Source: a virus
Lineage: Duplodnaviria > Caudoviricetes
Reading direction: 5' to 3' (one strand)
Length of the DNA stretch: 54,893 bases
IMG/VR virus record: IMGVR_UViG_3300022602_000126
Location: 1 to 54,893 of that record
Position 1 is the first letter of the stretch. The number at the start of each line of letters is the position of its first letter. Both the position numbers and the translations under genes were made by a program. Below are positions 1 through 54,893 of the stretch, one piece after another. The notes under the pieces are model-generated. The model saw only the letters and a list, made by a program, of their open reading frames with translations, did not search any database and was not told where the DNA came from.

Positions 1-36
1 ATATCCGCTTGGCGGATTAGTGCTGGTAAATACCAT
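1..36 (-). CDS. GIY-YIG homing endonuclease, N-terminal 12 codons (runs off window start)
   Basis: Reverse complement reads ATG...MVFTSTNPPSGY, near-identical to N-termini at 24531 and 46130; same leader cassette upstream. Confidence 0.85.
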   Translation of the reverse strand, partial: MVFTSTNPPSGY

Positions 37-100
37 TGCTGTGTTCCCTATAAACATAGAGTAGGTAGGGCTGCAACCCGTGACCTACACTATTATTTAT
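37..100 (-). promoter_or_regulatory. Endonuclease leader cassette copy A (TAAATA box + two-hairpin 5' leader)
   Basis: ATAAATAATAGT-GTAGGT-CAC-GGGT TGCA GCCC-T-ACCTAC-TCTA-TGTT TATAGGG AACA-CAGCA-ATG. Confidence 0.85.
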
Positions 101-112
101 AATTTAATTATA

Positions 113-589
113 TTACAAATTTTCTAAGAACCACATATAGGTGGGAACAGTAAATGTCATGCGCCATTCGCCGTTCCATCCTAAATTTTTATAGTTGCCG
201 CTAAGTGGAGTTTCATCATATTCTGGCAACCCATCTTTTACGCCAATCTGTTTATAATATTTTCCCAAACTATAAAACAAATAATCAAGTTCAATCTCGT
301 CGATTTCTATTTGCTTAATGTTTAATATTTGATCAGCAAGAATATTTCCTTGATTGTCAATTGGTGTATGTTTTGGTTGTTTGTCAAGAAGGCGAATTTT
401 AATAGTATGTTCGCCTTCTTCTAAATCACGAGAAAATAAGATTACTTTTTCCTCATCGTCATCTTCTTTTTCTGCAACGACACCATAAGCTGTAACTTCG
501 TCATTTAATAATATTTCAAATTTTGGTGGATCATTGTGCCACTTACTATCTAAAATAATCTTAAAATCAACTAATTCGGTGTCGCTCAT
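113..589 (-). CDS. hypothetical protein
   Basis: 158-aa ORF in tightly packed minus-strand gene run. Confidence 0.8.
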   Translation of the reverse strand: MSDTELVDFKIILDSKWHNDPPKFEILLNDEVTAYGVVAEKEDDDEEKVILFSRDLEEGEHTIKIRLLDKQPKHTPIDNQGNILADQILNIKQIEIDEIELDYLFYSLGKYYKQIGVKDGLPEYDETPLSGNYKNLGWNGEWRMTFTVPTYMWFLENL

Positions 590-592
590 CGG

Positions 593-1483
593 TTAACCTT
601 TTTTTATTGCAGACTTGTCAACATTCTTTTTAAGATTTAACTTAATTGGTTGAACAGCTTGCGGAGGAGCAGCTTGCGGCTGCTGTGGCTGCTGTGGATC
701 AAGATGATGAGGTCCGCCATTTGAAGTTTGGTTGAGCAGAACCTTTTTAAGTTCTTCAACATTACCTTCATACTTGTGATAGCCAGTATGATCAAGCTTA
801 ATGCCAGTATCAGCAAAAATCTTACCGCCTGCAAGACGCCATAGATAACAGAATGTCCAATCTTCGGAAAGATAGTTATCATCCTTGTCAATCATGGTAT
901 CAAACAAACCATACATAAGTGGTTCATACTGAGCACCAATGCCGATGTTATCACGATACTTTAATTCTGGATGAAGAGCAATTAACTGCTCAATAACATT
1001 ACGCTTTACCATCATAAAACCAGTGCCCAGCGTGGAAACTTCAACAAGGTCACCCATTGTAACTGGATTTGGAACAGTGTTAATAACATAACGAATTGGA
1101 ATACGCTTCATTGGATATACGCCGCCGACGACATCCTGATTGACGAGAAGAAGACGAATGATTGCTTCTGGATCAAATCCAAGATCAACATCGATAAACA
1201 TAAGGTGAGTTGCAGCTTGATTAAACAAGAACTTTGCAACAAGGTTATTACGACCACGAGTAATAAGTGATTCATTAACCATTGTATCAATAGAATAGTT
1301 AAGTCCCATCTTACTTGCAATAATACCAAACTTAATCATTGCAATAAAAGTTGCTTCATTACAAAGTCCGCCATACATTGGTAGACAAAAATGAATATGT
1401 TGTTTTCTTAAAAAGTCTAGTGCCTCTGGGGGCAAGCCAAAAGTATTATCTTGTGGCGGTTGTTGATTAATTTCTTCTGTCAT
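593..1483 (-). CDS. glycosyltransferase-like protein (GT-A fold)
   Basis: LMFIDVD (DxD), RGRNNLV, LSEDWTFC motifs typical of phage GT-A-like proteins. Confidence 0.65.
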   Translation of the reverse strand: MTEEINQQPPQDNTFGLPPEALDFLRKQHIHFCLPMYGGLCNEATFIAMIKFGIIASKMGLNYSIDTMVNESLITRGRNNLVAKFLFNQAATHLMFIDVDLGFDPEAIIRLLLVNQDVVGGVYPMKRIPIRYVINTVPNPVTMGDLVEVSTLGTGFMMVKRNVIEQLIALHPELKYRDNIGIGAQYEPLMYGLFDTMIDKDDNYLSEDWTFCYLWRLAGGKIFADTGIKLDHTGYHKYEGNVEELKKVLLNQTSNGGPHHLDPQQPQQPQAAPPQAVQPIKLNLKKNVDKSAIKKG

Positions 1484-1546
1484 TGAATTCTTTCCGTTAA
1501 GTGTAGATATTATTATATATCTACCCCCAACACTATGACATAATTT

Positions 1547-1918
1547 TTATGTATTGTAAAGAACTTGATTGATATTACCAGAAGAAAAATTAGTAATATG
1601 AGCACGGCACCATACAAAGTTGCCAGTAAAGTTAAAGAAGAAATTGCCAGTAACTGCGTTAGTGCCATCACCAACAGTAGTAGATGTGATATCAAACCAA
1701 TCGCTATCTGTTGGATATTGTAGTAAGGTTGCTTGAAATTTAATAATACCAATAAAGTTAGTTAAGCTATAACTAACTGTGTGCAAACCATCAGTATACC
1801 CATAGTATCCATTGCCTTTAAGTTGATTACTGCTCCATGTGGTAGAGACACCATCATATGGAGGGTAAACTTGTCCATGACTAATTGCACTTAATACTAC
1901 TTGTGGTATACTTGCCAT
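1547..1918 (-). CDS. hypothetical protein
   Basis: 123-aa ORF, beta-rich composition. Confidence 0.75.
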   Translation of the reverse strand: MASIPQVVLSAISHGQVYPPYDGVSTTWSSNQLKGNGYYGYTDGLHTVSYSLTNFIGIIKFQATLLQYPTDSDWFDITSTTVGDGTNAVTGNFFFNFTGNFVWCRAHITNFSSGNINQVLYNT

Positions 1919-1920
1919 TA

Positions 1921-2091
1921 TTATTCCGATTTTTCAATTTCAACGATTACATTTTCGCCAACTAATTCTTGAACAACTGCTTCAATACTCTCAACAATAT
2001 CATTTCGAATGATGGTTGGATTATTTGAACTTTTGTCAGCAACAAGTTTGCTTACTTTGATAACTAATACTTCTTCGTAGATTTTAGCCAT
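1921..2091 (-). CDS. small hypothetical protein (MAKIYEEVLVIKVSKL..., 56 aa)
   Basis: Read manually; fills the gap, GGAG upstream, overlaps previous stop. Confidence 0.75.
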   Translation of the reverse strand: MAKIYEEVLVIKVSKLVADKSSNNPTIIRNDIVESIEAVVQELVGENVIVEIEKSE

Positions 2092-2434
2092 TGATATTCT
2101 CCAATGTATTTATTCTAGGTTTGCGTCCACGCTTTTTGCCAGCACCCTTCTTGCCGCCATCTGCTTTAATATCATAGGCAAGACCAAGACGAGTGGGTTC
2201 CATGCCATCAATTTCTTCAATCTTGTCAATAGGAACACTGAACTTACGACCTGTGCGATGTGATGAAATAAACTTCATCGTGCCTTCATCACTGACAACC
2301 CTATCTACATTAAGAAATAACAGTTTCTCAGTGGGCATCCCACCAAATGCTGCTATTGGACACCGTGCTAGAATACGAGTCTTGCTGTTAACGATACCAC
2401 GATTGATAAGGGCGGTTGCTAATGCTTCATTCAT
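2084..2434 (-). CDS. hypothetical protein
   Basis: 116-aa ORF with basic C-terminal KKRGRKP. Confidence 0.75.
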   Translation of the reverse strand: MNEALATALINRGIVNSKTRILARCPIAAFGGMPTEKLLFLNVDRVVSDEGTMKFISSHRTGRKFSVPIDKIEEIDGMEPTRLGLAYDIKADGGKKGAGKKRGRKPRINTLENING

Positions 2435-2438
2435 TATG

Positions 2439-3137
2439 TTACGCTTTCACTTTCTTTACTAATTTATAGACTTTTTTGATGCCATCTTGAAACAACATAT
2501 ACAGCAGTGGAATATTGTCTGCACTTCTGCAAAATACACGAACTGAACCATGGTAATAACCTGTTTCAAGACCTGTGCTGGTACGAGCACACCAACGGTT
2601 TAATTCATATGGCATAAACAAATCATCGCTATTATCAGTTACAAATTTATGTAATTCAAGCAAGTTATCTCGTTGTGTCTTTCTGCCACCATAACCACCT
2701 GTTTGCCAACCCCAATAAGTTTCAAACTCAACCTGATAAGGAATATCTGGGTCATACCTTGTCTCACTTACCAGTTTAACATCAACTGCGATATTGTCAA
2801 GATTATTCATTTCAGCAATATATTGATTATTGCTTGTGGTAAATCCTTTAACTGATGCAAGCAATGACGGATTGTCAAGAATTGCGTCAAGTGCAGCGGT
2901 ACTATTGGTAAAAAAACGAAACAACGCTTCATTACGAAAACGACACTGCGGATCAAGGTTTTTCAGTGTTCGACGCATATTCAGAATGCCGTCCCAATCT
3001 CTTGGAATTGCTAGTTCTACACGAAAATGATACTTTCCATACCATAGTTTGTTTTCAGTGCTAATATGCCACTTAAACAAATGATCTTTAAACCGTTCAC
3101 GGTATTCAATCAGCGTTAATTCTGCTATCTCTGTCAT
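2439..3137 (-). CDS. hypothetical protein
   Basis: 232-aa ORF with GAGG RBS and TTGACA/TATTAT promoter upstream. Confidence 0.75.
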   Translation of the reverse strand: MTEIAELTLIEYRERFKDHLFKWHISTENKLWYGKYHFRVELAIPRDWDGILNMRRTLKNLDPQCRFRNEALFRFFTNSTAALDAILDNPSLLASVKGFTTSNNQYIAEMNNLDNIAVDVKLVSETRYDPDIPYQVEFETYWGWQTGGYGGRKTQRDNLLELHKFVTDNSDDLFMPYELNRWCARTSTGLETGYYHGSVRVFCRSADNIPLLYMLFQDGIKKVYKLVKKVKA

Positions 3138-3193
3138 CTTCTGCCTCTTTATTTTATAATATCACAATTAGAAGTTTTGTCAAGGGGGAAAAG

Positions 3194-3262
3194 ATAAATA
3201 ATATTGTCAGCCACGATGCTACTAACATCTGCTGACTCTATGATTGTAAAGGAATCACAGCA
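3194..3262 (+). promoter_or_regulatory. Endonuclease leader cassette copy B
   Basis: ATAAATAATATT-GTCAGC-CAC-GATG CTACTAA CATC-T-GCTGAC-TCTA-TGATT GTAAAGG AATCA-CAGCA-GTG. Confidence 0.85.
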
Positions 3263-3865
3263 GTGACAAATATTTATTACGTATATCTATACGTTCGTGA
3301 AGATGGAACCCCGTATTATATTGGTAAGGGCAAAGGTCGTAGAGCCTATGCAAAGCATAATGTAAATCTGCCAAAAAATAAAGACCGCATTATTTTATTA
3401 CATATAAATCTTACAGAAGAACAAGCACATAATACAGAAAAAAAACTTATTGCAAAGTATGGTCGCAAAGATGTTGGAACAGGCATTTTACATAACAAAA
3501 CCGATGGTGGTGAAGGAGTTAGTGGTTGGAAACCAACAGATGAAACCAAAAGAAAAATATCAGAAAGTAACATTGGAAGTGTTCCTTGGAATAAAGGAAA
3601 AATTGGTGTATATAGTGAAGAAACTCTTACTAGCATGGGTAATGCAAGAAAAGGTAAAACTCCGTGGAATAAGGGTAACAAAACACCAAAGAAACCATAT
3701 GTTCCTAAACCAAAAAAACCAAGAGTTTTTACAGATGAACATCGTGCAAAATTAAGTGCTGCACGCAAGGGAAAACTTCTTTCCGAAGAATATAAAAAAA
3801 ATATGTCTCTATCTCGCATAGGAAAAACACGCAAACCTTATAAATCAAAGCAAATTACTGAATAA
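3263..3865 (+). CDS. GIY-YIG homing endonuclease with NUMOD3-type DNA-binding repeats
   Basis: YYVYLY...PYYIGKG, E..LI..YGR, N.TDGGEG, basic PWNKGK repeats; GTG start. Confidence 0.88.
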   Translation: MTNIYYVYLYVREDGTPYYIGKGKGRRAYAKHNVNLPKNKDRIILLHINLTEEQAHNTEKKLIAKYGRKDVGTGILHNKTDGGEGVSGWKPTDETKRKISESNIGSVPWNKGKIGVYSEETLTSMGNARKGKTPWNKGNKTPKKPYVPKPKKPRVFTDEHRAKLSAARKGKLLSEEYKKNMSLSRIGKTRKPYKSKQITE

Positions 3866-3866
3866 A

Positions 3867-6068
3867 TTACTCAAACTTGATATCTAATTTGTCATCTACA
3901 ACACTTACGAATAGTTTTTGTGACTTATTGCTGGCAAATAATATCATTTTAGATAATGGAACTTTAATATATTCGTGAATTGTGCGGTTCATTGGTCTTG
4001 CACCAAGAAGTGGACTATAACCCTTCTTGACAAGCCAATCATAAGCAGCGTCAGTAACATCAAGTGTGATATTCTTGCCTGACATTTGTGCTTGCAGTTC
4101 AGCAATGAACTTTTCAGCAATCTTACGGATAGTTTTGCTATCCAATTTGTTGAATGTAACAATCGCATCTACACGATTGCGGAACTCTGGACGGAAATGC
4201 TCTTTAACAGCCGCATCAACCGCATCACTACGATCTTGACTACCAAAGCCAATAACAAGACGCTCACTGTCAGCAGCACCAAGATTACTTGTCATAATAA
4301 GCAATGCTTGGCGGCAATCTGCTCGCTTGCCATTTGTGCCAGTAATAAAGCCTTCATCCATAACTTGCAACAATACTTGTGCAACATCAGGATGTGCTTT
4401 TTCAATTTCATCAAATAATATAATACAATGTGGGTTCTTGGCAACTTCACTAATAAGCAATCCACCAGCAAGGTTAGCATCTTCATAACCAACATAACCA
4501 GGAGGAGCGCCAATCAAGCGTGAGATACTATGCTTTTCTTGATATTCACTCATATCAAAGCGCAGTAGCTTCATAGCAAGCTTTTCACTTAGCTGTTTGG
4601 CAAGTTCAGTTTTACCTGTGCCAGTTGGTCCAAGGAATAGGAACGACCCTACGGGCTTGTTCTCTGCCTTTAAACCAGCCTGTGTGACCCATACACGGTC
4701 AAGGACAGCATCTACTGCTGCATCTTGATTATATACCTTTGCCTTGATATCTTTATCAAGATTAGGCATAATCTTTTGTGTATTCTCTGCACCAAGCTGA
4801 ACTTCTGGAATACCAGTAATGCGGCTTAGTTCACGACGAATTTGTGCAACATCAATAGTGCGAGAACCACGAGACTGTGTGCGACGAAGTGCTGCGGCAC
4901 TATCAATCAAGTCAATTGCCTTATCTGGCAACTTCTTATCAGCCTGATAACGATGGCTCAATGCTACTGCTTCATTGATAGCAGCATCGGTAATCTTAAC
5001 GCCATGAAATGCTTCGTAATTTGGTTTAATGCCACTCAAAATTGCAATACAATCTGCAATGCTTGGCTCGCCAACATTCACCTTATTAAAACGGCGCATC
5101 ATTGCACGGTCTTTTTCAAAGTGCTTGGTATATTCTTCCCATGTGGTTGAAGCAATAACCTTAAAGTCACCACGAGCCAATGCTGGTTTAATCATGTTGC
5201 TTAGGTCAACGCTGCTTTGACTGCCAGCGCCAGCACCATTCATCTGATGTGCTTCATCAATAAAGAGAATAACATTGCCACGCTCGGTGGCAGCGTTCAT
5301 AATCTCTTGCATGCGCTCTTCAAAGTCACCACGATACTTTGTACCAGCCAACAGAGAGCCAACATTCAAGCTATAAACATAATGCCCACGCAAGAACTTT
5401 GGAACATCATTGTTTACGATATTATATGCAAGTCCTTCGGCAATAGCAGTCTTGCCAACGCCTGGATCGCCAATCAACATAACATTGCATTTATTCTTGC
5501 GAGCAAGAATTTGCGTCATCTCAGCAATTTCAGTCGTGCGACCAATTACTGGATCAATCTTGCCATTGTTAACAAGTTCGTTAAGATTGGTGCAATACTC
5601 ATCAAGAGCATTATTACTGCCAACACCAACTTGCTTTTTATTATTCTTGTTAAATTCTTGGATAACTTTTTCTGGTTCAACGCCATACTTCTTTAAGAAG
5701 AACGCAGCATGGCTATGGGTTTCTTTGGAGATAGAAAGATAAAGGTCCGTAATATTAAGTTGCTGCCGACCTAGCAAGATTACTTGTGTAAATGCACGAT
5801 TGAACACTCGTTCAAGACTTTGTGTCTTTTTAGGTTCTGTGGAATCGCTGCCTTGTGGAATATTTTCAAAGATATAATCTTCTAATTCCTTGATAAGGCT
5901 TTCTAAGTCAATGCCCATCTGTCCAAGTATGCGAGAGAAACCACGCTCATAGAGCATACTAACAAGCAGATGCTCTACGGTATAATATTGATGATTGTTA
6001 TCAACAGCGAATTGCTTCGCTATCTTAACTACTTTTTCAAGGTCGCCATTGCTGCTAAAATTTGTCAT
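3867..6068 (-). CDS. clpA: ATP-dependent Clp protease ATP-binding subunit ClpA
   Basis: Clp N domain, two AAA+ modules (GDPGVGKT, GPTGTGKT), FDMSEYQEKH, GAPPGYVG; no long ClpB M-domain; start placed at MTNF after promoter. Confidence 0.92.
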   Translation of the reverse strand: MTNFSSNGDLEKVVKIAKQFAVDNNHQYYTVEHLLVSMLYERGFSRILGQMGIDLESLIKELEDYIFENIPQGSDSTEPKKTQSLERVFNRAFTQVILLGRQQLNITDLYLSISKETHSHAAFFLKKYGVEPEKVIQEFNKNNKKQVGVGSNNALDEYCTNLNELVNNGKIDPVIGRTTEIAEMTQILARKNKCNVMLIGDPGVGKTAIAEGLAYNIVNNDVPKFLRGHYVYSLNVGSLLAGTKYRGDFEERMQEIMNAATERGNVILFIDEAHQMNGAGAGSQSSVDLSNMIKPALARGDFKVIASTTWEEYTKHFEKDRAMMRRFNKVNVGEPSIADCIAILSGIKPNYEAFHGVKITDAAINEAVALSHRYQADKKLPDKAIDLIDSAAALRRTQSRGSRTIDVAQIRRELSRITGIPEVQLGAENTQKIMPNLDKDIKAKVYNQDAAVDAVLDRVWVTQAGLKAENKPVGSFLFLGPTGTGKTELAKQLSEKLAMKLLRFDMSEYQEKHSISRLIGAPPGYVGYEDANLAGGLLISEVAKNPHCIILFDEIEKAHPDVAQVLLQVMDEGFITGTNGKRADCRQALLIMTSNLGAADSERLVIGFGSQDRSDAVDAAVKEHFRPEFRNRVDAIVTFNKLDSKTIRKIAEKFIAELQAQMSGKNITLDVTDAAYDWLVKKGYSPLLGARPMNRTIHEYIKVPLSKMILFASNKSQKLFVSVVDDKLDIKFE

Positions 6069-6074
6069 ATTACT

Positions 6075-6102
6075 AATATAGCACACTTCTTATACTTGTC
6101 AA
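6075..6102 (-). promoter_or_regulatory. sigma70-like promoter for clpA (apparently leaderless)
   Basis: TTGACA-N16-TATATT-N6-ATG. Confidence 0.7.
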
Positions 6103-6109
6103 GTATTTA

Positions 6110-6172
6110 ATAAATAATATTGTAGGCCACGGACGGCAATCCCGCCTACTCTATGTTTATAGGAACACAGCA
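6110..6172 (+). promoter_or_regulatory. Endonuclease leader cassette copy C
   Basis: ATAAATAATATT-GTAGGC-CAC-GGA CGGCAA TCC-C-GCCTAC-TCTA-TGTT TATAGG AACA-CAGCA-ATG. Confidence 0.85.
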
Positions 6173-6703
6173 ATGGTATTTACACGACAGAACCCACCAA
6201 ATGGGTATTATGTTTATCAATATTTAAGGGATGATAATACACCTTATTACATTGGTAAAGGAAAAAATAAAAGAGCGTGGTTAAAACGTAAACAGATTCC
6301 TTTACCTTCCAATACAAATAATATTATAATTATAAAATATAATTTAACAGAAAATGAAGCATTTTCTTTAGAAAAAGAATTAATTAATTTTTACGGAAGA
6401 AAAGATATTAACACAGGTATTTTAAGAAACAGAACTGACGGTGGTGACGGTATGACTAATCCATCACCAGAAACCAGAAGTAAAATGTCAATGGCAAGTA
6501 AGGGAAGACCTAAATCCCCAGAACATTGCAATAGCCTATCACAATCACATCTTGGAAAAAATAATCATTTTTATGGTAAAACTCACACCCCTGAAACACG
6601 AGCAAAATTAAGTGAATTAAGAAAGGGAAGAAAATTATCAGCAGAGACACGTGCTAAAATGTCTGGAAAACGTGGACCTTATAAAAAGAAAACTACGTAT
6701 TAA
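6173..6703 (+). CDS. GIY-YIG homing endonuclease with NUMOD3 repeats
   Basis: YYVYQY..PYYIGKG, N.TDGGDG, NHFYGKTHTPETRAKLSE. Confidence 0.88.
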   Translation: MVFTRQNPPNGYYVYQYLRDDNTPYYIGKGKNKRAWLKRKQIPLPSNTNNIIIIKYNLTENEAFSLEKELINFYGRKDINTGILRNRTDGGDGMTNPSPETRSKMSMASKGRPKSPEHCNSLSQSHLGKNNHFYGKTHTPETRAKLSELRKGRKLSAETRAKMSGKRGPYKKKTTY

Positions 6704-7568
6704 TTGGCTTTATTTTTTGAATTTCTTTAACCAAATTAAGCTGTTCAGTGGTCAAGATTGACGGAATTTTAACACTTATTCTAGCAATATATTTGCCACG
6801 AGCACCGTTCTGTCTAGCAAACCCTTCGTCTGTTATGCCAAACTGACTTTGATGCTGAGTTCCTTGTGGAATTTGTAGTTCTATGGTTTTACCACTTGGA
6901 AGGTTAATAGGAATTGTGCATCCTAACATTGCTTGGAAAGCATCAATGGTAATATCTTCCATGATATTTTCATTATTTCTTATGAATCTATCATGTCTTA
7001 TAACATGAATTTGGATATCCAAATTGCCTCGTGGAACGCCAGGATTGGCATCATCGCCTCGCCCAACAACCTGAAACACGAAACCATCTTCGATACCAGC
7101 AGGAATTTCTAGGGTCAATCGTTCAGTAGCATTTGTAGTTTTATATTCTATAACTTTGTGCTGTGAATTTAATGTTTCTAAGAATGGAATATTAACTTGA
7201 ACTCGCAAGTTGCGATTTCTAGGCTGTTGACGAGTTTGGAAACCAAATTGACTGGCAAATTGCTCATGGAACGCAGACATCGGGTCTGGACCACCGCCAA
7301 AATTAAAATGAAATTCAAATGGATTGCCAGCCTGACGATATGCTTGATGCTGTTGATTGAATTGTGGCTGTGGATTGCGACGAGTATGATCATAATGCGC
7401 ACGAGCATTTGGATCACTTAATGTGCTATATGCCTCGTTAATCTGCTGAAACTTAGCTTGATCACCGCCCATATCTGGATGATGTTGTTTGGCAAGGCTT
7501 CTAAAAGCAGCTTTTAATTCTTCGGGGCTAGCTGTTTCTGCTACACCAAGTGTTTGATAATGACTCAT
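6693..7568 (-). CDS. dnaJ: DnaJ-family (class II/CbpA-like) co-chaperone
   Basis: J domain with HPD, G/F-rich region, C-terminal domain, no zinc finger. Confidence 0.88.
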   Translation of the reverse strand: MSHYQTLGVAETASPEELKAAFRSLAKQHHPDMGGDQAKFQQINEAYSTLSDPNARAHYDHTRRNPQPQFNQQHQAYRQAGNPFEFHFNFGGGPDPMSAFHEQFASQFGFQTRQQPRNRNLRVQVNIPFLETLNSQHKVIEYKTTNATERLTLEIPAGIEDGFVFQVVGRGDDANPGVPRGNLDIQIHVIRHDRFIRNNENIMEDITIDAFQAMLGCTIPINLPSGKTIELQIPQGTQHQSQFGITDEGFARQNGARGKYIARISVKIPSILTTEQLNLVKEIQKIKPINT

Positions 7569-7574
7569 ATAGTA

Positions 7575-7603
7575 ATTATGCCACGATAACTTCTATCTGT
7601 CAA
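7575..7603 (-). promoter_or_regulatory. sigma70-like promoter for dnaJ (apparently leaderless)
   Basis: TTGACA-N17-CATAAT-N6-ATG. Confidence 0.7.
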
Positions 7604-7606
7604 GAA

Positions 7607-8221
7607 TTAAGTGGTGCTAATTGAACCAGTTGGCGGTTTTGTGCCAGCCGCAGCCGCAGCACCTGCTGATGTCTTCTCTTGTGTTCTGCCATATGCAGAG
7701 ATACCAAGAATAGCACCAAACGCAAGATGAATTAATCCACCATTTGACAGCGTAAGACTTTGCCATTGAGTATAAGTTACCGTAGTGGCACCAAGACCTT
7801 TTAAGAAAATTGGCATCATCATGCTTAATATGGGTGCAGCAACAAAGTCAAAGAAACAAATTAGCATATAAAGCCAACCCATCGCAGGACGCCAATATGA
7901 CTTCATCCAATGTTCACTTGCTTTATCTTCTTTTTTTGATTCTTCTTTGGCTATTTGCGCACGTTCATACGCAACTTCATCTTCTTTTTGGTCTTCATGA
8001 CGATCTTCAATCGCCATCTTATGATATTCTTTTTTCTCTTCTAGCGCAAAGCGCATTTCTTCAAGACGAAGTTTACGAAGTTCAATGTTATTTTGATCTG
8101 ATTCTGATAATACAGGCGCAGGTGGAGCAGCAGTTTTTAACTGCGCATCTTCTGGACGCTCATCATCTGCCATACGACGAGGGCCGATTGGCTCATCATC
8201 TTCTTCAATTACTACTGCCAC
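7607..8221 (-). CDS. holin of the 3TM / GTA-holin-like family (start uncertain)
   Basis: WRPAMGWLYMLIC..DF and C-terminal LG...YGRT.EK; follows spanin pair; GTG start after AAGGA. Confidence 0.65.
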   Translation of the reverse strand: MAVVIEEDDEPIGPRRMADDERPEDAQLKTAAPPAPVLSESDQNNIELRKLRLEEMRFALEEKKEYHKMAIEDRHEDQKEDEVAYERAQIAKEESKKEDKASEHWMKSYWRPAMGWLYMLICFFDFVAAPILSMMMPIFLKGLGATTVTYTQWQSLTLSNGGLIHLAFGAILGISAYGRTQEKTSAGAAAAAGTKPPTGSISTT

Positions 8222-8612
8222 TGGTACTTCCTTGGGTAGTTGAGGTTTTGGTAGTTCCATCTTTGGTGGCTTGGGCGTCATAATATTGTTTGTATGCGCT
8301 AACTTGTGCTTGATATTGTCTAATGACTTTAACAAGGTTGGCTTGGTTGACTGCCAAGTCTTCGTAATCTCTTGGATTAATGGCGAAAAGGCTTTCGCTA
8401 TGTGCTTTTCCAAATGCCGTGTCAATGTGATCTTCACTTCCTGGTTTTGCGTTTTTATTTACAACATGCCATTCAATATCATTCAAATGAACATTATCTA
8501 CGCTAGGTAATACAAGAGTTGGACGCTCTACTGTAACAACAGCAGTTGTGCCAGCCGTCTGACAAGCTGCTAATAATAAACATAGTGGTAATACTTTAAC
8601 AACCTTGAACAT
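8205..8612 (-). CDS. putative outer-membrane spanin (lipoprotein)
   Basis: Signal peptide with lipobox LLAAC; overlaps upstream TM/coiled-coil gene. Confidence 0.65.
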   Translation of the reverse strand: MFKVVKVLPLCLLLAACQTAGTTAVVTVERPTLVLPSVDNVHLNDIEWHVVNKNAKPGSEDHIDTAFGKAHSESLFAINPRDYEDLAVNQANLVKVIRQYQAQVSAYKQYYDAQATKDGTTKTSTTQGSTSGSSN

Positions 8613-8997
8613 TTGCCGCACCCTTGTTGACTGTTTCTTCAATGCATCTGAATGACTTGGATGTTGCGTCATTCATGCGTTTTTGTAATTCTAATGGCTT
8701 GCTTGCAGCAAATGCGCCAAGATCACGATTATTCTTTGTAAATTTTGCCTGAATATCATCTGCTTCATTGCGAGCAGCTTGATAGTCATCGTATGCTTTT
8801 TGAGCAACTGCTTGTTGTTCTTTTAAATCTGCTTGTGTTTTTTCAAGTGTTGCAGTAGTAGTTTTAAGAGCAAAATCTTTTGTTGCAACTTCTTGGTTTA
8901 ATCTTGCTAATTCATCTTGCGTATATTTGAAATAGCCAACAACTGCACCAATGATTAATAGCACAGCTAATATTTTATAAATTGAAAATCCAAACAT
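8596..8997 (-). CDS. putative inner-membrane spanin
   Basis: N-terminal TM helix then long coiled coil with C-terminal Cys; paired with lipoprotein. Confidence 0.65.
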   Translation of the reverse strand: MFGFSIYKILAVLLIIGAVVGYFKYTQDELARLNQEVATKDFALKTTTATLEKTQADLKEQQAVAQKAYDDYQAARNEADDIQAKFTKNNRDLGAFAASKPLELQKRMNDATSKSFRCIEETVNKGAANVQGC

Positions 8998-9518
8998 TAG
9001 TTGATCCCGCTTAGTTTCTTGATTGCCTCTATATCACTATTTAACTTTTGAGTCTCAGTTTTTACTTTGCTATATTCATCAACACTGCTATTATAATTTT
9101 CGGCAGTCAGTGGAACAATCTGTTCAAAGTTCTCTTCGTTCATCTGCACATAATCGCTGCTCTTGTACCAACGAAATTTCCAATCTTCACGCTTTACGCC
9201 AGTTAAATGATTTAAATCATCTAACATTTCATTGACATATTTGTAAATGCCTGGTCTACGCTGCACTTCAACGAACACAACTCTTTCATTATCACGAATT
9301 TCACCTGTGCTAACATCTGCATCAAGAATGAAATCATAACCATTTTCTAAAAAACTAACCAAATCATTTGCTGGCATAAGGTCTTTAACTTTAAAACTTA
9401 ATGTAACAACATCACTAGCATCACCCATTTTGCTGTTGAACTCATCAATATGAATAGTGTTTGCTACCAAATATTTGAGATCGTTTGCTTGCAAACCTTC
9501 ATTAAGCTGTTTGTTCAT
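8997..9518 (-). CDS. hypothetical protein
   Basis: 173-aa ORF, coupled to neighbours. Confidence 0.8.
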   Translation of the reverse strand: MNKQLNEGLQANDLKYLVANTIHIDEFNSKMGDASDVVTLSFKVKDLMPANDLVSFLENGYDFILDADVSTGEIRDNERVVFVEVQRRPGIYKYVNEMLDDLNHLTGVKREDWKFRWYKSSDYVQMNEENFEQIVPLTAENYNSSVDEYSKVKTETQKLNSDIEAIKKLSGIN

Positions 9519-10053
9519 TTTCTTGTTCCTGTGATTCTGGTTTTTCTTGTTCTTGATCTTTTTGTTTTGTTCCTTGATCAGTTAAACCTTTTTCAATGCT
9601 TGCTTGCAAATCAGCCAAATCAACTTCTTCGCCTGCAATATCAACAGAACCTTGTTTAATATCGCCCATGAGTTTCTTTGGTAATAGCATTTCTACATAC
9701 CAAATTGGAAAATCAACTAATTTACCTTTATGACCGCCTGGTCTAATATCTGCTGGACTGCGAATCTCAACTGGCATTTGAACTTTGTCTTTTTTATAAC
9801 TGATCTTTGCGCCATAAGGCAGCAAACGCTTAGCTGCTGCTGGGTCTGGCATACGATCCAATGGCCACATGAATACACATTTGACCCAATAACGGCTAAT
9901 AATTGGCCCTTCTACTAACTCACCAATACGCCAGTTTGGAAAGGTATAAAAGTCCATGTTATCTAGCACACGTTCAAAATCACAAAGCATGCTGATAGAA
10001 GCATCGCTCATATAAATTTGCTTAATACTTTTTAAATTCTGTTTAATATCCAT
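9502..10053 (-). CDS. hypothetical protein
   Basis: 183-aa ORF with TAAATA box and AGGA upstream. Confidence 0.8.
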   Translation of the reverse strand: MDIKQNLKSIKQIYMSDASISMLCDFERVLDNMDFYTFPNWRIGELVEGPIISRYWVKCVFMWPLDRMPDPAAAKRLLPYGAKISYKKDKVQMPVEIRSPADIRPGGHKGKLVDFPIWYVEMLLPKKLMGDIKQGSVDIAGEEVDLADLQASIEKGLTDQGTKQKDQEQEKPESQEQENEQTA

Positions 10054-10166
10054 TGTGTGACATTCCTAAGATATTTATGTCTAAAATACATATACAACTA
10101 TTACATCATAATGTCATGTTAACAAACTTAAATACTTTTGTGTTACAACCAACACAGGGATATAAA

Positions 10167-10940
10167 ATGCAGCATAAGCGTAAACAGAAGTATAATCAGC
10201 AAATGAATAGTTTTAACAATGGAAACGGAAACTCACAAAAACGAAATTATAATAATGTTATCGAACCAGATCAATTTCAACCTAATAAAAAAAGAAATGT
10301 AGATATAATCCCAAGAAATATTAATCAAGAACACTATCTAGACCTACTAATGGATGATTCAGTAAGTATCATCATCGCAAGCGGACCAGCAGGAACTGGC
10401 AAAACCCTCCTAGCAATGCAAGCCGCAATTAAAGCCCTAAAAAATCGTGATATTGAAAGAATTATCCTTACTCGTCCAGCAGTGGGCGTAGAAGGTGAAC
10501 AACATGGTTTCTTACCTGGTGATTTAAATCAGAAAATGGAACCTTGGACTAAGCCACTGTTTGATGTTCTCCATGAGTACTATAATACTCGTGAAACTCA
10601 ACAAATGGTAGAAAACCACGTTATTGAAATTTGCCCACTTGCATTTATGCGTGGACGCACATTTAAAAATTGCATGATTATCGCTGACGAAATGCAAAAC
10701 GCCACTCCTAACCAAATGAAAATGCTTCTCACTCGTATCGGTGAAGGCAGCAGAATCGTGGTTACAGGCGACGTTAAGCAAACTGACCGCAGTGTTGGTG
10801 AAAATGGTCTATTAGACTTTAATCGTCTCGTAGATAGATTCCAAGATAGCGAATATGTTGGAAGCGTTACATTTACAGGCAGTGACATTGAACGTCATCC
10901 TGCCGTAGAAGAAATTCTTAGAATGTATGGCGATATCTGA
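10167..10940 (+). CDS. phoH: PhoH-family ATPase
   Basis: GPAGTGKT, LTRPAV, GFLPGD, FMRGRTF, DEMQN, TGD..Q.D. Confidence 0.95.
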   Translation: MQHKRKQKYNQQMNSFNNGNGNSQKRNYNNVIEPDQFQPNKKRNVDIIPRNINQEHYLDLLMDDSVSIIIASGPAGTGKTLLAMQAAIKALKNRDIERIILTRPAVGVEGEQHGFLPGDLNQKMEPWTKPLFDVLHEYYNTRETQQMVENHVIEICPLAFMRGRTFKNCMIIADEMQNATPNQMKMLLTRIGEGSRIVVTGDVKQTDRSVGENGLLDFNRLVDRFQDSEYVGSVTFTGSDIERHPAVEEILRMYGDI

Positions 10941-10947
10941 TTATTTT

Positions 10948-10974
10948 AGGGGCAGAGAAATCTGCCCCTTTTTT
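10948..10974 (+). terminator. Rho-independent terminator
   Basis: AGGGGCAGA-GAAA-TCTGCCCCT followed by T-run, between convergent genes. Confidence 0.85.
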
Positions 10975-11563
10975 AATTTACTCTAACTTTAGATTCTACA
11001 AAATTATAAGAAGAATTGTCTGTGCCATAACTTGAATCAATTTCCAATAATGGTGTTGAAGTTGATGATAAGATATTACCTGGATAATTTACAACCATAG
11101 ATGCACTTGAATTTTTAATTTCTAATGGCCAGAATACTTCATTTAAATTTGAAAAATTTTCAAAATCACAACTAATTTCATTTCCGTCAACTGTTGCAGA
11201 TGTCCAAGTCCAAATATTTGGATTTATATAAAAATATCCCTGTGGTTCGCCTTTTTCTGATATATTATTGTTCCACCATAAATCAGGAGAAGCACTGCTA
11301 GAAATAATTCCAAAAATAGAAACTTTTATTTCATCAGTACTGTCATTACTTGGCTTATTTTTATAAACAATTTCTAAATTATTTTGTGAATTGAAATCAC
11401 TAGTTATAAATGATAATTCATCGCCAATGCCATTTGTATTAAGAGCAGTGGTTATAGTATGCGATGAGATTACAATATTGCCGTTCCACAGTACATCAAT
11501 AACAGGATTATTTCCAGTTGTATCACCCTGTTGTAACAATAAATTTATTTTATAATCCATCAT
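10973..11563 (-). CDS. hypothetical protein
   Basis: 196-aa N/S-rich ORF, TAAATA upstream. Confidence 0.7.
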   Translation of the reverse strand: MMDYKINLLLQQGDTTGNNPVIDVLWNGNIVISSHTITTALNTNGIGDELSFITSDFNSQNNLEIVYKNKPSNDSTDEIKVSIFGIISSSASPDLWWNNNISEKGEPQGYFYINPNIWTWTSATVDGNEISCDFENFSNLNEVFWPLEIKNSSASMVVNYPGNILSSTSTPLLEIDSSYGTDNSSYNFVESKVRVN

Positions 11564-11587
11564 AATACCCCATATAGAGTATTTATT

Positions 11588-11941
11588 CTAATTTCCTCGA
11601 CTCAATATCTTGAGTAATCGCCAAGTGGTATAAGCATCTTTTACAGATTCATTTTCATGTTTTAAATCTTTGGCCCAACTGGTTTCTTGAATCCAACCAC
11701 CGTCTTTGCCTTGACCTTTGTATATTGCCCATGCTTCTGGAAGATACTGTTCATACCAAGTATCTTCATTGTTATCATCTCTTGTCATACCAAAGAAAGC
11801 ATTGCCATCCATTATAGCCATAACTTCGGCTATTGGTCGCAACAGGTTTTTTTCTTTTTGTGTAAACTTTTTCTTTGTAAGTTTTTGGTTATAGTTTTGC
11901 CAAAACCAATGCAAAAAAGTATCAGGCTCACTGCGATTCAT
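11588..11941 (-). CDS. hypothetical protein
   Basis: 117-aa ORF coupled to clamp loader stop. Confidence 0.75.
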   Translation of the reverse strand: MNRSEPDTFLHWFWQNYNQKLTKKKFTQKEKNLLRPIAEVMAIMDGNAFFGMTRDDNNEDTWYEQYLPEAWAIYKGQGKDGGWIQETSWAKDLKHENESVKDAYTTWRLLKILSRGN

Positions 11942-12864
11942 TACAACTCCGCCAATTCGCAGAAAGTAGCACTTAGATTGATTTCAGCATCTGCGACCAT
12001 AGAATGATTTACTAATCCATTGCGAATGATAACAATGGCTTTATCCTGTGCTTCATCGCTACTTGCAAACAAATCAAGATTATCATACATCCAACGAAAC
12101 ACTTCTTCCATTTCATCTGGACGAACCTGACTACAAATTAGCTTGCGGGCTTCACGAATCTTCTTTGCTTTGAACAATTCAACTGCTTGAAGACGATAAT
12201 CGCTGCTGTTCTGCGATCCTTGTGAGATAGCTTGCAAAGTTCCACTGTTACACCCACTTTGTAGAGTATTAATACATTTGCGCAAATCTGGATACTGTGC
12301 GCTAACATAGGTATCTAAAACATCCAGTTCAAAGAGTATATTTTCTTCAACAAGAATTGTTGCTGCACGAGCAGTAAATTCTGTCTTATCAAGTTTCTCA
12401 ATGTGGAAACCCTGACAACGACTATGCAACGCTGGAATAATCTTATTAGGATAATTGCAAGTCATGATAAAGCGAGCAGTGCTGCTATAAGTCTCCATCA
12501 ACCCACGCAGCACTGCTTGTGCGTTAGGCGACAGATAATCTGCCTCATCCAGCAGCACTACCTTAAACTCACCAAATGGCATTGTGGATACAAATCCTTC
12601 AATGCGGTCACGGATAAAATCTACACCATTATCTCTTGACGCATTGATTTGCATCACATCATAATCTTCTACGCCAAGATCATTTATAAGAACCTTAGCA
12701 AGCGTTGTTTTACCTGTGCCTGGTCCACCACTGAATAGCAGATGTGGAATATTCTTCTCATTCACCCATTGAAGAACTTGGTGCTGTTGGGCATCATCAC
12801 GCCAAACATAATCGCTTACCGTGTGAGGACGGTATCGTTCTGTCCAAAGATAATTTGTAATCAT
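11941..12864 (-). CDS. sliding-clamp loader AAA+ subunit (RFC small / T4 gp44-like)
   Basis: LWTERYRP, GGPGTGKT, INAS, LDEAD, SRC motifs. Confidence 0.92.
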   Translation of the reverse strand: MITNYLWTERYRPHTVSDYVWRDDAQQHQVLQWVNEKNIPHLLFSGGPGTGKTTLAKVLINDLGVEDYDVMQINASRDNGVDFIRDRIEGFVSTMPFGEFKVVLLDEADYLSPNAQAVLRGLMETYSSTARFIMTCNYPNKIIPALHSRCQGFHIEKLDKTEFTARAATILVEENILFELDVLDTYVSAQYPDLRKCINTLQSGCNSGTLQAISQGSQNSSDYRLQAVELFKAKKIREARKLICSQVRPDEMEEVFRWMYDNLDLFASSDEAQDKAIVIIRNGLVNHSMVADAEINLSATFCELAEL

Positions 12865-12870
12865 AGGATT

Positions 12871-12899
12871 ATACTAACATAAGGTTAGAGGAATGTCAA
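12871..12899 (-). promoter_or_regulatory. sigma70-like promoter (apparently leaderless)
   Basis: TTGACA-N17-TAGTAT-N6-ATG. Confidence 0.6.
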
Positions 12900-12904
12900 T
12901 TATT

Positions 12905-13300
12905 TTAGTAAGTTGGATTGATACCAAAAGTTAAATCTTCTGTTGGCATTTCATCACTGCTCATAAGAATATCTTTTGGATCAACAAGACGAACAGTTGT
13001 AGTTTCACCGTTTTCATCTGTCATGTCAAGTCCACGTGTCCAACGACCATGTGCAACAAGGATATATTCACCTGGTTTTACATCTTCTTGCTTTGGTCCA
13101 ATTGCTACTACTTGTGACCAACGAGGACGAATACCTTGTCCTTTCTTATCGTCATCAAGAATAATGATGCCGCCAAGTGTCATACGTTCACCAAAATCCA
13201 TGTCTTTGACAAGAACATTGTTCTTGGTTGGTTGAATTTTGCGATAGTCAGTGTGATAATGAAGTCCACTGCTGCGTGGACCAATGAGATTGGTTTTCAT
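12905..13300 (-). CDS. groES: GroES-like co-chaperonin
   Basis: P....VLV, T.GGII, VVAIGP...DVKPGE pattern. Confidence 0.8.
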   Translation of the reverse strand: MKTNLIGPRSSGLHYHTDYRKIQPTKNNVLVKDMDFGERMTLGGIIILDDDKKGQGIRPRWSQVVAIGPKQEDVKPGEYILVAHGRWTRGLDMTDENGETTTVRLVDPKDILMSSDEMPTEDLTFGINPTY

Positions 13301-13713
13301 ATTCTTCTTCTTTGCGCTCTTAAAATATCTGCTAAATCTTGGCTGCGAACAGTTGCATCACTTAACCCACCAGATGTTGATGATGGCGATGTTGGATCAA
13401 CTGTCTCTGCATTTTGTTGTGATTCAATAATGTTATCAAATCCATTATCAACAGGTTGTTCAAAAATATCGGCTACCGCAGCAGCATTTGCTTCATCAGA
13501 ATTATTATAAACAGTGTTATTGCTTAGCGGCGAACCCTTTTGATTATTATAATGTTGTGTCATTAACTGATCGCGAGTCATTACGATTTCTCCACCTTGC
13601 CCAAGTATATCACCACGCGCATTTTGTCTACTATTGCCAACGGCGATAGTTCTTTCTTGTTGAATTTTTAGCGCGTTCATGTCTAAAAATTTACCATTTG
13701 CAGTTCGATGCAT
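13297..13713 (-). CDS. hypothetical protein
   Basis: 138-aa ORF, AGGAG RBS. Confidence 0.75.
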   Translation of the reverse strand: MHRTANGKFLDMNALKIQQERTIAVGNSRQNARGDILGQGGEIVMTRDQLMTQHYNNQKGSPLSNNTVYNNSDEANAAAVADIFEQPVDNGFDNIIESQQNAETVDPTSPSSTSGGLSDATVRSQDLADILRAQRRRI

Positions 13714-13734
13714 CTATTATTACTCCTACGGTAT

Positions 13735-14250
13735 TTACCGCATAAATTCATTGAAGTCTAAATTTTGTCTTAAACTATGTATTCTATGGACACCAATCAA
13801 GTATAAAACAAAGCTTGCCACACTTGATCCACGACCAACTCCCCATACTACACTATTCTTGCGCATGGTGTCAACAAGATATTTTAAGTATTGAAGCAAT
13901 GGCAATAAATCTCGGTCAGCATATTCCATTAGTTCTTGACCAGCACGTTGCAGTTCATTTTGATCTGCACACTGATCTAATATCCACTTGGCAATATCTA
14001 AATCTTTATATTCCTGTGGCATAAACCATTCTTGTTGGTTGCTAGCATGATAATTTTCCACCGTGCCATTTAAGGTTGCTAACTTTTTTAATGGTTGATA
14101 ATCAATATATAAACTTTTGATAGCAGAATTATACTTTTCTGGATTGGTAATAGCAATATCATCAACCACAAGTTGCGGATTTGTATAAAACAAATCCGCT
14201 AACTCGTTATCGCTGATTATGCTACGCCCATATTCGTCAGTTTTTATCAC
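13735..14250 (-). CDS. DNA polymerase III alpha-like stand-alone fragment
   Basis: WGVGRGSSVASFVLYLIG motif of DnaE palm region; ends before the catalytic PDxDxD. Confidence 0.8.
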   Translation of the reverse strand: MIKTDEYGRSIISDNELADLFYTNPQLVVDDIAITNPEKYNSAIKSLYIDYQPLKKLATLNGTVENYHASNQQEWFMPQEYKDLDIAKWILDQCADQNELQRAGQELMEYADRDLLPLLQYLKYLVDTMRKNSVVWGVGRGSSVASFVLYLIGVHRIHSLRQNLDFNEFMR

Positions 14251-14890
14251 CCTTGATAACCTCTGGCTTCCATTTTTTTAGTGGAATAATATTGTTTTCC
14301 GTATTTTTCTTAGATATTTTAACAGGTTTCTTCTCCCATTGCAATATTTCTGGCCATTCGTTTTCATCAGCTAGCACTATAAATTCTTTATTCTTTTTGG
14401 TTGGAATATCCCAAGTAGTGGGGGTTGCTCTAAACCACCATGCTGGTTTATCCCAAGTTTTCATTGCCAAATCATCCATGATTTCATCATTTGTTACAAT
14501 ATCTTCGTCAACATTTAAGGCAATGTCATCGCTTTTATCGCAGCTAACAGAGATATATTCAAGCGTCATTCGTCCCTGAGTGATGCTTAAAATTTTATAC
14601 CAAGTAACTACACCAATGATAAAATTATTTGGTTGATATGGAAGTGTTATAATTCTAGATTTAAATTTTTTATTAAAGACAGGAAGTAATGGATTATCGA
14701 CATTGACAAAAATTGCATCTTGATATAAATCTTTTATCAAGCTGCGAACTCTGCCAAATGCTACATGAGGATCACCGTCGTTTATTGATTCATCATTGAA
14801 GCCAATACTAATAGTATAATTGCATGGTTCTAGAAAATCTTTAAAACAGTTAATAGCGGTAAAGTTTACATTCCAACTAACTTCACTCAT
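14237..14890 (-). CDS. hypothetical protein
   Basis: 217-aa ORF, overlapping starts/stops. Confidence 0.75.
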   Translation of the reverse strand: MSEVSWNVNFTAINCFKDFLEPCNYTISIGFNDESINDGDPHVAFGRVRSLIKDLYQDAIFVNVDNPLLPVFNKKFKSRIITLPYQPNNFIIGVVTWYKILSITQGRMTLEYISVSCDKSDDIALNVDEDIVTNDEIMDDLAMKTWDKPAWWFRATPTTWDIPTKKNKEFIVLADENEWPEILQWEKKPVKISKKNTENNIIPLKKWKPEVIKGDKN

Positions 14891-15120
14891 CCGACATCCA
14901 AACTATCTTTGAAAATCGGATTTTCTTTTGCAGCGGCTGCTTCTTGTTGATACCGCTTATTGATTTCTTCTTGATAGGTGTCTAAAACGCTTCGCATCTG
15001 AGGTATCATATGATTGTGTCCCATACGAGCAGCCCATGCCATTTTCTTGTGTATGTCATTAGTTGTTTTTAACAACTCATCCAATGTTTTTCCTGTTAAG
15101 TCACCTATCATTGGATGCAT
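14887..15120 (-). CDS. hypothetical protein
   Basis: 77-aa coupled ORF. Confidence 0.7.
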   Translation of the reverse strand: MHPMIGDLTGKTLDELLKTTNDIHKKMAWAARMGHNHMIPQMRSVLDTYQEEINKRYQQEAAAAKENPIFKDSLDVG

Positions 15121-15536
15121 TATAGATCACCCTTCTTGCGGTTTTCACTGTGCCAAGCATCAAAAGTGCCGCCTGGATAGCGAGACTCTAACTTCTTGAC
15201 ATTCTCATTGATAACATCATTTGGATCAAGCCCAAGTGCAGTGCAGGCATTAACCCAATACCACATAATATCGCCTAACTCTCGCTTCATATGAAATACA
15301 TTTTCTGCATTAAGTGGCTTGCCTTGAAAGAACATCTTCTTGATGATCTCGTTAAATTCACCGCTTTCAGCACTTAACCCCATGCCAGCAGTAAGAAGCA
15401 AGGCTGGATTAATCTTGGTTTTATCTTCTTGATATTGACTAAGCTGCTCAAAGCGTTCGCTAAAAGCATACTCGTGTTTACTTGGTTCGCTTGTTACTGC
15501 GCTTACAAATTCTTGATATAGTTTTAAATCAGTCAT
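15120..15536 (-). CDS. mazG: MazG-like nucleotide pyrophosphohydrolase
   Basis: GL.AESGEF.EIIKK...ELGDIMWY...N..KL..RYP. Confidence 0.88.
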   Translation of the reverse strand: MTDLKLYQEFVSAVTSEPSKHEYAFSERFEQLSQYQEDKTKINPALLLTAGMGLSAESGEFNEIIKKMFFQGKPLNAENVFHMKRELGDIMWYWVNACTALGLDPNDVINENVKKLESRYPGGTFDAWHSENRKKGDL

Positions 15537-15585
15537 AAAAATGCTCCTGATATAATATATCTATTATTAAATCAGGAGTCAATAA

Positions 15586-16494
15586 TTAAAGTTGTGTCTT
15601 GAACCACTGATTTACAGTTGGATTGCGAGGCGCACCAATGAAAGTATAACCAAGATGTTGGCCAGCAGTCAATGATGTAACATTGCCGTTGATAACATTG
15701 CCAGCGACCAAATAAAGATTGCTAACATTAACATTCGCACTGATAGCTAGATACTGACCATCAATTGGATAGCTAGGGAATGAAACCGCAACATTAGATA
15801 GCGCACCAGTAGAACCATTGTCTAAGATCAACTTACTTACGACAGTAACATTTGCTGTGTTTGTAGTGCTTGCACCATTACTAATGTTTGCATAGTAATA
15901 ATCTGGATTCATACGAGGACGGCTAAGAGGGAAGATAGTATAAGTTGAGCCACCATCATCACTGATGATTTCATACCAATAATAACCTACGCCACTTTGA
16001 GTATAACCAATGCTATTGTTTGTTTGGTTATAATCTTGCAGATACTGTGTGCCATAAATTAAGCCAGAAGGCCAAATTACACGATGAGCAGTGTTGGTTA
16101 CATAAATTCTTACACGAATACGACCAGCGGTACCAGCGGCTGGAAAGTTAGTGAACGCAATCTGAATAGTTCCGTTTGTCTGAACTCTTTGATAATGACC
16201 ACGAGTATGATCAAGAGTTACGTTTGTGGAAATAATACCATTGTCATATTCTGTTTCGCGGAAATCTTGAATCTGCGCACTGGTAAGAAGCGTACCAGCC
16301 ATGTTATTGTTAAGCGTCGTGCCAGTCAATGCACTCTTAACAATTACCTTTGATTGCAAATCGCTTAATTCACTTGATGTAAACGTGAAGTTATTTTTAA
16401 TGTTTGTAAAGTTATCACGGAATCCTTGGCTGTCGTTATCTACGCCTGCTACTGGATATGCACCATTGATATTATTTGGGTTTACGTTACTCAT
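15586..16494 (-). CDS. putative virion structural protein
   Basis: YPVAG.DNDSQGFRDNF N-terminus, N/T-rich beta composition. Confidence 0.6.
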   Translation of the reverse strand: MSNVNPNNINGAYPVAGVDNDSQGFRDNFTNIKNNFTFTSSELSDLQSKVIVKSALTGTTLNNNMAGTLLTSAQIQDFRETEYDNGIISTNVTLDHTRGHYQRVQTNGTIQIAFTNFPAAGTAGRIRVRIYVTNTAHRVIWPSGLIYGTQYLQDYNQTNNSIGYTQSGVGYYWYEIISDDGGSTYTIFPLSRPRMNPDYYYANISNGASTTNTANVTVVSKLILDNGSTGALSNVAVSFPSYPIDGQYLAISANVNVSNLYLVAGNVINGNVTSLTAGQHLGYTFIGAPRNPTVNQWFKTQL

Positions 16495-16532
16495 TTATGA
16501 TTTCCATGTCTAAAATATTTAGCTGTTATAAG

Positions 16533-17630
16533 TTATTTATTTGTTGAATAAATCACACTTTTTATTTTATCTAATGCTAGTTGAGTCCAGTCGCTATTCA
16601 TTATATGATTATAGTTATGATCTAGCACATCGCTAACAGATGAATAAGCAGTTTGTTGATCCATGTCAGCGAGTTTCAAGATTTGTTCAAACGCCGCAGT
16701 CCATCGTTCTTCATCATTTTCAATAGAATCATAGCTTTCATCTATAATACTATCAAATGTTTTGAACCCTAGATTTCTAAGATTTTCTAACATCTTCCAT
16801 CCACTAAACATAATAAAGATTCGTTTTGCTATAAGTGGCTTGGCTGTTTTTTCAGTATAAAAACTATAATTATTTTTGTATCCTGTTTCCGCCACTAGAC
16901 TATAAGCTGTATCATTATAAATGTTGATAGGAATTATTCTACTTAAACCGATATCAACGCCTTCGTATTGGCAAAATTGTTCGGTTCCAGCTTTACCTAC
17001 AAGTGGTGCTGTAATATTTGGCTCCCATACAAAATCGTCCCAAAAATTTTTATAATCTGGACCAGATACCGATTGTTGGTAAGACAAAATACAATTGTTT
17101 TTTAAATTATTGTCAATAATTTTATAATATATAAAATCACGATGCTTACGGGGTTGACCTAACAATGCATCAAAAAATAATGGTTTTTTGCGTGTTGTAT
17201 CTAGTTATAGTAGCTTATCTTTTAAAGATTGGCAATAGGGGTTTACTGTAATTTCAAAAAAATACATCCACGGAATTATATTGCTATTATATCTACTATC
17301 GTTAATAAAACCACTTGTTACCCAATAAACATTATCTTTGTGGCATTTTTGATATATGTCAAAATAAAAATCATGCATCTCAGTATCAAAAGAAAATACT
17401 AAACGACTGATAGAACTAAGTTTGTTTATATAATCAGCAAATAAATCATTATCATGAATCATCGGATTATCATAATCAAACGCTCGACCTTTTGTAAAAG
17501 CAATCTTGTTACTAGAATCTTTTGCAATAAATTCTTCTAAATTATTACAAATTTCATATGGTTCTTGCAGCGCAAGTTTTCTTATCCAATGATCCATTGC
17601 ATGGTAGTCACTAAAAATTAACATTCCCAA
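16533..17630 (-). pseudogene. single reading frame interrupted by one in-frame TAA at 17205-17207 (glycosyltransferase-like hypothetical)
   Basis: ORFs 17205-17630 and 16533-17165 are in the same frame; reads DKLL*LDTTRKKPLFFDALLG; C-part has ET...TEKTAKP motif. Confidence 0.6.
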
Positions 17631-17633
17631 TAC

Positions 17634-20600
17634 TTAACCAAGAATGGTTGTACGAGGAAATTTAAGATAGCTGTCACTTGCAAATGGCAATTGATACTGA
17701 TCTTCATTATTAATAAATTGTGTTTGATGACTATCAAATGTAGTTGGTGCTTTCAATTGAATAGTTTGAATATTAATCTGTTCATATTTTGGAACTGTTT
17801 GATTTGATATACCAACATGCGATGAATTATATTGTAACGTTTCGCCAGATTTAGCACCAAACTGAACCTGAACAACTTGGTTGATGAATATTTGCTGAGT
17901 AAATGTCAAATATACTGTATTATCAGTAATGTTAATTGTCCAAACTCCGCCTCGTTCATTAACGGTTGCACTGCCATTTTGAACTTCGGCATAACCAGGC
18001 ACGATTGCTCCATTCAAATTCCAACCTTGGTTATATTCATTTGGAAATAATCCAACATTATAATTTTCTTGGGTGCTGAACACAATAGTCTTGCCATCCC
18101 AGTCACCGCTATTATCGCCATCAAGACCACCAATAGCATTAATTTGAGTGATTGTATGACCGTTTACTTGGTCAAATGGTATATCAATTGCATAAGCTAC
18201 TGATGCACTTGGAGTGATACTCAGCACATATCCAGTATCGAATGTAGTATATGATTTTGTTATAAATTTTCCTGTATTCAAGTCAAAATTAATATCCATG
18301 TTATTATCAAAGATATAACGATCAGATACAAATGGAATTAACTTAATATCTTGTTTTGGAGTATTTCTAAGATTAAACAAGACGCGCTCGCCAGTTCCAG
18401 CTTTTAAATAGGCTAACACTGCAAAAGTATTGAAACCTAAAATATTGCCATCTGGCTGAATACTAGTAAGCCATTGTGGTAATGTGTTGCTATCTGTTTC
18501 GCCAATGGCAATATCAATATCATTGATCATTAAATTTAAATCATTTGGATAAAGACTTTCGCCACTTTTTATTAGGAAACTATTGCTTGGCACAGCGCCA
18601 GTTAATTTTCCGTTAACCAAACTATAAGTTTTAGTATCTTCGAATAAATCAACATATATGACATCATAAAGTGCATTACCATTACTATCTGTTGCAGTAG
18701 CATAATGATAATCGCCAAAATAGAAACGTTTATTATAATGACGGCGTTGCATGGCAGCAATATAATCACTGGCTTGACTTGGAGTTAATCCATATCCTAC
18801 CAGAATTTTAATATCTTTCTGAATACCCCAATATGGATCGTTTGGACGATAGATATCATTATAATCAAAATAATCAGTATCAGTTAAAAGAAAATCAATA
18901 ATAGTTCGTTTTGCAACACTTGGCAAGCATACAAGATATAGATTGTCATATGGAGTATATGTTACATTGTTAACAGTAAGAGTAAATGTCTGTTGACTGC
19001 CAATTGTTTGACTATAATCATAGGCATCTACTATCATTTTATAAGTTCTATCAATAGTAGTTGGGGCTGTTGTTGTTCCAATCAAACTATTGGTCACATC
19101 AAATGTAGTTGTACCTTGATCCAAACTAAATTGTTGGAAACTTACTCGCCCACTTATTGATCCATCGCTTAATAGTGTCAATCCTTGTGGGATACGACTT
19201 CCACTTACTAGTGAATAATATAATTGACGACCGCTTTTTGCGGTTGCTTGTAAGGTTAACTGACTTACTTCGCCAGCATTGATTGAACCTAAACTTGATG
19301 GCGTAATCCAATTTACATCTAGGCTAGTTGCACCTAAAATTGTTATACTAAAAACTTTATATGGACTTACTATCGAACTATCAGAAGTGCTAGCAACCTG
19401 AACAGCAAATGTATATGTTTGACTAATGGCTGATTGTGGAGGAATATATCCAGTTAACCATCCAGTAGTTGAATCTAAGGATAATCCAGGTGGAAATGCA
19501 AAGTCACTTTTATCCCAGAATCCAGAATCCCATGGAACTGTATCAACTAGCGCAGGATTAACTGTATTTGGATTTCCCTGTGCAAGTTCAAATGCCGCTG
19601 TATCATTATCAACAGGAGGACCAGCATCCCATCCAGTTCCGCTAGTAGCAGTAATGTTATAACTTACAGCAATGTTATCATAATCTATGCCTTCAAATTT
19701 AAAAGCATAAAAGTTTCCACTTGTAAACGTAGCATAATCGCCCAAACTATCTGTAAGTAATATAGGCTGACGATAATTGGAAGTATCGCTGCTTATATTC
19801 GTATCATCATCAGTTAGTAGTGTATTATCAGCACTAATTGCTTCGTGATTGAAGACAACGATGCTATAATTTCTTATATCAAAACTTTTGCCGTCACTTA
19901 CTTCTATTGCAAAGTAATATGTTACTTTACTAATATTATTAAATGACTGACCAATTGGCAAATTTAAATCACTTTGATCCCATGGAGTAGCATCCCATGG
20001 GCTTGCATCAATATCCCAACCACTCGGTGGAACATAATTTGGAATAAGCGGACCACTAATAACGCCATCCGCACTTAAACTTGTGCCTAGTGGTAAATTT
20101 CCACTTAGCAATGAAAAAGTTAACTTATCACTATTCAAGTCAATTGCGCTTATTGGTATATTAATAACAATACCATCAACAAATTCACCAAGCGCAGTAT
20201 AATTACTTGTTAATAACTGAGGAGGATAGTTACCAGTGACAGTTATGGTAAAGCTACGATCAGTAATTTTTCCACTAGCACTGATTGCACGAACCGTGAA
20301 TGTGCTTGTTCTATCTTGCGTAACTGCTTCTGGAACGCCGTCGATACTATATGTGTCTTTTGGATTACCAGTTACTTGTCCACTGCTATCAATTTGTAGA
20401 CCAGCAGGCAATTTTCCTGAAATTAACTTATAATTAACATCTTTTCCGTCTGGTTGACCAGTTGGATCAACTGCTTGAAGTCCTAATTCAAAAAATTGCA
20501 AGGCTTGAACCTTGCCAAGATTTCCAGTTGGAGTAATCCATTCTGGATAACCTGTTGCATAACCTTGTGCACTTTCCTCGGTCAATACATCTATCTGTTG

Positions 20601-21542
20601 AAATAAAGTATTGCCAACAACATAAGGATAAACTGGCGCACCAGTATTATCAACCGTGCAGAAATAAGCATAAGTTCCAGTTGGATAATCTGGAGTAACG
20701 CAATAACGACCATTGTGGGTATCTAAATCTCCACCACCGACAAATTGATAATCTTCAATAAACATACCCATTGGATATGTTGTTAAATCATGCGCAGTAG
20801 TGGCAGCACGATAACTTGGAGATTTTAATCCATAGCCAGTAGCCATATTCTTAACGCCACTGGTATTATCTAACGGATTTACATATCCATTTGGTCCATA
20901 AATTGGAAATCCATCTAGACTAAAGCCAAGAATCTTACTATGTCCATCAGGATGAAATAAACTTCCATTCAAATATGAAATAACATTAACTTCTGGCAAA
21001 CCATGAACAGTGCTGCTATATGGACGACCGCCTAAGCCACTTAACCAAATTGGAGCAAAGCTATAATCATTATAAAAATATTGTCCACTAGGAGTTGAAC
21101 GACCGCCTGCAAGGTCTTGTTTATACCAGTGTTGACCATTGTCAATTTGTCCTTGACGAATACCGTTTGCATAAGTTTGATCAAAATGAAATCCAAATGG
21201 AGTAGTAAATCCAAATGGCGGAGCAGTATCAATTGCTGCTGGATAAATTGCAACGCCATTTAACCAAAAACCAACCAACTGTTGTCCAGTTGTCATAGGA
21301 TTGGCGGTTAAATTTTGTCCACTATTGTCAACCCAGCTACGATTATAATATTCGGCTAGAATAGCAGTGCTTTCATATATGCTGCCATATCCATGATAAG
21401 GAATACCAGTAGCAGTAAAATTTACAGTATTGGCAATTTCATTGTTGATTGGAACATTTGTCAAAAATGTCCAATTATCACTCACGTTTATTAAACGACC
21501 AAGTTGAAGGTTGGTGGCTAAACCATTAAACGACGATGCCAT
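17634..21542 (-). CDS. large virion protein with N-terminal YHYH-type domain and repeated putative Ig-like domains
   Basis: HSKILGFSLDGFPIYGP, DLD..NGR..VTPDYP.GTYAYF; repeats of L.SG.LP.GL.L...G.I.G. Confidence 0.7.
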   Translation of the reverse strand: MASSFNGLATNLQLGRLINVSDNWTFLTNVPINNEIANTVNFTATGIPYHGYGSIYESTAILAEYYNRSWVDNSGQNLTANPMTTGQQLVGFWLNGVAIYPAAIDTAPPFGFTTPFGFHFDQTYANGIRQGQIDNGQHWYKQDLAGGRSTPSGQYFYNDYSFAPIWLSGLGGRPYSSTVHGLPEVNVISYLNGSLFHPDGHSKILGFSLDGFPIYGPNGYVNPLDNTSGVKNMATGYGLKSPSYRAATTAHDLTTYPMGMFIEDYQFVGGGDLDTHNGRYCVTPDYPTGTYAYFCTVDNTGAPVYPYVVGNTLFQQIDVLTEESAQGYATGYPEWITPTGNLGKVQALQFFELGLQAVDPTGQPDGKDVNYKLISGKLPAGLQIDSSGQVTGNPKDTYSIDGVPEAVTQDRTSTFTVRAISASGKITDRSFTITVTGNYPPQLLTSNYTALGEFVDGIVINIPISAIDLNSDKLTFSLLSGNLPLGTSLSADGVISGPLIPNYVPPSGWDIDASPWDATPWDQSDLNLPIGQSFNNISKVTYYFAIEVSDGKSFDIRNYSIVVFNHEAISADNTLLTDDDTNISSDTSNYRQPILLTDSLGDYATFTSGNFYAFKFEGIDYDNIAVSYNITATSGTGWDAGPPVDNDTAAFELAQGNPNTVNPALVDTVPWDSGFWDKSDFAFPPGLSLDSTTGWLTGYIPPQSAISQTYTFAVQVASTSDSSIVSPYKVFSITILGATSLDVNWITPSSLGSINAGEVSQLTLQATAKSGRQLYYSLVSGSRIPQGLTLLSDGSISGRVSFQQFSLDQGTTTFDVTNSLIGTTTAPTTIDRTYKMIVDAYDYSQTIGSQQTFTLTVNNVTYTPYDNLYLVCLPSVAKRTIIDFLLTDTDYFDYNDIYRPNDPYWGIQKDIKILVGYGLTPSQASDYIAAMQRRHYNKRFYFGDYHYATATDSNGNALYDVIYVDLFEDTKTYSLVNGKLTGAVPSNSFLIKSGESLYPNDLNLMINDIDIAIGETDSNTLPQWLTSIQPDGNILGFNTFAVLAYLKAGTGERVLFNLRNTPKQDIKLIPFVSDRYIFDNNMDINFDLNTGKFITKSYTTFDTGYVLSITPSASVAYAIDIPFDQVNGHTITQINAIGGLDGDNSGDWDGKTIVFSTQENYNVGLFPNEYNQGWNLNGAIVPGYAEVQNGSATVNERGGVWTINITDNTVYLTFTQQIFINQVVQVQFGAKSGETLQYNSSHVGISNQTVPKYEQINIQTIQLKAPTTFDSHQTQFINNEDQYQLPFASDSYLKFPRTTILG

Positions 21543-21574
21543 ACTTTATACGCTCCACTAGGATATTTATTGGT

Positions 21575-23794
21575 TTAACAAACTCGTATCCAACGAGGTC
21601 CACCTGGCAATTGTTGCGGTATAGGATTTCCATTATAAGGAGCATATTTTACATAATGCCAGCTTACAGGAGTGGTTGGACTAATACTTGAAATATTTCC
21701 ACTAACTGTGCTATCATTTGCAATAATACGCAAACTACTAACATTAATATTACTGCCAATAGTTACTTTTGTTCCATCAGCAATAGTAGAATTTGCTGGT
21801 AGATATACATTTGCAACAGCAACATTGCCACCAGCAGTATTATCAAGAATTAAGGTTGATACATTGCCATATAGCGTTGCCGTATTACTTGAAGTATTAG
21901 CAAGATTTGCAAAAGCATAACCATTAATTGCAATATAACCTAAAATATAACTTGTGCTAGATATACCATTGGCAGCAAGATTGGCATTTGAGAAATAAGC
22001 TGGCAGATAGTTAGCTACACTTGCATTGCTATAAAGACCAGTTAAGTATTGTGAACTACCAACAAAATATGTTGCATTAACATTGCCAGTGGTGTTAACA
22101 TTGCCTGCATTAATATTGCCGCTATAACTTGGAAGATATGAAGCAACTTGAATATTACCATACATGCCAGTAAGTAAGCTACCGTTGCCAATAAAGAATG
22201 TTCCGCCAACATTGCCTGTTGCAACAAGATTGCCAGCAGTTAAGTTTCCTGTATAAGTTGGCAAATATGTTCCAAGATATGCACTTGTTTGCGTATTGCC
22301 ATACATACCAGTTAGTGTACTGCCATTTCCATAATGATAAGTTGCGGTAACATTACCAGTGCTTGTAATATTAGCAACAGTGACATTGCTGTTAAATTTA
22401 GCTGTTCCTGTTACTTGAAGTTTGTTTGTAGCATCATCGGTGCCACCAAGCACCCAACGGCTGCTGGTGATGCGCCCTGCCTCATTAGCGGCTAATGTAT
22501 TATCGGTATGGAATACAATCGCTTTGCTAAGAGATGCAGTTCCGATAGCAATATTTCCATTGGCAACATATAGATAAGCATCATTTGGATAAGTGATAGT
22601 AAAGTTACTGTTGCTATAATTGTTAGAATTGATACCAAGATCAACATAGTATGCACTATCATTACCATTGTTAGCAGTTGCAACGACATCGGCACTGGTG
22701 CTAGCACCATTGCCAATGTTTTGAATGTTAATTTGAGTATAGTTTGTGCTATTATCTACAAAGCTAGCTGTTAGATAGGTTGTAGGAACAGTTCCCAATG
22801 GACCAACGATAAGATCATTACTGGCTAGCAGATTTGCTGCGTTGATATTTCCGCTATATGTTGCATAATAACCAAAAGTATTGCCTGTTGTGACAATATT
22901 GCCGCTACTATAAATGTTTCCAGCAATACCGATACCGCCCTGAATAATTACTGCGCCTGTTTGTGTGCTTGTTGCTTGTGTAGTATCATTAACCCAAATT
23001 TGGGTAGCAGCGGCAATGGCAAGGTCACCAGTGCCATCAGCATTAATATTAATATTAGCATTGGTGCCTGCTGGCGTAATAATGTTGCCAGTAGCACTTA
23101 GCACAAGATTTGCACCCGCACGAAGCGCCACATTTCCGTTTATGTTAACATTACTTGCTAACACATTGCCATTATAAGTTGTTAGGTAAGCAGCAACGTT
23201 GCTATTGCCATATGCGCTTGGTGTAATGCCATTTAGACCGCTTAGATAATATCCATTACCTGTCACGAATCCACTAGTAGTTAAGTTACCAGTTGCATAA
23301 ATGTTACTATTACTATAAAGAGTTCCAATGTTTGCGATAGCAATGTTTGCAGCAATCAAATTACCAATAGTATTAACATTTGGTAGGTTATTGCCTGTGA
23401 AATTCTGTGCGTTGATAGCAGTGCCAGCAGTGGTGGCATACAGTGCAGTAGTGGCAACAGTAGCAGTGCTAGCAGTTCCACTTAGGTTACCGATGATTGG
23501 ATAAACGCCGCTAGTAGTGATCTGCCCATAAAATGTAGCGTTATTGGCAGTCATACTAGTGAACCAAGTAGCATTAGCTACTAACGCACTGCCTACGCCA
23601 ATCAACACATTCGCATTATATGTGGGTTGTAAAACTAAGTTTGCGCCAGGAGTATTGGTGGTATATGTGTCAACGCTGCCGACTGTGGCGAACAAGCGAC
23701 TGAAATTGTTATTTGTTTTTGTTAATGCTATTCTTAACGGGTCACCAGTGCCATCATTCGCAAATGCGCCTAAATTAATAACCTCTTGTACCAT
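21575..23794 (-). CDS. tail fibre/baseplate-type structural protein
   Basis: N-terminal INLG..ANDGTGDPLR motif; GN/AN-rich repeats; AGGAG RBS and TAAATA box. Confidence 0.75.
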   Translation of the reverse strand: MVQEVINLGAFANDGTGDPLRIALTKTNNNFSRLFATVGSVDTYTTNTPGANLVLQPTYNANVLIGVGSALVANATWFTSMTANNATFYGQITTSGVYPIIGNLSGTASTATVATTALYATTAGTAINAQNFTGNNLPNVNTIGNLIAANIAIANIGTLYSNSNIYATGNLTTSGFVTGNGYYLSGLNGITPSAYGNSNVAAYLTTYNGNVLASNVNINGNVALRAGANLVLSATGNIITPAGTNANININADGTGDLAIAAATQIWVNDTTQATSTQTGAVIIQGGIGIAGNIYSSGNIVTTGNTFGYYATYSGNINAANLLASNDLIVGPLGTVPTTYLTASFVDNSTNYTQINIQNIGNGASTSADVVATANNGNDSAYYVDLGINSNNYSNSNFTITYPNDAYLYVANGNIAIGTASLSKAIVFHTDNTLAANEAGRITSSRWVLGGTDDATNKLQVTGTAKFNSNVTVANITSTGNVTATYHYGNGSTLTGMYGNTQTSAYLGTYLPTYTGNLTAGNLVATGNVGGTFFIGNGSLLTGMYGNIQVASYLPSYSGNINAGNVNTTGNVNATYFVGSSQYLTGLYSNASVANYLPAYFSNANLAANGISSTSYILGYIAINGYAFANLANTSSNTATLYGNVSTLILDNTAGGNVAVANVYLPANSTIADGTKVTIGSNINVSSLRIIANDSTVSGNISSISPTTPVSWHYVKYAPYNGNPIPQQLPGGPRWIRVC

Positions 23795-23831
23795 AAAAAA
23801 ACTCCTGCACAATATTTAGCAGGAGTAATTT

Positions 23832-24179
23832 TTACACACTAATTGATGTTCCGCAACCGCAACTAGACTTTGCTATTGGGTTGTTGACCACAAGTTGGCT
23901 GCTAATAAAATTATTTTTATAATCTATTTCACTGCCAATTAGGTAAACAAGTGAAGTTCCATCTACAATAAGACTTTTACCTTCACCCACGCTAATCATT
24001 TCATCAATATCTGGTGAACCTTTTTCAGAATAAAGTTCATCATCTGCTGGCTGCCAAAAATATTCAAAACCAGCACAACCGCCACCTTGTAATCCAAATA
24101 CAAGATATGGTTTATCAATATCAATAAGAGTGCGACGAATATGTGTTCTTGCTGCTTCTGTTAGGGTTACTGCTTGCAT
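23832..24179 (-). CDS. A-type Fe-S cluster carrier (IscA/HesB family)
   Basis: TLTEAA, GGGCAGFEY, C-terminal SSCGCGTS. Confidence 0.92.
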   Translation of the reverse strand: MQAVTLTEAARTHIRRTLIDIDKPYLVFGLQGGGCAGFEYFWQPADDELYSEKGSPDIDEMISVGEGKSLIVDGTSLVYLIGSEIDYKNNFISSQLVVNNPIAKSSCGCGTSISV

Positions 24180-24188
24180 AATGATATC

Positions 24189-24404
24189 TCACTTAAAACG
24201 ATAGGTAATTCTTCCACGAGTTAAATCATATGGAGTTAATTCTACTGATACACGATCATCTTGGATAATCTTAATTTTATTCTTACGCATATTTCCACTG
24301 GCATAGGCAAGGATAATATGGTTATCTATATCCACACGGAATACACCGTTAGGTAAAACCTCTACTACCTTGCCTTCAAGTGTTAATAATTCTTCTTTTG
24401 CCAA
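24189..24404 (-). CDS. infA: translation initiation factor IF-1
   Basis: MAKEE..EGKV.E.LPN..FRV...SG.MR...I.I...[18 protein letters not shown]; TTG start. Confidence 0.95.
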
Positions 24405-24464
24405 CCTAAACCTTTAATTTTAATATTATTATATAGCAAAACTTTTACAAAGTAAAGTTATTTA

Positions 24465-24530
24465 ATAAATAATAGTGTAGATCACGGATTCGCAGTCCCA
24501 TCTACTCTATCGCCTAGGAGGGCAACAGCA
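24465..24530 (+). promoter_or_regulatory. Endonuclease leader cassette copy D
   Basis: ATAAATAATAGT-GTAGAT-CAC-GGAT TCGCA GTCC-C-ATCTAC-TCTA-TCGCC TAGGAG GGCAA-CAGCA-ATG. Confidence 0.85.
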
Positions 24531-25187
24531 ATGGTATTTACCAAACAAAATCCACCAAGTGGATATTATGTATATGCTTATATAAGAGCAAGTGATTTAA
24601 CTCCATATTATATTGGTAAGGGCAAAGAAAATCGTGCTTACAATAAACACGATAACATACCTATTCCAAAAAATCAAGATAGAATTATAATTGTTGAGCA
24701 TAATTTAACTGAAATCGGTGCATTGGCAATAGAACGCCGATTGATTGCTTGGTATGGTCGCAAAGATAATAATACTGGTATTTTAAGAAATAAAACTGAT
24801 GGTGGTGATGGAATATCTGGAAGAGTATATTCTGTTGAAGACTTATCAAAAATGAGTGCGAGTATGAAGGGGAAAAATAAAAACCCAAAAACAGAAGAAC
24901 ACAAAAATAAAATTTCTTCTGCAATGACTGGACGAAAATTTAGTGAAGAACATAAAGAAAAATTGAAAAAAACTAGGTCTCTTGAAACTCGCAAAAAAAT
25001 GTCAGAATCCGCCAAGAAAAGAAAACATTCCCCAGAAAGCATAGAAAAAATTAGAATGAGTTCTAGTGGAAGAACTCATTCCAAAGAAACAAAGGAAAAA
25101 ATTGGATTGGCAAGTCGTTTAAGAGGAAAAAAATCTACTTATATTTCACCGACATTGAATCGCCTGTATCTGGATCAAACATTGTAA
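24531..25187 (+). CDS. GIY-YIG homing endonuclease with NUMOD3 repeats
   Basis: YYVYAY..PYYIGKG, N.TDGGDG, H(S/T)EE.K.KIS repeats. Confidence 0.88.
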
Positions 25188-25626
25188 AAGCATCCAAATC
25201 AGTAGGAGATGCTGGCATTACTGTTCGACTTGTTGTAGATGTAGTGATAGGATTTCTATGCAGTATATCTGTTAATTCTGCAATCTGATCATCAGTCAAT
25301 GTAACAGTGGGCGTATATGGAGCAGTAGTAACGCCCCAATTGCCGTTATAGTTTCTACCTTGATCATAGGTGCCTGGTGACCAATATGAGCCACGGTCTT
25401 TATTAACTGCATCTACTTTAAGTCTATCCATATCATGACGCATATTTTGCAATTCACGCCACATTTGTTCAAGTGGTCCAACAGGATCAATTCTATCTGA
25501 AAGCGATTCTGCTACCTTACTCAACACAACGGCTTGCTTGAACGCATCAAGCACGGTTGGATCACGTGATATCAAAACTTTATCTAGTTCTCGTAGTTGT
25601 TCTACTAAATTAGTTTTGGCCATCAT
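25135..25626 (-). CDS. hypothetical protein
   Basis: 163-aa ORF. Confidence 0.7.
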
Positions 25627-26185
25627 CTACCAAATCCTTTTTACGATAAAGAAGTGTCATGCCAGGTGCCCAATAAAGATTCTCGGCAATATGCCAAGGA
25701 TCGCTATTTTGCAAAAAGCTGTTGATGCCAAATGAAATTCCAATTGGTTGACCGCCTTGTCCAAGCTGAACCTGTGGATTAGGAATATGAGCAAAACTAA
25801 ATGAATTATTAACACAGATATAACGATTTACAAACTGCGCAAACCTTGTGCAAACTGTATAAACATAGTTTCCTTCTTGGAAAGAATCAATGAATAGCAT
25901 ATCTGTATCTGCAATAGTTTCTACATCAAGAATTTGCTGATTATTGAATATAAGCTGAACGCCATATTCATTTGCCAAATCTTGATAATCACTAATGCCT
26001 TCTGTTAAGACATGATCATATATGGTAATTGTTTTTGGTTTTGTGCTTAGTGCGACAAGAGTAGAAAGACCACTCCCAAAGCCAACAATAGTAATACTGT
26101 CAACTCTCCTACACCAATCCAAGAAAGCAAGCATCTGTGGATTGCTGCTAATATTTTCTGCGATGTTTTCATAAATTTCCTGCAT
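25610..26185 (-). CDS. hypothetical protein, degenerate class I methyltransferase-like
   Basis: VGFGSGLST and TDMLFIDS resemble Rossmann MTase motifs. Confidence 0.5.
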   Translation of the reverse strand: MQEIYENIAENISSNPQMLAFLDWCRRVDSITIVGFGSGLSTLVALSTKPKTITIYDHVLTEGISDYQDLANEYGVQLIFNNQQILDVETIADTDMLFIDSFQEGNYVYTVCTRFAQFVNRYICVNNSFSFAHIPNPQVQLGQGGQPIGISFGINSFLQNSDPWHIAENLYWAPGMTLLYRKKDLVDDGQN

Positions 26186-26193
26186 GATTATAA

Positions 26194-26472
26194 TTATACC
26201 TTATTATGTTCCTTAGCTAAATTTAATAGTACTTGATATTGTTCCCATGCTTCCATGACCGTAGGATTCTGCTCACGAATCATGGCTTCAAAAAATGCGT
26301 TCTCTACAATGTCATGGGCAGCATTTTTAGTAGTCCAAATTTCTTCACGATCATTGTGTGGCAGCATATTGATACGCACACGAATTTCTTTATCATTTGG
26401 ATCAATACTTCCAAACGGACGACGAGTGACGGTTTTTCCACCGTCTGGACTTTCATAAATCCAAGAGGCCAT
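26194..26472 (-). CDS. hypothetical protein
   Basis: IYESPDGGKTV..R N-terminus. Confidence 0.75.
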   Translation of the reverse strand: MASWIYESPDGGKTVTRRPFGSIDPNDKEIRVRINMLPHNDREEIWTTKNAAHDIVENAFFEAMIREQNPTVMEAWEQYQVLLNLAKEHNKV

Positions 26473-26689
26473 TTTTAATTCCTAATGTTTGTGGAGAATG
26501 GTCAAGATATGCTCTGCCATCTTCTCGTTCATAGAAATAAGCATCCGCATCGTTAATGATTACGCTTAAATCACTGTGGTGAATATCATAATCGGTAAAC
26601 TCGCCGTTTTCATGATAAACACGGAATACCCATGTTTCACCGATTGGAAGCAGAACTCCGCTTGAACCGTTTGCACTTTTTGGTTTCAT
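26453..26689 (-). CDS. hypothetical protein
   Basis: 78-aa coupled ORF. Confidence 0.7.
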   Translation of the reverse strand: MKPKSANGSSGVLLPIGETWVFRVYHENGEFTDYDIHHSDLSVIINDADAYFYEREDGRAYLDHSPQTLGIKNGLLDL

Positions 26690-26874
26690 TTATGCGCAAT
26701 CTCTTCTTTTGTGTCTAATCCGTTAATATCATCGCGAATTTGTAATCGCCGTTTTTTCAAATCAGCAATTAATTTTTCTACCTGTGCATCGGGAAGTTTA
26801 TGTTCTTGCTCTAACGCATCAATTTGGTCATCAAGCATTTTGTGAAGCATGTGTAAGTAATCAATTTTCTTCAT
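26686..26874 (-). CDS. DUF465/YdcH-like small coiled-coil protein
   Basis: H..LD.QI..LE....LKKRRLQIRD.I pattern; TTGACA-N17-TATATT-N6-ATG promoter. Confidence 0.65.
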   Translation of the reverse strand: MKKIDYLHMLHKMLDDQIDALEQEHKLPDAQVEKLIADLKKRRLQIRDDINGLDTKEEIAHK

Positions 26875-26905
26875 ACATCTAATATAAGATATTAGTTAAT
26901 GCGTG

Positions 26906-27343
26906 TCAATAATTATTTTGACGATTTCTTACTGCAATGCTTAATTGGTCTGCGGGTATACCGTTCATTCTATACCCATCATACACATGTTTTAGATATT
27001 TGTGAGATGGTGATCTGTTTATATCGCCTCTGCTCTTGATCATTACATAAGTTAAGGATTTATATAATTCGCCTTTGTATAGCACTTCAATGAAAGCATG
27101 ACTATAATCTTTGCCATCACCTTCATACCAATCTAATATTTTTAATGAATCCATATCAACAGCCCACAACACCCCATAGGTTTTTGCGCCATCTTTTTGA
27201 ACGATATTAGTATAATGATTTATTTCTAGCTGTTGGTTTGGTGCAACAGCAACACCAATGCGTTTTGCGTTTGGAATACGGTTTTTTAATTCGGGTATAT
27301 TAGTATTATGCCCATATGAAAAATATAAAATGCTGCCAGCCAT
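26906..27343 (-). CDS. gamma-glutamylcyclotransferase (AIG2-like) protein
   Basis: YFSYG.N, GVLW, LD.YEG, PS..Y motifs. Confidence 0.8.
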   Translation of the reverse strand: MAGSILYFSYGHNTNIPELKNRIPNAKRIGVAVAPNQQLEINHYTNIVQKDGAKTYGVLWAVDMDSLKILDWYEGDGKDYSHAFIEVLYKGELYKSLTYVMIKSRGDINRSPSHKYLKHVYDGYRMNGIPADQLSIAVRNRQNNY

Positions 27344-27358
27344 AGAAATATTTATAAT

Positions 27359-27384
27359 AAAAAAGGGGAAGCCGAAACTTCCCC
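27359..27384 (-). terminator. Rho-independent terminator
   Basis: GGGGAAG-loop-CTTCCCC followed by T6 on minus strand. Confidence 0.8.
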
Positions 27385-27413
27385 TAATCAGTATTCATTC
27401 GCGTGTATAATAT

Positions 27414-28247
27414 TTAGTCGTTGCCTGGATCGCCCTTGCAAAGAGTTTTCTTTGCAGCAGCAACCGCCTTAAAATCTACTGGCCATAAAGCAGGCTTTGC
27501 CTTCTTATCAGCGCCAGCAGGAAGAGGAATAGTCAAACCGCTTGCAGCTTCAACATCAGCCACACTAACCTGAACCTTAGTTAGGTCATTGCCCTGATTC
27601 TCAGCCTGTGGGAATAGGAACGCATAAACTTCCTTAGTCTGGGTATCAACTACAATCTTCCACATCTTGTTTGGAACTGTTACCTTGTTAGCACCGATTG
27701 TCTTATCGGTTCCAACCTTGTAGATGTTGCCAGCATAGATGAGAAGTGTATGATTGCGTGAGAATGTCCATGCACCCGTTGAACCTTCAAGCAACTTCCA
27801 GATACCACGATTAAGACCTGGCAACTGTGGTGACATGTTACTCATTAGGAATGATTCATATTCAACTTGCTGATCCCATGACTGATGAGCATCATTGGCG
27901 ATATGTCCCTGATCATAGCCACTAGCAGCATAATCGCTTGGAGCACTACGCTTATCAGCAGGTAGCGCATTGTCGGCAACGAACGCATTAGAACGGGCTA
28001 CGCAGCCATTAACATGCTGTGGAGTGATTTCCCATGCTGCCCATAGTGGTTCCTTGGCAGCATTGTCATGCTGAACATAATAACCCTGACGGCAAAGTGG
28101 GGTAGTATCGTGTTTGGCAGTATCAGTAATCTTGCCATAAGGCATAAACGCAGCACAGACAGCATCTGGCTGATTTGGACGCTGATTCCAAGCATAAGCA
28201 AGAGTTGGAACCATAAGTGCGAGTAGTACTAGTAAAATCTTTTTCAT
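27414..28247 (-). CDS. exported DNA/RNA non-specific endonuclease (NucA/Serratia family)
   Basis: Signal peptide MKKILLVLLA..AYA, YDQGH (DRGH variant), SNMSPQ..LNRGIWK.LE, VP...WK. Confidence 0.85.
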   Translation of the reverse strand: MKKILLVLLALMVPTLAYAWNQRPNQPDAVCAAFMPYGKITDTAKHDTTPLCRQGYYVQHDNAAKEPLWAAWEITPQHVNGCVARSNAFVADNALPADKRSAPSDYAASGYDQGHIANDAHQSWDQQVEYESFLMSNMSPQLPGLNRGIWKLLEGSTGAWTFSRNHTLLIYAGNIYKVGTDKTIGANKVTVPNKMWKIVVDTQTKEVYAFLFPQAENQGNDLTKVQVSVADVEAASGLTIPLPAGADKKAKPALWPVDFKAVAAAKKTLCKGDPGND

Positions 28248-28284
28248 TGAAGTTTCCTTGGTTAGGTAAGGATATTTAGGCAAT

Positions 28285-28316
28285 AAAAAAGCACCAGAGA
28301 AATAAATCTCTGGTGC
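28285..28316 (-). terminator. Rho-independent terminator
   Basis: GCACCAGAG-ATTTATTT-CTCTGGTGC-TTTTTT on minus strand. Confidence 0.85.
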
Positions 28317-28502
28317 CCGATTTATATTTCATTTATATTATTATTGTTTAGTTTTCTTTTACTCTACTATCATGCTAGTTATTTTTACATTTATTATTTT
28401 TAATTTATAAGCTAGTTATTTTCTTAAGTTAGTTTTCAAAGTTAGTTTTTACTACTGTTTATTTTCTACGCTAGTTATAGGTGCTAATCATAATCGCCCT
28501 AC
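28285..28502 (-). ncRNA. candidate A-rich small RNA with repeated AACUA(G/A)C motifs
   Basis: No long ORF; TAAATA box at 28513-28508, 5' hairpin, 5 motif copies, intrinsic terminator. Confidence 0.55.
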
Positions 28503-28517
28503 ATTCTTATTTATCAC

Positions 28518-28715
28518 TTAACATTTGATGCCAATTTTATCTAGCATGGCAACCGCATCATCTACCTTGCCATTCTCAACTTCAAATTCAAGCATATCAA
28601 GATAAATCATCATCATGTCGCTTTCATCAAGTTCATCCATCCACGCATACCCATCATTGTGAGTAAGTGGCTGTGTCCAACTGAACTTTAATGTAGGAAA
28701 CTTTTTCTTATTCAT
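28518..28715 (-). CDS. hypothetical protein
   Basis: Small coupled ORF. Confidence 0.6.
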   Translation of the reverse strand: MNKKKFPTLKFSWTQPLTHNDGYAWMDELDESDMMMIYLDMLEFEVENGKVDDAVAMLDKIGIKC

Positions 28716-28936
28716 CACCAAGCCTCATAATCAGTTACATCAATTCTTGCTATTTCTTCGTTCTTTTCATCAAGCGCAATAGCATCAACATGCTGTCCAA
28801 TACCATTGCCACTTGAAACAACGATCTTTACACTAGTGGCGAGCATCATTAAATCGCTGTCTAACCACTCTTTTATGCGAGTGATTTCCGCAGGAAATAA
28901 GTGAACGCCACTAGATTTAGCTTTTCTTTTAGTCAT
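28715..28936 (-). CDS. hypothetical protein
   Basis: MTKRKAK...DVTDYEAW; start overlaps previous stop. Confidence 0.65.
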   Translation of the reverse strand: MTKRKAKSSGVHLFPAEITRIKEWLDSDLMMLATSVKIVVSSGNGIGQHVDAIALDEKNEEIARIDVTDYEAW

Positions 28937-29126
28937 TACGAGGAAGTTGAGTCGCTTCTTTAACCAATTCAATAAGTTCATCAACTGAACTAACAATGAT
29001 CTTTGCGGTCTTCCATTCATCTTCATGATCACGACCACTAACTTCAATCATATAACCATTGTCATACATATTGATAGTAAATGCTTCGTTTACCTTCGTT
29101 AATTTAAAATTAATCTTAGCCGCCAT
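28929..29126 (-). CDS. hypothetical protein
   Basis: AAGGAG RBS, 65 aa. Confidence 0.75.
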   Translation of the reverse strand: MAAKINFKLTKVNEAFTINMYDNGYMIEVSGRDHEDEWKTAKIIVSSVDELIELVKEATQLPRND

Positions 29127-29145
29127 TTGTTTTCTCCTTTGTTAA

Positions 29146-29472
29146 TCACTGAAACGCACACCAAAGTGGCCCGCCGCTCTTGTGCCCATCTGTAAATTGT
29201 GTTTCGCCAAATGCTTCTTTTGTTTTAACGTTCATCATCATCTTAAATCGATTACCATTATCGGCAACTTCAACGATGACTAGCCAAGGGTTTTCAAAAT
29301 TTGAAATAGCACTGCGGAAACCTTTATTTTCCCACTGGATCATAGTTGTTCCGCCACTGCCCACAACAGTAAAGTGTTCACCACTTTGAAAATAACAGGT
29401 AAGAGTAGCAGGATTATCTGCCAATACTGGTGTAGCAAACAGCAGCGATGCTGCTAGTAAAATCTTTTTCAT
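29146..29472 (-). CDS. exported hypothetical protein
   Basis: Signal peptide MKKILLAASLLFATPVLA. Confidence 0.7.
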   Translation of the reverse strand: MKKILLAASLLFATPVLADNPATLTCYFQSGEHFTVVGSGGTTMIQWENKGFRSAISNFENPWLVIVEVADNGNRFKMMMNVKTKEAFGETQFTDGHKSGGPLWCAFQ

Positions 29473-29473
29473 T

Positions 29474-29722
29474 TTAGTTTACTTTCTTACAAATTTGTTT
29501 TCCATCTGCGCCCATACGAGGAGTGAGCGAGTAGCGATACAGATACTGACAGCCTGTTAAGTGGTCAGTATAAACATCCATGTGGCTGTTCTCATGCGGA
29601 CCATCGCTATCATCCTTTGCTTCATATGGCAATGATGCCTGATAAATTGTTAGCCCAAAGATTGAGGCACAACACAACATATAAAAAGCCCACCAAGACC
29701 ACCACTTAAAATACTTTTTCAT
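29474..29722 (-). CDS. membrane-anchored hypothetical protein
   Basis: TM helix then TD..TGCQYL...TPR....G.Q.C motif. Confidence 0.7.
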   Translation of the reverse strand: MKKYFKWWSWWAFYMLCCASIFGLTIYQASLPYEAKDDSDGPHENSHMDVYTDHLTGCQYLYRYSLTPRMGADGKQICKKVN

Positions 29723-29930
29723 CTTCTTTCTTTCTATCAAAAAGGTGCAAACCCATATACATTACAACAGCGCCAGCCAACAATCCCATTACATATGTAA
29801 ACAGCATAACACTGATTGCATATAAAAGCAAGAAAAATAAATTGGTGAACGCACAAATAATTATGGTGCCAAGCGGCCACAATAGCGGCGGCGCATCACG
29901 CTCACATAATTCTTTTGCCCAACGCAGCAT
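29706..29930 (-). CDS. hypothetical membrane protein
   Basis: Hydrophobic coupled ORF. Confidence 0.55.
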   Translation of the reverse strand: MLRWAKELCERDAPPLLWPLGTIIICAFTNLFFLLLYAISVMLFTYVMGLLAGAVVMYMGLHLFDRKKEDEKVF

Positions 29931-30289
29931 TATGCCACGCTCCAATCATAATCATCAATGGTCATCACGCTTTCAAGCCCATCATATTCATCAATACGAT
30001 ACTGCGTACCAGGTTCCAATTCACGGATAGCCAAGCGAGCAAATTCACCGTTTGCCGCCTCGCCTAATTCTTCTACAACCTGCACAAGTAGCGGATCAGT
30101 GCGTTCAATATCACGACTAGAAAAATAATGGTCATCGTCTTCAATGCCATCCTTATAATAGTGACTATCCCATCTATGATCGCCCTCAACATACAGAATG
30201 TTAAGATTGGCAAGTTCGCCATACCGCATGGTAGCCTCATGGCTCAATCCAAATCCACCGTGACACGCATTATATACAATTTTGGTCAT
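29930..30289 (-). CDS. conserved phage hypothetical protein
   Basis: KIVYN.C.GGFGLS...R.DP.LVQVVEELG...YDG.E pattern. Confidence 0.8.
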   Translation of the reverse strand: MTKIVYNACHGGFGLSHEATMRYGELANLNILYVEGDHRWDSHYYKDGIEDDDHYFSSRDIERTDPLLVQVVEELGEAANGEFARLAIRELEPGTQYRIDEYDGLESVMTIDDYDWSVA

Positions 30290-30573
30290 ATGCCTACTGC
30301 CTCTGCTCTTTTACGATCTATACTCATAATAACACTGCTGTTAATATCTGTCAAGTCTTTATTTGGCGGAAAGAAGATGTAAGCATTGGGGTCATTTACC
30401 TTTGTGCCGTTTAGCCGTATGCCACCACTTTCAATTAAGCGGTTAAACTCACTCTTACTCGTGACAAGTGCAGCATCAATGCCAACCTGTGCAAGATTAA
30501 TGTGACGAGCATATTCTGCCAGTGAAATATATTTCCAATCAGTCAAGATTTCTTCAATCGCTATTTTATCCAT
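30286..30573 (-). CDS. stand-alone S4-like RNA-binding domain protein (TyrRS C-terminal-like)
   Basis: LVTSKSEFNRLIESGGIRLNGTKV.D matches S4 consensus. Confidence 0.65.
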   Translation of the reverse strand: MDKIAIEEILTDWKYISLAEYARHINLAQVGIDAALVTSKSEFNRLIESGGIRLNGTKVNDPNAYIFFPPNKDLTDINSSVIMSIDRKRAEAVGI

Positions 30574-30704
30574 TACCAAATCCACCATGCTAATACTAAA
30601 AACCCAACCCAATCGCCATTATGACTAACGCCAGAAGAATAAGCACCGCCAGCAATGAGAGCGATTACCACAATAGTTTTAAGTATATCATAATTGCTGT
30701 TCAT
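30573..30704 (-). CDS. small membrane protein (43 aa)
   Basis: MNSNYDILKTIVVIALIAGG...WWIW; TAATG coupling to next gene. Confidence 0.55.
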   Translation of the reverse strand: MNSNYDILKTIVVIALIAGGAYSSGVSHNGDWVGFLVLAWWIW

Positions 30705-31521
30705 CGGTGAGTCCTTCAAATAAATCCATTGGATTTGCTAAATTCTTCAAATTTCTTTCTTTTAAAATCCAAGCATTGGCAAGATTATAATATTCTTGCA
30801 TCATTTCAATTCCAATGTATTTTCTGTTTAATTTCTCAGCAGCAATGCAGGTTGAACCACTGCCCATACAGTTATCAAGAACTATGTCATTTTCATTTGT
30901 ATAAGTTTTAATAAAATATTCAATAAGAGCGGTTGGTTTTTGAGTAGGATGAAATTTGTTAGGATCATCATTATTAATTACTGGAAACTGTAACACATCA
31001 CGTGGATAGCGAACAGTTGAACCACCAGGATTGCCGCTATGAGTTGCAACATGGTTATAATTTCTTTTAACTTCTGGTTTTGGTATATTGCTTTTTGGAG
31101 TTACAGAGTTCATTGGCTTATGACCATCGGTCATTTGTGGATTATAGGTTGGCAAATTCTTATAAAAAATCAACACATGCTCATGTGCCTTCATCGGCAT
31201 CTTTTTGGAGTTTAAGTGTCCTGTTGCTTTATTCTTTTCCCAAATCCACTCATACCTAAACAAGTTAAGATTAGACATTGCTAACATTTTATCAAACGGT
31301 GCTTGTGCAGTAAGAACAATAGCACCATTTTGTTTTACAATGCGATTATAACATGCCCATAATTCATCAAATGGAATTAATACATCCCATTGATTTTGTG
31401 TAGTGCCATATGGCAGATCACAAAATACCATATCAATGCTTTGTTCGGGAAATGTTTTCATAATATCTAAACAATTTCCCAAATATGTAACATTAGTTTC
31501 TATTTTCAATTTTAAATCCAT
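30688..31521 (-). CDS. DNA N6-adenine/N4-cytosine methyltransferase (beta class)
   Basis: DLPY catalytic motif, HPTQKP, VLDNCMGSGST. Confidence 0.92.
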   Translation of the reverse strand: MDLKLKIETNVTYLGNCLDIMKTFPEQSIDMVFCDLPYGTTQNQWDVLIPFDELWACYNRIVKQNGAIVLTAQAPFDKMLAMSNLNLFRYEWIWEKNKATGHLNSKKMPMKAHEHVLIFYKNLPTYNPQMTDGHKPMNSVTPKSNIPKPEVKRNYNHVATHSGNPGGSTVRYPRDVLQFPVINNDDPNKFHPTQKPTALIEYFIKTYTNENDIVLDNCMGSGSTCIAAEKLNRKYIGIEMMQEYYNLANAWILKERNLKNLANPMDLFEGLTDEQQL

Positions 31522-32122
31522 TGATATTTTCTGGTATGATTTCTGCAAACTCTGCGGATGTTTTATAATCATATATATTTTTTATGTCATAGTAAATATT
31601 AATTTCAAAGACTTTATTTGGATAATATGATTCCATGATTGGTTTAATATTAGTTTTTTCTTTGCTTTTTGCTACATTATCATAACCAGTAACAATGCCT
31701 TGATTATTAAACGTCGGCAAAATTCTAGGATAGATGTTTATAAAGAAAACTTGTTCTGGATTAATAATATCAGAATCCATAATTCTATGCATTTCACCAA
31801 TGCTCGTATTGGCATAATTCTTAGAATTTTTTGCATAAGATGAATTAATACTTTTTGCAAGAATAAAAACTTTTGGAACAGAATCTTTAAATCCAACAAC
31901 ATCAATATCAAATGTTCCACCAAAACCATCTTTTGGTAGACGCCATTCATGAACCCAATCATATTTTTCATATTCTGGGTATGAATGAATAAGTTGACGA
32001 ATAATAGCATGGTGCATCTTATGCGTCCTATGAGATGATCTCACGTTTGCAAAAGAATGTTTTAAAAATTCTTTAAATTCTTCACAGATATCTTCTAATT
32101 CTACATTCATTTCATTGTCCAT
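31493..32122 (-). CDS. putative PD-(D/E)XK nuclease (possible restriction endonuclease)
   Basis: HE.....FDIDVVG.......ILAK pattern; overlaps MTase gene; AT-rich. Confidence 0.45.
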   Translation of the reverse strand: MDNEMNVELEDICEEFKEFLKHSFANVRSSHRTHKMHHAIIRQLIHSYPEYEKYDWVHEWRLPKDGFGGTFDIDVVGFKDSVPKVFILAKSINSSYAKNSKNYANTSIGEMHRIMDSDIINPEQVFFINIYPRILPTFNNQGIVTGYDNVAKSKEKTNIKPIMESYYPNKVFEINIYYDIKNIYDYKTSAEFAEIIPENINGFKIENRN

Positions 32123-32357
32123 TTCTCATTGTTGCTAACACATATTCTTCACTGGTCATATTAGCATAGGCTTTAACATAACCTAATCTAATCGAATCTT
32201 TGATTATCGCAAGTTCAATATCAGGAATTTCTCCGTGAGGATCGCTTATTCTAATTTCAGCACGAGGCACAAGACGCAAACCATCAATAAACCTAAACTG
32301 TGGATCGTGGGGACCGACACTTACGGTATCGGATTTTTCAGCAGTGATCATTTGCAA
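32112..32357 (-). CDS. hypothetical protein
   Basis: 81-aa ORF. Confidence 0.65.
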   Translation of the reverse strand: MQMITAEKSDTVSVGPHDPQFRFIDGLRLVPRAEIRISDPHGEIPDIELAIIKDSIRLGYVKAYANMTSEEYVLATMRNGQ

Positions 32358-32509
32358 ATCTCGTTGATTTCTGCAACTGTGCGTGTGGTCTTGGCATATT
32401 CTACTTTACAACTGCTCTTCTGCCAACTATCAACACCTGCACCAACCATAATAGCAGACATAACAACCGCCATCATAATAAAATACCATTTATATTCTGC
32501 TTCAAACAT
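32348..32509 (-). CDS. small membrane protein (53 aa)
   Basis: Read manually, MFEAEYKWYFIMMAVV...; GAGGAG RBS. Confidence 0.55.
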   Translation of the reverse strand: MFEAEYKWYFIMMAVVMSAIMVGAGVDSWQKSSCKVEYAKTTRTVAEINEICK

Positions 32510-32789
32510 TTATATTCTCCTCACTGCATTTTGGACACAACAGAGTGCGTGTCATTTCTTGTATCTCTGGACTTTCAAATCTTGCAAACCCATCCCATAG
32601 CGGTTCTATCTTGTAATAAGAATAGTTCCAACCACGCAACTGTTCTTTACGTTTCAAACTGCGATTGTCAATATTATCAGCCAAATTATCTTTATCGTTT
32701 TCCTCGTGTGCGTGTTCTTCCGTATGATTGCATGCATCACAGGTAAGCGTAATATGATATGTTTTAACTGTGAAGGTATCTAACCCCAT
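32502..32789 (-). CDS. hypothetical protein with two CxxC motifs
   Basis: CDAC...CPKC; start coupled to upstream TGA. Confidence 0.6.
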   Translation of the reverse strand: MGLDTFTVKTYHITLTCDACNHTEEHAHEENDKDNLADNIDNRSLKRKEQLRGWNYSYYKIEPLWDGFARFESPEIQEMTRTLLCPKCSEENINV

Positions 32790-32968
32790 CAGTAAGTCTC
32801 TACTTCTTTCAACAACCGCTGACAGCGTTTGCGCCAATCATCACGCTGCTGTTGTGCCTTTTCATAACTCAATTCATACGAGTCATTGGCAATGAACCAT
32901 ACCAAATCACGATACTTTTCTAACTTGGCAATCTGTTCACGGATTGCTGCAATTTCTGCTTCCATCAT
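32789..32968 (-). CDS. hypothetical protein (59 aa)
   Basis: Read manually, MMEAEIAAIREQIAKLEKYRD...; GGAG RBS. Confidence 0.6.
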   Translation of the reverse strand: MMEAEIAAIREQIAKLEKYRDLVWFIANDSYELSYEKAQQQRDDWRKRCQRLLKEVETY

Positions 32969-33195
32969 TCAACTCCAAAGTGTTTCTTTATATCATCACG
33001 AATCTGTTGAGCAGTGCCATCAATCGTAGCATGCGCATCACACCATTCCATACATTCACGCACAATCAACTGCGCAAACTTCTCAACATCTTCTTGTTCG
33101 GCATTGCCATTAATGAAGTAATGCCTTGGTGTTTCATGATCTACATAGTTCAATAGTCCCGCATCAAGTGCGAGTTCTTTAATTCGCTCGTTCAT
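32965..33195 (-). CDS. conserved phage hypothetical protein
   Basis: MNERIKELA...EKFAQLIVREC...IKKHFGVE pattern. Confidence 0.75.
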   Translation of the reverse strand: MNERIKELALDAGLLNYVDHETPRHYFINGNAEQEDVEKFAQLIVRECMEWCDAHATIDGTAQQIRDDIKKHFGVE

Positions 33196-33496
33196 CATCC
33201 CAATTTTCCCAACACTCATACTCATCGTCCCAATGACGATCATCATATAATTTAATACTAACATAGAACCACAGAATTGTCAAGTCAAATTGTGGACCAG
33301 CATGATCACGACCAAACCACCAAGTGTCAAGATTGATACTAAAAAACTCATCCAAACCGCTCCAAAATGAAACTTGTATTTCAAAATTTTTATGTTTGGT
33401 AATGCGGTAATTTCGTAAAAAAACATTACGAGTTGATACCCAAGACTTGGCAAATGGATTGCCTATCCGTAAATGAAATCCTATCATTCTACCCAC
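33179..33496 (-). CDS. hypothetical protein
   Basis: 105-aa ORF. Confidence 0.65.
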   Translation of the reverse strand: MGRMIGFHLRIGNPFAKSWVSTRNVFLRNYRITKHKNFEIQVSFWSGLDEFFSINLDTWWFGRDHAGPQFDLTILWFYVSIKLYDDRHWDDEYECWENWDDERAN

Positions 33497-33672
33497 CTCA
33501 TTAAAAATAATACATACGCTGACTTATCAAAGAAATCAATGGTTTCCCAACCACGATAACCAAATGAATTTTTTGGTAAGGTATCCGTGCACCATTTTAG
33601 TATCTCTTGGAACGAAGCGATACCATTATACTGCCATTGATACCATTGCAAATTATCTCTTATCATCCCCAC
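33484..33672 (-). CDS. hypothetical protein
   Basis: C-terminal F.MRW motif shared with neighbours. Confidence 0.6.
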   Translation of the reverse strand: MGMIRDNLQWYQWQYNGIASFQEILKWCTDTLPKNSFGYRGWETIDFFDKSAYVLFLMRWVE

Positions 33673-34076
33673 CTCATTACAAAGTGTGTTAAATCTTCTG
33701 CTCGCTTGAACTTGAAAACAAACACCGTTGGCTCTAAACTTATAAGTGTAATATTATTTGCTACAATATCGTTGGCTTCTGACCATGATGTTTTTTCAGG
33801 ATTGTCAATGTTTTCTGCAACCCATTGTCGTATTTCAAGATATAATTCTTTAATAGTAGATACATGAGCACCTTCAACAATTGTAACATTAGCCTGATGT
33901 TTATACCTGTAATTGACATATTTGGCAAGCGCCCACGATTTGCAGTCTTTTAATTTGCTACGCCAGTTATTCCTATGAATATCAAATCCTACTGCAATCA
34001 TGGCACATACACCGTAGCATACAACCATGATTGCATCAGTTGCGACAACCCAATCTGGAATTGTGATGACTAACAT
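33663..34076 (-). CDS. hypothetical protein
   Basis: 137 aa, C-terminal F.MRW. Confidence 0.65.
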   Translation of the reverse strand: MLVITIPDWVVATDAIMVVCYGVCAMIAVGFDIHRNNWRSKLKDCKSWALAKYVNYRYKHQANVTIVEGAHVSTIKELYLEIRQWVAENIDNPEKTSWSEANDIVANNITLISLEPTVFVFKFKRAEDLTHFVMRWG

Positions 34077-34678
34077 TAGGCATCGCCCTCAAAGTGATAA
34101 GTCCAACGATGTGAACCCCAAAGATGACGAACTTCGTCAATTTTAGTTTGGGTTCCAGTGCTACGCTTGATGATATCTAATACCATAGTTCTCGTATCAC
34201 GATGATCAAATTTGCCGAAAACAATGTTGCCAGCAAAAGCATCCTGACCTTTAATTGTAGGAAGCCATTCCAAAGCAAAACGCTTGCGGTCAAGTCCGTG
34301 AGCGATTACAGTATCAAAGTAGCGGTCATATGACTGGACTACTTGGTTCAACCCGATAAAGAAATCAGTCTCAAACTCTTCCACCCGCTTGCGGTCGTCT
34401 GGAAGCATAAATGCCTTTACATCGTCCATTTGTTCATTTACTAACAAAGAGATAATGTTCTTCTCTAACGAGATAGCATCCTTGGTCTTGTGAATACGCA
34501 GATACTCTTCGGCTTTAATCTTTACACGATACCCATCATTCCATGCAATTACAAAACCTTCAACCCCTTGCAAATCACGCACATAGTCCATGAACGCCTG
34601 TGGATTCTTTACAGGTTCATGCACATCCACGACTGGAATGTCAAATAATTTAATTTGTTCTGCTAATTGTACCTGCAT
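34076..34678 (-). CDS. RNA ligase (T4 Rnl1-like), C-terminal half
   Basis: Motif IV EGFV, motif V VKIK...Y...H; own AGGAG RBS and promoter. Confidence 0.85.
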   Translation of the reverse strand: MQVQLAEQIKLFDIPVVDVHEPVKNPQAFMDYVRDLQGVEGFVIAWNDGYRVKIKAEEYLRIHKTKDAISLEKNIISLLVNEQMDDVKAFMLPDDRKRVEEFETDFFIGLNQVVQSYDRYFDTVIAHGLDRKRFALEWLPTIKGQDAFAGNIVFGKFDHRDTRTMVLDIIKRSTGTQTKIDEVRHLWGSHRWTYHFEGDA

Positions 34679-34699
34679 TTCATCTCTCCTATTACAATC

Positions 34700-34727
34700 A
34701 TAATAACACAAATAGTATGGATGTCAA
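34700..34727 (-). promoter_or_regulatory. sigma70-like promoter for ligase C-half
   Basis: TTGACA-N16-TATTAT, back-to-back with leader cassette E. Confidence 0.65.
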
Positions 34728-34729
34728 GC

Positions 34730-34796
34730 ATAAATAATAGTGTAGGCCACGGATTCGCACTCCTGCCTACTCTATCGCCTGGGAGGGCAACAGCAA
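34730..34796 (+). promoter_or_regulatory. Endonuclease leader cassette copy E
   Basis: ATAAATAATAGT-GTAGGC-CAC-GGA TTCGCAC TCC-T-GCCTAC-TCTA-TCGCC TGGGAG GGCAA-CAGCAA-ATG. Confidence 0.85.
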
Positions 34797-35480
34797 ATGT
34801 ATTTACGAAACAAATATACCGCTTGGTATTATAATATTATAAATTACGCAAAATCAAGAACTTTATCACCTGATGTTTATACAGAAAAACATCATATTAT
34901 ACCAAAAAGTTTAGGCGGTGATAATAGCAAAGATAATCTTGTAAAACTTACCGCAAAAGAACATTTTATATGCCATTTATTATTACCAAAAATGGTTGAA
35001 ATTAATGTTCAGAAAAAAATGATATTTGCATTATGGCGAATGTCATTTGGGAAAGATAGATATAAACCTTGTTCAAGATTATATGAAAATATAAGAAAAT
35101 TAGCAGCGGCAAATCAAACAGGAACAAACCATTGGTCAAAACAACCAGGAAAAATACATAATACCAAAATTAATCATCCAAGAGGCATGTTAGATAAAAA
35201 ACATACGGCAGAAACTAAACAAAGAATGGTTTCTGCGCAAACAGGCGAAAAAAATCATTTCAAAAATAAAAAACATACGGATGATACAAAAGAACTTATT
35301 AGAGTTAAGCGAAAATCAAAAATTTGGATTACAAACGGCGAAATAGATTTAATGTTGGATAAAACTCTCCCTATACCAAATGGATTTAGTAGAGGAAGAG
35401 TCAATGGTTTGCGAGGATTATACATCAACAATATCTATAAACTCACCAGTTTCCATATAACGGGCAGCAAGCAAAGTTAA
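34797..35480 (+). CDS. HNH homing endonuclease (Mob-like) with NUMOD3 repeats
   Basis: EKHHIIPKSLGG.NS.DNLV.LTAKEHFICHLLL; KKHT.ETK repeats. Confidence 0.9.
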   Translation: MYLRNKYTAWYYNIINYAKSRTLSPDVYTEKHHIIPKSLGGDNSKDNLVKLTAKEHFICHLLLPKMVEINVQKKMIFALWRMSFGKDRYKPCSRLYENIRKLAAANQTGTNHWSKQPGKIHNTKINHPRGMLDKKHTAETKQRMVSAQTGEKNHFKNKKHTDDTKELIRVKRKSKIWITNGEIDLMLDKTLPIPNGFSRGRVNGLRGLYINNIYKLTSFHITGSKQS

Positions 35481-36020
35481 GTTATCTGTTGGATAATCAA
35501 TAACTATTCTTTGTTGGCGACTTGTCCATTCAAACATAGGAGTAATTCCGTTGGCAATACACCAACGAGAAAATTCCATATACTTTGGGTTGCGAGCCAC
35601 AAACTCTTCGGCTTGCATGGATACTTCTGTTATTCCTGCCTTTGTTCCAAACCGAATATTACCAGAGCCGTATCCAACTTCAAATGGCGAAACCATGCTA
35701 CCATCAAGTTTAGTATAAACAGTGTGTGGCAAAGTAAAGTCAAGTTTATGAAGTTGCGTTTCATCTTTTTCTTGAATATTAAAAAATTTATGAAACGGGC
35801 GGCGTAGTATCTTACCAGTAGTGCTGCAAAATATCATCCCCCTACATTCTCTGCGGATGGCATCATTGACCGTTTCTACTGGCGGAAAAGTATCTGCAAG
35901 ATTTACATGGTAATTGACTACCATGTATTCTCCACGATCATTGATTGCAAATTCATCACGACCCGCAATAGCAGGACGAACCTGATCAAGGTGGGTGATA
36001 CGGGGAAATTCGTAGCGCAT
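35418..36020 (-). CDS. RNA ligase (T4 Rnl1-like), N-terminal half
   Basis: RECRG, RPFHKFFN, motif I KLDGS, T.MFEW...QRIV..Y; ends ETGEFIDIVDV*. Confidence 0.88.
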   Translation of the reverse strand: MRYEFPRITHLDQVRPAIAGRDEFAINDRGEYMVVNYHVNLADTFPPVETVNDAIRRECRGMIFCSTTGKILRRPFHKFFNIQEKDETQLHKLDFTLPHTVYTKLDGSMVSPFEVGYGSGNIRFGTKAGITEVSMQAEEFVARNPKYMEFSRWCIANGITPMFEWTSRQQRIVIDYPTDNLTLLAARYMETGEFIDIVDV

Positions 36021-36081
36021 TGGTCCTACTCCTGTTTATAATTTAATATAACACAGATTTAGAGGATGTCAAGCACTATTT

Positions 36082-36546
36082 TTAATAATCTGCCAACTCT
36101 TGGTAGGCGTCATTTACCTGATTTGAGGTAATTCCAGCATGTTTATAGCCATTTATGATGGTGGTAACATACGATTGCGATGGCATACGGTCTCGCGCCG
36201 ACCATTGACGGGTAGATGGGGTCATATAATATACCCATGCCTCATACTTTTGACCGTCCACATATATTGGGACAATTTTCCTACCATACATGTTTGGATA
36301 GCTTTCAATATGGTCAAGATAGCGCAGCATTTGTTCATCTGGAAGTTCCCATAGGACACCATCCACATGCGATCCAGCAGTTTCTACAACATCAGCAAAC
36401 TTATAAAATTCAAACTTATAATTTTGTAGTTGTCCACGACCAATGAACTTAGCATCTTGCATAATGCCAGGATCGGTTAGCATACCATATGCAAAATAAT
36501 AAATTGGCTGACCGCCTGCTTCTAGGATAATTTCATTCATTTTCAT
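36082..36546 (-). CDS. gamma-glutamylcyclotransferase (AIG2-like) protein
   Basis: YFAYG, GVLW, LD..E.YP..Y.R, PS..Y. Confidence 0.8.
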   Translation of the reverse strand: MKMNEIILEAGGQPIYYFAYGMLTDPGIMQDAKFIGRGQLQNYKFEFYKFADVVETAGSHVDGVLWELPDEQMLRYLDHIESYPNMYGRKIVPIYVDGQKYEAWVYYMTPSTRQWSARDRMPSQSYVTTIINGYKHAGITSNQVNDAYQELADY

Positions 36547-36552
36547 GCTCAG

Positions 36553-37233
36553 TTATTTATTGGCTATATTGCTTAAGTCTGCAAGTGATGTTATGGTGCT
36601 ATCTCGCTTGCACAATTCAATATACTCATTCTTATCACCCTTCCACTCTACACCATTCCACCATTCAAATCCATTTAAATGTGCTTTATAGATTGAACTT
36701 TTTTCATAACCACTACCAATATAAAGATGTTCCAAGCCAAGTGATTGCGCATATTGAACTTCATGATTCAGCATCTCTGCGCCAAATTCCCATTGGACAT
36801 GTATTACATATGCATTGAACTGACTTTCTAATCCGCCATTATATTTTACAAACTTGGTAAATCCACGCAGAGCATCTGGAAATGTGCAACCACGCCAATA
36901 ATATTCCATCCATGCATCGCGATCACTCGCAACAAACGGATCATATAGTGGTTCAAATTTTTTATCATAAAGATATCTTTCCCACACTTTTTTATATTCT
37001 TCACTTGGCGTATCTACAAACCGAACATCATAATTGTAAACTGTTTGATAATACTTCCAATCTTTTAAAACAATGCGAGTGCTGCGTGATTGATACCATC
37101 CACCATTATACCATAGCCAACCATTCTCCAATGCTTCACGCTCTTCATGCGGTTCGCATTGTAGATTAGCATGATATAATTGCAGATTATGTTTTTCTTG
37201 AGCACCATAATAGTGGCTATAAGTAATCTTCAT
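36553..37233 (-). CDS. putative aminoacyl-tRNA-protein transferase (ATE1/Bpt-like)
   Basis: L..GW, R; C-terminal E..YA..LGL.HLYIG......YK..F resembles ATE_C. Confidence 0.5.
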   Translation of the reverse strand: MKITYSHYYGAQEKHNLQLYHANLQCEPHEEREALENGWLWYNGGWYQSRSTRIVLKDWKYYQTVYNYDVRFVDTPSEEYKKVWERYLYDKKFEPLYDPFVASDRDAWMEYYWRGCTFPDALRGFTKFVKYNGGLESQFNAYVIHVQWEFGAEMLNHEVQYAQSLGLEHLYIGSGYEKSSIYKAHLNGFEWWNGVEWKGDKNEYIELCKRDSTITSLADLSNIANK

Positions 37234-37737
37234 ATGAATAATTATATAGATTTAGATACCGCAAAGCAAGATTTAAGTGATTGGATTATCAACTTCCTTG
37301 ATGTTCCACAAAAGAATTTAAATGATATTGCGCCATGTCCATTTGCCAAAGCTGCATTGATTAATAATAAAATTCGTTTTGTTGTTGGTAGCGATAGCAT
37401 AGTGCAAGATATGCTTATGCTCAATGCGCAATGGGATAGCGAATATGAAGGCGTTGTGTTAATCTATCCAAACGATATTAATGCAGAAAATTTTAGTGAC
37501 AGCGTTGAATATGTAAACATGATGTTCTATCGTCATAGTGGATTGCTTGCGCTAGAAGATCATCCACAGATTTCAGAAACCATTGCTGGCCTGCGTTTTA
37601 ACAATCACAAATATGCAATCGTTATCGTTCAACGAGCAGAGAAATTACGCAAGGCAAGCGAGATGTTAGCCAAGCGTGGATATTATAAACATTGGACACA
37701 ACAGGATTTAGATTCTGTTGTTGGATGGAGATGGTAA
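37213..37737 (+). CDS. hypothetical protein (DUF1415-like CPFA motif)
   Basis: W......PCPFA, HP motif. Confidence 0.6.
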   Translation: MAISNLHMNNYIDLDTAKQDLSDWIINFLDVPQKNLNDIAPCPFAKAALINNKIRFVVGSDSIVQDMLMLNAQWDSEYEGVVLIYPNDINAENFSDSVEYVNMMFYRHSGLLALEDHPQISETIAGLRFNNHKYAIVIVQRAEKLRKASEMLAKRGYYKHWTQQDLDSVVGWRW

Positions 37738-38844
37738 TTGTATAGCGTTTACCAACATTGGGATCGACTTAAAACTTGTGTAGTTGGCAAAAGTTATCCA
37801 CCGCAATTTTATAGCTTTATTAAGAATCCAAAGCTGCGTAATTTATTTGAAAAGATTGCCATTGAAACCGAAGAAGATTTAGATAGCTTAGATAAGTTAT
37901 TACAGAAATTTAATGTAAAAACTATTAGACCATTTGTTCCTCAAACAAATGCTATCGAACATATTAATAGCGGTGAGCGTATTCCTGCGCCAATCAGTAT
38001 GATACCACGCGATCAAATGATTATGATTGGCAATACTTTTTTATTATTTCCTTATGATATAATATATTCAAAAGCAAGTGGGCAACGCCATTCAAAAACA
38101 CTTGCCAATCAACATCAAGTGCTAGATGAAACTAAAAAATTAGATTGGTGGAAACCTATAAAAGATGATGTGGTTAATGCTAACAACATTGTAATTGAAA
38201 ATTCATGGGATGAATTATTAAAAGTTATTCCAGCAAATGGCATAACTCGTTGCGGCAAAGATTTATATTTTGGAATAGGTGGTAATCCGCTATTAAAAGT
38301 TGGATTAAAGAAATTACAGAAAAAATATTTTAGTGATTATAGATGCCATGAAGTTCCTACTCATGGACACACTGATGGAGTTTATATGCCAGTTGTACCT
38401 GGCTTAATTGTTAGCACTGTTCATGCAGATGAAATTTCATATGATAAAGAATTTCCCGATTGGGAAGTAGTCAATATCACTGGCGAAGGATGGGGCAAAA
38501 CAGAATCATGGTCACAACTAAAAGCTAAAAACAATGGCGCATGGTGGATTAAAGATCATGAGAATGATGATGAATTAATCGAGTTTGTAGAAACTTGGTT
38601 GCGTGATTGGGTTGGATATGTTGAAGAAAGTGTATTTGATGTAAACATGCTAATGATTGATGAAAAGAATGTTATTTGCAATGGATATAACAAAACAGTG
38701 TTTGATGCATTTGAGCGATATGGAATAACTCCGCATATATTAAATTTAAGACATCGTTATTTCTGGGATGGCGGTATTCATTGTTCTACGCTAGATTTAG
38801 ATCGCGAAGGAACTATGCAAGATTATTTTCCAAAGCGAGGATGA
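37738..38844 (+). CDS. amidinotransferase (glycine/inosamine amidinotransferase family)
   Basis: WDRLK.CVVG, PRD, H.DG, GGIHC.T.D..R catalytic Cys motif. Confidence 0.85.
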   Translation: MYSVYQHWDRLKTCVVGKSYPPQFYSFIKNPKLRNLFEKIAIETEEDLDSLDKLLQKFNVKTIRPFVPQTNAIEHINSGERIPAPISMIPRDQMIMIGNTFLLFPYDIIYSKASGQRHSKTLANQHQVLDETKKLDWWKPIKDDVVNANNIVIENSWDELLKVIPANGITRCGKDLYFGIGGNPLLKVGLKKLQKKYFSDYRCHEVPTHGHTDGVYMPVVPGLIVSTVHADEISYDKEFPDWEVVNITGEGWGKTESWSQLKAKNNGAWWIKDHENDDELIEFVETWLRDWVGYVEESVFDVNMLMIDEKNVICNGYNKTVFDAFERYGITPHILNLRHRYFWDGGIHCSTLDLDREGTMQDYFPKRG

Positions 38845-38845
38845 T

Positions 38846-38922
38846 TGGCGATCTCGGCAGGACTCTAACCTGCAACCTAGTGGGTAGAAGCCACTTGCTC
38901 TATACAGTTAAGCTACGAGACC
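38846..38922 (-). tRNA. tRNA-Arg(UCU)
   Basis: Cloverleaf; anticodon arm AGTGG-CTTCTAC-CCACT; CCA encoded; atypical T-loop TTAGAGT. Confidence 0.88.
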
Positions 38923-38923
38923 G

Positions 38924-39304
38924 TTACAAACCAAATATATCATGCAATTCTTGCAACGTCAACTCATTTGCATAATATGTTTTATCACACTTATATAACA
39001 CGCTATCATGTAAACGTTTGGCAATGACATCATTTATAACACGAATACTCATATCGTGCGTAATTTTATCAACAGCATTATGATGACGTTGATCTAACAC
39101 AAATGCAAGTGGCTTGCTAAATCTATAAATCTTGCTTAGATTTGAAGCACGGCTGATAACATAGTTTGTATATCCAACCTGAGATAACCCGTGTTTCCAC
39201 GGGGTATCTTCAATGAGTTCACTTTCTCGTATGATTTTAATCTCTGGAATTTCTTCCAAGATTTTTACACATTCTGGTGTTTCAACGAGAAATAATACTT
39301 TCAT
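38924..39304 (-). CDS. hypothetical protein
   Basis: Start MKVLFL after AGGTG; upstream part of the computed ORF is the tRNA-Ser gene. Confidence 0.65.
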   Translation of the reverse strand: MKVLFLVETPECVKILEEIPEIKIIRESELIEDTPWKHGLSQVGYTNYVISRASNLSKIYRFSKPLAFVLDQRHHNAVDKITHDMSIRVINDVIAKRLHDSVLYKCDKTYYANELTLQELHDIFGL

Positions 39305-39322
39305 ATAACACCTAAAAAATAA

Positions 39323-39407
<85 letters not shown>

Positions 39408-39412
<5 letters not shown>

Positions 39413-39836
39413 ATATGATTGACTCATCTAGTAATTCACTATACAACGGTGCTCTTGATTTGTCAACATTTATTGTATTCTTGCCTACTTCTTTTCTAAT
39501 TCTAAAAGTCTTTACATTTCTAATTTGTTCTTTATTAAAATAACAAATAGAATCTACATCTGGTATATAAACAGCCCATCCATCAATTGCAGATAAATCA
39601 ATTGGAATTTTTTTACCATTAACAACAGTGCTAAATGGTATTTCAACAGAATTTATTCTACTATCAACTTGTCTATATTTAACTTGTAATTTTTTAACAT
39701 TATAGTTTTTATCCATAACAATTAAATCAACCGCACTATAATCGTGTAATGGAGTAAAACACTCATAACCTTTTTTAGTTAAGTCTCTTATAACTTCAAT
39801 TAGTCCTATATTACCTTTTTCGTTTACGTTCATCAT
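39408..39836 (-). CDS. PD-(D/E)XK homing-type endonuclease
   Basis: KG.IG...V...L...GY..F.P.......DLIV.......LQVKY pattern; between tRNA genes. Confidence 0.8.
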
Positions 39837-39885
39837 AGTCTCCTACATTATTTATATTTATGCAGAAGTTGACTCAACTTGTAGA

Positions 39886-39961
39886 TGGTAGGCGATGACG
39901 GTCTCGAACCGCCGACATTTTGCGTGTAAAGCAAACACTCTACCAACTGAGTTAATCGCCC
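39886..39961 (-). tRNA. tRNA-Val(UAC)
   Basis: Anticodon arm TTTGC-TTTACAC-GCAAA, GGTTCGAG T-arm, A73-CCA. Confidence 0.93.
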
Positions 39962-39988
39962 ATTTCTTATTCTCTTAATATACTTAGT

Positions 39989-40576
39989 TTATTCACTTTT
40001 GTCAAGAATTATTTTATATAAAGTTTCAGCCATTAATTTGTGTCCAACTTCATCTGGATGCCCATCTGGAAATTGATTAGGATAAATTATATCACACATA
40101 TTTTGCAACCCATTCCAAAGATACCGATTATTTTTTATACTATTATAATAATTTAATGGCAATGCATCAAATAAAAAATATTCTATGCTTTGTAAATCTA
40201 ACCACGCCATAAACATTTTGATTTGTTTTATATTACGTTCAAGATAATAATTATCGTCATAAAAATCTTGCCAAAACATATTTTCAAATTTACTTTGCCC
40301 ACGGCGATTTAGAATAGTTGTAAATCGTTTGTTAGTTTTTACATCCATAAATTCTATACGACTATGGCGTGTTAATCCGCAAATTACAAGACTATTGGTT
40401 AAATCACAGTCCATAATAGAATTAATAATATATTCATTGCCCATACCTTCACTACCAAGATTAATCGTAGGCAAATTTAACTTTTTACCTAACACATATG
40501 GCCAAGCAAGTTGCGGATTATCTAGACCATATCCACTTGTAAAACTATCGCCACTACAAATTATTTTTGAAAACAT
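39989..40576 (-). CDS. SGNH/GDSL-like hydrolase-fold protein
   Basis: GDSFT.G, N.G..G.GN, DGHP...GH. Confidence 0.7.
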   Translation of the reverse strand: MFSKIICSGDSFTSGYGLDNPQLAWPYVLGKKLNLPTINLGSEGMGNEYIINSIMDCDLTNSLVICGLTRHSRIEFMDVKTNKRFTTILNRRGQSKFENMFWQDFYDDNYYLERNIKQIKMFMAWLDLQSIEYFLFDALPLNYYNSIKNNRYLWNGLQNMCDIIYPNQFPDGHPDEVGHKLMAETLYKIILDKSE

Positions 40577-41361
40577 TCGGTGACCTTTGGATATATTAAA
40601 TCTAACCAATCACTATGCGCCTCTTGAACAGGATGATTTCCGCATTGAGGATAATCTTTTGCCCAAGTATGAAATCCATTATCTTTATGCCAATTATTCC
40701 AATTAATATTTTGCCATATCCCATTAGATAAAACTTCGGGCGGTTGTTTATCATATAATTCATGCGTGGCACAACAAAAGAAATATGGAATATTTTTACT
40801 TTCTAACAATAACTGCAACAATAATATTTCTTTGGCAGTATTAATATGATGACTTATTGAATCGCCTGTTATTTTATAATATTGATCCGCAGCACTTGTT
40901 ATTCCAATTTCAGTTAGTTTATCATGTTGATCACTGAAAAATTTATGTTGGTTATCATCTATGCCATTTGGAAAAAATGAAAGTTTTTCTTCTAATGATA
41001 ATCCATGCCATGCATTAAAATTGATATAATAATCATCTATACCAAACTGTGCTTCTAATGATTTGTCATGCACGATAGTATTATAAGGATGCATATTGCG
41101 CAATCTTATTTCACTGCGATGAGTATATGTCCACATAACTGCTACATATAATTCTTTATTTTGATTTTGATTAATAGCATCTATAACACGACGAGCGATT
41201 GAATTATTAGCGCATCCTGGTTTTGCAACACAAAGATATTCATAGTTTAGTTGTTTAGCTAATAAAGCAGACCATGTAAATTGACTAGGCGATGTTAATG
41301 TTTCATCGCCTAGTTCACTGCCCCAAGTAAAACTATCGCCACCTGCGATTAGTAATGGCAT
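40561..41361 (-). CDS. SGNH/GDSL-like hydrolase-fold protein
   Basis: GDSFTWG, PG..N..I.R, WT...R.E, NHP...AH. Confidence 0.7.
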   Translation of the reverse strand: MPLLIAGGDSFTWGSELGDETLTSPSQFTWSALLAKQLNYEYLCVAKPGCANNSIARRVIDAINQNQNKELYVAVMWTYTHRSEIRLRNMHPYNTIVHDKSLEAQFGIDDYYINFNAWHGLSLEEKLSFFPNGIDDNQHKFFSDQHDKLTEIGITSAADQYYKITGDSISHHINTAKEILLLQLLLESKNIPYFFCCATHELYDKQPPEVLSNGIWQNINWNNWHKDNGFHTWAKDYPQCGNHPVQEAHSDWLDLIYPKVTECFQK

Positions 41362-41975
41362 TAAGCCCCCAATACAGACTTGGCTTTTTCCCAATGTGCG
41401 GTGCGTTCTTCAAGACCAATTGTGCCGCCATTGATGATCTTAGTGCAGCGTTCAATATCACCGCTGTCAGCTACTTCGTTGCAACCATTTTGTTGCCAGA
41501 ACCAACCAGCACTGCGAGCAGCGCCTTCTGGGGTTGCAAGATAATCACTGTCACTAACAAGGTCTTTGTTAAGTGCTTGTCCACATGCTTCATAGTTGCT
41601 TTTGCCAGTCAACTGAACAAGTCCGCGACCACGAAAACGATAACCGTCGCCGCTTGCTTCGTCGCCATTGCCCATGCGTGATGCATAAACACGGTTAGCA
41701 ATCTTCTCTGGCTGCTTTGCAAAGTCTTCTGGATTTACATCCTTAAAATACTTTGGAAATACCTTAGAAAGAGTTTCAGCTTTATAGTTAAGGTTCTCAC
41801 TAACAGCACTGAACATGCCGCTTTCGTGTCCTACCTGAGCAAGAAACATTGCTTCACGAGCAAGAGAATTTACTTCAAATTCATTCATTGCTTCATTAAG
41901 TGCATCGCTAAACTTTTCAAGGTTTTCTTCTTTAGCTTGTGGGAAAATTTCTTTAAGTTGGTCTAAACTTGCCAT
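41361..41975 (-). CDS. glycoside hydrolase family 19 endolysin
   Basis: FLAQ.GHESG, ENLNY, FRGRGLVQLTGK.NY, T..INGG..GL..R. Confidence 0.93.
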   Translation of the reverse strand: MASLDQLKEIFPQAKEENLEKFSDALNEAMNEFEVNSLAREAMFLAQVGHESGMFSAVSENLNYKAETLSKVFPKYFKDVNPEDFAKQPEKIANRVYASRMGNGDEASGDGYRFRGRGLVQLTGKSNYEACGQALNKDLVSDSDYLATPEGAARSAGWFWQQNGCNEVADSGDIERCTKIINGGTIGLEERTAHWEKAKSVLGA

Positions 41976-42040
41976 TTTACGGCTCCTTTTGTTTTTTATA
42001 CTACTATTTACCATTCCGATTATGACACCTAAATAACTAC

Positions 42041-42925
42041 ATGTGTGTAATTGTCGCCAAATATTTTGAAGGAACTGGTTGGGTTGGGGTTAAAAACCGT
42101 GACCGTAACTATGTGCCTGATTTAAGTTTTGTTAAGAAAAAAACCGCTAATACAGAAATTTTATATTTTCACGATGACATAACAAAATATGTTGAAGGCA
42201 TGAATGATAGTGGTGTATGCGTGTTAAGTGCTTCACTTATGGTGCTAGATGATGAAAAAGAAATCACTGTTCGCACCAAGACACCAAGTAAAGATGGCGT
42301 GAAAATTAAGAAAGCACTTAAACTTACTGATATCAAAGCAGTAGCAATGAGTCTGATTAAGCAGAAACTGCCTGGTTGCACACTTATATTCAACCAAGAA
42401 GAATGCTATCTACTTGAAGGTTCATGGGCACCAGGTGGCTATGAAGATAAAGATTACAAGTATAAGATTGAAAAGATTGAACACAACGAAACTGTTGCCA
42501 GAACTAATCATGGTGTATGGTTAAAGTGGGCTGGCTATCAATATGGAGCAGATGATAACGAAAGCATGAGTGCTATTTCTAGTCGCAGTCGTTTGCTAAT
42601 TGCTCAACATGTTGTTGATACTGCCAAAACTCCTGCTCAGTTAATTGATTTATTAACCAAGAAGTATGTGGATAATTGGCAATTGAACGCTATGCGCTTG
42701 GCAGATGAAAAGAAGATGATGCGCACCACTGCACAACTTATGCTAGTGCCAAAAGACCTAACAATGTTTGTGCGTCCTATTCAAAGCAATATTAAGTTTA
42801 ACTTCTGGAAACTTAATGGCGCAAAGGATAACAAGATGTGGGTTGAATTGCTAACCAATCGTGTGTTACGCACTGGTGAAGATGATCCTGCTATTCCAAC
42901 TAATCTTTCACATATTGAAGATTAA
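42041..42925 (+). CDS. Ntn-hydrolase superfamily protein
   Basis: N-terminal Cys2, KNRDR, EGMN..GV, RTNH, SS..R. Confidence 0.7.
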   Translation: MCVIVAKYFEGTGWVGVKNRDRNYVPDLSFVKKKTANTEILYFHDDITKYVEGMNDSGVCVLSASLMVLDDEKEITVRTKTPSKDGVKIKKALKLTDIKAVAMSLIKQKLPGCTLIFNQEECYLLEGSWAPGGYEDKDYKYKIEKIEHNETVARTNHGVWLKWAGYQYGADDNESMSAISSRSRLLIAQHVVDTAKTPAQLIDLLTKKYVDNWQLNAMRLADEKKMMRTTAQLMLVPKDLTMFVRPIQSNIKFNFWKLNGAKDNKMWVELLTNRVLRTGEDDPAIPTNLSHIED

Positions 42926-43173
42926 ACTGGATGATGGGCTAATCCCCAATCATTGTATTTCCAACGCAATCCAAATAGCACAGCATCTTCACTATTCGTG
43001 AATATCCATTGACTTGTCCACCCATGCTGCTCATTAGCATAAGGCCATTGATTTACAGTATAATCAATGCCGTTTTCCAAGCACCAAATAACCATCTGAT
43101 CAATCCAAAACTGTGCTGCAAATGCGGCATGAGCAGATGGCAGTGTAATATCAATTTTATAATTTTCAGTCAT
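42922..43173 (-). CDS. hypothetical protein
   Basis: 83 aa, F.LRW motif. Confidence 0.6.
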   Translation of the reverse strand: MTENYKIDITLPSAHAAFAAQFWIDQMVIWCLENGIDYTVNQWPYANEQHGWTSQWIFTNSEDAVLFGLRWKYNDWGLAHHPV

Positions 43174-43189
43174 GATTACTTTTTAAGTT

Positions 43190-43266
43190 TGGTGCGCACG
43201 GTGGGATTCGAACCCACAACACTGGCATTTTAAGTGCCATAACTCTGCCAATTGGTTCACGTGCGC
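43190..43266 (-). tRNA. tRNA-Leu(UAA), short variable loop
   Basis: Acceptor GCGCACG/CGTGCGC, anticodon arm TGGCA-CTTAAAA-TGCCA, GGTTCGAATCC, A73-CCA. Confidence 0.9.
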
Positions 43267-43274
43267 ATTATTCT

Positions 43275-43562
43275 TTACTTTACACTAATACTATGTATGC
43301 TGTCAAGCCTAAAAGAACGCCATTCACCAATATCAGTAACAAAAACTGCGAGTGAAGTATCGCTAACCTTGCGTTCCTTCTTTTCTTCACCTTCTACTAC
43401 AAGGGCAGGTGGTAACATAAGGGGATTGAGAGTACAAGGCATTGTGCGTAGATCACCGTTGACCTTAGTAAAGGTTACTTCGCATACGCTTTCACGCAGC
43501 ATATCACGCAGCATATCAATGCTTGGCTGAACGTCGTTATTAAACTCAATATATGCTGTCAT
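43275..43562 (-). CDS. WYL_2/DUF2693-like Sm/SH3-fold protein
   Basis: VTFTKVNG..R.M.CTL...WRSFRLD. Confidence 0.75.
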   Translation of the reverse strand: MTAYIEFNNDVQPSIDMLRDMLRESVCEVTFTKVNGDLRTMPCTLNPLMLPPALVVEGEEKKERKVSDTSLAVFVTDIGEWRSFRLDSIHSISVK

Positions 43563-43588
43563 CTATTGTCCTTTAAAATGTTTGGTTT

Positions 43589-43664
43589 TGGTAGGCGTGG
43601 CCCGACTCGAACGGACACTGGTGCTCTTATGAGGAGCAGGTACTGACCCTTATACGACACGCCC
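43589..43664 (-). tRNA. tRNA with CAU anticodon (Ile2 or elongator Met)
   Basis: Anticodon arm TGCTC-CTCATAA-GAGCA; acceptor GGGCGTG/CACGCCT; lacks initiator GGG/CCC anticodon stem. Confidence 0.85.
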
Positions 43665-44162
43665 ATTATTTTTTTTTCTCTGCCAAGCATCTCGCAACGC
43701 TTGTTTGTGCTCTTCACTCTTTGGTTTATTTTTTAATGCTAAACCACCTTTTCTTCCATGTTCACTATGTTCTTTGGAAGATAAAGAATGAACTCCTTTT
43801 TTCTGTGCGTATGACGATCTGCCAGCCTTTTTAGATGCTTCATTTCCAAATTTCTCTATTATCGCAAGAATACCTTTGCGAGAATTTTCTTTAGTAAATC
43901 CACCAACTCCACCTTGTTTCATATTATAGTTTTCTTCTAGGTAAAAGTCAATAGTTAATTCTTTTTCTTTTTCATAAGCATCATTGGCATTTTCATATTC
44001 AAATAATACTTCTTTAGTAAAATTTTCCCTACCATGTTTCGCAATAGCATTTTTAATGGCTCTACCGCTTCCCATATAAGAATCATTTGGGTTATCTGTT
44101 TTGTGAACGCCTATGTAAGTCTTTCCATTTAACACATTGGTAATTTTATAAACTGTGAACAT
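43650..44162 (-). CDS. GIY-YIG (Seg-like) homing endonuclease
   Basis: VYKITN..NGK.YIG.H......Y.GSG..I..AI.K.G..NF.KE, YN...GG.GG. Confidence 0.9.
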   Translation of the reverse strand: MFTVYKITNVLNGKTYIGVHKTDNPNDSYMGSGRAIKNAIAKHGRENFTKEVLFEYENANDAYEKEKELTIDFYLEENYNMKQGGVGGFTKENSRKGILAIIEKFGNEASKKAGRSSYAQKKGVHSLSSKEHSEHGRKGGLALKNKPKSEEHKQALRDAWQRKKNNGRVV

Positions 44163-44206
44163 ATGGTATTTATACAAAGCCGTCACGAGGGCTTTACTAT
44201 TACAAC

Positions 44207-44431
44207 TTATACTGTTTTATTTAATCTGTCAATAAAAAGTTTCTTTAACGCTTTCTCAAACCCTTCCGTATTTCCTTCAACACGAGCCAAAAACAATTCA
44301 TAAACGAGCGGGTCATCTTTTTCTGGTTTAAAATTGAGATTGCGTGATTCTATCTCTTCAATGAGTTCATCATCATCAAAATCACTGATATCATATTCTA
44401 CTTCTACTTCTGTGTAATGTGTTCGTGCCAT
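44207..44431 (-). CDS. hypothetical protein
   Basis: 74-aa acidic ORF. Confidence 0.7.
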   Translation of the reverse strand: MARTHYTEVEVEYDISDFDDDELIEEIESRNLNFKPEKDDPLVYELFLARVEGNTEGFEKALKKLFIDRLNKTV

Positions 44432-44432
44432 T

Positions 44433-44870
44433 TTATTTTGCTTTCTTTTGCGATTGTTTGAACATTACATACAAACCAAGTTCACGACCAAAGGCTTCAA
44501 TCTCCCAAGGACAATCCCAATAGTTCATATCTTCTGGATAATATTCACCACCAAAACGATACATGCGCTTGCGCTCATTGAAACCAAATTTATCTTGGCA
44601 ATGCTGCTTAACATGTACCATCTCATGGGCGAGCGCCATCAACACCGCTCGCTCGCCCATGTCAGCATCAACAGTGACGGTAAACTGTTTACCATCATCA
44701 TTGCAGCAATCGGCTTGGTTGCCCTGACTTTTAAGATAACCTTTCTCAAAGTCAAGATAGACATCAACCTTCGCATGGTTCTTCATAAGATAATCGGCAT
44801 AAAACCCCATAGCTGCCTTGACAGTCTTGGTTGAAACCTTAGATGGCTTGCCAGAAATCGTGAGAAACAT
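44433..44870 (-). CDS. putative zinc metallopeptidase (HExxH)
   Basis: LAHEMVHVKQ...PWEIEA. Confidence 0.75.
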   Translation of the reverse strand: MFLTISGKPSKVSTKTVKAAMGFYADYLMKNHAKVDVYLDFEKGYLKSQGNQADCCNDDGKQFTVTVDADMGERAVLMALAHEMVHVKQHCQDKFGFNERKRMYRFGGEYYPEDMNYWDCPWEIEAFGRELGLYVMFKQSQKKAK

Positions 44871-44910
44871 GCGAAATCTCCATTGCTTATATTCTCAATA
44901 TAACATGTTT

Positions 44911-45381
44911 TTAGGGATTGTCAAGCATTATTATTTCATCAAATCCCTCAGAAAGTTGAGGCATTTCAAGATGTTGAATCATGCTTGCCATAACATCCTT
45001 TGGGATGCTCTTGCCTACACGAGAATCAAGACGGCGTTGCAATTCGGCCGCATCAGGAGTAGGAAAGAATACACATACCTTTACCCATTCCTTTGGCAAC
45101 CGTCCCAACTTGATCTTACGACCCTTGGCAGTGGTGTTAGTCTGATCCCAGATAAGCGTCTTGTCCAGATTAATAGCAGTCTGTACCTGAGAGTCACAGA
45201 ACTTCTGTGCATAGCCAATTGCCTGACTAAAAATCTCGTTATAGGTCTTGCCAGCCTTTGCTGCTACCGTATCAATATACGCATCGCTAGATGCAATGAT
45301 AGCATCTTCAAACTTCTGGTTAGCAACCCAAGTTGACTTGCCCGCACCTGGTACGCCTACTAACATATAACACTTCGTCAT
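44911..45381 (-). CDS. polynucleotide kinase-like P-loop protein (AAA_33)
   Basis: LVGVPGAGKSTW, SSD, WDQTN....R, R...R. Confidence 0.82.
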   Translation of the reverse strand: MTKCYMLVGVPGAGKSTWVANQKFEDAIIASSDAYIDTVAAKAGKTYNEIFSQAIGYAQKFCDSQVQTAINLDKTLIWDQTNTTAKGRKIKLGRLPKEWVKVCVFFPTPDAAELQRRLDSRVGKSIPKDVMASMIQHLEMPQLSEGFDEIIMLDNP

Positions 45382-45382
45382 G

Positions 45383-45859
45383 TCAAACTCCTAAACTCTT
45401 CAAATCGCTTGCCGTTGGCATCGCATCACCAAATCTCATATAATAGAATACCATATCCTGCTCATCTGTCAAGAGCAAATATACACCATCATTATTTGCC
45501 CAATAAGCATAGTGTCCTACCATATTTTCCTGCAACCATTTTTCAAGCGGTCTAGCATATTTTTTAAATAATCTGTCATATACTTCATTAGAATCTTTGC
45601 AATTTTTTAATTCACTTGTAAACCAAGTTTCATAAAGAGTTTGCCACTTCATACACATTGGGCCATGATAACCGCCATTGCAGCAAAGATTGCGTGATGT
45701 ATTTCCTCGTGAAGGCGAAATTTTCTTGGCGACATCACGAGCAAAATCACGAGCAAAATGCGATATTACCTTGCGCCGCCCCCAATTTCGCCAAGCAATT
45801 ACGCCCCATAATCCAAGTATGATCAAGGCATAGAATGAGTAAATGATGGCGCTTAGCAT
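45383..45859 (-). CDS. hypothetical membrane-anchored protein
   Basis: N-terminal TM helix; AAGGA RBS. Confidence 0.65.
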   Translation of the reverse strand: MLSAIIYSFYALIILGLWGVIAWRNWGRRKVISHFARDFARDVAKKISPSRGNTSRNLCCNGGYHGPMCMKWQTLYETWFTSELKNCKDSNEVYDRLFKKYARPLEKWLQENMVGHYAYWANNDGVYLLLTDEQDMVFYYMRFGDAMPTASDLKSLGV

Positions 45860-46064
45860 ATCATTATTCCTTACTCATGACCTTGTCATATCCTTTACGA
45901 ATTTTGGCAATAGTTCCACCAACATCCTCTGGCCACCGCGTAACCCAAATCCACACCATAATTGCAACAAATCCTAGCATTAGAAATCTCCATCAACTTA
46001 TACATCATAATAGCATATAATACGGGGTTGTCAAGTAGAAAGATTATATAATGAATTCACAGTG

Positions 46065-46129
46065 ATAAATAATAGTGTAGGCCACGGACTGCAATCCTGC
46101 CTACTCTATCGTCGTGAAGGACAACAGCA
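46065..46129 (+). promoter_or_regulatory. Endonuclease leader cassette copy F
   Basis: ATAAATAATAGT-GTAGGC-CAC-GGA CTGCAA TCC-T-GCCTAC-TCTA-TCGTC GTGAAG GACAA-CAGCA-ATG. Confidence 0.85.
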
Positions 46130-46765
46130 ATGGTATTTACACCAACGAATCCACCAAGTGGATATTATGTATATGCTTATATAAGAGCATCAAACAACAC
46201 TCCATATTATATTGGTAAAGGCAAAGCCGATAGAGCATGGTCTAAAAACCATAACATAAAAGTTCCAAAAAATAAAAATAAAATTATGATACTTGAACAC
46301 AATTTAACAGAAATTGGTGCGTTAGCAATCGAGCGTCGTATGATTGCTTGGTATGGTCGTCTTGATTTAGGAACTGGAATTTTAAGAAATATGACTGACG
46401 GCGGTGATGGAACAAGTGGTCGAATTTTTTCTCAAAATTCAAAAGAAAAGATATCAAAAACTTTGATGGGTCATAAAAGAACAAAAGAAAGTATAGAAAA
46501 AACAAGATTAGGAAATATGGGTTGTAAAAGAACCGAAAAGTTTAAGAAAAATTTATCTGAAAAAAGAACAGGAAAAAATAATCCATTTTATGGCAAAACA
46601 CATACAGATGAAGTTCGGCTGAAAATATCTAAATCCCATACAGGAAAAACATACAATCAGCCGAAATTTTATTGCGAACATTGTGGCATACTAACAATAA
46701 AATCAAATATTGTTAGATGGCATGGCGATAAATGTAAATCAAAATTTACCGTCAGCAACTTGTAG
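46130..46765 (+). CDS. GIY-YIG homing endonuclease with NUMOD3 repeats and C-terminal Cys/His motif
   Basis: YYVYAY..PYYIGKG, NPFYGKTHT, CEHC...RWH.DKC. Confidence 0.88.
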   Translation: MVFTPTNPPSGYYVYAYIRASNNTPYYIGKGKADRAWSKNHNIKVPKNKNKIMILEHNLTEIGALAIERRMIAWYGRLDLGTGILRNMTDGGDGTSGRIFSQNSKEKISKTLMGHKRTKESIEKTRLGNMGCKRTEKFKKNLSEKRTGKNNPFYGKTHTDEVRLKISKSHTGKTYNQPKFYCEHCGILTIKSNIVRWHGDKCKSKFTVSNL

Positions 46766-47179
46766 AACACGAACGCCTTCTGCTCTGATCGCCTGCACCA
46801 CTTGCTCTCTATCGTCGAACCATAAAAACGGTGGTCCCCAATCCTTACGGATTTGTTCAAGCAATTCTACCTTGACGATGCTATCCTTCCTGTAATCTTT
46901 TTCCGCTCGCATGTATAACGCATTGAAGTCAATACCATGCTGATGCAACCATGTTTCAGTAACTTTCCGTGTTTCCTCACCACGCCCACTGCACAAGATG
47001 ATACGGTCTCCACGAGCAAAGAACATACTCAACAGTTCAACAATATCCGCATGCACCGTATCATTAGCCATACCAGCGTTCCAAGCAGCCCAGTTCTTTG
47101 GCTTGCTTGCAACCCAATGCTTGCGATGTTCAGTGTTGGCAATCGTGCCATCAATGTCGCAAATTATAATCTTGTTCAT
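46739..47179 (-). CDS. HAD-family 3'-phosphatase (T4 PNKP phosphatase-domain-like)
   Basis: DIDGT, SGR, LYMR...D.RKD..VK, FDDR..VV. Confidence 0.88.
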   Translation of the reverse strand: MNKIIICDIDGTIANTEHRKHWVASKPKNWAAWNAGMANDTVHADIVELLSMFFARGDRIILCSGRGEETRKVTETWLHQHGIDFNALYMRAEKDYRKDSIVKVELLEQIRKDWGPPFLWFDDREQVVQAIRAEGVRVLQVADGKF

Positions 47180-47457
47180 CTTTTCTTAACTTTCTTTATC
47201 TTATTATAAATGCGTTCAATACCAACAAGGTCAGGATGTTTGTGTATCCACTGTCCTGTATCAGGTTCAAATTCTTTCTTGAAGAACGCATCCATTACCT
47301 CGTTATCAGTGGATACATTCTTGTCAATTTGTAGCGCCAGTTTATCAAAATCGCCATCGCTCATGATACTGTCGCTGTGCACCTCATAAGCATAAGCAGC
47401 AACCGATAATTTAATACGACGATGACGCTCAACCTCTACTGGACTGCCCCAACTCAT
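47176..47457 (-). CDS. small protein resembling NAD-dependent DNA ligase domain Ia
   Basis: AAYAYE....IMSD..FD.L pattern. Confidence 0.5.
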   Translation of the reverse strand: MSWGSPVEVERHRRIKLSVAAYAYEVHSDSIMSDGDFDKLALQIDKNVSTDNEVMDAFFKKEFEPDTGQWIHKHPDLVGIERIYNKIKKVKKR

Positions 47458-47612
47458 TTCAACCATTCCTTGTGATAGTTAATAAGGGTCTTAATTTGGT
47501 CACGAGTAAGTTCACCTCTGGACAGGAGACCGTCCATATATGAGTCAAAAATAAGGTTCTTTTTGTCACAATAAAGCGACACTAAAAAGCGTAATTTGTC
47601 CATGTCATACAT
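47454..47612 (-). CDS. hypothetical protein (52 aa)
   Basis: Read manually MYDMDKLRFLVSLYC...HKEWLK; AGGAG RBS; ATGA coupling. Confidence 0.6.
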   Translation of the reverse strand: MYDMDKLRFLVSLYCDKKNLIFDSYMDGLLSRGELTRDQIKTLINYHKEWLK

Positions 47613-47623
47613 CTTTTGTTCTC

Positions 47624-47713
47624 CTTATAACCAAATATAACACAAAAAATGCGGCTGTCAAGCGTTATTTTTCGCTTGACAAGACCTGAAAACATGTTAT
47701 ATTTGGTTATAAG
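47624..47713. promoter_or_regulatory. back-to-back mirrored sigma70-like promoters (inverted repeat)
   Basis: 19-bp perfect IR 47624-47642/47695-47713 plus 9-bp IR carrying TTGACA. Confidence 0.75.
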
Positions 47714-47727
47714 CAATGGAGAAAACT

Positions 47728-47844
47728 ATGCGTATCACTTGGAGTGACATAGCTGACCTATCTGTAATACTTTTCGCACTCTACTTTGTATTAAGTGGTA
47801 AAGTGTGGGATTTGATTGTTTATCTTGACCATGTGTTTTTCTAA
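47728..47844 (+). CDS. small membrane protein (38 aa)
   Basis: GGAG RBS after promoter; hydrophobic. Confidence 0.5.
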   Translation: MRITWSDIADLSVILFALYFVLSGKVWDLIVYLDHVFF

Positions 47845-47856
47845 TAGGAGAATAAA

Positions 47857-48078
47857 ATGAGTAATCAACGAGCAGGTAAAACCCATAGCGCCGCCCTCGT
47901 AGATGGCGACAAGATTCCCCTTACGTCAATTATCAAGTTCTTGAAAGATGCAAAGACCGATCTTGAAAAAAGCGGCGAGGAAGATGCTGCTCTTCGGTTT
48001 GAAATTCTCGCAGACTATCTAGTAGAAGACTATCGTGGTGGTGGCTTCAAATATTCTAGCAAGATGATCGGTTTGTAA
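47857..48078 (+). CDS. hypothetical protein
   Basis: AGGAG RBS, 73 aa. Confidence 0.7.
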   Translation: MSNQRAGKTHSAALVDGDKIPLTSIIKFLKDAKTDLEKSGEEDAALRFEILADYLVEDYRGGGFKYSSKMIGL

Positions 48079-48088
48079 TAACTACAAT

Positions 48089-49303
48089 ATGACCGATTGC
48101 AAACCAATTAAGCGTTGCCTATGTTGCGGCAATATCAATCTTAAACTTACATTAGACTTAGGTTCTCAGCCGCTTGCCAATAGTTTTAAGGCAACGGCTG
48201 TGGAGCCTGAAAACACTTATCCACTTGCGGTTAATTATTGTAGTGATTGTTCGCACCTACAATTAACCCATGCTGTTGATGCAAATATTATCTTTAAGAA
48301 TTATCTTTATGTGAGTGGCACTAGTCTCACGATGCAGAATTATTTTGCATGGTTTGCAGATTTTGTCATGGAATATTTTCCAGATGTTAAGCCTCGCAGA
48401 GTGCTAGAAATTGGTTGCAATGATGGCACACAGTTAAATTATTTCAAGAAGCATGGATTAGAAACCATTGGCATCGATCCTGCTGAAAACATCTACCCAA
48501 TCTCTTCCAAGAATCACAAGATTATTTGTGATTTCTTAACACCAGAAGCCTTGCTCAAAATAGACAAGACGCCTGATATCATCTATGCACAAAATGTATT
48601 TGCGCATCAGGATGATCCAGAAATGTTCTTAAAATTGTGTCGCAATATTATGAATGCTAACACGCTGCTATTCATCCAGAATAGTCAAAGTGATATGATT
48701 CAGAATAATGAATTTGATACAATTTATCATGAGCATCGCAACTTCTTCTCTGTCAAGAGTTTGTATACACTCGCTAGCAGTGTTGGCTTGAACATGATTG
48801 ATGTGTTCAAGGGAACTATTCATGGCGGCAGCAATATCTTCGTATTCTCTATTGACCAACATAGTCCTGCTCGTATTCAGGCATATCTTGATTGGGAACG
48901 TATTCAGGGCTTGCATGATTATGCAACTTATAAAGAATGGGCAGATGGAGCAAGACGCACTGTCAATGACCTTTCAATGGTCCTAGACGGGCAGCGCAAG
49001 GCTCATCAGCGGCTTGTGGTAGGATATGGCGCACCTGCGAAGGGTAATACGCTGCTTAACTTTGGAAACATCAATATGGACTTTATTATTGATGATAATC
49101 CGTTGAAGCAAGGCAAGTTCTCGCCAGGCATGAGCATCCCTGTTGTTACAATTGATGAATTAAAGAAATATCCTGACCGTGAGATTTGTTTCGTGCCGCT
49201 TGCATGGAATTTCTTTGACGAGATTGTTGGTCGTATCAAGAAAGTGCGCAACAATAAAGGCGACGTATTTGTGAGATATTTTCCAAACATCCAAATACAA
49301 TAA
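48089..49303 (+). CDS. NDP-sugar C-methyltransferase family protein
   Basis: N-terminal CxxC/CxxC zinc site, LG.QPLAN, EIGCNDG, YHEH, YGAPAKGNTLLN, LAWNF. Confidence 0.88.
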   Translation: MTDCKPIKRCLCCGNINLKLTLDLGSQPLANSFKATAVEPENTYPLAVNYCSDCSHLQLTHAVDANIIFKNYLYVSGTSLTMQNYFAWFADFVMEYFPDVKPRRVLEIGCNDGTQLNYFKKHGLETIGIDPAENIYPISSKNHKIICDFLTPEALLKIDKTPDIIYAQNVFAHQDDPEMFLKLCRNIMNANTLLFIQNSQSDMIQNNEFDTIYHEHRNFFSVKSLYTLASSVGLNMIDVFKGTIHGGSNIFVFSIDQHSPARIQAYLDWERIQGLHDYATYKEWADGARRTVNDLSMVLDGQRKAHQRLVVGYGAPAKGNTLLNFGNINMDFIIDDNPLKQGKFSPGMSIPVVTIDELKKYPDREICFVPLAWNFFDEIVGRIKKVRNNKGDVFVRYFPNIQIQ

Positions 49304-49311
49304 ATATCTTT

Positions 49312-50037
49312 ATGCGATTCAAACAGTTTAAACCATTATTAATTGAAAGCGGAAATGTATTTACAGGCACATCTTCTTTTGACCAAGCAATACTTCCCGA
49401 AGTATTGACTACGGTTAATAATGCGCTATCCAAGACTGGACTTAAAGTTATTCCAATCGGAAGCGGTGCTAATCCTGTCAAAGGAAAGATGAGTGGCGAC
49501 TATGATGTAATGACTGATGAAGGTGCGCTTATGGCGTTCTTTCAAACAAATGACGCCAAAGAAGCTAGACGCAAACTTGCTGACTATTTTAAGAGTCTTG
49601 GTTTTGACGCAGCACAAACTGGCGTTATTGTTCATGTCCTTGTTCCAATGGGCAAAGTCAATGTGCAAACTGATATCATGGTGGCACCAAATGCAGAAGC
49701 TGTAAGTCGTTTCCATCAGCACTCTTTGCCACAAAATAGTCCATATAAAGGCACTGATAAGATCATCGTTATGAGTGGTCTCGCTAAGTTAAAAAATATG
49801 ATGTGGAGTCCATATCAAGGTTTATTTGCTCGCAAGCCTGATGGTAAAAAAGGCGATCTTATATCACAGAATATTGATGATGTTGCAAAGAATTTGATTG
49901 GTCCAAATGCAAGTGGCAAAGACCTTGGCAGCGTAGAATCTATCTATGCTAAACTTACGCCAGATGTTAAAGAAAAGCTTAATGCAGCCCTAGCAAATGA
50001 TGCTGTATGGATGCAACGTAGGTCTGAACAGAAATGA
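49312..50037 (+). CDS. putative Pol-beta-superfamily nucleotidyltransferase
   Basis: hGS..SGDhDh (IGSG...SGDYDV) plus third Asp in VQTDIM. Confidence 0.5.
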   Translation: MRFKQFKPLLIESGNVFTGTSSFDQAILPEVLTTVNNALSKTGLKVIPIGSGANPVKGKMSGDYDVMTDEGALMAFFQTNDAKEARRKLADYFKSLGFDAAQTGVIVHVLVPMGKVNVQTDIMVAPNAEAVSRFHQHSLPQNSPYKGTDKIIVMSGLAKLKNMMWSPYQGLFARKPDGKKGDLISQNIDDVAKNLIGPNASGKDLGSVESIYAKLTPDVKEKLNAALANDAVWMQRRSEQK

Positions 50038-51392
50038 GAGCATTAGAGTTCATTGCAGAAGCCAAAGGAATTTTTGGTCGCAAGCATGGCGATACCTATG
50101 TTAATGATAATGGGCTAACTGCAACATTTAATTATGTTGAGATGTATCCTGATACAAAACCAAATAATGCTTACAAAGATCATGAAACAACGCTAGAAGC
50201 AATCAATCGTATTCAAATTAGAACAGGTAAAAAAATTACTTGGGTAAATGTTGAAAAGCCAATCAACAATGCTTTTGCTATTGCGTTTATGGATACTGAT
50301 GATGGCGATATTATGTTATGGGGACGTTGGTATAAATCTGTTCCAAACAATGTCATTAGCAGTTGGGCAAATAAAGAATTGCCACAAGGTTGGTTATGGA
50401 GCAGCAAAACTTCGGAAAAATCACGCAGTGGTATGACTCCACAAGATTTGATTAAAAGCGAAAACAAATTTACAGGCGCAGACGAACTTCTTCAAGCTAT
50501 TGAAAATAATGGCGCAAGTCCTGAGATTATGGAAGGATTGCGCATGGTTGCTGGCGGAGCAAGAGTTGCTGTGTTTAAAGGACTTGGCGATAAGTTATCC
50601 AGTGTGCGTGACCATCTTGGTGAAATCATTAGTCCACTTGCATTGATGAGTGGCGTTATTAAAGATACCAATGCAATCAATGCCAAAACAGATATTTTGA
50701 AAACTGATTACAATCGTTGCGCTGTATGGTTTCCACAAAGTAAAAGTAATAATTTAATTGACAGTGAGTTTGTTGCGCCAGACGGACATACATTGGGAGT
50801 TAGCACCAAGGGAAATAACGGTGCAAAGGCTAGTGTCAAGAATATTTGGGATGCAATGAATGAAGATAAAAATGCTTCATTAAAAAGAAAATATAAACAT
50901 GCAGTTAATATTGTCGAAACAATCGCCAATGAAGGTCAAAAGATGGGACCACTTGTATTGGGTGAACAACTAGGCGTTATCGATAGCTATTTAAAAGACG
51001 AAATTTTACATCATATTGATAGTAAAACAAATAAGCCAGAAGAAATGAGCCAAAATGCTCAAAAACTATTCATTGAATTTGGAAGTAGGGCTAGTAGCCC
51101 TGGTTATAATATTGGATTAGTATTACTTGCAAACTGTGCAAAGAAAGTTGCTCAAAAACTTAATGAAGATACAAAGTTTCAAGAAGCTTGTCGAGCATTT
51201 CTAAACCAAGCAAGTATCATTCAAGTTTATACTGATGCTAAAACAGTTGGCGACGATGTTCATATTACAGGATTTAGAACTGTATATCCGCCTAAATTTG
51301 ATGGTAGAGTAATGATCGATGCTGGTAAAAATTATACCAGCACCGCCATTAAAGGTAAGTTTTCATTTGATATTGGCAAAGGTGCCGTTTAA
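50034..51392 (+). CDS. hypothetical protein (possible PD-(D/E)XK-like domain)
   Basis: 452 aa; GE....P......LID........GVSTK pattern. Confidence 0.6.
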   Translation: MRALEFIAEAKGIFGRKHGDTYVNDNGLTATFNYVEMYPDTKPNNAYKDHETTLEAINRIQIRTGKKITWVNVEKPINNAFAIAFMDTDDGDIMLWGRWYKSVPNNVISSWANKELPQGWLWSSKTSEKSRSGMTPQDLIKSENKFTGADELLQAIENNGASPEIMEGLRMVAGGARVAVFKGLGDKLSSVRDHLGEIISPLALMSGVIKDTNAINAKTDILKTDYNRCAVWFPQSKSNNLIDSEFVAPDGHTLGVSTKGNNGAKASVKNIWDAMNEDKNASLKRKYKHAVNIVETIANEGQKMGPLVLGEQLGVIDSYLKDEILHHIDSKTNKPEEMSQNAQKLFIEFGSRASSPGYNIGLVLLANCAKKVAQKLNEDTKFQEACRAFLNQASIIQVYTDAKTVGDDVHITGFRTVYPPKFDGRVMIDAGKNYTSTAIKGKFSFDIGKGAV

Positions 51393-51766
51393 GCATCACG
51401 TGAAATATAGTGATGACGAATCTTCTGTGGCTTGAAATACTTTTCCACAGTAGAGAACACAAGTTCATTTTCAAATGGCTTGCATGAGAAAACATCAATA
51501 TAAAAATTGCCATCATTGTCACAGAAGTGACCAGTGATGTTTGAAGTTTCAATCATTTGACAAAGACTATAACCAGCCTTATCTGCTGCATGAGTAGCGA
51601 AACGTTCAATCCAAGGCTCACCAAATGCTGTCATATCAATAACAACAACTAGTTCCTTGATAAAGTTATAGATATTTTCCCTTGAACCGATAAGTTCCTT
51701 ATCGCCAGCGGTGGCATCAATCAATAAATGATACCCCCAAGAATTACATTTTTGCTTTAGTTCCAT
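51389..51766 (-). CDS. speD: S-adenosylmethionine decarboxylase proenzyme
   Basis: G.HLLID, GYS..Q.IETSNITGHF, IDVFSCK.F. Confidence 0.85.
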   Translation of the reverse strand: MELKQKCNSWGYHLLIDATAGDKELIGSRENIYNFIKELVVVIDMTAFGEPWIERFATHAADKAGYSLCQMIETSNITGHFCDNDGNFYIDVFSCKPFENELVFSTVEKYFKPQKIRHHYISRDA

Positions 51767-52358
51767 TTTTATTACCTTTCATGATTATAGACATTTTAAT
51801 TTTATGTTCTTCGGTGTGTTTATGACCAACCTTGCCTTTTCTAGCCAAACTTATTTTTAACTTAGTCTCTTCTGATTTTGGTTTTCGTAATTTTTGTTTA
51901 TGTTCTTCTGTCTTTGGTTTACGAAGTTTTTCTTTTGTTTCTTCTGTTCTATTTTTTCCTCGTAGCGCCATTGTTCTTTTTTCAATATGGTTTTTTGTTT
52001 GAGTAACACCTTTTGTAATACTTGCCGCCTTTAATGAACCTTCAATGCCTTTCTCATGTGATATTGCTATATTATTAGTTTCATTTAACCATTTGGTATC
52101 ATTAATAACGCCTATACGAGATAATACTTTTGTTTCCCAAAATCTGGCTAAATTTCTATCTGAAAAAATTTTACGAATTTGTATTATATCTGGATCACCA
52201 TTATCTTTTACAAATTGCTTTACATATTTACTACTAGTTTTATATGATTTCCACAATTCCGTAGGATTGCATCCAGTTGCATATCTAACCCCATAATACC
52301 ATTTATTATGAGAAGACCAACCTATTAAATAAGTATAAGGTATAGTATTTGTGTCCAT
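51744..52358 (-). CDS. homing-endonuclease-like protein (GIY-YIG variant, NUMOD3 repeats)
   Basis: YTYLIGW....WYYGVR...Y.TSSK, WE..VL, LN; KTEEHK repeats. Confidence 0.75.
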   Translation of the reverse strand: MDTNTIPYTYLIGWSSHNKWYYGVRYATGCNPTELWKSYKTSSKYVKQFVKDNGDPDIIQIRKIFSDRNLARFWETKVLSRIGVINDTKWLNETNNIAISHEKGIEGSLKAASITKGVTQTKNHIEKRTMALRGKNRTEETKEKLRKPKTEEHKQKLRKPKSEETKLKISLARKGKVGHKHTEEHKIKMSIIMKGNKNGTKAKM

Positions 52359-52361
52359 ATA

Positions 52362-52910
52362 TTATTTATTTGGATATACGCCCAACTTGTGAAAACACTC
52401 AGTTAGCCGTTGTACCTGAGACAAGCAGTCCCACAAAGCATGGTGCTTACTGTTTTGAGGAATAAAATGATCTGGAACTAATTTATAGATGGTACGAGCA
52501 TCTAATACTTGCCAGAATTGCCAAGAGTTATTATAACCTAATTGACGATTGCAACTTTCAAGGATACCAAAATCAAATTGAACACCATTTGCCCAATAAC
52601 GATCTGCGCCTTGCGCCCAATGGTTGAATGATTTCATGGCTTCGGCAAGTGGCAACCTATCAGTAGGAGCAAATGCTTCTGCTTTTGCTTCCTCATTTTG
52701 CTTTGACCACCACTGAACAGTATCTTCATCAATTTGGCGATTTTGGTTATCTACATCTACGCGACAATAGAAAAAATCTAAATCACGTGGATCAGCAATC
52801 ATACTGTAGTCACCCATACGATCAAAGGTGACGCCAGCAATAGTTAAAACGGTGGCATCAGGCGTTTTGCCCAATGTCTCGATATCGATCATCATGTCTC
52901 TGTGTTTCAT
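52362..52910 (-). CDS. DEDDh 3'-5' exonuclease (Rv2179c-like)
   Basis: MIDIETLG, WANG..FD, D.RT, HHALWD; TTGACA-N16-TATATT-N6-ATG promoter. Confidence 0.85.
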   Translation of the reverse strand: MKHRDMMIDIETLGKTPDATVLTIAGVTFDRMGDYSMIADPRDLDFFYCRVDVDNQNRQIDEDTVQWWSKQNEEAKAEAFAPTDRLPLAEAMKSFNHWAQGADRYWANGVQFDFGILESCNRQLGYNNSWQFWQVLDARTIYKLVPDHFIPQNSKHHALWDCLSQVQRLTECFHKLGVYPNK

Positions 52911-53154
52911 AGTCCTAATATACACTAAAATAACACATTGTCAATCTATTTTTTATTAAAAAATGGTAAATATAGTTAGTAAGTTTTTGGAGTACTATAT
53001 CGTGTCTTCTCAAGAATGGCAATGCATTAAGAACCATGTTCCTAATTTTCTAATTTGGCCAGAAGTTTGGTTGGGATGCGTATTTGGGTCTGTTAGCGGT
53101 GTAATACTCCTTGAAACAATATTAAAGATTATAATTCAATAAATTGGAAGTCAG

Positions 53155-53433
53155 ATGGATTTCTTAAAATTAGTTGGTGAAGTTGGATTCCCTATTGCAG
53201 CCGCCTGTGCAGGCGGTTATTTTGTTTTTTTAACCCTAAAATTTATTCTTGCTGGCGTTACGAGTAGCGTGAATGGTATCAAAGGTATCATTATGGCACT
53301 TGATAACCGTGTAAAGACGATGAACCACGATGTTATTAGAATTGATACACTTATGAGTAATGCACTTGGTGTACGTCCAGATTTAGATCGTATTGCTCGT
53401 GCAGACGGTAAGACAGATGCAAGGAGAGACTAA
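53155..53433 (+). CDS. membrane protein, paralog of 54173-54544
   Basis: GFPI.AA...GYF, I.AL..R.....D.IR. Confidence 0.75.
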   Translation: MDFLKLVGEVGFPIAAACAGGYFVFLTLKFILAGVTSSVNGIKGIIMALDNRVKTMNHDVIRIDTLMSNALGVRPDLDRIARADGKTDARRD

Positions 53434-53519
53434 ATGATAGAATATTTTGTAGTAGCAAGTCTGCTTATTCAAATGGCAGTAATTGTTTACGCAGGTAAAG
53501 ATTATCTTTTGAGAATAGC

Positions 53520-53765
53520 ATGAAACATTTGATATTAGCAACAGCATTGTTATTATCAACATCAGCAATTGCAGCTAATCATCATTTGCATGGAATGCAT
53601 ATTCCAATAGATCACACAATGCGACAAATTGGCGTACCAATACCAATCGATCCAGTTCCAGTAGGGGGACATCATTGGCATCATTTTCCTATCTGGACGA
53701 CATGTATGAATGGCAACGGAATGTGTCGTGTTAATATAGACCCATTACCAATAACGGAGAATTAA
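53520..53765 (+). CDS. exported His/Pro-rich small protein
   Basis: Signal peptide. Confidence 0.6.
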   Translation: MKHLILATALLLSTSAIAANHHLHGMHIPIDHTMRQIGVPIPIDPVPVGGHHWHHFPIWTTCMNGNGMCRVNIDPLPITEN

Positions 53766-53766
53766 A

Positions 53767-53970
53767 ATGAAGAAAGTATTGTTAATCGCAACAGTTATGG
53801 CATTTGCTTCAACTGGATTTGTAAGTTCAGCATTTGCTGCTAGCTGTGATCCTGTATCAAATGCAAAGGCTTGCAAAAGTGTAGTGCATCACAAGGCACC
53901 AAAGGCAGTAAAGAAAGCAACTGCTACTGTTTGCAAATTAAAAAATAAAAAGAAATGCCCTAAGAAGTAA
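53767..53970 (+). CDS. exported Lys-rich small protein
   Basis: GGAG RBS, signal peptide, 4 Cys. Confidence 0.65.
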   Translation: MKKVLLIATVMAFASTGFVSSAFAASCDPVSNAKACKSVVHHKAPKAVKKATATVCKLKNKKKCPKK

Positions 53971-54008
53971 TTAACCTTTTGTTAAATATTTGGTGGTAAA
54001 ATAATGAA

Positions 54009-54173
54009 GTGGAAAATAAACAGTATCCGTATCAGGTAGAAGAACGTCACCACGTTATGAGTGGATACCGATATTATACTGTTTATTTTCAAAATAGATT
54101 AATAATTATTACTAAAAATAAAAAAGTAGCAGACGAATACATAGAATTAAACAAGAAGCATAAAGAGAAATAA
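54009..54173 (+). CDS. hypothetical protein (54 aa)
   Basis: GTG start, TAATG coupling to next gene. Confidence 0.45.
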   Translation: MENKQYPYQVEERHHVMSGYRYYTVYFQNRLIIITKNKKVADEYIELNKKHKEK

Positions 54174-54544
54174 TGGAAGTCGGTTTAGCAGACGCAATCA
54201 ACAAATATGGGTTTCCCATCATCGCCGCCGCTGGAATGGGGTATTTTATATATTTTGTGTGGGTGTGGGCTACAACAGAAGTAAAACCTGTGCTAAGCGA
54301 AGCCAATACTGTATTGATTGCTCTTATTGATCGCATCCGTATGTTAGATAACGATCTTATCCGTCTTAACCAAAAGTTAAACATTGTACTAATGCTACGT
54401 GGTAAAGAGATTGAAAGTCAACGCCATCTTGATGATGCAAAGGCTGCTGTTGCTGCACAAAAGGTAGAACTAGAAGCAGAAAAAACGTTAAAGAAAGCAG
54501 CCAAAGAAATCAATAAAAACGAAGCGGCAAGCGGCAACGGCTGA
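54173..54544 (+). CDS. membrane protein, paralog of 53155-53433
   Basis: YGFPIIAA.G.GYF, LIALIDRIR.LDNDLIRL. Confidence 0.75.
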   Translation: MEVGLADAINKYGFPIIAAAGMGYFIYFVWVWATTEVKPVLSEANTVLIALIDRIRMLDNDLIRLNQKLNIVLMLRGKEIESQRHLDDAKAAVAAQKVELEAEKTLKKAAKEINKNEAASGNG

Positions 54545-54893
54545 TTACTTGGTGTTGGTTCTGAAAACACCGTCCCAACCTTCGCCTGGTGGATTAGCAG
54601 CCATCTCTGTACAACGTTCAATCCACATCTCATAATAGCCATCCATTTGTCCACCAAATGAACCCATGAGTTGTTTACATGCAGCGGCAGCAGTTTTAAA
54701 ACGTTGTGAGCGATAATCATCCATCATATTAAGATGAGCAATTTTTGCTGCTGCATCCGCAACAGTTAATACTGTGTGAATATTAACGCCTTCTTTCTTT
54801 CCCTTAACTGCAATACAATCTAACGGTAGCGTGAAATAATCGCTCTTTACATAATCATTAGTCTTATCACCAATCACCATAGCAACGTGATAT
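54545..54893 (-). CDS. class III adenylate/guanylate cyclase, C-terminal part (runs off window end)
   Basis: LD.IAVKGK.E.V.I.T and terminal P..GWDGVF...TK typical of bacterial class III cyclases. Confidence 0.75.
   Translation of the reverse strand, partial: YHVAMVIGDKTNDYVKSDYFTLPLDCIAVKGKKEGVNIHTVLTVADAAAKIAHLNMMDDYRSQRFKTAAAACKQLMGSFGGQMDGYYEMWIERCTEMAANPPGEGWDGVFRTNTK

Follow-up and report, generated by a model that had tools for sequence, protein, structure and literature searches.

A covarying leader at the 5' end of free-standing homing endonuclease cassettes in phages: a candidate late-expression control module

Overview

A structured leader that opens with a T4-type late promoter box precedes homing endonuclease (HE) genes six times in one viral DNA of 54,893 nucleotides (IMG/VR record IMGVR_UViG_3300022602_000126; hereafter the window), and at least 158 distinct copies are present in the window and the viral loci that we collected. 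We read the leader as a conserved cis-regulatory 5' control module that is also the 5' end of mobile, free-standing HE cassettes—we put the probability of this reading at about 0.6, jointly with the view that the carriers are uncultivated, mostly lake-water phages with T4-type late transcription. Expression of an HE must suffice for spread without harming the phage, and the module probably holds these selfish genes late and low in expression.

Six leader copies in the window

The focal copy, on the plus strand, precedes a gene for a 200-aa GIY-YIG HE with NUMOD3 (3263–3865). It begins with the promoter box ATAAATA (3194–3200), part of a 12-mer, ATAAATAATAKT, that is invariant in the window (3194–3205), and passes at the predicted transcript start, G3206, into a bulged hairpin, P1/P1b (3206–3236), defined by folding and covariation. 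P1 pairs GTCAGC (3206–3211) with GCTGAC (3231–3236); between its arms lie the bulge CAC (3212–3214), P1b (GATG at 3215–3218 with CATC at 3226–3229, loop 3219–3225), and a single T (3230). The single-stranded linker TCTA (3237–3240) is invariant in the six copies and was conserved in our first family scan, where the search pattern left it free. It leads to P2 (3241–3257), likewise defined by folding and covariation, in which TGATT (3241–3245) pairs with AATCA (3253–3257) around the loop GTAAAGG (3246–3252); the Shine-Dalgarno (SD)-like tract is AAGGA. CAGCA and a GTG start codon follow (3258–3265), and within the open reading frame (ORF) stands TATTTAT (3271–3277), the reverse complement of the promoter box, so that the minus strand reads ATAAATA.

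The remaining copies lie at 34–100 on the minus strand, where a GIY-YIG ORF runs off the start of the window (TATTTA at 32–27), and on the plus strand at 6110–6175, 24465–24533, and 46065–46132, before GIY-YIG HE genes at 6173–6703, 24531–25187, and 46130–46765, and at 34730–34799, before an HNH HE gene at 34797–35480. The ORF cut by the window edge has its full 213-aa form behind an identical leader in locus L011. NUMOD3 is found in all five complete leader-borne HEs of the window—the four GIY-YIG ORFs and the HNH ORF—and five of the six genes are paralogues with the N-terminus MVFT..NPPSGY.

The original prediction, made from the letters of the window, was that six structured copies each precede an HE gene (five GIY-YIG, one HNH) and that no other gene has the leader. 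Both statements hold: an alignment and a covariance model recover the six, and the model, run over the whole window with filters off, gives exactly six matches at 69.7–79.4 bits and nothing else above 14.5 bits (the next best, E 0.39). The P1 arm variants that it listed (GTAGGC/GCCTAC, GTAGGT/ACCTAC, GTAGAT/ATCTAC, and GTCAGC/GCTGAC) are all present in the alignment of the six. Two more GIY-YIG HE genes of the window, on the minus strand at 43650–44186 and 51744–52358, are without a structured leader. The 12-mer ATAAATAATAKT also has exactly six window sites (89–100 on the minus strand, and 3194, 6110, 24465, 34730, and 46065); however, at one mismatch or fewer it has 10 matches versus 4.2 expected, a number reached in 4 of 100 shuffles, and it is therefore weak evidence when taken alone.

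The alignment of the six copies shows no change in CAC, TCTA(T), or (A)CAGCA. The claim of invariance stands within the window but not in the wider family, where the 12-mer varies, TAAATA alone is kept (154 of the 158 listed copies), and the bulge is mostly CGC rather than CAC (76 of 109 copies).

Fold and covariation

Folded singly, each of the six window copies gives the same P1/bulge/P1b/P2 shape, with z-scores of only −0.8 to −1.4, and fold stability alone would thus not reveal the leader structure. Covariation does so: across larger alignments the covarying helices proposed from six copies are confirmed, all three showing 91–96% of cells paired versus 22–51% with the partners slid. In alignment A3 (MAFFT, not fitted to the structure, 33 sequences) 96.4% of cells are paired versus 32–51% slid, both sides change in 7 of 10 pairs, and the score is reached by none of 500 shuffles; P1/P1b is independently predicted by RNAalifold. 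The model-fitted alignments, from which the P2 statistics come, are A5 (39 distinct sequences; 91.3% of cells paired, 12 of 15 pairs with both-side changes) and A8 (109 distinct sequences from the second scan; 93.1% paired versus 22–49% slid, 14 of 15 pairs doubly changed). The pattern of scan 1 fixed the promoter, TGT, and CACG columns, and that of scan 2 the TGTAGKYCRCG, CTACTCTA, and CAGCA columns. The pairs with the highest mutual information are the helix pairs, and the same scan revealed no pseudoknot or long-range pairing beyond these and one possible extra P1b pair. G-U pairs are nearly absent—in P1 there are 0 in 654 cells of A8 and none in A3 or A5—and the few U-G pairs are confined to loop-closing positions. 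RNA helices seldom look like this, and the pattern suits a helix that has to form on both strands.

Among 144 folded leaders, nucleotide 1 is paired in every minimum free energy (MFE) structure, the mean energy is −9.5 ± 1.7 kcal/mol for P1/P1b and −2.3 ± 1.5 kcal/mol for P2, and 131 have a hairpin in the P2 region. The SD 4-mer often lies half in the P2 loop (pairing state '..))' in 58 of 142 scored leaders, '....' in 21). P2 is thus a weak hairpin, and the original likening of it to the hairpins that sequester ribosome binding sites in T4 was not borne out.

Several other structural candidates were considered. An extension of P1 by AUAG/CUAU, seen in the window folds, is not conserved: the five bases before P1 (N5) read A-W-A-G-T in the family, and the partner C never varies. 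A K-turn needs G-A/A-G pairs after its bulge; inspection by eye showed none after the 3-nt bulge here, and we rejected that reading. Rfam 15 at gathering thresholds returned just four tRNAs in the whole window, none at the leaders, and a scan of positions 1–6300 (three leaders) at E ≤ 10 returned two unrelated weak matches elsewhere and none on leaders. A search for intrinsic terminators, defined as an unbroken GC-rich stem with a run of T behind it, flagged eight sites in positions 1–7000, none at leader hairpins on either strand; the nearest, at 6192–6206, is inside an ORF.

Late promoter and predicted transcript start

The T4 late promoter box spans −13 to −6, and A at −13 is tolerated, according to the text available from PMC2988020. 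As the test for a T4-type late promoter we took an 8-bp TATAAATA-like box with variation tolerated at −13; a transcript of that type should begin about 6 nt downstream of the box, late in infection. Every window copy has (N)ATAAATA. Of the 154 listed copies that have TAAATA, 132 carry A just before it, 17 C, 4 G, and 1 T. ATAAATA is under-represented in the window (20 sites versus about 34 expected); apart from the six leader sites there are 14, of which 11 stand 11–46 nt before a same-strand ORF start. A relative, G001 (72–84% nucleotide identity to the window), has a late sigma factor match (phrog_12791, 1.3e-78; phrog_234, 3.5e-23), and a T4 gp55 match occurs in all five large records. On this sequence evidence ATAAATA is the T4-type (gp55-type) late promoter of the window phage; the resemblance noted in the original prediction gains support from the box before other genes and from the sigma factor of G001.

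By the T4 spacing rule, the predicted RNA start is the first G of P1, which had also been proposed and is supported by TAAATA-N5-G(P1) in 120 of the 158 listed copies; a start there would make P1/P1b a 5'-terminal hairpin. The N5 of the leader promoter is purine-rich (A-W-A-G-T), and no such bias is seen at 193 generic late-promoter sites of the same loci. Separate sigma70-like promoters adjoin two cassettes on the other strand, at 6102–6075 and 3183–3156.

The cassette and its carriers

Relatives G001, G006, and G007 lack the cassette that runs from 6110 to about 6711, and their empty site joins exactly at 6110; a contig of run X1 has different upstream sequence joined exactly at 24465. In the family, positions upstream of −12 carry about 0.1 bit of information, and the rise comes at ATAAATA. 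Judging from these junctions, the inserted cassette is one that starts exactly at the first A of ATAAATA, and the suggestion that the motif is the defining end of a mobile cassette is thus borne out by the HE-less relatives and the X1 contig.

A complete ORF of at least 50 aa stands behind 139 of the 158 listed copies, and another 6 have an ORF truncated where the locus stops; among the 13 listed copies with neither, 7 are themselves cut by the locus end and 6 precede HE-like ORFs broken by stops—the leaders before these six decayed genes are intact. Iterated HMMs assign 94 of the 141 distinct downstream proteins to GIY-YIG and 36 to HNH, 130 in all; the association with HE genes is shown, and independence from nuclease family, first seen in six genes, extends to the larger set. 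Pfam searches of the 141 proteins gave NUMOD3 in 62, HNH in 19, and GIY-YIG in 12. The leader is common to at least five GIY-YIG subgroups and to HNH genes with unalignable proteins.

The family reaches jumbo phage genomes of up to 360 kb. A leader query against 50,697 named phage records gave one copy in a cultured phage, Rhizobium phage RHph_I1_18, around 80,280–80,420 of MN988519.1, the other matches being due to chance; the leader of this phage, used as query, matches itself alone, and pieces of the window gave no match to these records by Megablast or blastn. Among 185,579 species genomes of cellular organisms there were 7 matches, all on short MAG contigs, which give no host assignment. 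The sequencing runs listed as containing the sequence comprise 20 DNA runs, from freshwater or lake water, and no RNA run. The cassettes follow no orientation rule: among 113 there are 62 that run antisense to both neighbours, 32 co-oriented ones, and 19 with a mixed arrangement.

An element inside the reading frame

The module extends into the ORF—TATTTA, the reverse complement of the promoter, lies 5 nt after CAGC and is found in all three reading frames. ATTTA[TC] occurs within the first 4–16 nt of 43 of 45 ORFs versus 4 of 86 other window genes. Of 137 leaders examined, 124 have the motif, and in 96 of these the spacing is CAGC-N5-TATTTA while the ATG slides by 0, 1, or 2 nt; in the focal copy TATTTA is 9 nt after CAGC rather than the usual 5. 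ATTTA is preceded by T in 123 of 124, TATTTA is followed by T (an A when read on the minus strand) in 86 of 124, and the codon before the motif ends in T in all 77 frame-0 cases (12 codons) versus a background of 0.335. By these sequence criteria the in-ORF TATTTA is shown to be a nucleotide-level element, and it offers a clean case of such an element being preserved within coding sequence across all three frames; this extension of the module appears to be new.

In read-through RNA the two elements, AUAAAUA and UAUUUAU, could pair as a putative helix, P0; 59 of 127 read-through models have it in their MFE structure, and its mean pair probability is 0.41. P0 is beyond a covariation test because both of its arms are invariant, and with 62 of 113 cassettes lying antisense to both of their neighbours, sense read-through may often not matter, nor P0 with it.

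Proposed working and alternative readings

In the reading that we favour, the gp55-type late box (N)ATAAATA would limit expression to late infection, and transcription from the first G of P1, five bases after the box, would place the 6-bp P1 with its bulged P1b exactly at the 5' end. A 4-nt linker, UCUA, would separate P1 from the short P2, which would hold one half of the SD tract in its loop and the other in its 3' arm, followed by CAGC(A), the start codon, and, among the first codons, the fixed TATTTA 5 nt after CAGC. RNase E and RppH prefer accessible single-stranded 5' ends, according to the review PMC3997798 in the sections available, and the paired 5' end may shield a poorly translated mRNA from 5'-end-dependent decay. 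The compact untranslated region, P2, and scant single-stranded standby sequence would keep ribosome loading low. In read-through RNA, P0 would close the whole initiation region, by the same logic as in T4 I-TevI and Aeh1 mobE, leaving only the late-promoter transcript translatable. Against this model, P2 is too weak for SD sequestering, unlike the hairpins of T4, called 'very stable' in the available text of PMC2988022, and the model does not explain why N5 is purine-rich or why CRC, UCUA, and CAGC are conserved though unpaired.

TATTTA could instead be an antisense late promoter on the minus strand that fires backwards over the start codon and throttles the endonuclease, a reading we think unlikely. 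Its product would be a 65–70 nt cis-antisense RNA over the SD and leader, with mirror hairpins and a U-rich end complementing the A-rich promoter region; alternatively, it might interfere with the convergent sense promoter about 70 bp away. The module would then be a portable sense/antisense throttle—improbable as we judge it to be—of two inverted late boxes about 70 bp apart that travel with the selfish gene. The minus strand does read TAAATA-N5-GCTG, in the same TAAATA-N5-G geometry as the sense TAAATA-N5-GTAG, and copy 3194 has a perfect minus-strand ATAAATA at 3277; however, five of the six window copies have GTAAATA on that strand, and G precedes the sense TAAATA in just 4 of 154. An A follows the box on the minus strand in 86 of 124 leaders (compare A before the sense TAAATA in 132 of 154), and the fixed CAGC spacing (96 of 124) in spite of a sliding ATG, the T before ATTTA (123 of 124), and the third-position T (77 of 77) point the same way, but the P0 helix fits the same facts. 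Strictly Watson-Crick covariation would let both strands fold, and the A/G-rich N5, unlike that of the 193 generic sites, would give ACUUUUAUUUAU after the mirror hairpin; yet the mirror stem is interrupted, the tail is broken by A residues, and no leader is flagged on either strand in the terminator scan, so a minus-strand terminator was rejected. T4 late transcripts occur on either strand, as PMC2988020 describes in its available part. If true, such a sense/antisense unit would explain why covariation is strictly Watson-Crick, why TATTTA does not depend on the reading frame, why its distance from CAGC is fixed, and why N5 is A-rich.

Still less probable, in our view, is an element that acts as DNA: a 70–90 bp module that is mainly a recombination substrate for cassette moves or swaps, PeSL-like, or else a protein-bound hairpin, cruciform, or operator, for which the NUMOD3 domain common to the nucleases would be a candidate binder with I-TevI-type autorepression. 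Homology between copies and between filled and empty sites does break exactly at the first base of the module, one leader heads unrelated nuclease families, and the HNH gene at 34797 has the first ~20 nt of the GIY-YIG genes in a different frame, as recombination inside the module predicts; compensatory changes in three helices, however, are unexplained by recombination alone. Pairs of Watson-Crick type only, NUMOD3 in all five complete window HEs, and the repression by I-TevI of its own late promoter (PMC2988022, in the text available) would suit a bound DNA, but complementarity rather than base identity is kept, which argues for a folded single strand and not duplex-DNA recognition. P2 is built around the SD and start codon, an RNA-level logic, and a shared operator is not expected for nucleases with different targets. 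That the leader has no function beyond promoter and SD, its similarity reflecting common descent of recently duplicated endonucleases with incidental hairpins, is very improbable: the paralogy of five of the six window genes (N-terminus MVFT..NPPSGY) and the modest z-scores are as expected, but not the double changes in 14 of 15 pairs in 109 distinct sequences (93% pairing versus 22–49% slid), a leader kept before at least five GIY-YIG subgroups and unalignable HNH proteins, flanks at about 0.1 bit beside a conserved module, or intact leaders before six decayed genes.

Comparison with known systems

The T4 genes for I-TevI, I-TevII, I-TevIII, and segB and the Aeh1 gene mobE are under late-promoter and RNA-hairpin control (Edgell, Gibb and Belfort, PMC2988022, here and below in the text available). 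The present control module, in the reading that we favour, resembles these in having its own late promoter (TATAAATA there) with RNA structure at the ribosome binding site of HEs of T4-type phages; the two transcript classes fold differently in T4/Aeh1, and the likeness would hold here if P0 forms, with the promoter strand paired in read-through RNA alone. The T4/Aeh1 hairpins are single, very stable, and gene-specific, with the SD buried and the promoter inside the stem. In contrast, the promoter here precedes a conserved three-helix leader that serves two nuclease superfamilies in at least 158 copies, the hairpin with the SD has little stability (−2.3 kcal/mol), and the strongest helix is predicted to be 5'-terminal, away from the SD; a promoter within the hairpin is absent for P1, P1b, and P2 and would hold for the putative P0. 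On these likenesses, we take the leader to be a variation on the known late-promoter/hairpin control of T4-like HEs—in T4 an ad hoc hairpin serves each gene, while here one modular leader recurs, in at least 158 copies of distinct sequence, before HNH genes and several GIY-YIG subgroups.

Dassa et al. (2009; PMC2677866, in the portions available) described hairpins in 15 of 16 endonuclease 5' UTRs, 10 with the TATAAATA box, from marine metagenomes; two conserved, mutually complementary motifs lie on the stem, the genes are free-standing GIY-YIG and Vsr-like HEs at 'fractured gene' loci, and one hairpin is retained where the nuclease gene was lost. Compared by description only, these resemble our leader in their place before the start codon, late box, two nuclease families, and viral metagenomic origin. 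The available text gives no covariation statistics, P1b/P2 sub-structure, cassette boundary, or in-ORF TATTTA, and the loci are marine and split-intein associated. The proposal of an undescribed RNA class therefore stands in part: it has no Rfam 15 match, but Dassa et al. partly foreshadow it, as far as a comparison by description can tell. Our literature search, of a limited collection, turned up no account of a family of covarying leaders before GIY-YIG or HNH genes. We regard the leader as a strong candidate, though an uncurated one, for a cis-regulatory RNA family that would be new.

Short promoter-stem-loop cassettes of T4-like phages, PeSL and PmSL, were reportedly described by Arbiol et al. 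in 2010. In a PeSL, which lies beside ORFans, a terminator-like stem-loop comes first and a sigma70-type early (or Mot middle) promoter second (Comeau et al. 2014, PMC4122927, in the part available). Like our leader, these conserved modules are repeated in T4-type genomes at the borders of variable genes, and they are thought to mediate modular shuffling (same source); unlike a PeSL, our leader has a late-type promoter 5' of the stems, takes the SD into its structures, and precedes a homing endonuclease gene. 'Late promoter' is absent from the available PeSL text of 2014 (PMC4122927), and we reject the leader as a PeSL.

Stem-loops at the very 5' end form a further group of comparable structures. 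Of 5'-terminal stem-loops that stabilise mRNA, ompA is an example. The likeness to stabilisers of this type is a hairpin that pairs the very first transcript nucleotide (review PMC3997798, in its available sections); such generic stabilisers are without a conserved bulge, linker, or family-wide sequence, and stabilisation by our leader is a proposed effect. The leader can also serve as a sequence tag for free-standing endonuclease cassettes and their decayed remnants in viral metagenomes, and Rhizobium phage RHph_I1_18 provides a cultured system for testing the mechanism.

A structured leader before homing endonuclease genes

The observation of a structured leader before homing endonuclease genes is confirmed and much extended by our analysis, and the interpretation first attached to it is partly supported. 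The 12-mer ATAAATAATAKT occurs exactly six times in the window, at 89-100 (minus strand) and at 3194, 6110, 24465, 34730, and 46065 (plus strand), always where a leader copy had been noted. When 130 nt round each copy are aligned, unrelated upstream sequences give way to the invariant 12-mer, followed by P1 (6 bp, with co-varying arms), a CAC bulge, the inner hairpin P1b, and one pyrimidine; then come TCTA(T), a small hairpin (P2) holding a purine-rich tract, (A)CAGCA, and the start codon. Folded singly, all six adopt this architecture, with energies only 0.8-1.4 sd better than shuffles—the case for the leader therefore rests on comparison, not stability. R1, a covariance model built from 12 copies with a hand-written structure, was run over the entire window with filters off; it recovers the six copies (69.7-79.4 bits) and nothing further above 14.5 bits. 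Of the ORFs behind them, four are complete and encode GIY-YIG+NUMOD3, one encodes HNH+NUMOD3, and the sixth is a GIY-YIG ORF truncated by the window edge.

Two more GIY-YIG homing endonuclease genes, at 43650-44186 and 51744-52358 (both minus strand; phrog_314 at 1.4e-34 and 1.4e-10, respectively), lack the structured leader. They have just an ATAAATA box 11-15 nt 5' of an ATG, at 44173 (minus strand, in-frame ATG at about 44162) and 52369 (minus strand); their mRNAs would be nearly leaderless.

Covariation of the helices

The helix covariation claimed from six copies holds in three alignments of distinct leaders, with 91.3-96.4% of cells paired vs 22-51% when the pairing partners are slid. 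In A3 (33 leaders, MAFFT, not model-fitted, P1 and P1b only) 96.4% of cells pair vs 32-51% slid, with double changes at 7 of 10 pairs; the values are 91.3% vs 29-46% and 12 of 15 pairs in A5 (39 leaders, model-fitted), and 93.1% vs 22-49% and 14 of 15 pairs in A8 (109 leaders, model-fitted). The score of A3 was reached by 0 of 500 shuffles, a count that is not a probability because the leader sequences are related, and RNAalifold on its own predicts the identical ten pairs of P1/P1b. Pairing in P1, P1b, and P2 (the last counted on model-fitted alignments only) is 99%, 92%, and 80% in A5 and 99.5%, 97.7%, and 81.6% in A8. G-U pairs are missing from all 654 P1 cells of A8 and almost absent in the other helices. 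The column pairs with the highest mutual information are helix pairs, and the scan of leader columns for mutual information gave no pseudoknot signal.

Family size and downstream genes

A scan of viral contigs with a pattern of promoter plus start of P1 returned 63 loci, most with the whole leader; the matches at L003/L018/L061, L025/L035, and L049 were due to chance. A second, promoter-free pattern gave at least 119 loci, and xTAAATA lies just upstream in nearly all those listed, though the pattern did not require it. Each pattern fixes some columns, whose invariance in that set is thus by construction. Under a strict filter (perfect P1 complement, then YYTA), window and loci hold at least 158 distinct copies. 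One 259-kb record carries nine, and the complete 338-kb relative G001 at least one (150 of 244 first-look candidates scored); 185,579 species genomes yielded only seven matches, every one on a short MAG contig. The cultured Rhizobium phage RHph_I1_18 has one copy (80290-80363 of MN988519.1, our L215:2503-2576; 39.1 bits), and the gene behind it, EVB91_137, annotated 'hypothetical protein', matches homing-endonuclease family phrog_314 at 5e-16. Its divergent neighbour EVB91_136, annotated 'putative NAD synthetase', also matches a homing-endonuclease PHROG. The leader had been proposed as a possibly undescribed class, and no family in Rfam 15 matches it.

The link to endonucleases extends to this larger set: 130 of 141 distinct downstream proteins (138 from window and loci and another three from window genes) are GIY-YIG or HNH. 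The 94 GIY-YIG proteins form five subgroups; one of these, group B, is without Pfam or PHROG match, but profile comparison connects it with groups C and D (94-95% probability). Another 36 are HNH. The remaining 11 include endonuclease PHROG matches in L088 and L111 and a T4-type large terminase in L123, the others being NUMOD3-only, cysteine-rich, or unknown. In L123 the leader (132-198, 54.8 bits, without TATTTA) lies 31 nt 5' of the terminase gene (227-1903), and may be left over from a lost nuclease gene or have been co-opted by a late gene.

A complete ORF of at least 50 aa follows 139 of the 158 copies, and an ORF cut by the locus end follows 6. Among the other 13, 7 are themselves cut by the locus end and 6 (L044, L087, L116, L160 at 5591, the minus-strand copy of L174, and L182) keep an intact leader before a homing endonuclease-like ORF with stop codons; these six are copies in decay, a stage to be expected of homing endonuclease genes in their life cycle. 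The start of the HNH gene (34797-34820, ATGTATTTACGAAACAAA, first ~20 nt) is homologous to GIY-YIG starts (ATGGTATTTACCAAACAAA, 24531-24555) one base out of frame, which suggests a recombination junction inside the ORF.

A late promoter and its predicted start

The reading of TAAATA as a T4-type late promoter is upheld by sites away from the leader. ATAAATA occurs 20 times in the window, rarer than the roughly 34 expected from composition, and is almost confined to promoter positions—of the 14 sites outside the leaders, 11 precede an ORF start on the same strand by 11-46 nt. The genome of the close relative G001 has a late sigma factor gene (phrog_12791 at 1.3e-78), and T4 gp55 finds a match in five of five large leader-carrying records. 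The window's PhoH-like protein (10053-10940, plus strand; phrog_170 at 2.4e-78) and clamp-loader subunit (11941-12864, minus strand; phrog_168 at 1.7e-79) fit a T4-like apparatus for replication and late transcription. One ATAAATA box (21570) lies 28 nt upstream of the gene (17634-21542, minus strand) for a protein of 1302 aa that has a YHYH domain and Ig-like He_PIG domains, possibly a late protein of structural or adhesin type.

In T4 the first base of the 8-bp late box is at -13, and the box precedes the start by roughly one turn of the helix (PMC2988020), so transcription would begin with the sixth base past it. The spacer between TAAATA and the first G of P1 is exactly 5 nt long in 120 of 158 copies (window and loci); the predicted RNA thus begins with P1, as had been proposed. 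Box and ATG are 63-69 nt apart in homing endonuclease genes vs 11-28 nt in ordinary late genes.

A nucleotide-level element inside the ORF

Conservation continues past the start codon through TATTTAT (+5 to +11) and then ends. ATTTA[TC] falls in the first 4-16 nt of 43 of 45 leader ORFs vs 4 of 86 other window genes, and ATTTA is present in 124 of 137 leaders having CAGC and an ORF. It lies exactly 5 nt after CAGC in 96 of these 124, in three compensating combinations with ATG 0, 1, or 2 nt after CAGC (65, 23, and 8 cases); the ATG slides while the CAGC spacing stays, and the motif is therefore read in all three frames. The preceding base is T in 123 of 124, and in frame 0 the preceding codon ends in T in 77 of 77 cases, over 12 codons and 11 amino acids, against a third-position T background of 0.335. 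The in-ORF TATTTA, whose reverse complement is the promoter box, is a nucleotide-level element; the minus strand reads TAAATA-N5-GCTG, mirroring the sense TAAATA-N5-GTAG.

Possible mechanism and known systems

The leader is a variant of the known control of homing endonucleases by late promoters and hairpins. In the favoured, inferred mechanism the promoter would set late timing of expression, the 5'-terminal P1/P1b hairpin would protect the mRNA, and the compact UTR, where the SD hairpin is weak and standby sequence almost lacking, would keep translation low. Minimum free energy folds from predicted start to AUG pair nucleotide 1 in 144 of 144 leaders; mean folding energy is -9.5 kcal/mol for P1/P1b vs -2.3 kcal/mol for P2, and the SD is typically half in the P2 loop. 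RNase E and RppH are described as favouring 5' ends that are accessible and single-stranded (PMC3997798). Read-through RNA contains the promoter sequence, which could pair with the in-ORF UAUUUAU (putative helix P0); this helix would close off the region of initiation in the manner of T4 I-TevI and Aeh1 mobE (PMC2988022). P0 is in the minimum free energy fold of 59 of 127 read-through models, and its pair probability averages 0.41. A search of sequencing runs for the sequence listed no RNA run.

This mechanism leaves several features unexplained: the conservation of CRC, UCUA, and CAGC although they are unpaired; an N5 rich in purines, in contrast to 193 generic late-promoter sites of the same loci; the lack of G-U pairs; and the exact agreement of the in-ORF motif with promoter geometry. 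Together these features leave some room for a different, rather unlikely reading, in which the in-ORF motif is an antisense promoter or interferes convergently with the sense promoter. A purely DNA-level role, as recombination module or operator, is more doubtful still, because complementarity is conserved rather than base identity and P2 is built around the SD.

The regulatory logic is like that of the T4/Aeh1 endonuclease hairpins (PMC2988022); the leader differs from them in architecture, cross-family conservation, and its weak SD hairpin. Dassa et al. 2009 (PMC2677866) report conserved hairpins, complementary motifs, and late-promoter boxes before GIY-YIG/Vsr-like endonucleases in marine metagenomes—compared by description, these may share the leader's motif or have a sister of it. 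PeSLs are early-promoter/terminator cassettes adjoining ORFans (PMC4122927). No covariation-supported leader family for GIY-YIG/HNH genes turned up in the limited literature collection searched.

Cassette boundaries

That the leader forms the defining end of a mobile cassette is borne out by two exact junctions. In the relatives G001, G006, and G007 (72-84% nucleotide identity), ClpA and DnaJ homologues are adjacent without an intervening endonuclease; the match to the window runs up to ...GTCAAGTATTTA, breaks exactly at 6110, the first base of the window's ATAAATAATA, and resumes near 6712. In sequencing run X1, 24465 is the exact point at which a contig switches from a different upstream sequence to that of the window. 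Upstream of -12 the 158 copies carry about 0.1 bit of information per position, with a sharp rise at the box.

The site 3146-3956 is likewise empty in the three relatives; here the window has 48 extra nt (3146-3193), absent from them, carrying a minus-strand TTGACA-N16-TATTAT promoter (3183-3156), which may have arrived with the insertion or make up for it. This promoter and TTGACA-N16-TATATT (6102-6075, minus strand) are the two best sigma70-like promoters in 1-7000 (each 11/12 with TG), and both point away from the cassettes, to gene 2439-3137 and to ClpA, respectively. The flanking ClpA/ClpB-like protein (3867-6086, minus strand) is a two-ring AAA+ chaperone of 739 aa, 42-44% identical to jumbo-phage ones (e.g., PA5oct), and the DnaJ (6693-7568, minus strand) has a J domain and a C-terminal domain. 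The window also carries four minus-strand tRNA genes (38849-38922, 39326-39412, 39889-39961, and 43193-43266; Rfam tRNA, 46.8-64.4 bits).

What the first reader, a model, noticed from the sequence alone, without database searches (positions are those of the whole stretch)
28285..28513. Candidate ~218-nt A-rich small RNA with repeated AACUA(G/A)C motifs (possible sponge/decoy)
Seen on the minus strand: TAAATA-N5-G start, a 5' hairpin (GTAGG...CCTAT, opening like the endonuclease leader), then ~160 nt of very A-rich, low-structure sequence. It contains ATAACTAGC x3 (28374-82, 28411-19, 28470-78) and AAAACTAACTT x2 (28426-36, 28439-49), and ends in a GC hairpin plus U6 terminator. It is the longest stretch without a recognisable gene I found in this dense window; only 1-18-codon minigenes are present (e.g. 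MISTYN*, MIVE*). Inference: a late ncRNA with protected ends and multiple single-stranded binding sites, as in CsrB/RsmZ-type sponges, an Hfq decoy, or a decoy for a sequence-specific anti-phage RNase. An iteron-like replication origin is the alternative.
Basis: partly seen in the sequence, partly recalled or inferred. Interest (0 to 1): 0.75.

Follow-up and report, generated by a model that had tools for sequence, protein, structure and literature searches.

The report
Candidate phage small RNA with repeated motif
An uncultivated giant phage carries a conserved gene-free stretch of about 220 bases, bounded by a promoter-like signal and a terminator, that probably makes a small A-rich RNA with several copies of one short motif, though its expression and its partner are not shown.

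Summary
Every motif coordinate, the 5' hairpin, the terminator and the lack of any ORF of 20 aa or more are as described.

The stretch is a discrete module found once per contig in one clade of uncultivated T4-like jumbo phages. There are 16 distinct variants of 186-229 nt.
- Gene insertions in relatives fall just outside it. Its 5' edge is always TAAATAA and its 3' edge is always the terminator.
- TAAATA behaves as a real promoter signal: 49% of its copies lie in the 6% of a complete 338-kb relative that is intergenic.
- The terminator stem shows compensatory changes.
- The 8-mers UAACUAGC/AAACUAAC are islands of conservation: 0.91 against 0.64 for the rest of the body, with 0 of 5000 permutations reaching that.
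- The motif is nearly unique to this locus genome-wide.
- There is no GC-skew turn at the locus.

My best reading is a T4-late-type non-coding RNA that acts as a multi-site binding platform for an unknown partner. It is not a CsrB/RsmZ, CrcZ or ToxI relative. No RNA data could be obtained, so both expression and mechanism are inferred.

The parts
28507..28513 (-). TAAATAA, a T4-late-like promoter element that forms the invariant 5' edge of the module
   Evidence: It is invariant in all 16 variants. It stands in three different relations to the upstream stop codon, or follows a different upstream gene. In the window, 24 of 49 TAAATA copies lie in the 11.5% non-coding sequence. In complete relative G001, 95 of 193 copies are intergenic.
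28476..28503 (-). 5' stem-loop (UGUAGGGC...GCACCUAUA) at the predicted 5' end of the RNA
   Evidence: It folds at -8 kcal/mol in the window and -9 to -13 kcal/mol in relatives. The consensus has 10 pairs, with an invariant outer stem and a varying inner stem, and 1 pair changed on both sides. It shares its design with the leaders of five NUMOD3 endonuclease genes.
28470..28477 (-). Motif copy 1, UAACUAGC
   Evidence: column conservation 0.9-1.0
28445..28458 (-). Conserved tract ACAGUAGUAAAAAC, which runs into motif copy 2 and forms an (ARN)4-5 run
   Evidence: Column conservation is 0.9-1.0 in the 16 variants. The ARN run is present in all 16 variants but is not above shuffles.
28441..28448 (-). 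Motif copy 2, AAACUAAC
28428..28435 (-). Motif copy 3, AAACUAAC
   Evidence: Located. The 13-nt tandem unit (28414-28449, 2.7 copies) is present in a variable number of copies among relatives.
28411..28418 (-). Motif copy 4, UAACUAGC
28374..28381 (-). Motif copy 5, UAACUAGC, an island of conservation among variable flanks
   Evidence: Motif columns score 0.9-1.0 while the flanks score 0.1-0.5.
28346..28356 (-). Degenerate motif copy 6, GAAAACUAAAC
   Evidence: (repeat family D4)
28285..28318 (-). Intrinsic terminator (12-bp stem, 6-nt loop, U6) that forms the 3' edge of the module
   Evidence: Found. In 17 sequences, 9 of the 12 pairs keep pairing through changes on both sides. In L006 a 199-aa gene is inserted directly after it.
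28273..28278 (-). Separate TAAATA promoter-like element of the downstream nuclease gene (context, not part of the RNA)
   Evidence: It is kept in L015, where the sequence further upstream is unrelated.
27414..28247 (-). Downstream gene for a DNA/RNA non-specific endonuclease with a signal-peptide-like N terminus (context)
   Evidence: Pfam PF01223, E 2.5e-41. It has its own terminator at 27385-27364.
28518..28715 (-). Upstream 65-aa acidic protein of unknown family (context). No terminator lies between it and the element.
   Evidence: (no family match)

Best explanation
The stretch is a self-contained non-coding RNA gene of a T4-like jumbo phage.

Proposed mechanism:
- Transcription starts a few bases after a T4-late-type TAAATAA element, near 28502.
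- The RNA opens with a protective 5' stem-loop.
- It continues through about 150 nt of A-rich, C-poor, weakly structured sequence and ends at a strong intrinsic terminator. The RNA would be about 218 nt in the window and about 175-218 nt in relatives.
- The body carries 4-6 co-oriented copies of an 8-mer, UAACUAGC or AAACUAAC.
- I propose these copies act as multiple binding sites for one trans-acting partner, most likely a sequence-specific RNA-binding protein or ribonuclease of the host. The abundant late RNA would then titrate that partner, as a sponge or decoy.

Shown: the module boundaries, the genome-wide behaviour of the promoter-like signal, terminator covariation, motif-level conservation, single-copy status and the lack of coding capacity.

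Inferred: that the RNA is made, its exact ends, its late timing, and the whole binding mechanism.
For: 1. Boundaries. The 5' edge is always TAAATAA although the upstream context differs. In the window the stop codon lies 6 nt before it. In L007 and L013 the stop lies inside it. In L001 and L002 an extra 72-aa gene precedes it. The 3' edge is the terminator, and L006 has a 199-aa gene inserted right after it.
2. Promoter signal. TAAATA is depleted in genes and concentrated between them. In complete relative G001, 95 of 193 copies are intergenic, against 11-16% for four hexamers of the same composition. In the window the figure is 24 of 49. The signal precedes a baseplate-like structural gene and the large gene upstream of it (starts at 21542 and 23812), the nuclease gene and five endonuclease genes.
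3. Hairpin. The same promoter-plus-hairpin head precedes five NUMOD3 endonuclease genes. There the hairpin keeps 6 of 9 pairs through changes on both sides.
4. Terminator. It has 12 pairs, 9 of them with compensatory change, across 17 sequences.
5. Motif conservation. Motif columns score 0.909 and other body columns 0.637, and 0 of 5000 random placements reach the motif value.
6. Divergence. At greater distance the element is more conserved than 4-fold sites of the neighbouring gene: L010 0.72 against 0.53, L011 0.80 against 0.60.
7. Strand asymmetry. All copies lie on the transcribed strand. The body outside the motifs is 54% A, 28% T and 6% C in all 16 variants. That suits an unstructured, Rho-evading untranslated RNA; the Rho point is inference.
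8. Copy number. The element occurs once per contig. TAACTAGC occurs only 3 times in the 338-kb genome, 2 of them here.
9. Coding. There is no ORF of 20 aa or more, and the mini-ORF frames are not conserved.
Against: - There is no expression evidence of any kind.
- Among close relatives the element as a whole diverges about as fast as 4-fold degenerate sites: 0.75-0.80 against 0.72-0.76. The 3' half is full of indels.
- The motifs are not predicted to be more exposed than their surroundings, at 0.56 against 0.62 unpaired.
- Overall folding is not unusual: z = -1.59, with 12 of 200 shuffles folding at least as well.
- A motif-blind repeat test on the window alone gives 112 of 2000.
- The 16 variants are closely related, and the aligner tends to anchor on repeated words. 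The conservation contrast is therefore somewhat inflated.
- No upstream terminator isolates the element, so it would also be the 3' UTR of read-through transcripts.
- In L008 the 5' hairpin is followed by U6 and only two motif copies remain.
- No partner is identified. The complete relative encodes no Hfq or CsrA.
- DNA-level binding sites would show the same motif conservation.
Confidence: 0.4

Rival explanations
1. The element is a base-pairing RNA. The repeated 8-mers would be redundant seeds that pair with a GYUAGUU(A/U) sequence in a host sRNA, mRNA or stable RNA. The RNA would act either as an RNA sponge or as a multi-seed regulator.
For: The promoter, terminator and conservation evidence is the same as for the best explanation. 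The only variable core position is A/G, which would keep pairing with a U through A-U or G-U; that is inference. The terminator with a U tail and the conserved ARN tract fit the Hfq-dependent sRNA design, as I recall that design.
Against: There is no complementary 8-mer target in a phage transcript. In the complete relative, all 3 TAACTAGC copies lie on one strand. In the window the complement of the 7-mer core occurs once, inside a structural gene, which is the chance level. Seeds of 7-8 nt rich in A and U give weak duplexes. The host is unknown, so host targets cannot be searched. An 11-nt complementarity to the 3' end of the upstream gene (I3) is not kept in L007 or L013.
Confidence: 0.15
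2. The element is a DNA-level array. The co-oriented 8-9-bp repeats in an AT-rich segment would be binding sites for a DNA-binding protein, as in an iteron-type or R-loop-type replication origin, a centromere-like site or an operator array.
For: The element has direct repeats, partly tandem with a 13-bp period. GC is 24-28%. Motif conservation is strong. Copy number varies as it does in iteron arrays. T4 origins pair a promoter with a downstream AT-rich unwinding element (recalled knowledge).
Against: - In the complete 338-kb relative, cumulative GC skew falls steadily from about 205 kb to about 295 kb across the locus at 274.4 kb. The turns lie near 80, 105, 165, 205, 295, 305 and 335 kb. This is weak evidence, because skew in such phages follows transcription direction.
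- In the window, 5-copy spacing is 29, 13, 17 and 37 nt, which shows no helical phasing.
- The motif is shorter than typical iterons (recalled).
- The edges of the module coincide with a promoter-like signal and a terminator, which a DNA site has no need for.
- The spacers keep an A-over-T strand bias.
- The locus lies 64 kb from the nearest genome end, so a terminal or packaging role is unlikely.
- A late-type promoter fits poorly with T4-style origin firing early in infection (inference).
Confidence: 0.15
3. The element is a cis-acting spacer or 3' UTR. It would end the upstream operon and insulate it from the separately promoted nuclease gene. Its repeats would be products of replication slippage with no function in trans.
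For: No terminator separates the upstream gene from the element. Divergence is near neutral among close relatives and indels are frequent in the 3' half. Whole blocks are lost in L009, L151, L007 and L004, and L008 keeps a reduced version. The element is confined to one narrow clade. None of 61 more distant nuclease loci has a comparable intergenic region; the longest is 161 nt.
Against: A spacer needs no conserved promoter-like head, 5' hairpin or 8-mer islands. The motif survives where its flanks have diverged, including in the deepest relative L010. The 5' half is 0.81-0.95 identical at all distances.
Confidence: 0.15
4. The element is the remnant of a homing-endonuclease cassette. The shared promoter-hairpin head would be left over after the ORF decayed.
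For: The head, TAAATAA-N3-TGTAGG...CCTA, is shared with five NUMOD3 endonuclease genes in the window.
Against: A blastx of the element against the five endonucleases finds nothing; the best E-value is 1.1 over 11 residues. The element lies in the same orientation as its neighbours, whereas the five intact cassettes are antisense to theirs. It is kept at one site in all relatives, including G001, where only one other hairpin-type head was found. The motif islands are conserved.
Confidence: 0.05

Closest known systems
Protein-sponge sRNAs of bacteria (CsrB/CsrC, RsmY/RsmZ; CrcZ/CrcY)
   Same: The RNA would be untranslated and a few hundred nt long. It carries several copies of one short motif, ends in an intrinsic terminator, and varies in copy number among relatives.
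   Different: The motif is UAACUAGC/AAACUAAC, not GGA in loops and not AAnAAnAA (the definitions of those motifs are recalled). There is no Rfam match at E up to 10. The body is nearly unstructured rather than a series of hairpins. The gene sits in a T4-like (presumably virulent) phage behind a late-type promoter. The partner is unknown.
ToxI antitoxin RNA and the pseudo-ToxI decoy of phage PhiTE (PMC3475682, passages read)
   Same: Both are phage-encoded intergenic repetitive non-coding sequences. In both, repeat number changes by slippage. The PhiTE paper shows that expanded pseudo-ToxI repeats suppress the ToxN anti-phage endoribonuclease by mimicry. [quoted passage not shown]
   Different: ToxI units are 36-nt head-to-tail repeats that fold into pseudoknots. 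Here the only tandem part is 13 nt x 2.7, and the other copies are dispersed. Nothing in Rfam, ToxI-type families included if it holds them, matched at E up to 10.
ncRNA001-004 of jumbo phage PA5oct (PMC7318152, passages read)
   Same: These are ORF-free regions of 236-619 nt in a large myovirus that uses the host RNA polymerase. They were annotated from RNA-seq, their function is unknown, and two are highly expressed. PA5oct ClpA is 41.7% identical to the window's ClpA-like protein.
   Different: There is no sequence relation; nhmmer finds no hit to ncRNA001 or ncRNA002. Those two RNAs are 28-31% A and have no repeated 8-mer. ncRNA003 and ncRNA004 were not examined.
T4 late transcription units, and T4 origins oriF/oriG (recalled knowledge)
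   Same: The TAAATA(A) element resembles the T4 late promoter TATAAATA and sits 10-31 nt before many start codons. T4 origins combine a promoter with a downstream AT-rich region.
   Different: T4 origins use middle-mode promoters and no iterated 8-mer (recalled). No homologue of the T4 late sigma factor was looked for here. No skew turn lies at the locus.

Membership tests
CsrB/RsmZ-type CsrA sponges | Many GGA motifs, mostly in hairpin loops (recalled definition) | tested here: not met
   GGA count in the body is 0 in 15 of 16 variants and 1 in the other.
CsrB/RsmZ-type CsrA sponges | Match to the Rfam models of these families | tested here: not met
   An Rfam scan of 27000-30000 at E up to 10 gave 12 weak matches and none to these families. 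The only match overlapping the element is CyaR at 20.6 bits against a gathering score of 47, E 1.8.
CrcZ/CrcY Hfq-Crc sponges | Several A-rich AAnAAnAA motifs (recalled definition) | tested here: not met
   Each variant has 0-5 copies, 5 of 16 variants have none, and no variant exceeds its dinucleotide shuffles. No CrcZ hit falls on the element.
Hfq-dependent sRNA (class II design) | Intrinsic terminator with a U tail | tested here: met
   A 12-bp stem plus U6, conserved with compensatory changes.
Hfq-dependent sRNA (class II design) | (ARN)n tract for the distal face of Hfq | tested here: inconclusive
   AGUAGUAAAAAC or a longer run is present in all 16 variants. However, run length and total ARN content are within shuffle expectation.
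Hfq-dependent sRNA (class II design) | Binding to Hfq | not testable with these tools
   The host is unknown. The complete relative encodes no Hfq.
Type III antitoxin RNA (ToxI, pseudo-ToxI) | Head-to-tail repeats of about 34-45 nt (36 nt in ToxI, PMC3475682) | tested here: not met
   TRF finds only periods of 7, 15 and 13 nt with 2-3 copies.
Type III antitoxin RNA (ToxI, pseudo-ToxI) | Sequence likeness to a known antitoxin RNA | tested here: not met
   No Rfam match.
Iteron-type replication origin | Coincidence with a turn of cumulative GC skew | tested here: not met
   There is no turn at 274.4 kb in the complete 338,435-bp relative, and none at 28.4 kb in the window.
Iteron-type replication origin | Regularly phased direct repeats of about 17-22 bp next to an initiator gene (recalled definition) | tested here: not met
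   The conserved core is 8-9 nt. Spacing in the window is 29, 13, 17 and 37 nt. The neighbours are a nuclease and small proteins with no family match.
T4-type late transcription unit | TATAAATA-like element shortly upstream of the start and enriched between genes | tested here: met
   TAAATAA is invariant. Intergenic enrichment is shown.
T4-type late transcription unit | Late-time transcript starting a few nt downstream of the element | not testable with these tools
   No RNA run was listed.

The most novel reading that the evidence does not exclude
A T4-like (presumably virulent) jumbo phage makes, late in infection, an end-protected and otherwise unstructured RNA. Its 4-6 UAACUAGC/AAACUAAC sites would soak up a sequence-specific host RNA-binding protein or anti-phage endoribonuclease. 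That would be an RNA decoy of a specificity and architecture not described before, and its repeat number would evolve by slippage, as in the PhiTE pseudo-ToxI case.
Probability: 0.2. Interest if true: 0.75.

Novelty: new member of a known kind. Interest (0 to 1): 0.45.

Why it matters
Non-coding RNAs of virulent phages are few and mostly of unknown function. The four ncRNAs of jumbo phage PA5oct remain unexplained (PMC7318152, passages read).

This candidate has clean edges, a single conserved 8-mer that is almost unique to the locus in a 338-kb genome, and natural variation in repeat number. That gives a precise reagent for a pull-down, namely the 8-mer and its mutant. If the partner proved to be a host defence RNase or a global RNA-binding protein, this would be a new RNA-based counter-defence or takeover device.

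If the RNA is not made, the locus still documents a conserved promoter-hairpin head shared with homing-endonuclease genes. It also marks a hotspot where genes are inserted on either side of a fixed module.

Tried and rejected
- RNA evidence: the look-up of sequencing runs (kind rna, 27400-29100) listed no RNA holder.
- No whole genome is held for the window.
- Known families: an Rfam E-value scan and a gathering-score scan of the whole window, which found only 4 tRNAs, gave nothing for the element.
- Phage database: blastn in distant mode with 401 nt found no match. With 8 kb, only a methyltransferase gene matched.
- PA5oct ncRNA001 and ncRNA002 are unrelated.
- Coding: there is no ORF of 20 aa or more, and blastx against the five endonucleases found nothing.
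- A stop-codon recoding reading was considered and dropped by eye, because TAA stops abound in all frames.
- The motif as a genome-wide signal (promoter box, operator or Chi-like site) is rejected: 7 found against 5.7 expected in the window, and 3 copies in 338 kb against 4 for the reversed control.
- CTAG avoidance is not the explanation: CTAG observed/expected is 1.0, and three other places in the window are equally dense in CTAG.
- Hfq-type and Crc-type motif statistics do not exceed shuffles.
- Motif exposure in predicted ensembles is not higher than in the surroundings.
- A joint alignment of element heads and endonuclease leaders gave no consensus structure because the two sets misalign. 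They were then folded separately.
- A more distant analogue upstream of the nuclease gene was sought in 61 loci and not found.
- The upstream 65-aa protein recovered only the same clade.
- Host hint: the genome-contig scan with the nuclease gave one 46%-identical locus in a Gammaproteobacteria single-cell assembly, which is too weak to name a host.
- Phage-encoded Hfq or CsrA: none in G001.
- Literature: four searches listed nothing that, by title and abstract, describes this motif or a sponge-type RNA in a T4-like or jumbo phage. Two of the listed papers were opened, and only in passages. Supplementary files were not consulted.
Full report
**What is in the sequence**

On the minus strand, between the stop codon of a 65-aa gene (28520-28518) and the start of a nuclease gene (28247), lies a 234-nt stretch. 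It has no ORF of 20 aa or more on either strand.
- TAAATAA at 28513-28507
- a hairpin at 28503-28476
- ATAACTAGC at 28478-70, 28419-11 and 28382-74
- AAAACTAACTT at 28449-39 and 28436-26
- a 12-bp GC-rich hairpin with T6 at 28318-28285

The two motifs share a core, AACTA[AG]C. It has five exact copies and one degenerate copy (28356-28346). Part of the body is a 13-nt tandem array of 2.7 copies.

The predicted RNA folds only at its two ends. The minimum free energy is -33 kcal/mol, z is -1.59, and 12 of 200 shuffles fold at least as well.

**Is it more than chance?**

Taken alone, the window is only suggestive.
- Five copies of the core compare with a mean of 0.15 in 2000 dinucleotide shuffles, but I chose that motif after seeing it.
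- The motif-blind statistic, any 9-mer present three times, is reached in 112 of 2000 shuffles.
- AACTAGC is not enriched window-wide: 7 found against 5.7 expected.

The case rests on comparison with relatives.

**Which phage this is**

No DNA relative exists in the phage record collection. The window encodes:
- a ClpA-like ATPase, whose best tblastn hits are 44.5% to an Acinetobacter phage, 41.7% to PA5oct and 39.3% to RaK2
- a T4-type clamp loader, a baseplate-wedge-like structural protein and DNA methyltransferases
- five tRNAs

The nuclease gene retrieved 155 relatives in the viral contig collection, of which 80 loci were kept. One of them, L010, belongs to a 338,435-bp record with direct terminal repeats, rated 100% complete. 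The window therefore comes from an uncultivated T4-like jumbo phage lineage.

**The element is a conserved, single-copy module with fixed edges**

- BLAST and nhmmer find it once per contig in 13 viral contigs and in further metagenome contigs.
- After removing duplicates there are 16 distinct variants of 186-229 nt.
- All belong to the clade whose nuclease is at least 78% identical to the window's.
- None of the 61 more distant nuclease loci I examined has a comparable upstream intergenic region. The longest is 161 nt and is not A-rich.

The edges are informative.
- In the window the upstream stop codon lies 6 nt before TAAATAA.
- In L007 and L013 the stop lies inside TAAATAA.
- In L001 and L002 an additional 72-aa gene sits between the 66-aa gene and the element, and homology begins exactly at TAAATAA.
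- In L006 a 199-aa gene is inserted immediately after the terminator's T-run.

Insertions on both sides leave the promoter-to-terminator unit intact.

**The promoter-like signal is real**

In the window, 24 of 49 TAAATA copies lie in the 11.5% of sequence that my crude gene call leaves non-coding. Many sit 10-31 nt before a start codon. Examples are the baseplate-like structural gene and the large gene upstream of it (starts at 21542 and 23812) and the nuclease gene itself.

In the complete relative, TAAATA occurs only 193 times. Of these, 95 (49%) fall in the 6.3% of the genome that is intergenic. Four hexamers of identical composition occur 547-761 times, with 11-16% intergenic.

This matches the T4 late promoter TATAAATA (recalled knowledge). 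Late timing is an inference from that likeness and from the genes the signal precedes.

**The 5' hairpin**

The head of the element, TAAATAA-N3-TGTAGG...CCTA, has the same design as the leaders of five plus-strand genes, at 3195, 6111, 24466, 34731 and 46066. All five genes carry NUMOD3 motifs of homing endonucleases. Among those five leaders, 6 of 9 hairpin pairs keep pairing through changes on both sides.

In the element itself the outer stem never varies and the inner stem differs between the window, the majority form, L111 and L010. Only one pair is changed on both sides.

In G001 my pattern found only one other hairpin-type head, and it precedes a gene whose leader and first codons match the window's endonuclease genes. 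The element keeps its head there too.

**The terminator**

It is the longest-stemmed terminator-like site within 5 kb. Across 17 sequences, 9 of its 12 pairs show compensatory change.

The nuclease gene that follows has its own TAAATA (28278-28273) and its own terminator (27385-27364). The neighbourhood is therefore a row of short promoter-to-terminator units, and this one lacks an ORF.

**Selection on the motif**

- Across the 16 variants, motif columns have a mean pairwise identity of 0.909 and other body columns 0.637. None of 5000 random placements of five 8-mers reaches the motif value.
- Copy 5 is an island scoring 0.9-1.0 between flanks scoring 0.1-0.5.
- In L010, the deepest relative, four copies, the ACAGUAG tract and the two end structures survive, while the 3' body is unalignable apart from its A-richness.
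- Copy number ranges from 4 to 6. L008 holds a reduced form with two copies.

There are caveats.
- The variants are closely related, and aligners anchor on repeated words.
- Against close relatives, the element as a whole is no more conserved than 4-fold sites of the nuclease gene: 0.75-0.80 against 0.72-0.76.
- It is more conserved at greater distance: 0.72 against 0.53 for L010 and 0.80 against 0.60 for L011. The 5' half stays at 0.81-0.95 throughout.

**RNA or DNA?**

Several points favour an RNA.
- The module's edges coincide with transcription signals.
- All motif copies lie on the transcribed strand.
- The spacers outside the motifs keep 54% A, 28% T and 6% C in every variant. That suits an RNA meant to stay unpaired and, by inference, to escape Rho.

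Two results count against a genome-wide DNA signal or a terminal function.
- TAACTAGC occurs 3 times in 338 kb, 2 of them in the element, against 4 for the reversed control.
- The locus lies 64 kb from the nearer end of the genome.

Cumulative GC skew falls steadily from about 205 kb to about 295 kb across the locus at 274.4 kb. The turns lie near 80, 105, 165, 205, 295, 305 and 335 kb. This is weak evidence, because skew in such genomes tracks gene orientation, but it gives the origin reading no support. Copy spacing in the window (29, 13, 17, 37 nt) shows no helical phasing.

**What kind of RNA?**

It is not a member of any described family.
- No Rfam match reaches a gathering score.
- GGA is absent in 15 of 16 variants.
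- AAnAAnAA is absent in 5 of 16 variants and never exceeds shuffles.
- ARN tracts match composition, although one (ARN)4-5 run is conserved in all variants.
- There are no long tandem units of the ToxI kind.
- The motifs are not predicted to be more exposed than their flanks, at 0.56 against 0.62, partly because CUAG is self-complementary.
- No complementary 8-mer target exists in the transcripts of the complete relative.
- That relative encodes no Hfq or CsrA.

What remains is the architecture: protected ends, a long unstructured A-rich body, and several copies of one conserved 8-mer whose number drifts by slippage. I read that as a multi-site binding platform. I put the RNA gene at about 0.65 and the full sponge/decoy statement at about 0.4. 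The partner is unknown.

**Comparison with what is known**

- The nearest functional analogues are bacterial protein sponges and the PhiTE pseudo-ToxI decoy. In PhiTE, expansion of a repeat lets the phage neutralise an anti-phage RNase (PMC3475682, passages read).
- The nearest analogues by setting are the four unexplained ncRNAs of jumbo phage PA5oct (PMC7318152, passages read). Two of them were compared and are unrelated.
- The four literature searches listed nothing that, by title and abstract, describes this motif or a sponge-type RNA in a T4-like or jumbo phage. Apart from the two papers named, I saw only the listings.

**Verdict**

The reading as a late small RNA is well founded but unproven. 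The sponge/decoy mechanism is a reasonable inference without direct support, and the specific analogies to CsrB/RsmZ, Hfq decoys and ToxI fail their defining tests. The origin alternative is weakened.

I rate it a new member of a known kind, a phage-encoded small RNA candidate, with interest 0.45. It would be worth more if a discrete transcript and a motif-dependent partner were found.

Noticed in passing
window 3195, 6111, 24466, 34731, 46066 (+); partial copy at 99 (-): A conserved promoter-plus-hairpin leader (TAAATAAT-N2-TGTAGGCCACGG...CCTACTCTAT) precedes five plus-strand NUMOD3 homing-endonuclease genes set antisense among minus-strand genes. In the hairpin, 6 of 9 pairs keep pairing through changes on both sides.
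   Followed up: partly
window 6109/6111 and 24464/24466: Sigma-70-like promoters on the minus strand (for example TTGACA-N17-TATATT) sit back to back with the TAAATA-type promoters of the plus-strand endonuclease genes.
   Followed up: no
whole window: CCGG is entirely absent, with 0 found against 35 expected. Several other 4-bp palindromes are strongly depleted, with observed/expected of 0.19 for CGCG, 0.29 for GTAC, 0.29 for GGCC, 0.35 for TCGA, 0.42 for ACGT and 0.45 for AGCT. CTAG is at expectation. This suggests restriction avoidance.
   Followed up: no
window 27414-28247 (-): The DNA/RNA non-specific endonuclease gene has a signal-peptide-like N terminus. It is a one-gene unit with its own TAAATA and its own terminator. 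Its GC content is 0.44-0.50, against about 0.37 for the window, which suggests later acquisition.
   Followed up: partly
L006 3375-3974; L002 3525-3743: Relatives carry extra genes inserted exactly at the two edges of the element: a 199-aa gene after the terminator and a 72-aa gene before TAAATAA. This marks the flanks as insertion hotspots.
   Followed up: partly
L008 3809-3964: This is a reduced variant of the element. Its 5' hairpin is followed by U6, so it looks like a terminator, and only two UAACUAGC copies remain. Its 3' half resembles that of L009, which suggests mosaic exchange.
   Followed up: partly
G001 (record of L010), about 41,240-41,360 (-); L188 about 1240-1360: A second cluster of three AACTA[AG]C copies lies in a non-coding region just upstream of a tRNA gene. 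The region is not A-rich, contains several hairpins and a terminator, and carries one motif copy in the terminator loop. I estimate about 0.02 such clusters by chance in this genome. It has no homologue in the window or in the other loci.
   Followed up: partly
window 28371-28381 and 28538-28548: An 11-nt, 91% complementarity links motif copy 5 to the 3' end of the upstream gene. It is not kept in L007 or L013, so it is probably chance.
   Followed up: yes

Follow-up and report, generated by a model that had tools for sequence, protein, structure and literature searches.

A phage RNA ligase 1 gene in two intact halves on either side of an antisense HNH endonuclease gene

Organization of the interrupted ligase locus

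The window, i.e. the entire stretch of 54,893 nucleotides of viral DNA analysed in this work, contains two collinear, same-strand pieces of one RNA ligase 1 (Rnl1) protein that flank an endonuclease gene. Rnl1 is typically a single polypeptide, whereas here it is encoded by two open reading frames (ORFs) separated by about 757 nt. The N-terminal half (N-half; 35418..36020, minus strand) is 200 amino acids (aa) long and carries the sequences RECRG, HKFFN, KLDGS (motif I) and FEW, with motifs named as in the literature on T4 Rnl1. It matches the Pfam family RNA_lig_T4_1 (PF09511) over profile positions 1-153 of 227 (E 1.5e-22; 81 bits, cut-off 28.3), covers positions 30-194 of the 377 in phrog_562, and aligns with residues 52-195 of the T4 Rnl1 chain 2c5u_A. 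The ORF translation and the Pfam and PHROG matches bear out a preliminary description of this DNA, which had recognized motif I in this ORF and had read its end as ETGEFIDIVDV followed by a stop. Residues K104 (the motif I lysine, which opens K-L-D-G-S), D106, G107, S108, and E164 are invariant across 29 N-half sequences. The N-half is preceded by a sigma-70-like promoter (36045..36072, minus strand; TTGACA-N16-TATATT with a TG extension, 11 of 12 consensus matches) and by the ribosome site AGGAG (36029-36033, minus strand).

The C-terminal half (C-half; 34076..34678, minus strand) starts with an ATG at 34678 and likewise encodes 200 aa, including the sequences EGFV and KIK and the Rnl1 C-terminal domain. 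It matches the Pfam family T4_Rnl1_C (PF20819; E 7.4e-8; 33.2 bits, cut-off 27), covers phrog_562 positions 208-364 of 377, and aligns with 2c5u_A residues 217-352. Residues E40, G41, K53, and K55, which are invariant in 27 C-half sequences, align to IEGYV and FKIK of T4 Rnl1, confirming the earlier assignment of EGFV and KIK as motifs IV and V. The alignment of both halves to uninterrupted Rnl1 homologues, which the preliminary description had proposed, places them in one ligase family and not in two, collinear and with nothing missing; relative to 13 such homologues, zero native residues have been lost at the junction. The native part of the N-half ends in ...GEFIDI and its VDV-stop (35418-35429) is derived from the insert according to the junction alignment, while the first two residues of the C-half (MQ, encoded by ATG-CAG) also come from the insert and are followed by the native VQLAEQ.... 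The insertion point thus lies exactly between these two native sequences, at approximately residue 195 of T4 Rnl1. Since the break falls between the FEW motif and motif IV (EGFV), the catalytic residues are split over two chains.

The inserted cassette (34673..35429; about 757 nt) extends from the ATG-CAG of the C-half through the VDV-stop of the N-half, and the G+C content is lower here (0.265-0.34 in 34700-35499) than in the ligase parts (0.37-0.455). It carries an HNH-NUMOD3 endonuclease gene (34797..35480, plus strand; 227 aa) antisense to the ligase, whose product matches the Pfam domains NUMOD3 (47.8 bits) and HNH (22.4 bits, cut-off 21.4) and phrog_655 (E 6.6e-42), and is 33-41% identical to genes annotated as 'MobE homing endonuclease' in Sinorhizobium phages. 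Its domains and its similarity to Mob genes place the product among the Mob-type, free-standing homing endonucleases. As previously described, the HNH gene lies between the halves on the opposite strand and overlaps the N-half by 63 nt (35418-35480), so that approximately 17 codons at its 3' end lie opposite native ligase sequence. The remaining, non-coding part of the insert amounts to only 118 nt (34679-34796). A search with Rfam intron models produced no match at gathering score in the window, nor at E values up to 10 in 34000-36100, and no intein domain was present in the Pfam search. The N-half gains only three residues and the C-half two, which leaves no room for intein halves. Both an intron bearing the endonuclease gene and a fractured gene with a split intein were rejected on these grounds, and the earlier statement that both halves are intact with no space for an intron core holds.

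The non-coding part of the insert contains candidate control signals for both strands. On the ligase strand, the cassette bears a promoter and ribosome site for the C-half (34686..34727, minus strand), consisting of TTGACA (34727-34722), a 16-nt spacer, TATTAT (34705-34700) with a TG ahead of it (TGtTATTAT), and AGGAG (34690-34686) located 7 nt upstream of the ATG; the C-half frame remains open upstream to a TTG at 34711, a codon that falls inside the promoter spacer. These signals are found where the preliminary description had placed them. The promoter is among only four 11/12 matches within 30000-40000, and the exact 9-mer GCTTGACAT occurs twice in the whole 54.9-kb window, ahead of the N-half and ahead of the C-half. 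A TTGACA-N16-TG-extended -10 promoter likewise precedes the C-halves in homologous cassettes from two distant lineages (loci L005 and L006). A good promoter was not found ahead of the C-half in a further split lineage (L056), and scans for terminators between the HNH gene and the C-half found none in L005, L006, or L056. The match of the C-half promoter goes beyond chance and points to a strong, sigma-70-like promoter, from which we infer that the C-half is transcribed and translated separately. The ligase gene would hence be present in two separately expressed halves because a selfish endonuclease gene sits backwards in its middle.

On the opposite strand, the leader of the HNH gene contains a hairpin (34742..34770, plus strand; on the ligase strand its stem reads GTAGGC/GCCTAC), after which a second, small hairpin covers the HNH ribosome site (GCCUGGGAGGGC). 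The leader stem is kept with different letters in the three homologous cassettes, where 6 of 9 pairs are changed on both sides (in a comparison of three sequences only). The leader hairpins fold in all three cassettes with energy z-scores of -1.1 to -1.6, which are not significant by energy alone; folding of the same region on the ligase strand gives a z-score of -2.2. Just upstream of the leader hairpin is the sequence CATAAATA (34729..34736, plus strand), at which L006 and L056 read TATAAATA. It is possible that CATAAATA is a T4-late-type promoter of the HNH gene, a reading that stays conditional because TATAAATA is not enriched in the window (4 observed vs. 7.8 expected in the motif enrichment for T4-late promoters).

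The junctions between C-half, HNH gene, and N-half are bridged by contigs in all four DNA runs analysed (from four studies), and the split arrangement is present in DNA runs dated from 2017 to 2025; no RNA runs were among the 24 runs listed. No contig joining across the HNH gene in an empty-site form was found at a likeness of at least 85% in the four DNA runs, a result for which contigs cannot prove absence. A near-identity DNA search of named phages with the window gave no match, and in a more distant search the match was limited to the HNH motif region. The phage may carry another ligase gene outside the window.

Recurrence of the split and the homing footprint

The search for uninterrupted alleles in related phages that the preliminary description had suggested was productive. 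Among 86 related loci fetched, 73 are open through the junction, 7 (representing 5 distinct contigs) have the break where the window has it, and 6 were not judgeable. Uninterrupted relatives that are nearer to the window than T4 Rnl1 are found in Caulobacter phage Cr30 (48%) and among metagenomic loci (60-65%). The ligase halves of the split loci L005 and L006 are only distantly similar to those of the window (59% N-half and 37% C-half identity for L005; 57 and 40% for L006), and the HNH proteins of the three homologous cassettes are only 25-42% identical. In L056 a different, HNH_3-type gene is inserted at the same ligase site. Among the best 150 N-half representatives, 5 end 3-7 residues past GEY, and 21 of 28 C-half matches are stand-alone proteins of 185-220 aa, as judged from length and start and not from genomic context. 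Full length and catalytic residues are retained in about 20 stand-alone C-halves that have diverged from one another and in 5 N-halves, and in none of the 5 distinct split contigs was one half seen to be decayed with the other conserved.

In the C-half tree, 19 split forms fall with deep branches into a clade of 21 rows supported at 100 (starred). A single origin of the split was rejected, as this tree needs 7 changes, at least 5 of them forced by starred branches. One locus (L057) is an uninterrupted allele within the lineage of the split sequences P0170 and P0173.

The window shares a tract of 99-100% identity (34405..36004) with a sister phage (L003); the HNH gene lies at its centre, and 1,590 of its 1,600 nt are identical. 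In the comparison with L010 the tract has a different end, near 34505. The DNA flanking the near-identical tract is mostly 55-95% identical to the sister phages. By these sequence comparisons, the tract is read as a homing, or co-conversion, footprint, and together with the uninterrupted L057 allele inside a split lineage, a presence/absence polymorphism, it marks the cassette as mobile.

Selection, proposed chain assembly and competing explanations

Both halves are conserved. In the diverged part of the C-half, comparisons among the window, L003, and L010 gave dN/dS values of 0.12-0.20, part of which, for the distal C-half, could predate the split and derive from uninterrupted genes, since the homing footprint implies that the cassette may be a recent arrival in the lineage of the window. 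Between the split loci L005 and L006, synonymous sites are saturated (pS 0.78), and pN is 0.145 (N-half) and 0.333 (C-half). These substitution patterns indicate purifying selection on both halves.

A structure model of both chains, a further check that had been proposed for this locus, yielded one fold with an interface score of 0.92, compared with 0.00 for the best of three controls; as the structure of T4 Rnl1 has been solved as a single chain, this pass may reflect a remembered likeness to its fold. Of 80 solved complexes, 58 reach the mark used for this score, as do 2 of 110 mismatched pairs. At least 91% of contacts are common to the model runs, with partner pLDDT values of at least 86. 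The many diverged split forms that remain intact, the substitution patterns, and the interface model with its controls lend indirect support to a working two-chain ligase, which we regard as likely.

Taken together, we consider it probable that a backward insertion of the HNH cassette has caused Rnl1 to be made as two reassembling chains and that the cassette has spread by homing. A free-standing, Mob-like HNH cassette would have entered an rnlA-type gene of a large lake phage in reverse orientation, such that the N-half was closed by the VDV-stop of the cassette and the C-half restarted by its sigma-70-like promoter, ribosome site, and ATG-CAG. Because the cassette ends one half and restarts the other, the ligase would be made as two 200-aa chains. 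These chains are predicted to reassemble non-covalently into the normal Rnl1 fold, with the motif I strand of the N-half pairing with the motif IV/V strands of the C-half and thereby rebuilding the adenylyltransferase site, and homing of the cassette would carry adjoining ligase sequence along.

An alternative explanation, which we regard as unlikely, is that the endonuclease insertion inactivated the gene and that the two ORFs are young, intact remnants of a dispensable ligase that no longer forms a working enzyme. T4 does not need rnlA in ordinary laboratory hosts, and a broken ligase could therefore persist for a while; the 99-100% tract common to L003 and L010 attests to recent movement, which would have left little time for decay, and the added tails are very short (three and two residues). 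Remnants of this kind are difficult to reconcile with the finding that three cassettes have all kept the C-half promoter, ribosome site, and start codon although their HNH proteins share only 25-42% identity, with the full length and catalytic residues of the diverged C-halves and N-halves described above, with the low pN of L005 and L006 at saturated synonymous sites, or with the presence of the arrangement in DNA runs from 2017 to 2025.

A further alternative is that only one of the halves still matters, e.g. in a non-catalytic role such as the tail-fibre attachment ascribed to T4 gp63, with the other carried along. T4 Rnl1 (gp63) does have a second, ligase-independent activity, and the PHROG matches include an entry named 'RNA ligase and tail fiber protein attachment catalyst'. 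We consider this alternative very improbable, as split forms show no variation at the catalytic residues of either half, both halves are under constraint in L005 and L006, and the window also encodes separate genes for the phosphatase and kinase domains of polynucleotide kinase-phosphatase, which is the usual RNA-repair partner. Phage endonuclease genes often reside in group I introns, and the halves could in principle be rejoined by RNA splicing, by protein trans-splicing through a split intein, or by ribosomal bypassing. One report (PMC2677866) indeed describes fractured genes in which split inteins occur together with a free-standing endonuclease. Any such rejoining is extremely improbable here: the Rfam result and the 118 nt of non-coding insert argue against splicing, the short additions against trans-splicing, and the gap of about 757 nt, which far exceeds known cases, against bypassing, while the C-half possesses its own promoter, ribosome site, and ATG.

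Within the favored explanation of two reassembling chains, certain residues distinguish split from unsplit forms. Between motifs IV and V, A45, W46, Y50, and R51 are present in 85, 85, 73, and 92%, respectively, of 26 split C-halves and in 0-1% of 68 unsplit forms; beside motif I, V101-Y102 is found in 64% of 11 split and 1-7% of 74 unsplit forms. The strands bearing A45-W46/Y50/R51 and V101-Y102 touch in the interface model. As a tentative and rather doubtful extension, the mobile unit may extend beyond the endonuclease gene to form a self-compensating package, in which a two-way control module is combined with co-converted ligase flanks encoding a split-adapted interface. On the ligase strand, this module would equip the downstream ligase half with an early-type promoter, a ribosome site, and a start; on the opposite strand, it would give the HNH gene a late-type promoter and conserved leader hairpins. 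If so, homing would hand over a ligase allele that is pre-adapted to working in two pieces.

Significance and comparison with known systems

To our knowledge, the NrdA of phage Aeh1 is the only endonuclease-split enzyme demonstrated to work as two chains, and if two-chain function is true for Rnl1, it would be the second such enzyme. Rnl1 is easily tested, being small and monomeric with a simple self-adenylylation assay and solved structures, and at this locus split and unsplit alleles occur naturally next to one another. The locus also suggests that a selfish element can cut its cost to the host by supplying expression signals for the severed gene half, and a naturally split Rnl1 may possibly be useful to enzyme engineers of split-ligase tools. 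In its domain order and motifs, the split ligase resembles T4 Rnl1 (gp63; 2c5u, 5tt6, and 9do4); however, the latter is a single 374-aa chain, and the similarity is low (phmmer E about 1e-9 per half).

The Aeh1 nrdA gene was reportedly characterized by Friedrich and colleagues in 2007 as 'genes-in-pieces'. According to a later study (Crona et al., 2011; PMC3045599), the Aeh1 nrdA-a/mobE/nrdA-b arrangement shares several features with the window, viz. a Mob-type HNH gene that has cut an enzyme gene between secondary-structure elements of its catalytic domain, active-site residues on two polypeptides, tails created by the insert at the C-terminus of the first half and the N-terminus of the second, and an insert with a G+C content below that of the host gene. 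In that study, the longer tails of Aeh1 NrdA are described as essential, whereas those in the window consist of only three and two residues, and 0 of 1200 other nrdA sequences are split, whereas the Rnl1 split is found repeatedly at a single site, in several lineages. The window further differs from Aeh1 in that its target is Rnl1 and not NrdA, its endonuclease gene is antisense, and its cassette brings a full sigma-70-like promoter for the second half; two-chain function has been demonstrated for Aeh1, whereas the window locus is known from sequence and model.

Similarities are also seen with the fractured genes of Dassa et al. (2009; PMC2677866), where gene-control elements arrive with the endonuclease gene and hairpins and TATAAATA elements are present in the endonuclease 5' leader. 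However, in those genes split-intein halves trans-splice the protein and the endonucleases are of the GIY-YIG or Vsr-like types, while the window lacks inteins and has an HNH endonuclease; the term RNA ligase has 0 occurrences in the paper. Our literature search of main texts retrieved no paper on an endonuclease-split Rnl1, and a review of T4 mobile elements contains neither 'RNA ligase' nor 'rnlA'.

Another counterpart is in Acinetobacter phage 133 (NC_015250.1), where a member of the Rnl1 family is similarly cut by one inserted gene (rnlA-A / Acj133p227 / rnlA-B) and the GenBank product label reads 'split RnlA RNA ligase 1 and tail fiber attachment catalyst'; no paper discussing this split was found. 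The phage 133 rnlA-A product (112 aa) covers Pfam positions 1-32 only and rnlA-B covers 48-223, and the cut therefore lies before motif I, whereas the window has its break between the FEW motif and motif IV. The inserted gene in phage 133 is on the same strand as the ligase and overlaps both halves, whereas that in the window is antisense and overlaps the N-half. A split Rnl1 is, through the annotation of phage 133 and at a different site, already known as a kind, and the window is a further example of it.

The Two Ligase ORFs and the Inserted Cassette

Two minus-strand ORFs of the window, each encoding a 200 aa protein, match different portions of T4 RNA ligase 1 (Rnl1). The N-half (35418–36020), which starts 8 nt after AGGAG and terminates in ...ETGEFIDIVDV-stop, matches the Pfam family RNA_lig_T4_1 (profile positions 1–153 of 227, E 1.5e-22), and the C-half (34076–34678, ATG at 34678) matches T4_Rnl1_C. 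Both match phrog_562 (positions 30–194 and 208–364 of 377, respectively) and both align to the solved T4 Rnl1 chain 2c5u_A (residues 52–195 and 217–352); on the basis of these profile and structure alignments, they are successive pieces of a single Rnl1-type ligase. The break is located between the FEW and EGFV motifs, named as in the T4 Rnl1 literature. Between the halves lies a plus-strand ORF (34797–35480, 227 aa), which overlaps the N-half by 63 nt; it has a NUMOD3 and an HNH domain, and its phrog_655 match is annotated "homing endonuclease". The preliminary description of one ligase divided into two ORFs by an antisense HNH gene is borne out by these matches. A gamma-glutamyl cyclotransferase-like (GGACT/AIG2) gene (36082–36546, minus strand) is found immediately upstream of the ligase.

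The junction was mapped by aligning the halves of four split loci with 13 uninterrupted homologues. The alignment is collinear: native ligase sequence extends to ...GEFIDI in the N-half and picks up again at VQLAEQIKLFDIPVV in the C-half, and no native residue is lost. The insert (~757 nt, 34673–35429) contributes to the ligase ORFs VDV-stop on the N-half side, ATG-CAG (MQ) on the C-half side and nothing more, tails which leave no room for intein halves at the junction. Its G+C content is 0.265–0.34 vs. 0.37–0.455 for the ligase parts. Over its final ~17 codons, the HNH frame runs antisense to native ligase DNA, into which it simply extends until the next stop. The earlier statement that both halves are intact and that no space is left for an intron core also held. 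No intron was detected by Rfam in the window, nor at E values up to 10 within 34000–36100; the only Rfam matches in the window are four tRNAs. The tRNA genes (38846–43664, minus strand; Arg-tct, Ser-gct, Val-tac, Leu-taa, and Met-cat) number five by ARAGORN and four by Rfam at gathering score.

The promoter and ribosome site previously ascribed to the C-half were found on the minus strand, viz. TTGACA (34727–34722), a 16-nt spacer and TG-t-TATTAT ending at 34700, followed by AGGAG (34690–34686) with the ATG seven bases on. This promoter is one of four 11-of-12 matches in 30000–40000, another of which precedes the N-half, and exact GCTTGACAT occurs twice in the whole window, before the N-half and before the C-half. 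The HNH genes of two related split contigs, L005 and L006, are likewise antisense, and their intergenic modules are homologous to that of the window. Each of the three modules contains the start and ribosome site of the HNH gene, then a hairpin and TATTTAT(G/A)C..TTGACAT, and, after a spacer of 16 nt, a TG-extended -10 followed by the ribosome site and ATG of the C-half. The hairpins (window 34742–34770, L005 ~5268–5298, L006 ~5396–5425) have the stems GTAGGC/GCCTAC, GTGGTC/GACCAC, and GCAGTT/AACTGC, respectively; their letters vary and pairing is kept through compensatory changes. A second, small hairpin on the HNH strand covers the HNH ribosome site. These leader hairpins could serve in mRNA stabilisation, ribosome-site masking, or insulation from antisense read-through.

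Three further NUMOD3 endonuclease-like ORFs (6173–6703, 24531–25187, and 46130–46765; phrog_314/phrog_15526) are each located on the plus strand amid minus-strand genes, and hence this phage carries no fewer than four endonuclease genes in backwards orientation within 55 kb.

Split and Uninterrupted Relatives

No close DNA relative was found among named phages; at the protein level, the best match from a named phage is to Caulobacter phage Cr30, whose ligase is uninterrupted (398 aa, 48% identity). Scans of IMG/VR and metagenome contigs yielded 86 related loci, whose status was assigned by tblastn and frame checks (L083 was settled by junction alignment). The preliminary description had proposed looking for empty-site alleles in related phages; 73 of these loci are open across the junction, 7 are split at the same place and 6 end before the C-part. 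The split loci represent five distinct contigs, viz. the sister phages L003 (= L009) and L010, together with L005 (= L022), L006, and L056. In L056, from another lineage, the same Rnl1 site holds a different type of endonuclease gene (3693–4289, minus strand; Pfam HNH_3, 198 aa), which is antisense to the ligase, overlaps the N-half end and has TATAAATA ~25 nt ahead of its start; no clear sigma-70-like promoter precedes the L056 C-half. Among the best 150 N-half matches from a library holding 1.84 billion representatives, 5, including the top two, are proteins of 201–211 aa ending 3–7 residues past GEY. A length-restricted C-half search gave 28 matches, 21 of which are stand-alone proteins by length and start (185–220 aa; Met plus 8–22 residues, then (F/L)xIPVV).

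The flanks of L003 and L010 are 88–94% identical to the window, and a tract of 99–100% identity extends from 36004 to ~34405 against L003 (10 differences in 1,600 nt) and to ~34505 against L010, with identity dropping directly outside it to 55–86%. The HNH gene lies at the centre of this tract, which includes the whole N-half and ends at different points in the two sister phages; homing in which the flanks are co-converted produces tracts of this kind. Inside the tract, the few differences from L003 and L010 are concentrated towards the 5' end of the HNH gene (34805–35004, 2–5 per 100 nt); at 34807 a G>A variant is common in the DNA runs, which also show extra depth from other HNH copies.

The trees agree with this picture. 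In the N-half tree the window group falls together with L005 and L006 (SH-aLRT 82, not starred) and L056 is placed apart, next to an unsplit sister. In the C-half tree the window is nested among unsplit sequences, and L005 and L006 group with the unsplit L030. Once the stand-alone proteins are included, 19 split forms and the unsplit L057 and L066 make up a clade of 21 rows (support 100*); on this tree the split label must change 7 times, and no fewer than 5 of these changes are forced. The uninterrupted L057 ligase (2851–4092, 413 aa, identical in L066) combines a junction region of unsplit type (EGWVIRFDDGHMVK) with a distal part resembling the split-type library C-halves P0170 and P0173; therefore cassette-bearing and cassette-free alleles coexist in one lineage. 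Either L057 is a cassette-free allele of that split lineage, or it has lost the cassette.

Probable Function as a Two-Chain Ligase

The evidence from sequence comparison and modelling makes it probable that the two chains form a working ligase. Junctions are bridged by contigs from four DNA runs (four studies), and cassettes whose HNH proteins are just 25–42% identical have nevertheless retained the strong promoter and the start of the C-half. It is rather unlikely that the endonuclease insertion recently inactivated the ligase gene; the tiny added tails would fit such an event, as would recent homing, due to which part of the measured constraint may be older than the split. However, catalytic residues are invariant in alignments containing split forms, dN/dS is 0.12–0.20 where the C-halves of the window, L003, and L010 diverge, and between L005 and L006, both split, pN is 0.145 (N-half) and 0.333 (C-half) despite a saturated pS of 0.78.

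For the working two-chain ligase, an interface model scored 0.92 against 0.00 for the best of three controls, passing a mark that 58 of 80 solved complexes attained, as did 2 of 110 mismatched pairs, although this pass may simply reflect the model's familiarity with the solved T4 Rnl1 chain, a caveat that counts against two-chain function. Contact agreement between runs is 91% or higher (partner pLDDT at least 86), and C-half residues 38–55 are predicted to pair with N-half residues 99–106. Residues near-specific to split forms (C-half 20, 26, 45, 46, 50, and 51; N-half 101 and 102) fall in strands that touch in the model: R51 is present in 92% of 26 split vs. 1% of 68 unsplit forms, A45-W46 in 85% vs. 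0%, and V101-Y102 in 64% of 11 split vs. 1–7% of 74 unsplit forms, a pattern confounded by shared ancestry and co-conversion. The boldest reading would be that the co-converted flanks encode a split-adapted interface.

Genes for the phosphatase (46739–47179, phrog_505 positions 161–295) and kinase (44911–45381, phrog_505 positions 1–142) domains of polynucleotide kinase-phosphatase, both on the minus strand, are found separately ~10 kb from the ligase, and hence an RNA-repair partner set is present, a further point in favour of a working ligase. Their order is reversed relative to the T4 domains; a 158 aa ORF lies between them, and the backwards endonuclease ORF at 46130–46765 overlaps the phosphatase-gene 3' end by 27 nt.

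Comparison with Known Systems

The observation in the preliminary description is real and its interpretation is supported: the ligase is a gene in pieces created by a free-standing homing endonuclease. Its most notable features are the region between motifs III and IV of Rnl1 as a recurrent insertion hot-spot, a backwards cassette that supplies the promoter for the severed C-half, and a clear homing footprint. Literature searches found no paper on an endonuclease-split Rnl1. In Acinetobacter phage 133 (NC_015250.1), rnlA-A (annotated "split RnlA...", 112 aa), a same-strand intervening gene and rnlA-B are present, but the break precedes motif I and thus differs in site. The fractured genes of Dassa et al. 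(PMC2677866) share with the window the layout and the endonuclease-leader hairpins with TATAAATA elements, but depend on split inteins, which the split ligase does without. Among characterised systems, Aeh1 nrdA, which mobE has split, comes closest: as in the ligase of the window, the active site is divided, and the tails derived from the insert are essential (PMC3045599, where this insertion is described as unique among 1200 nrdA sequences).
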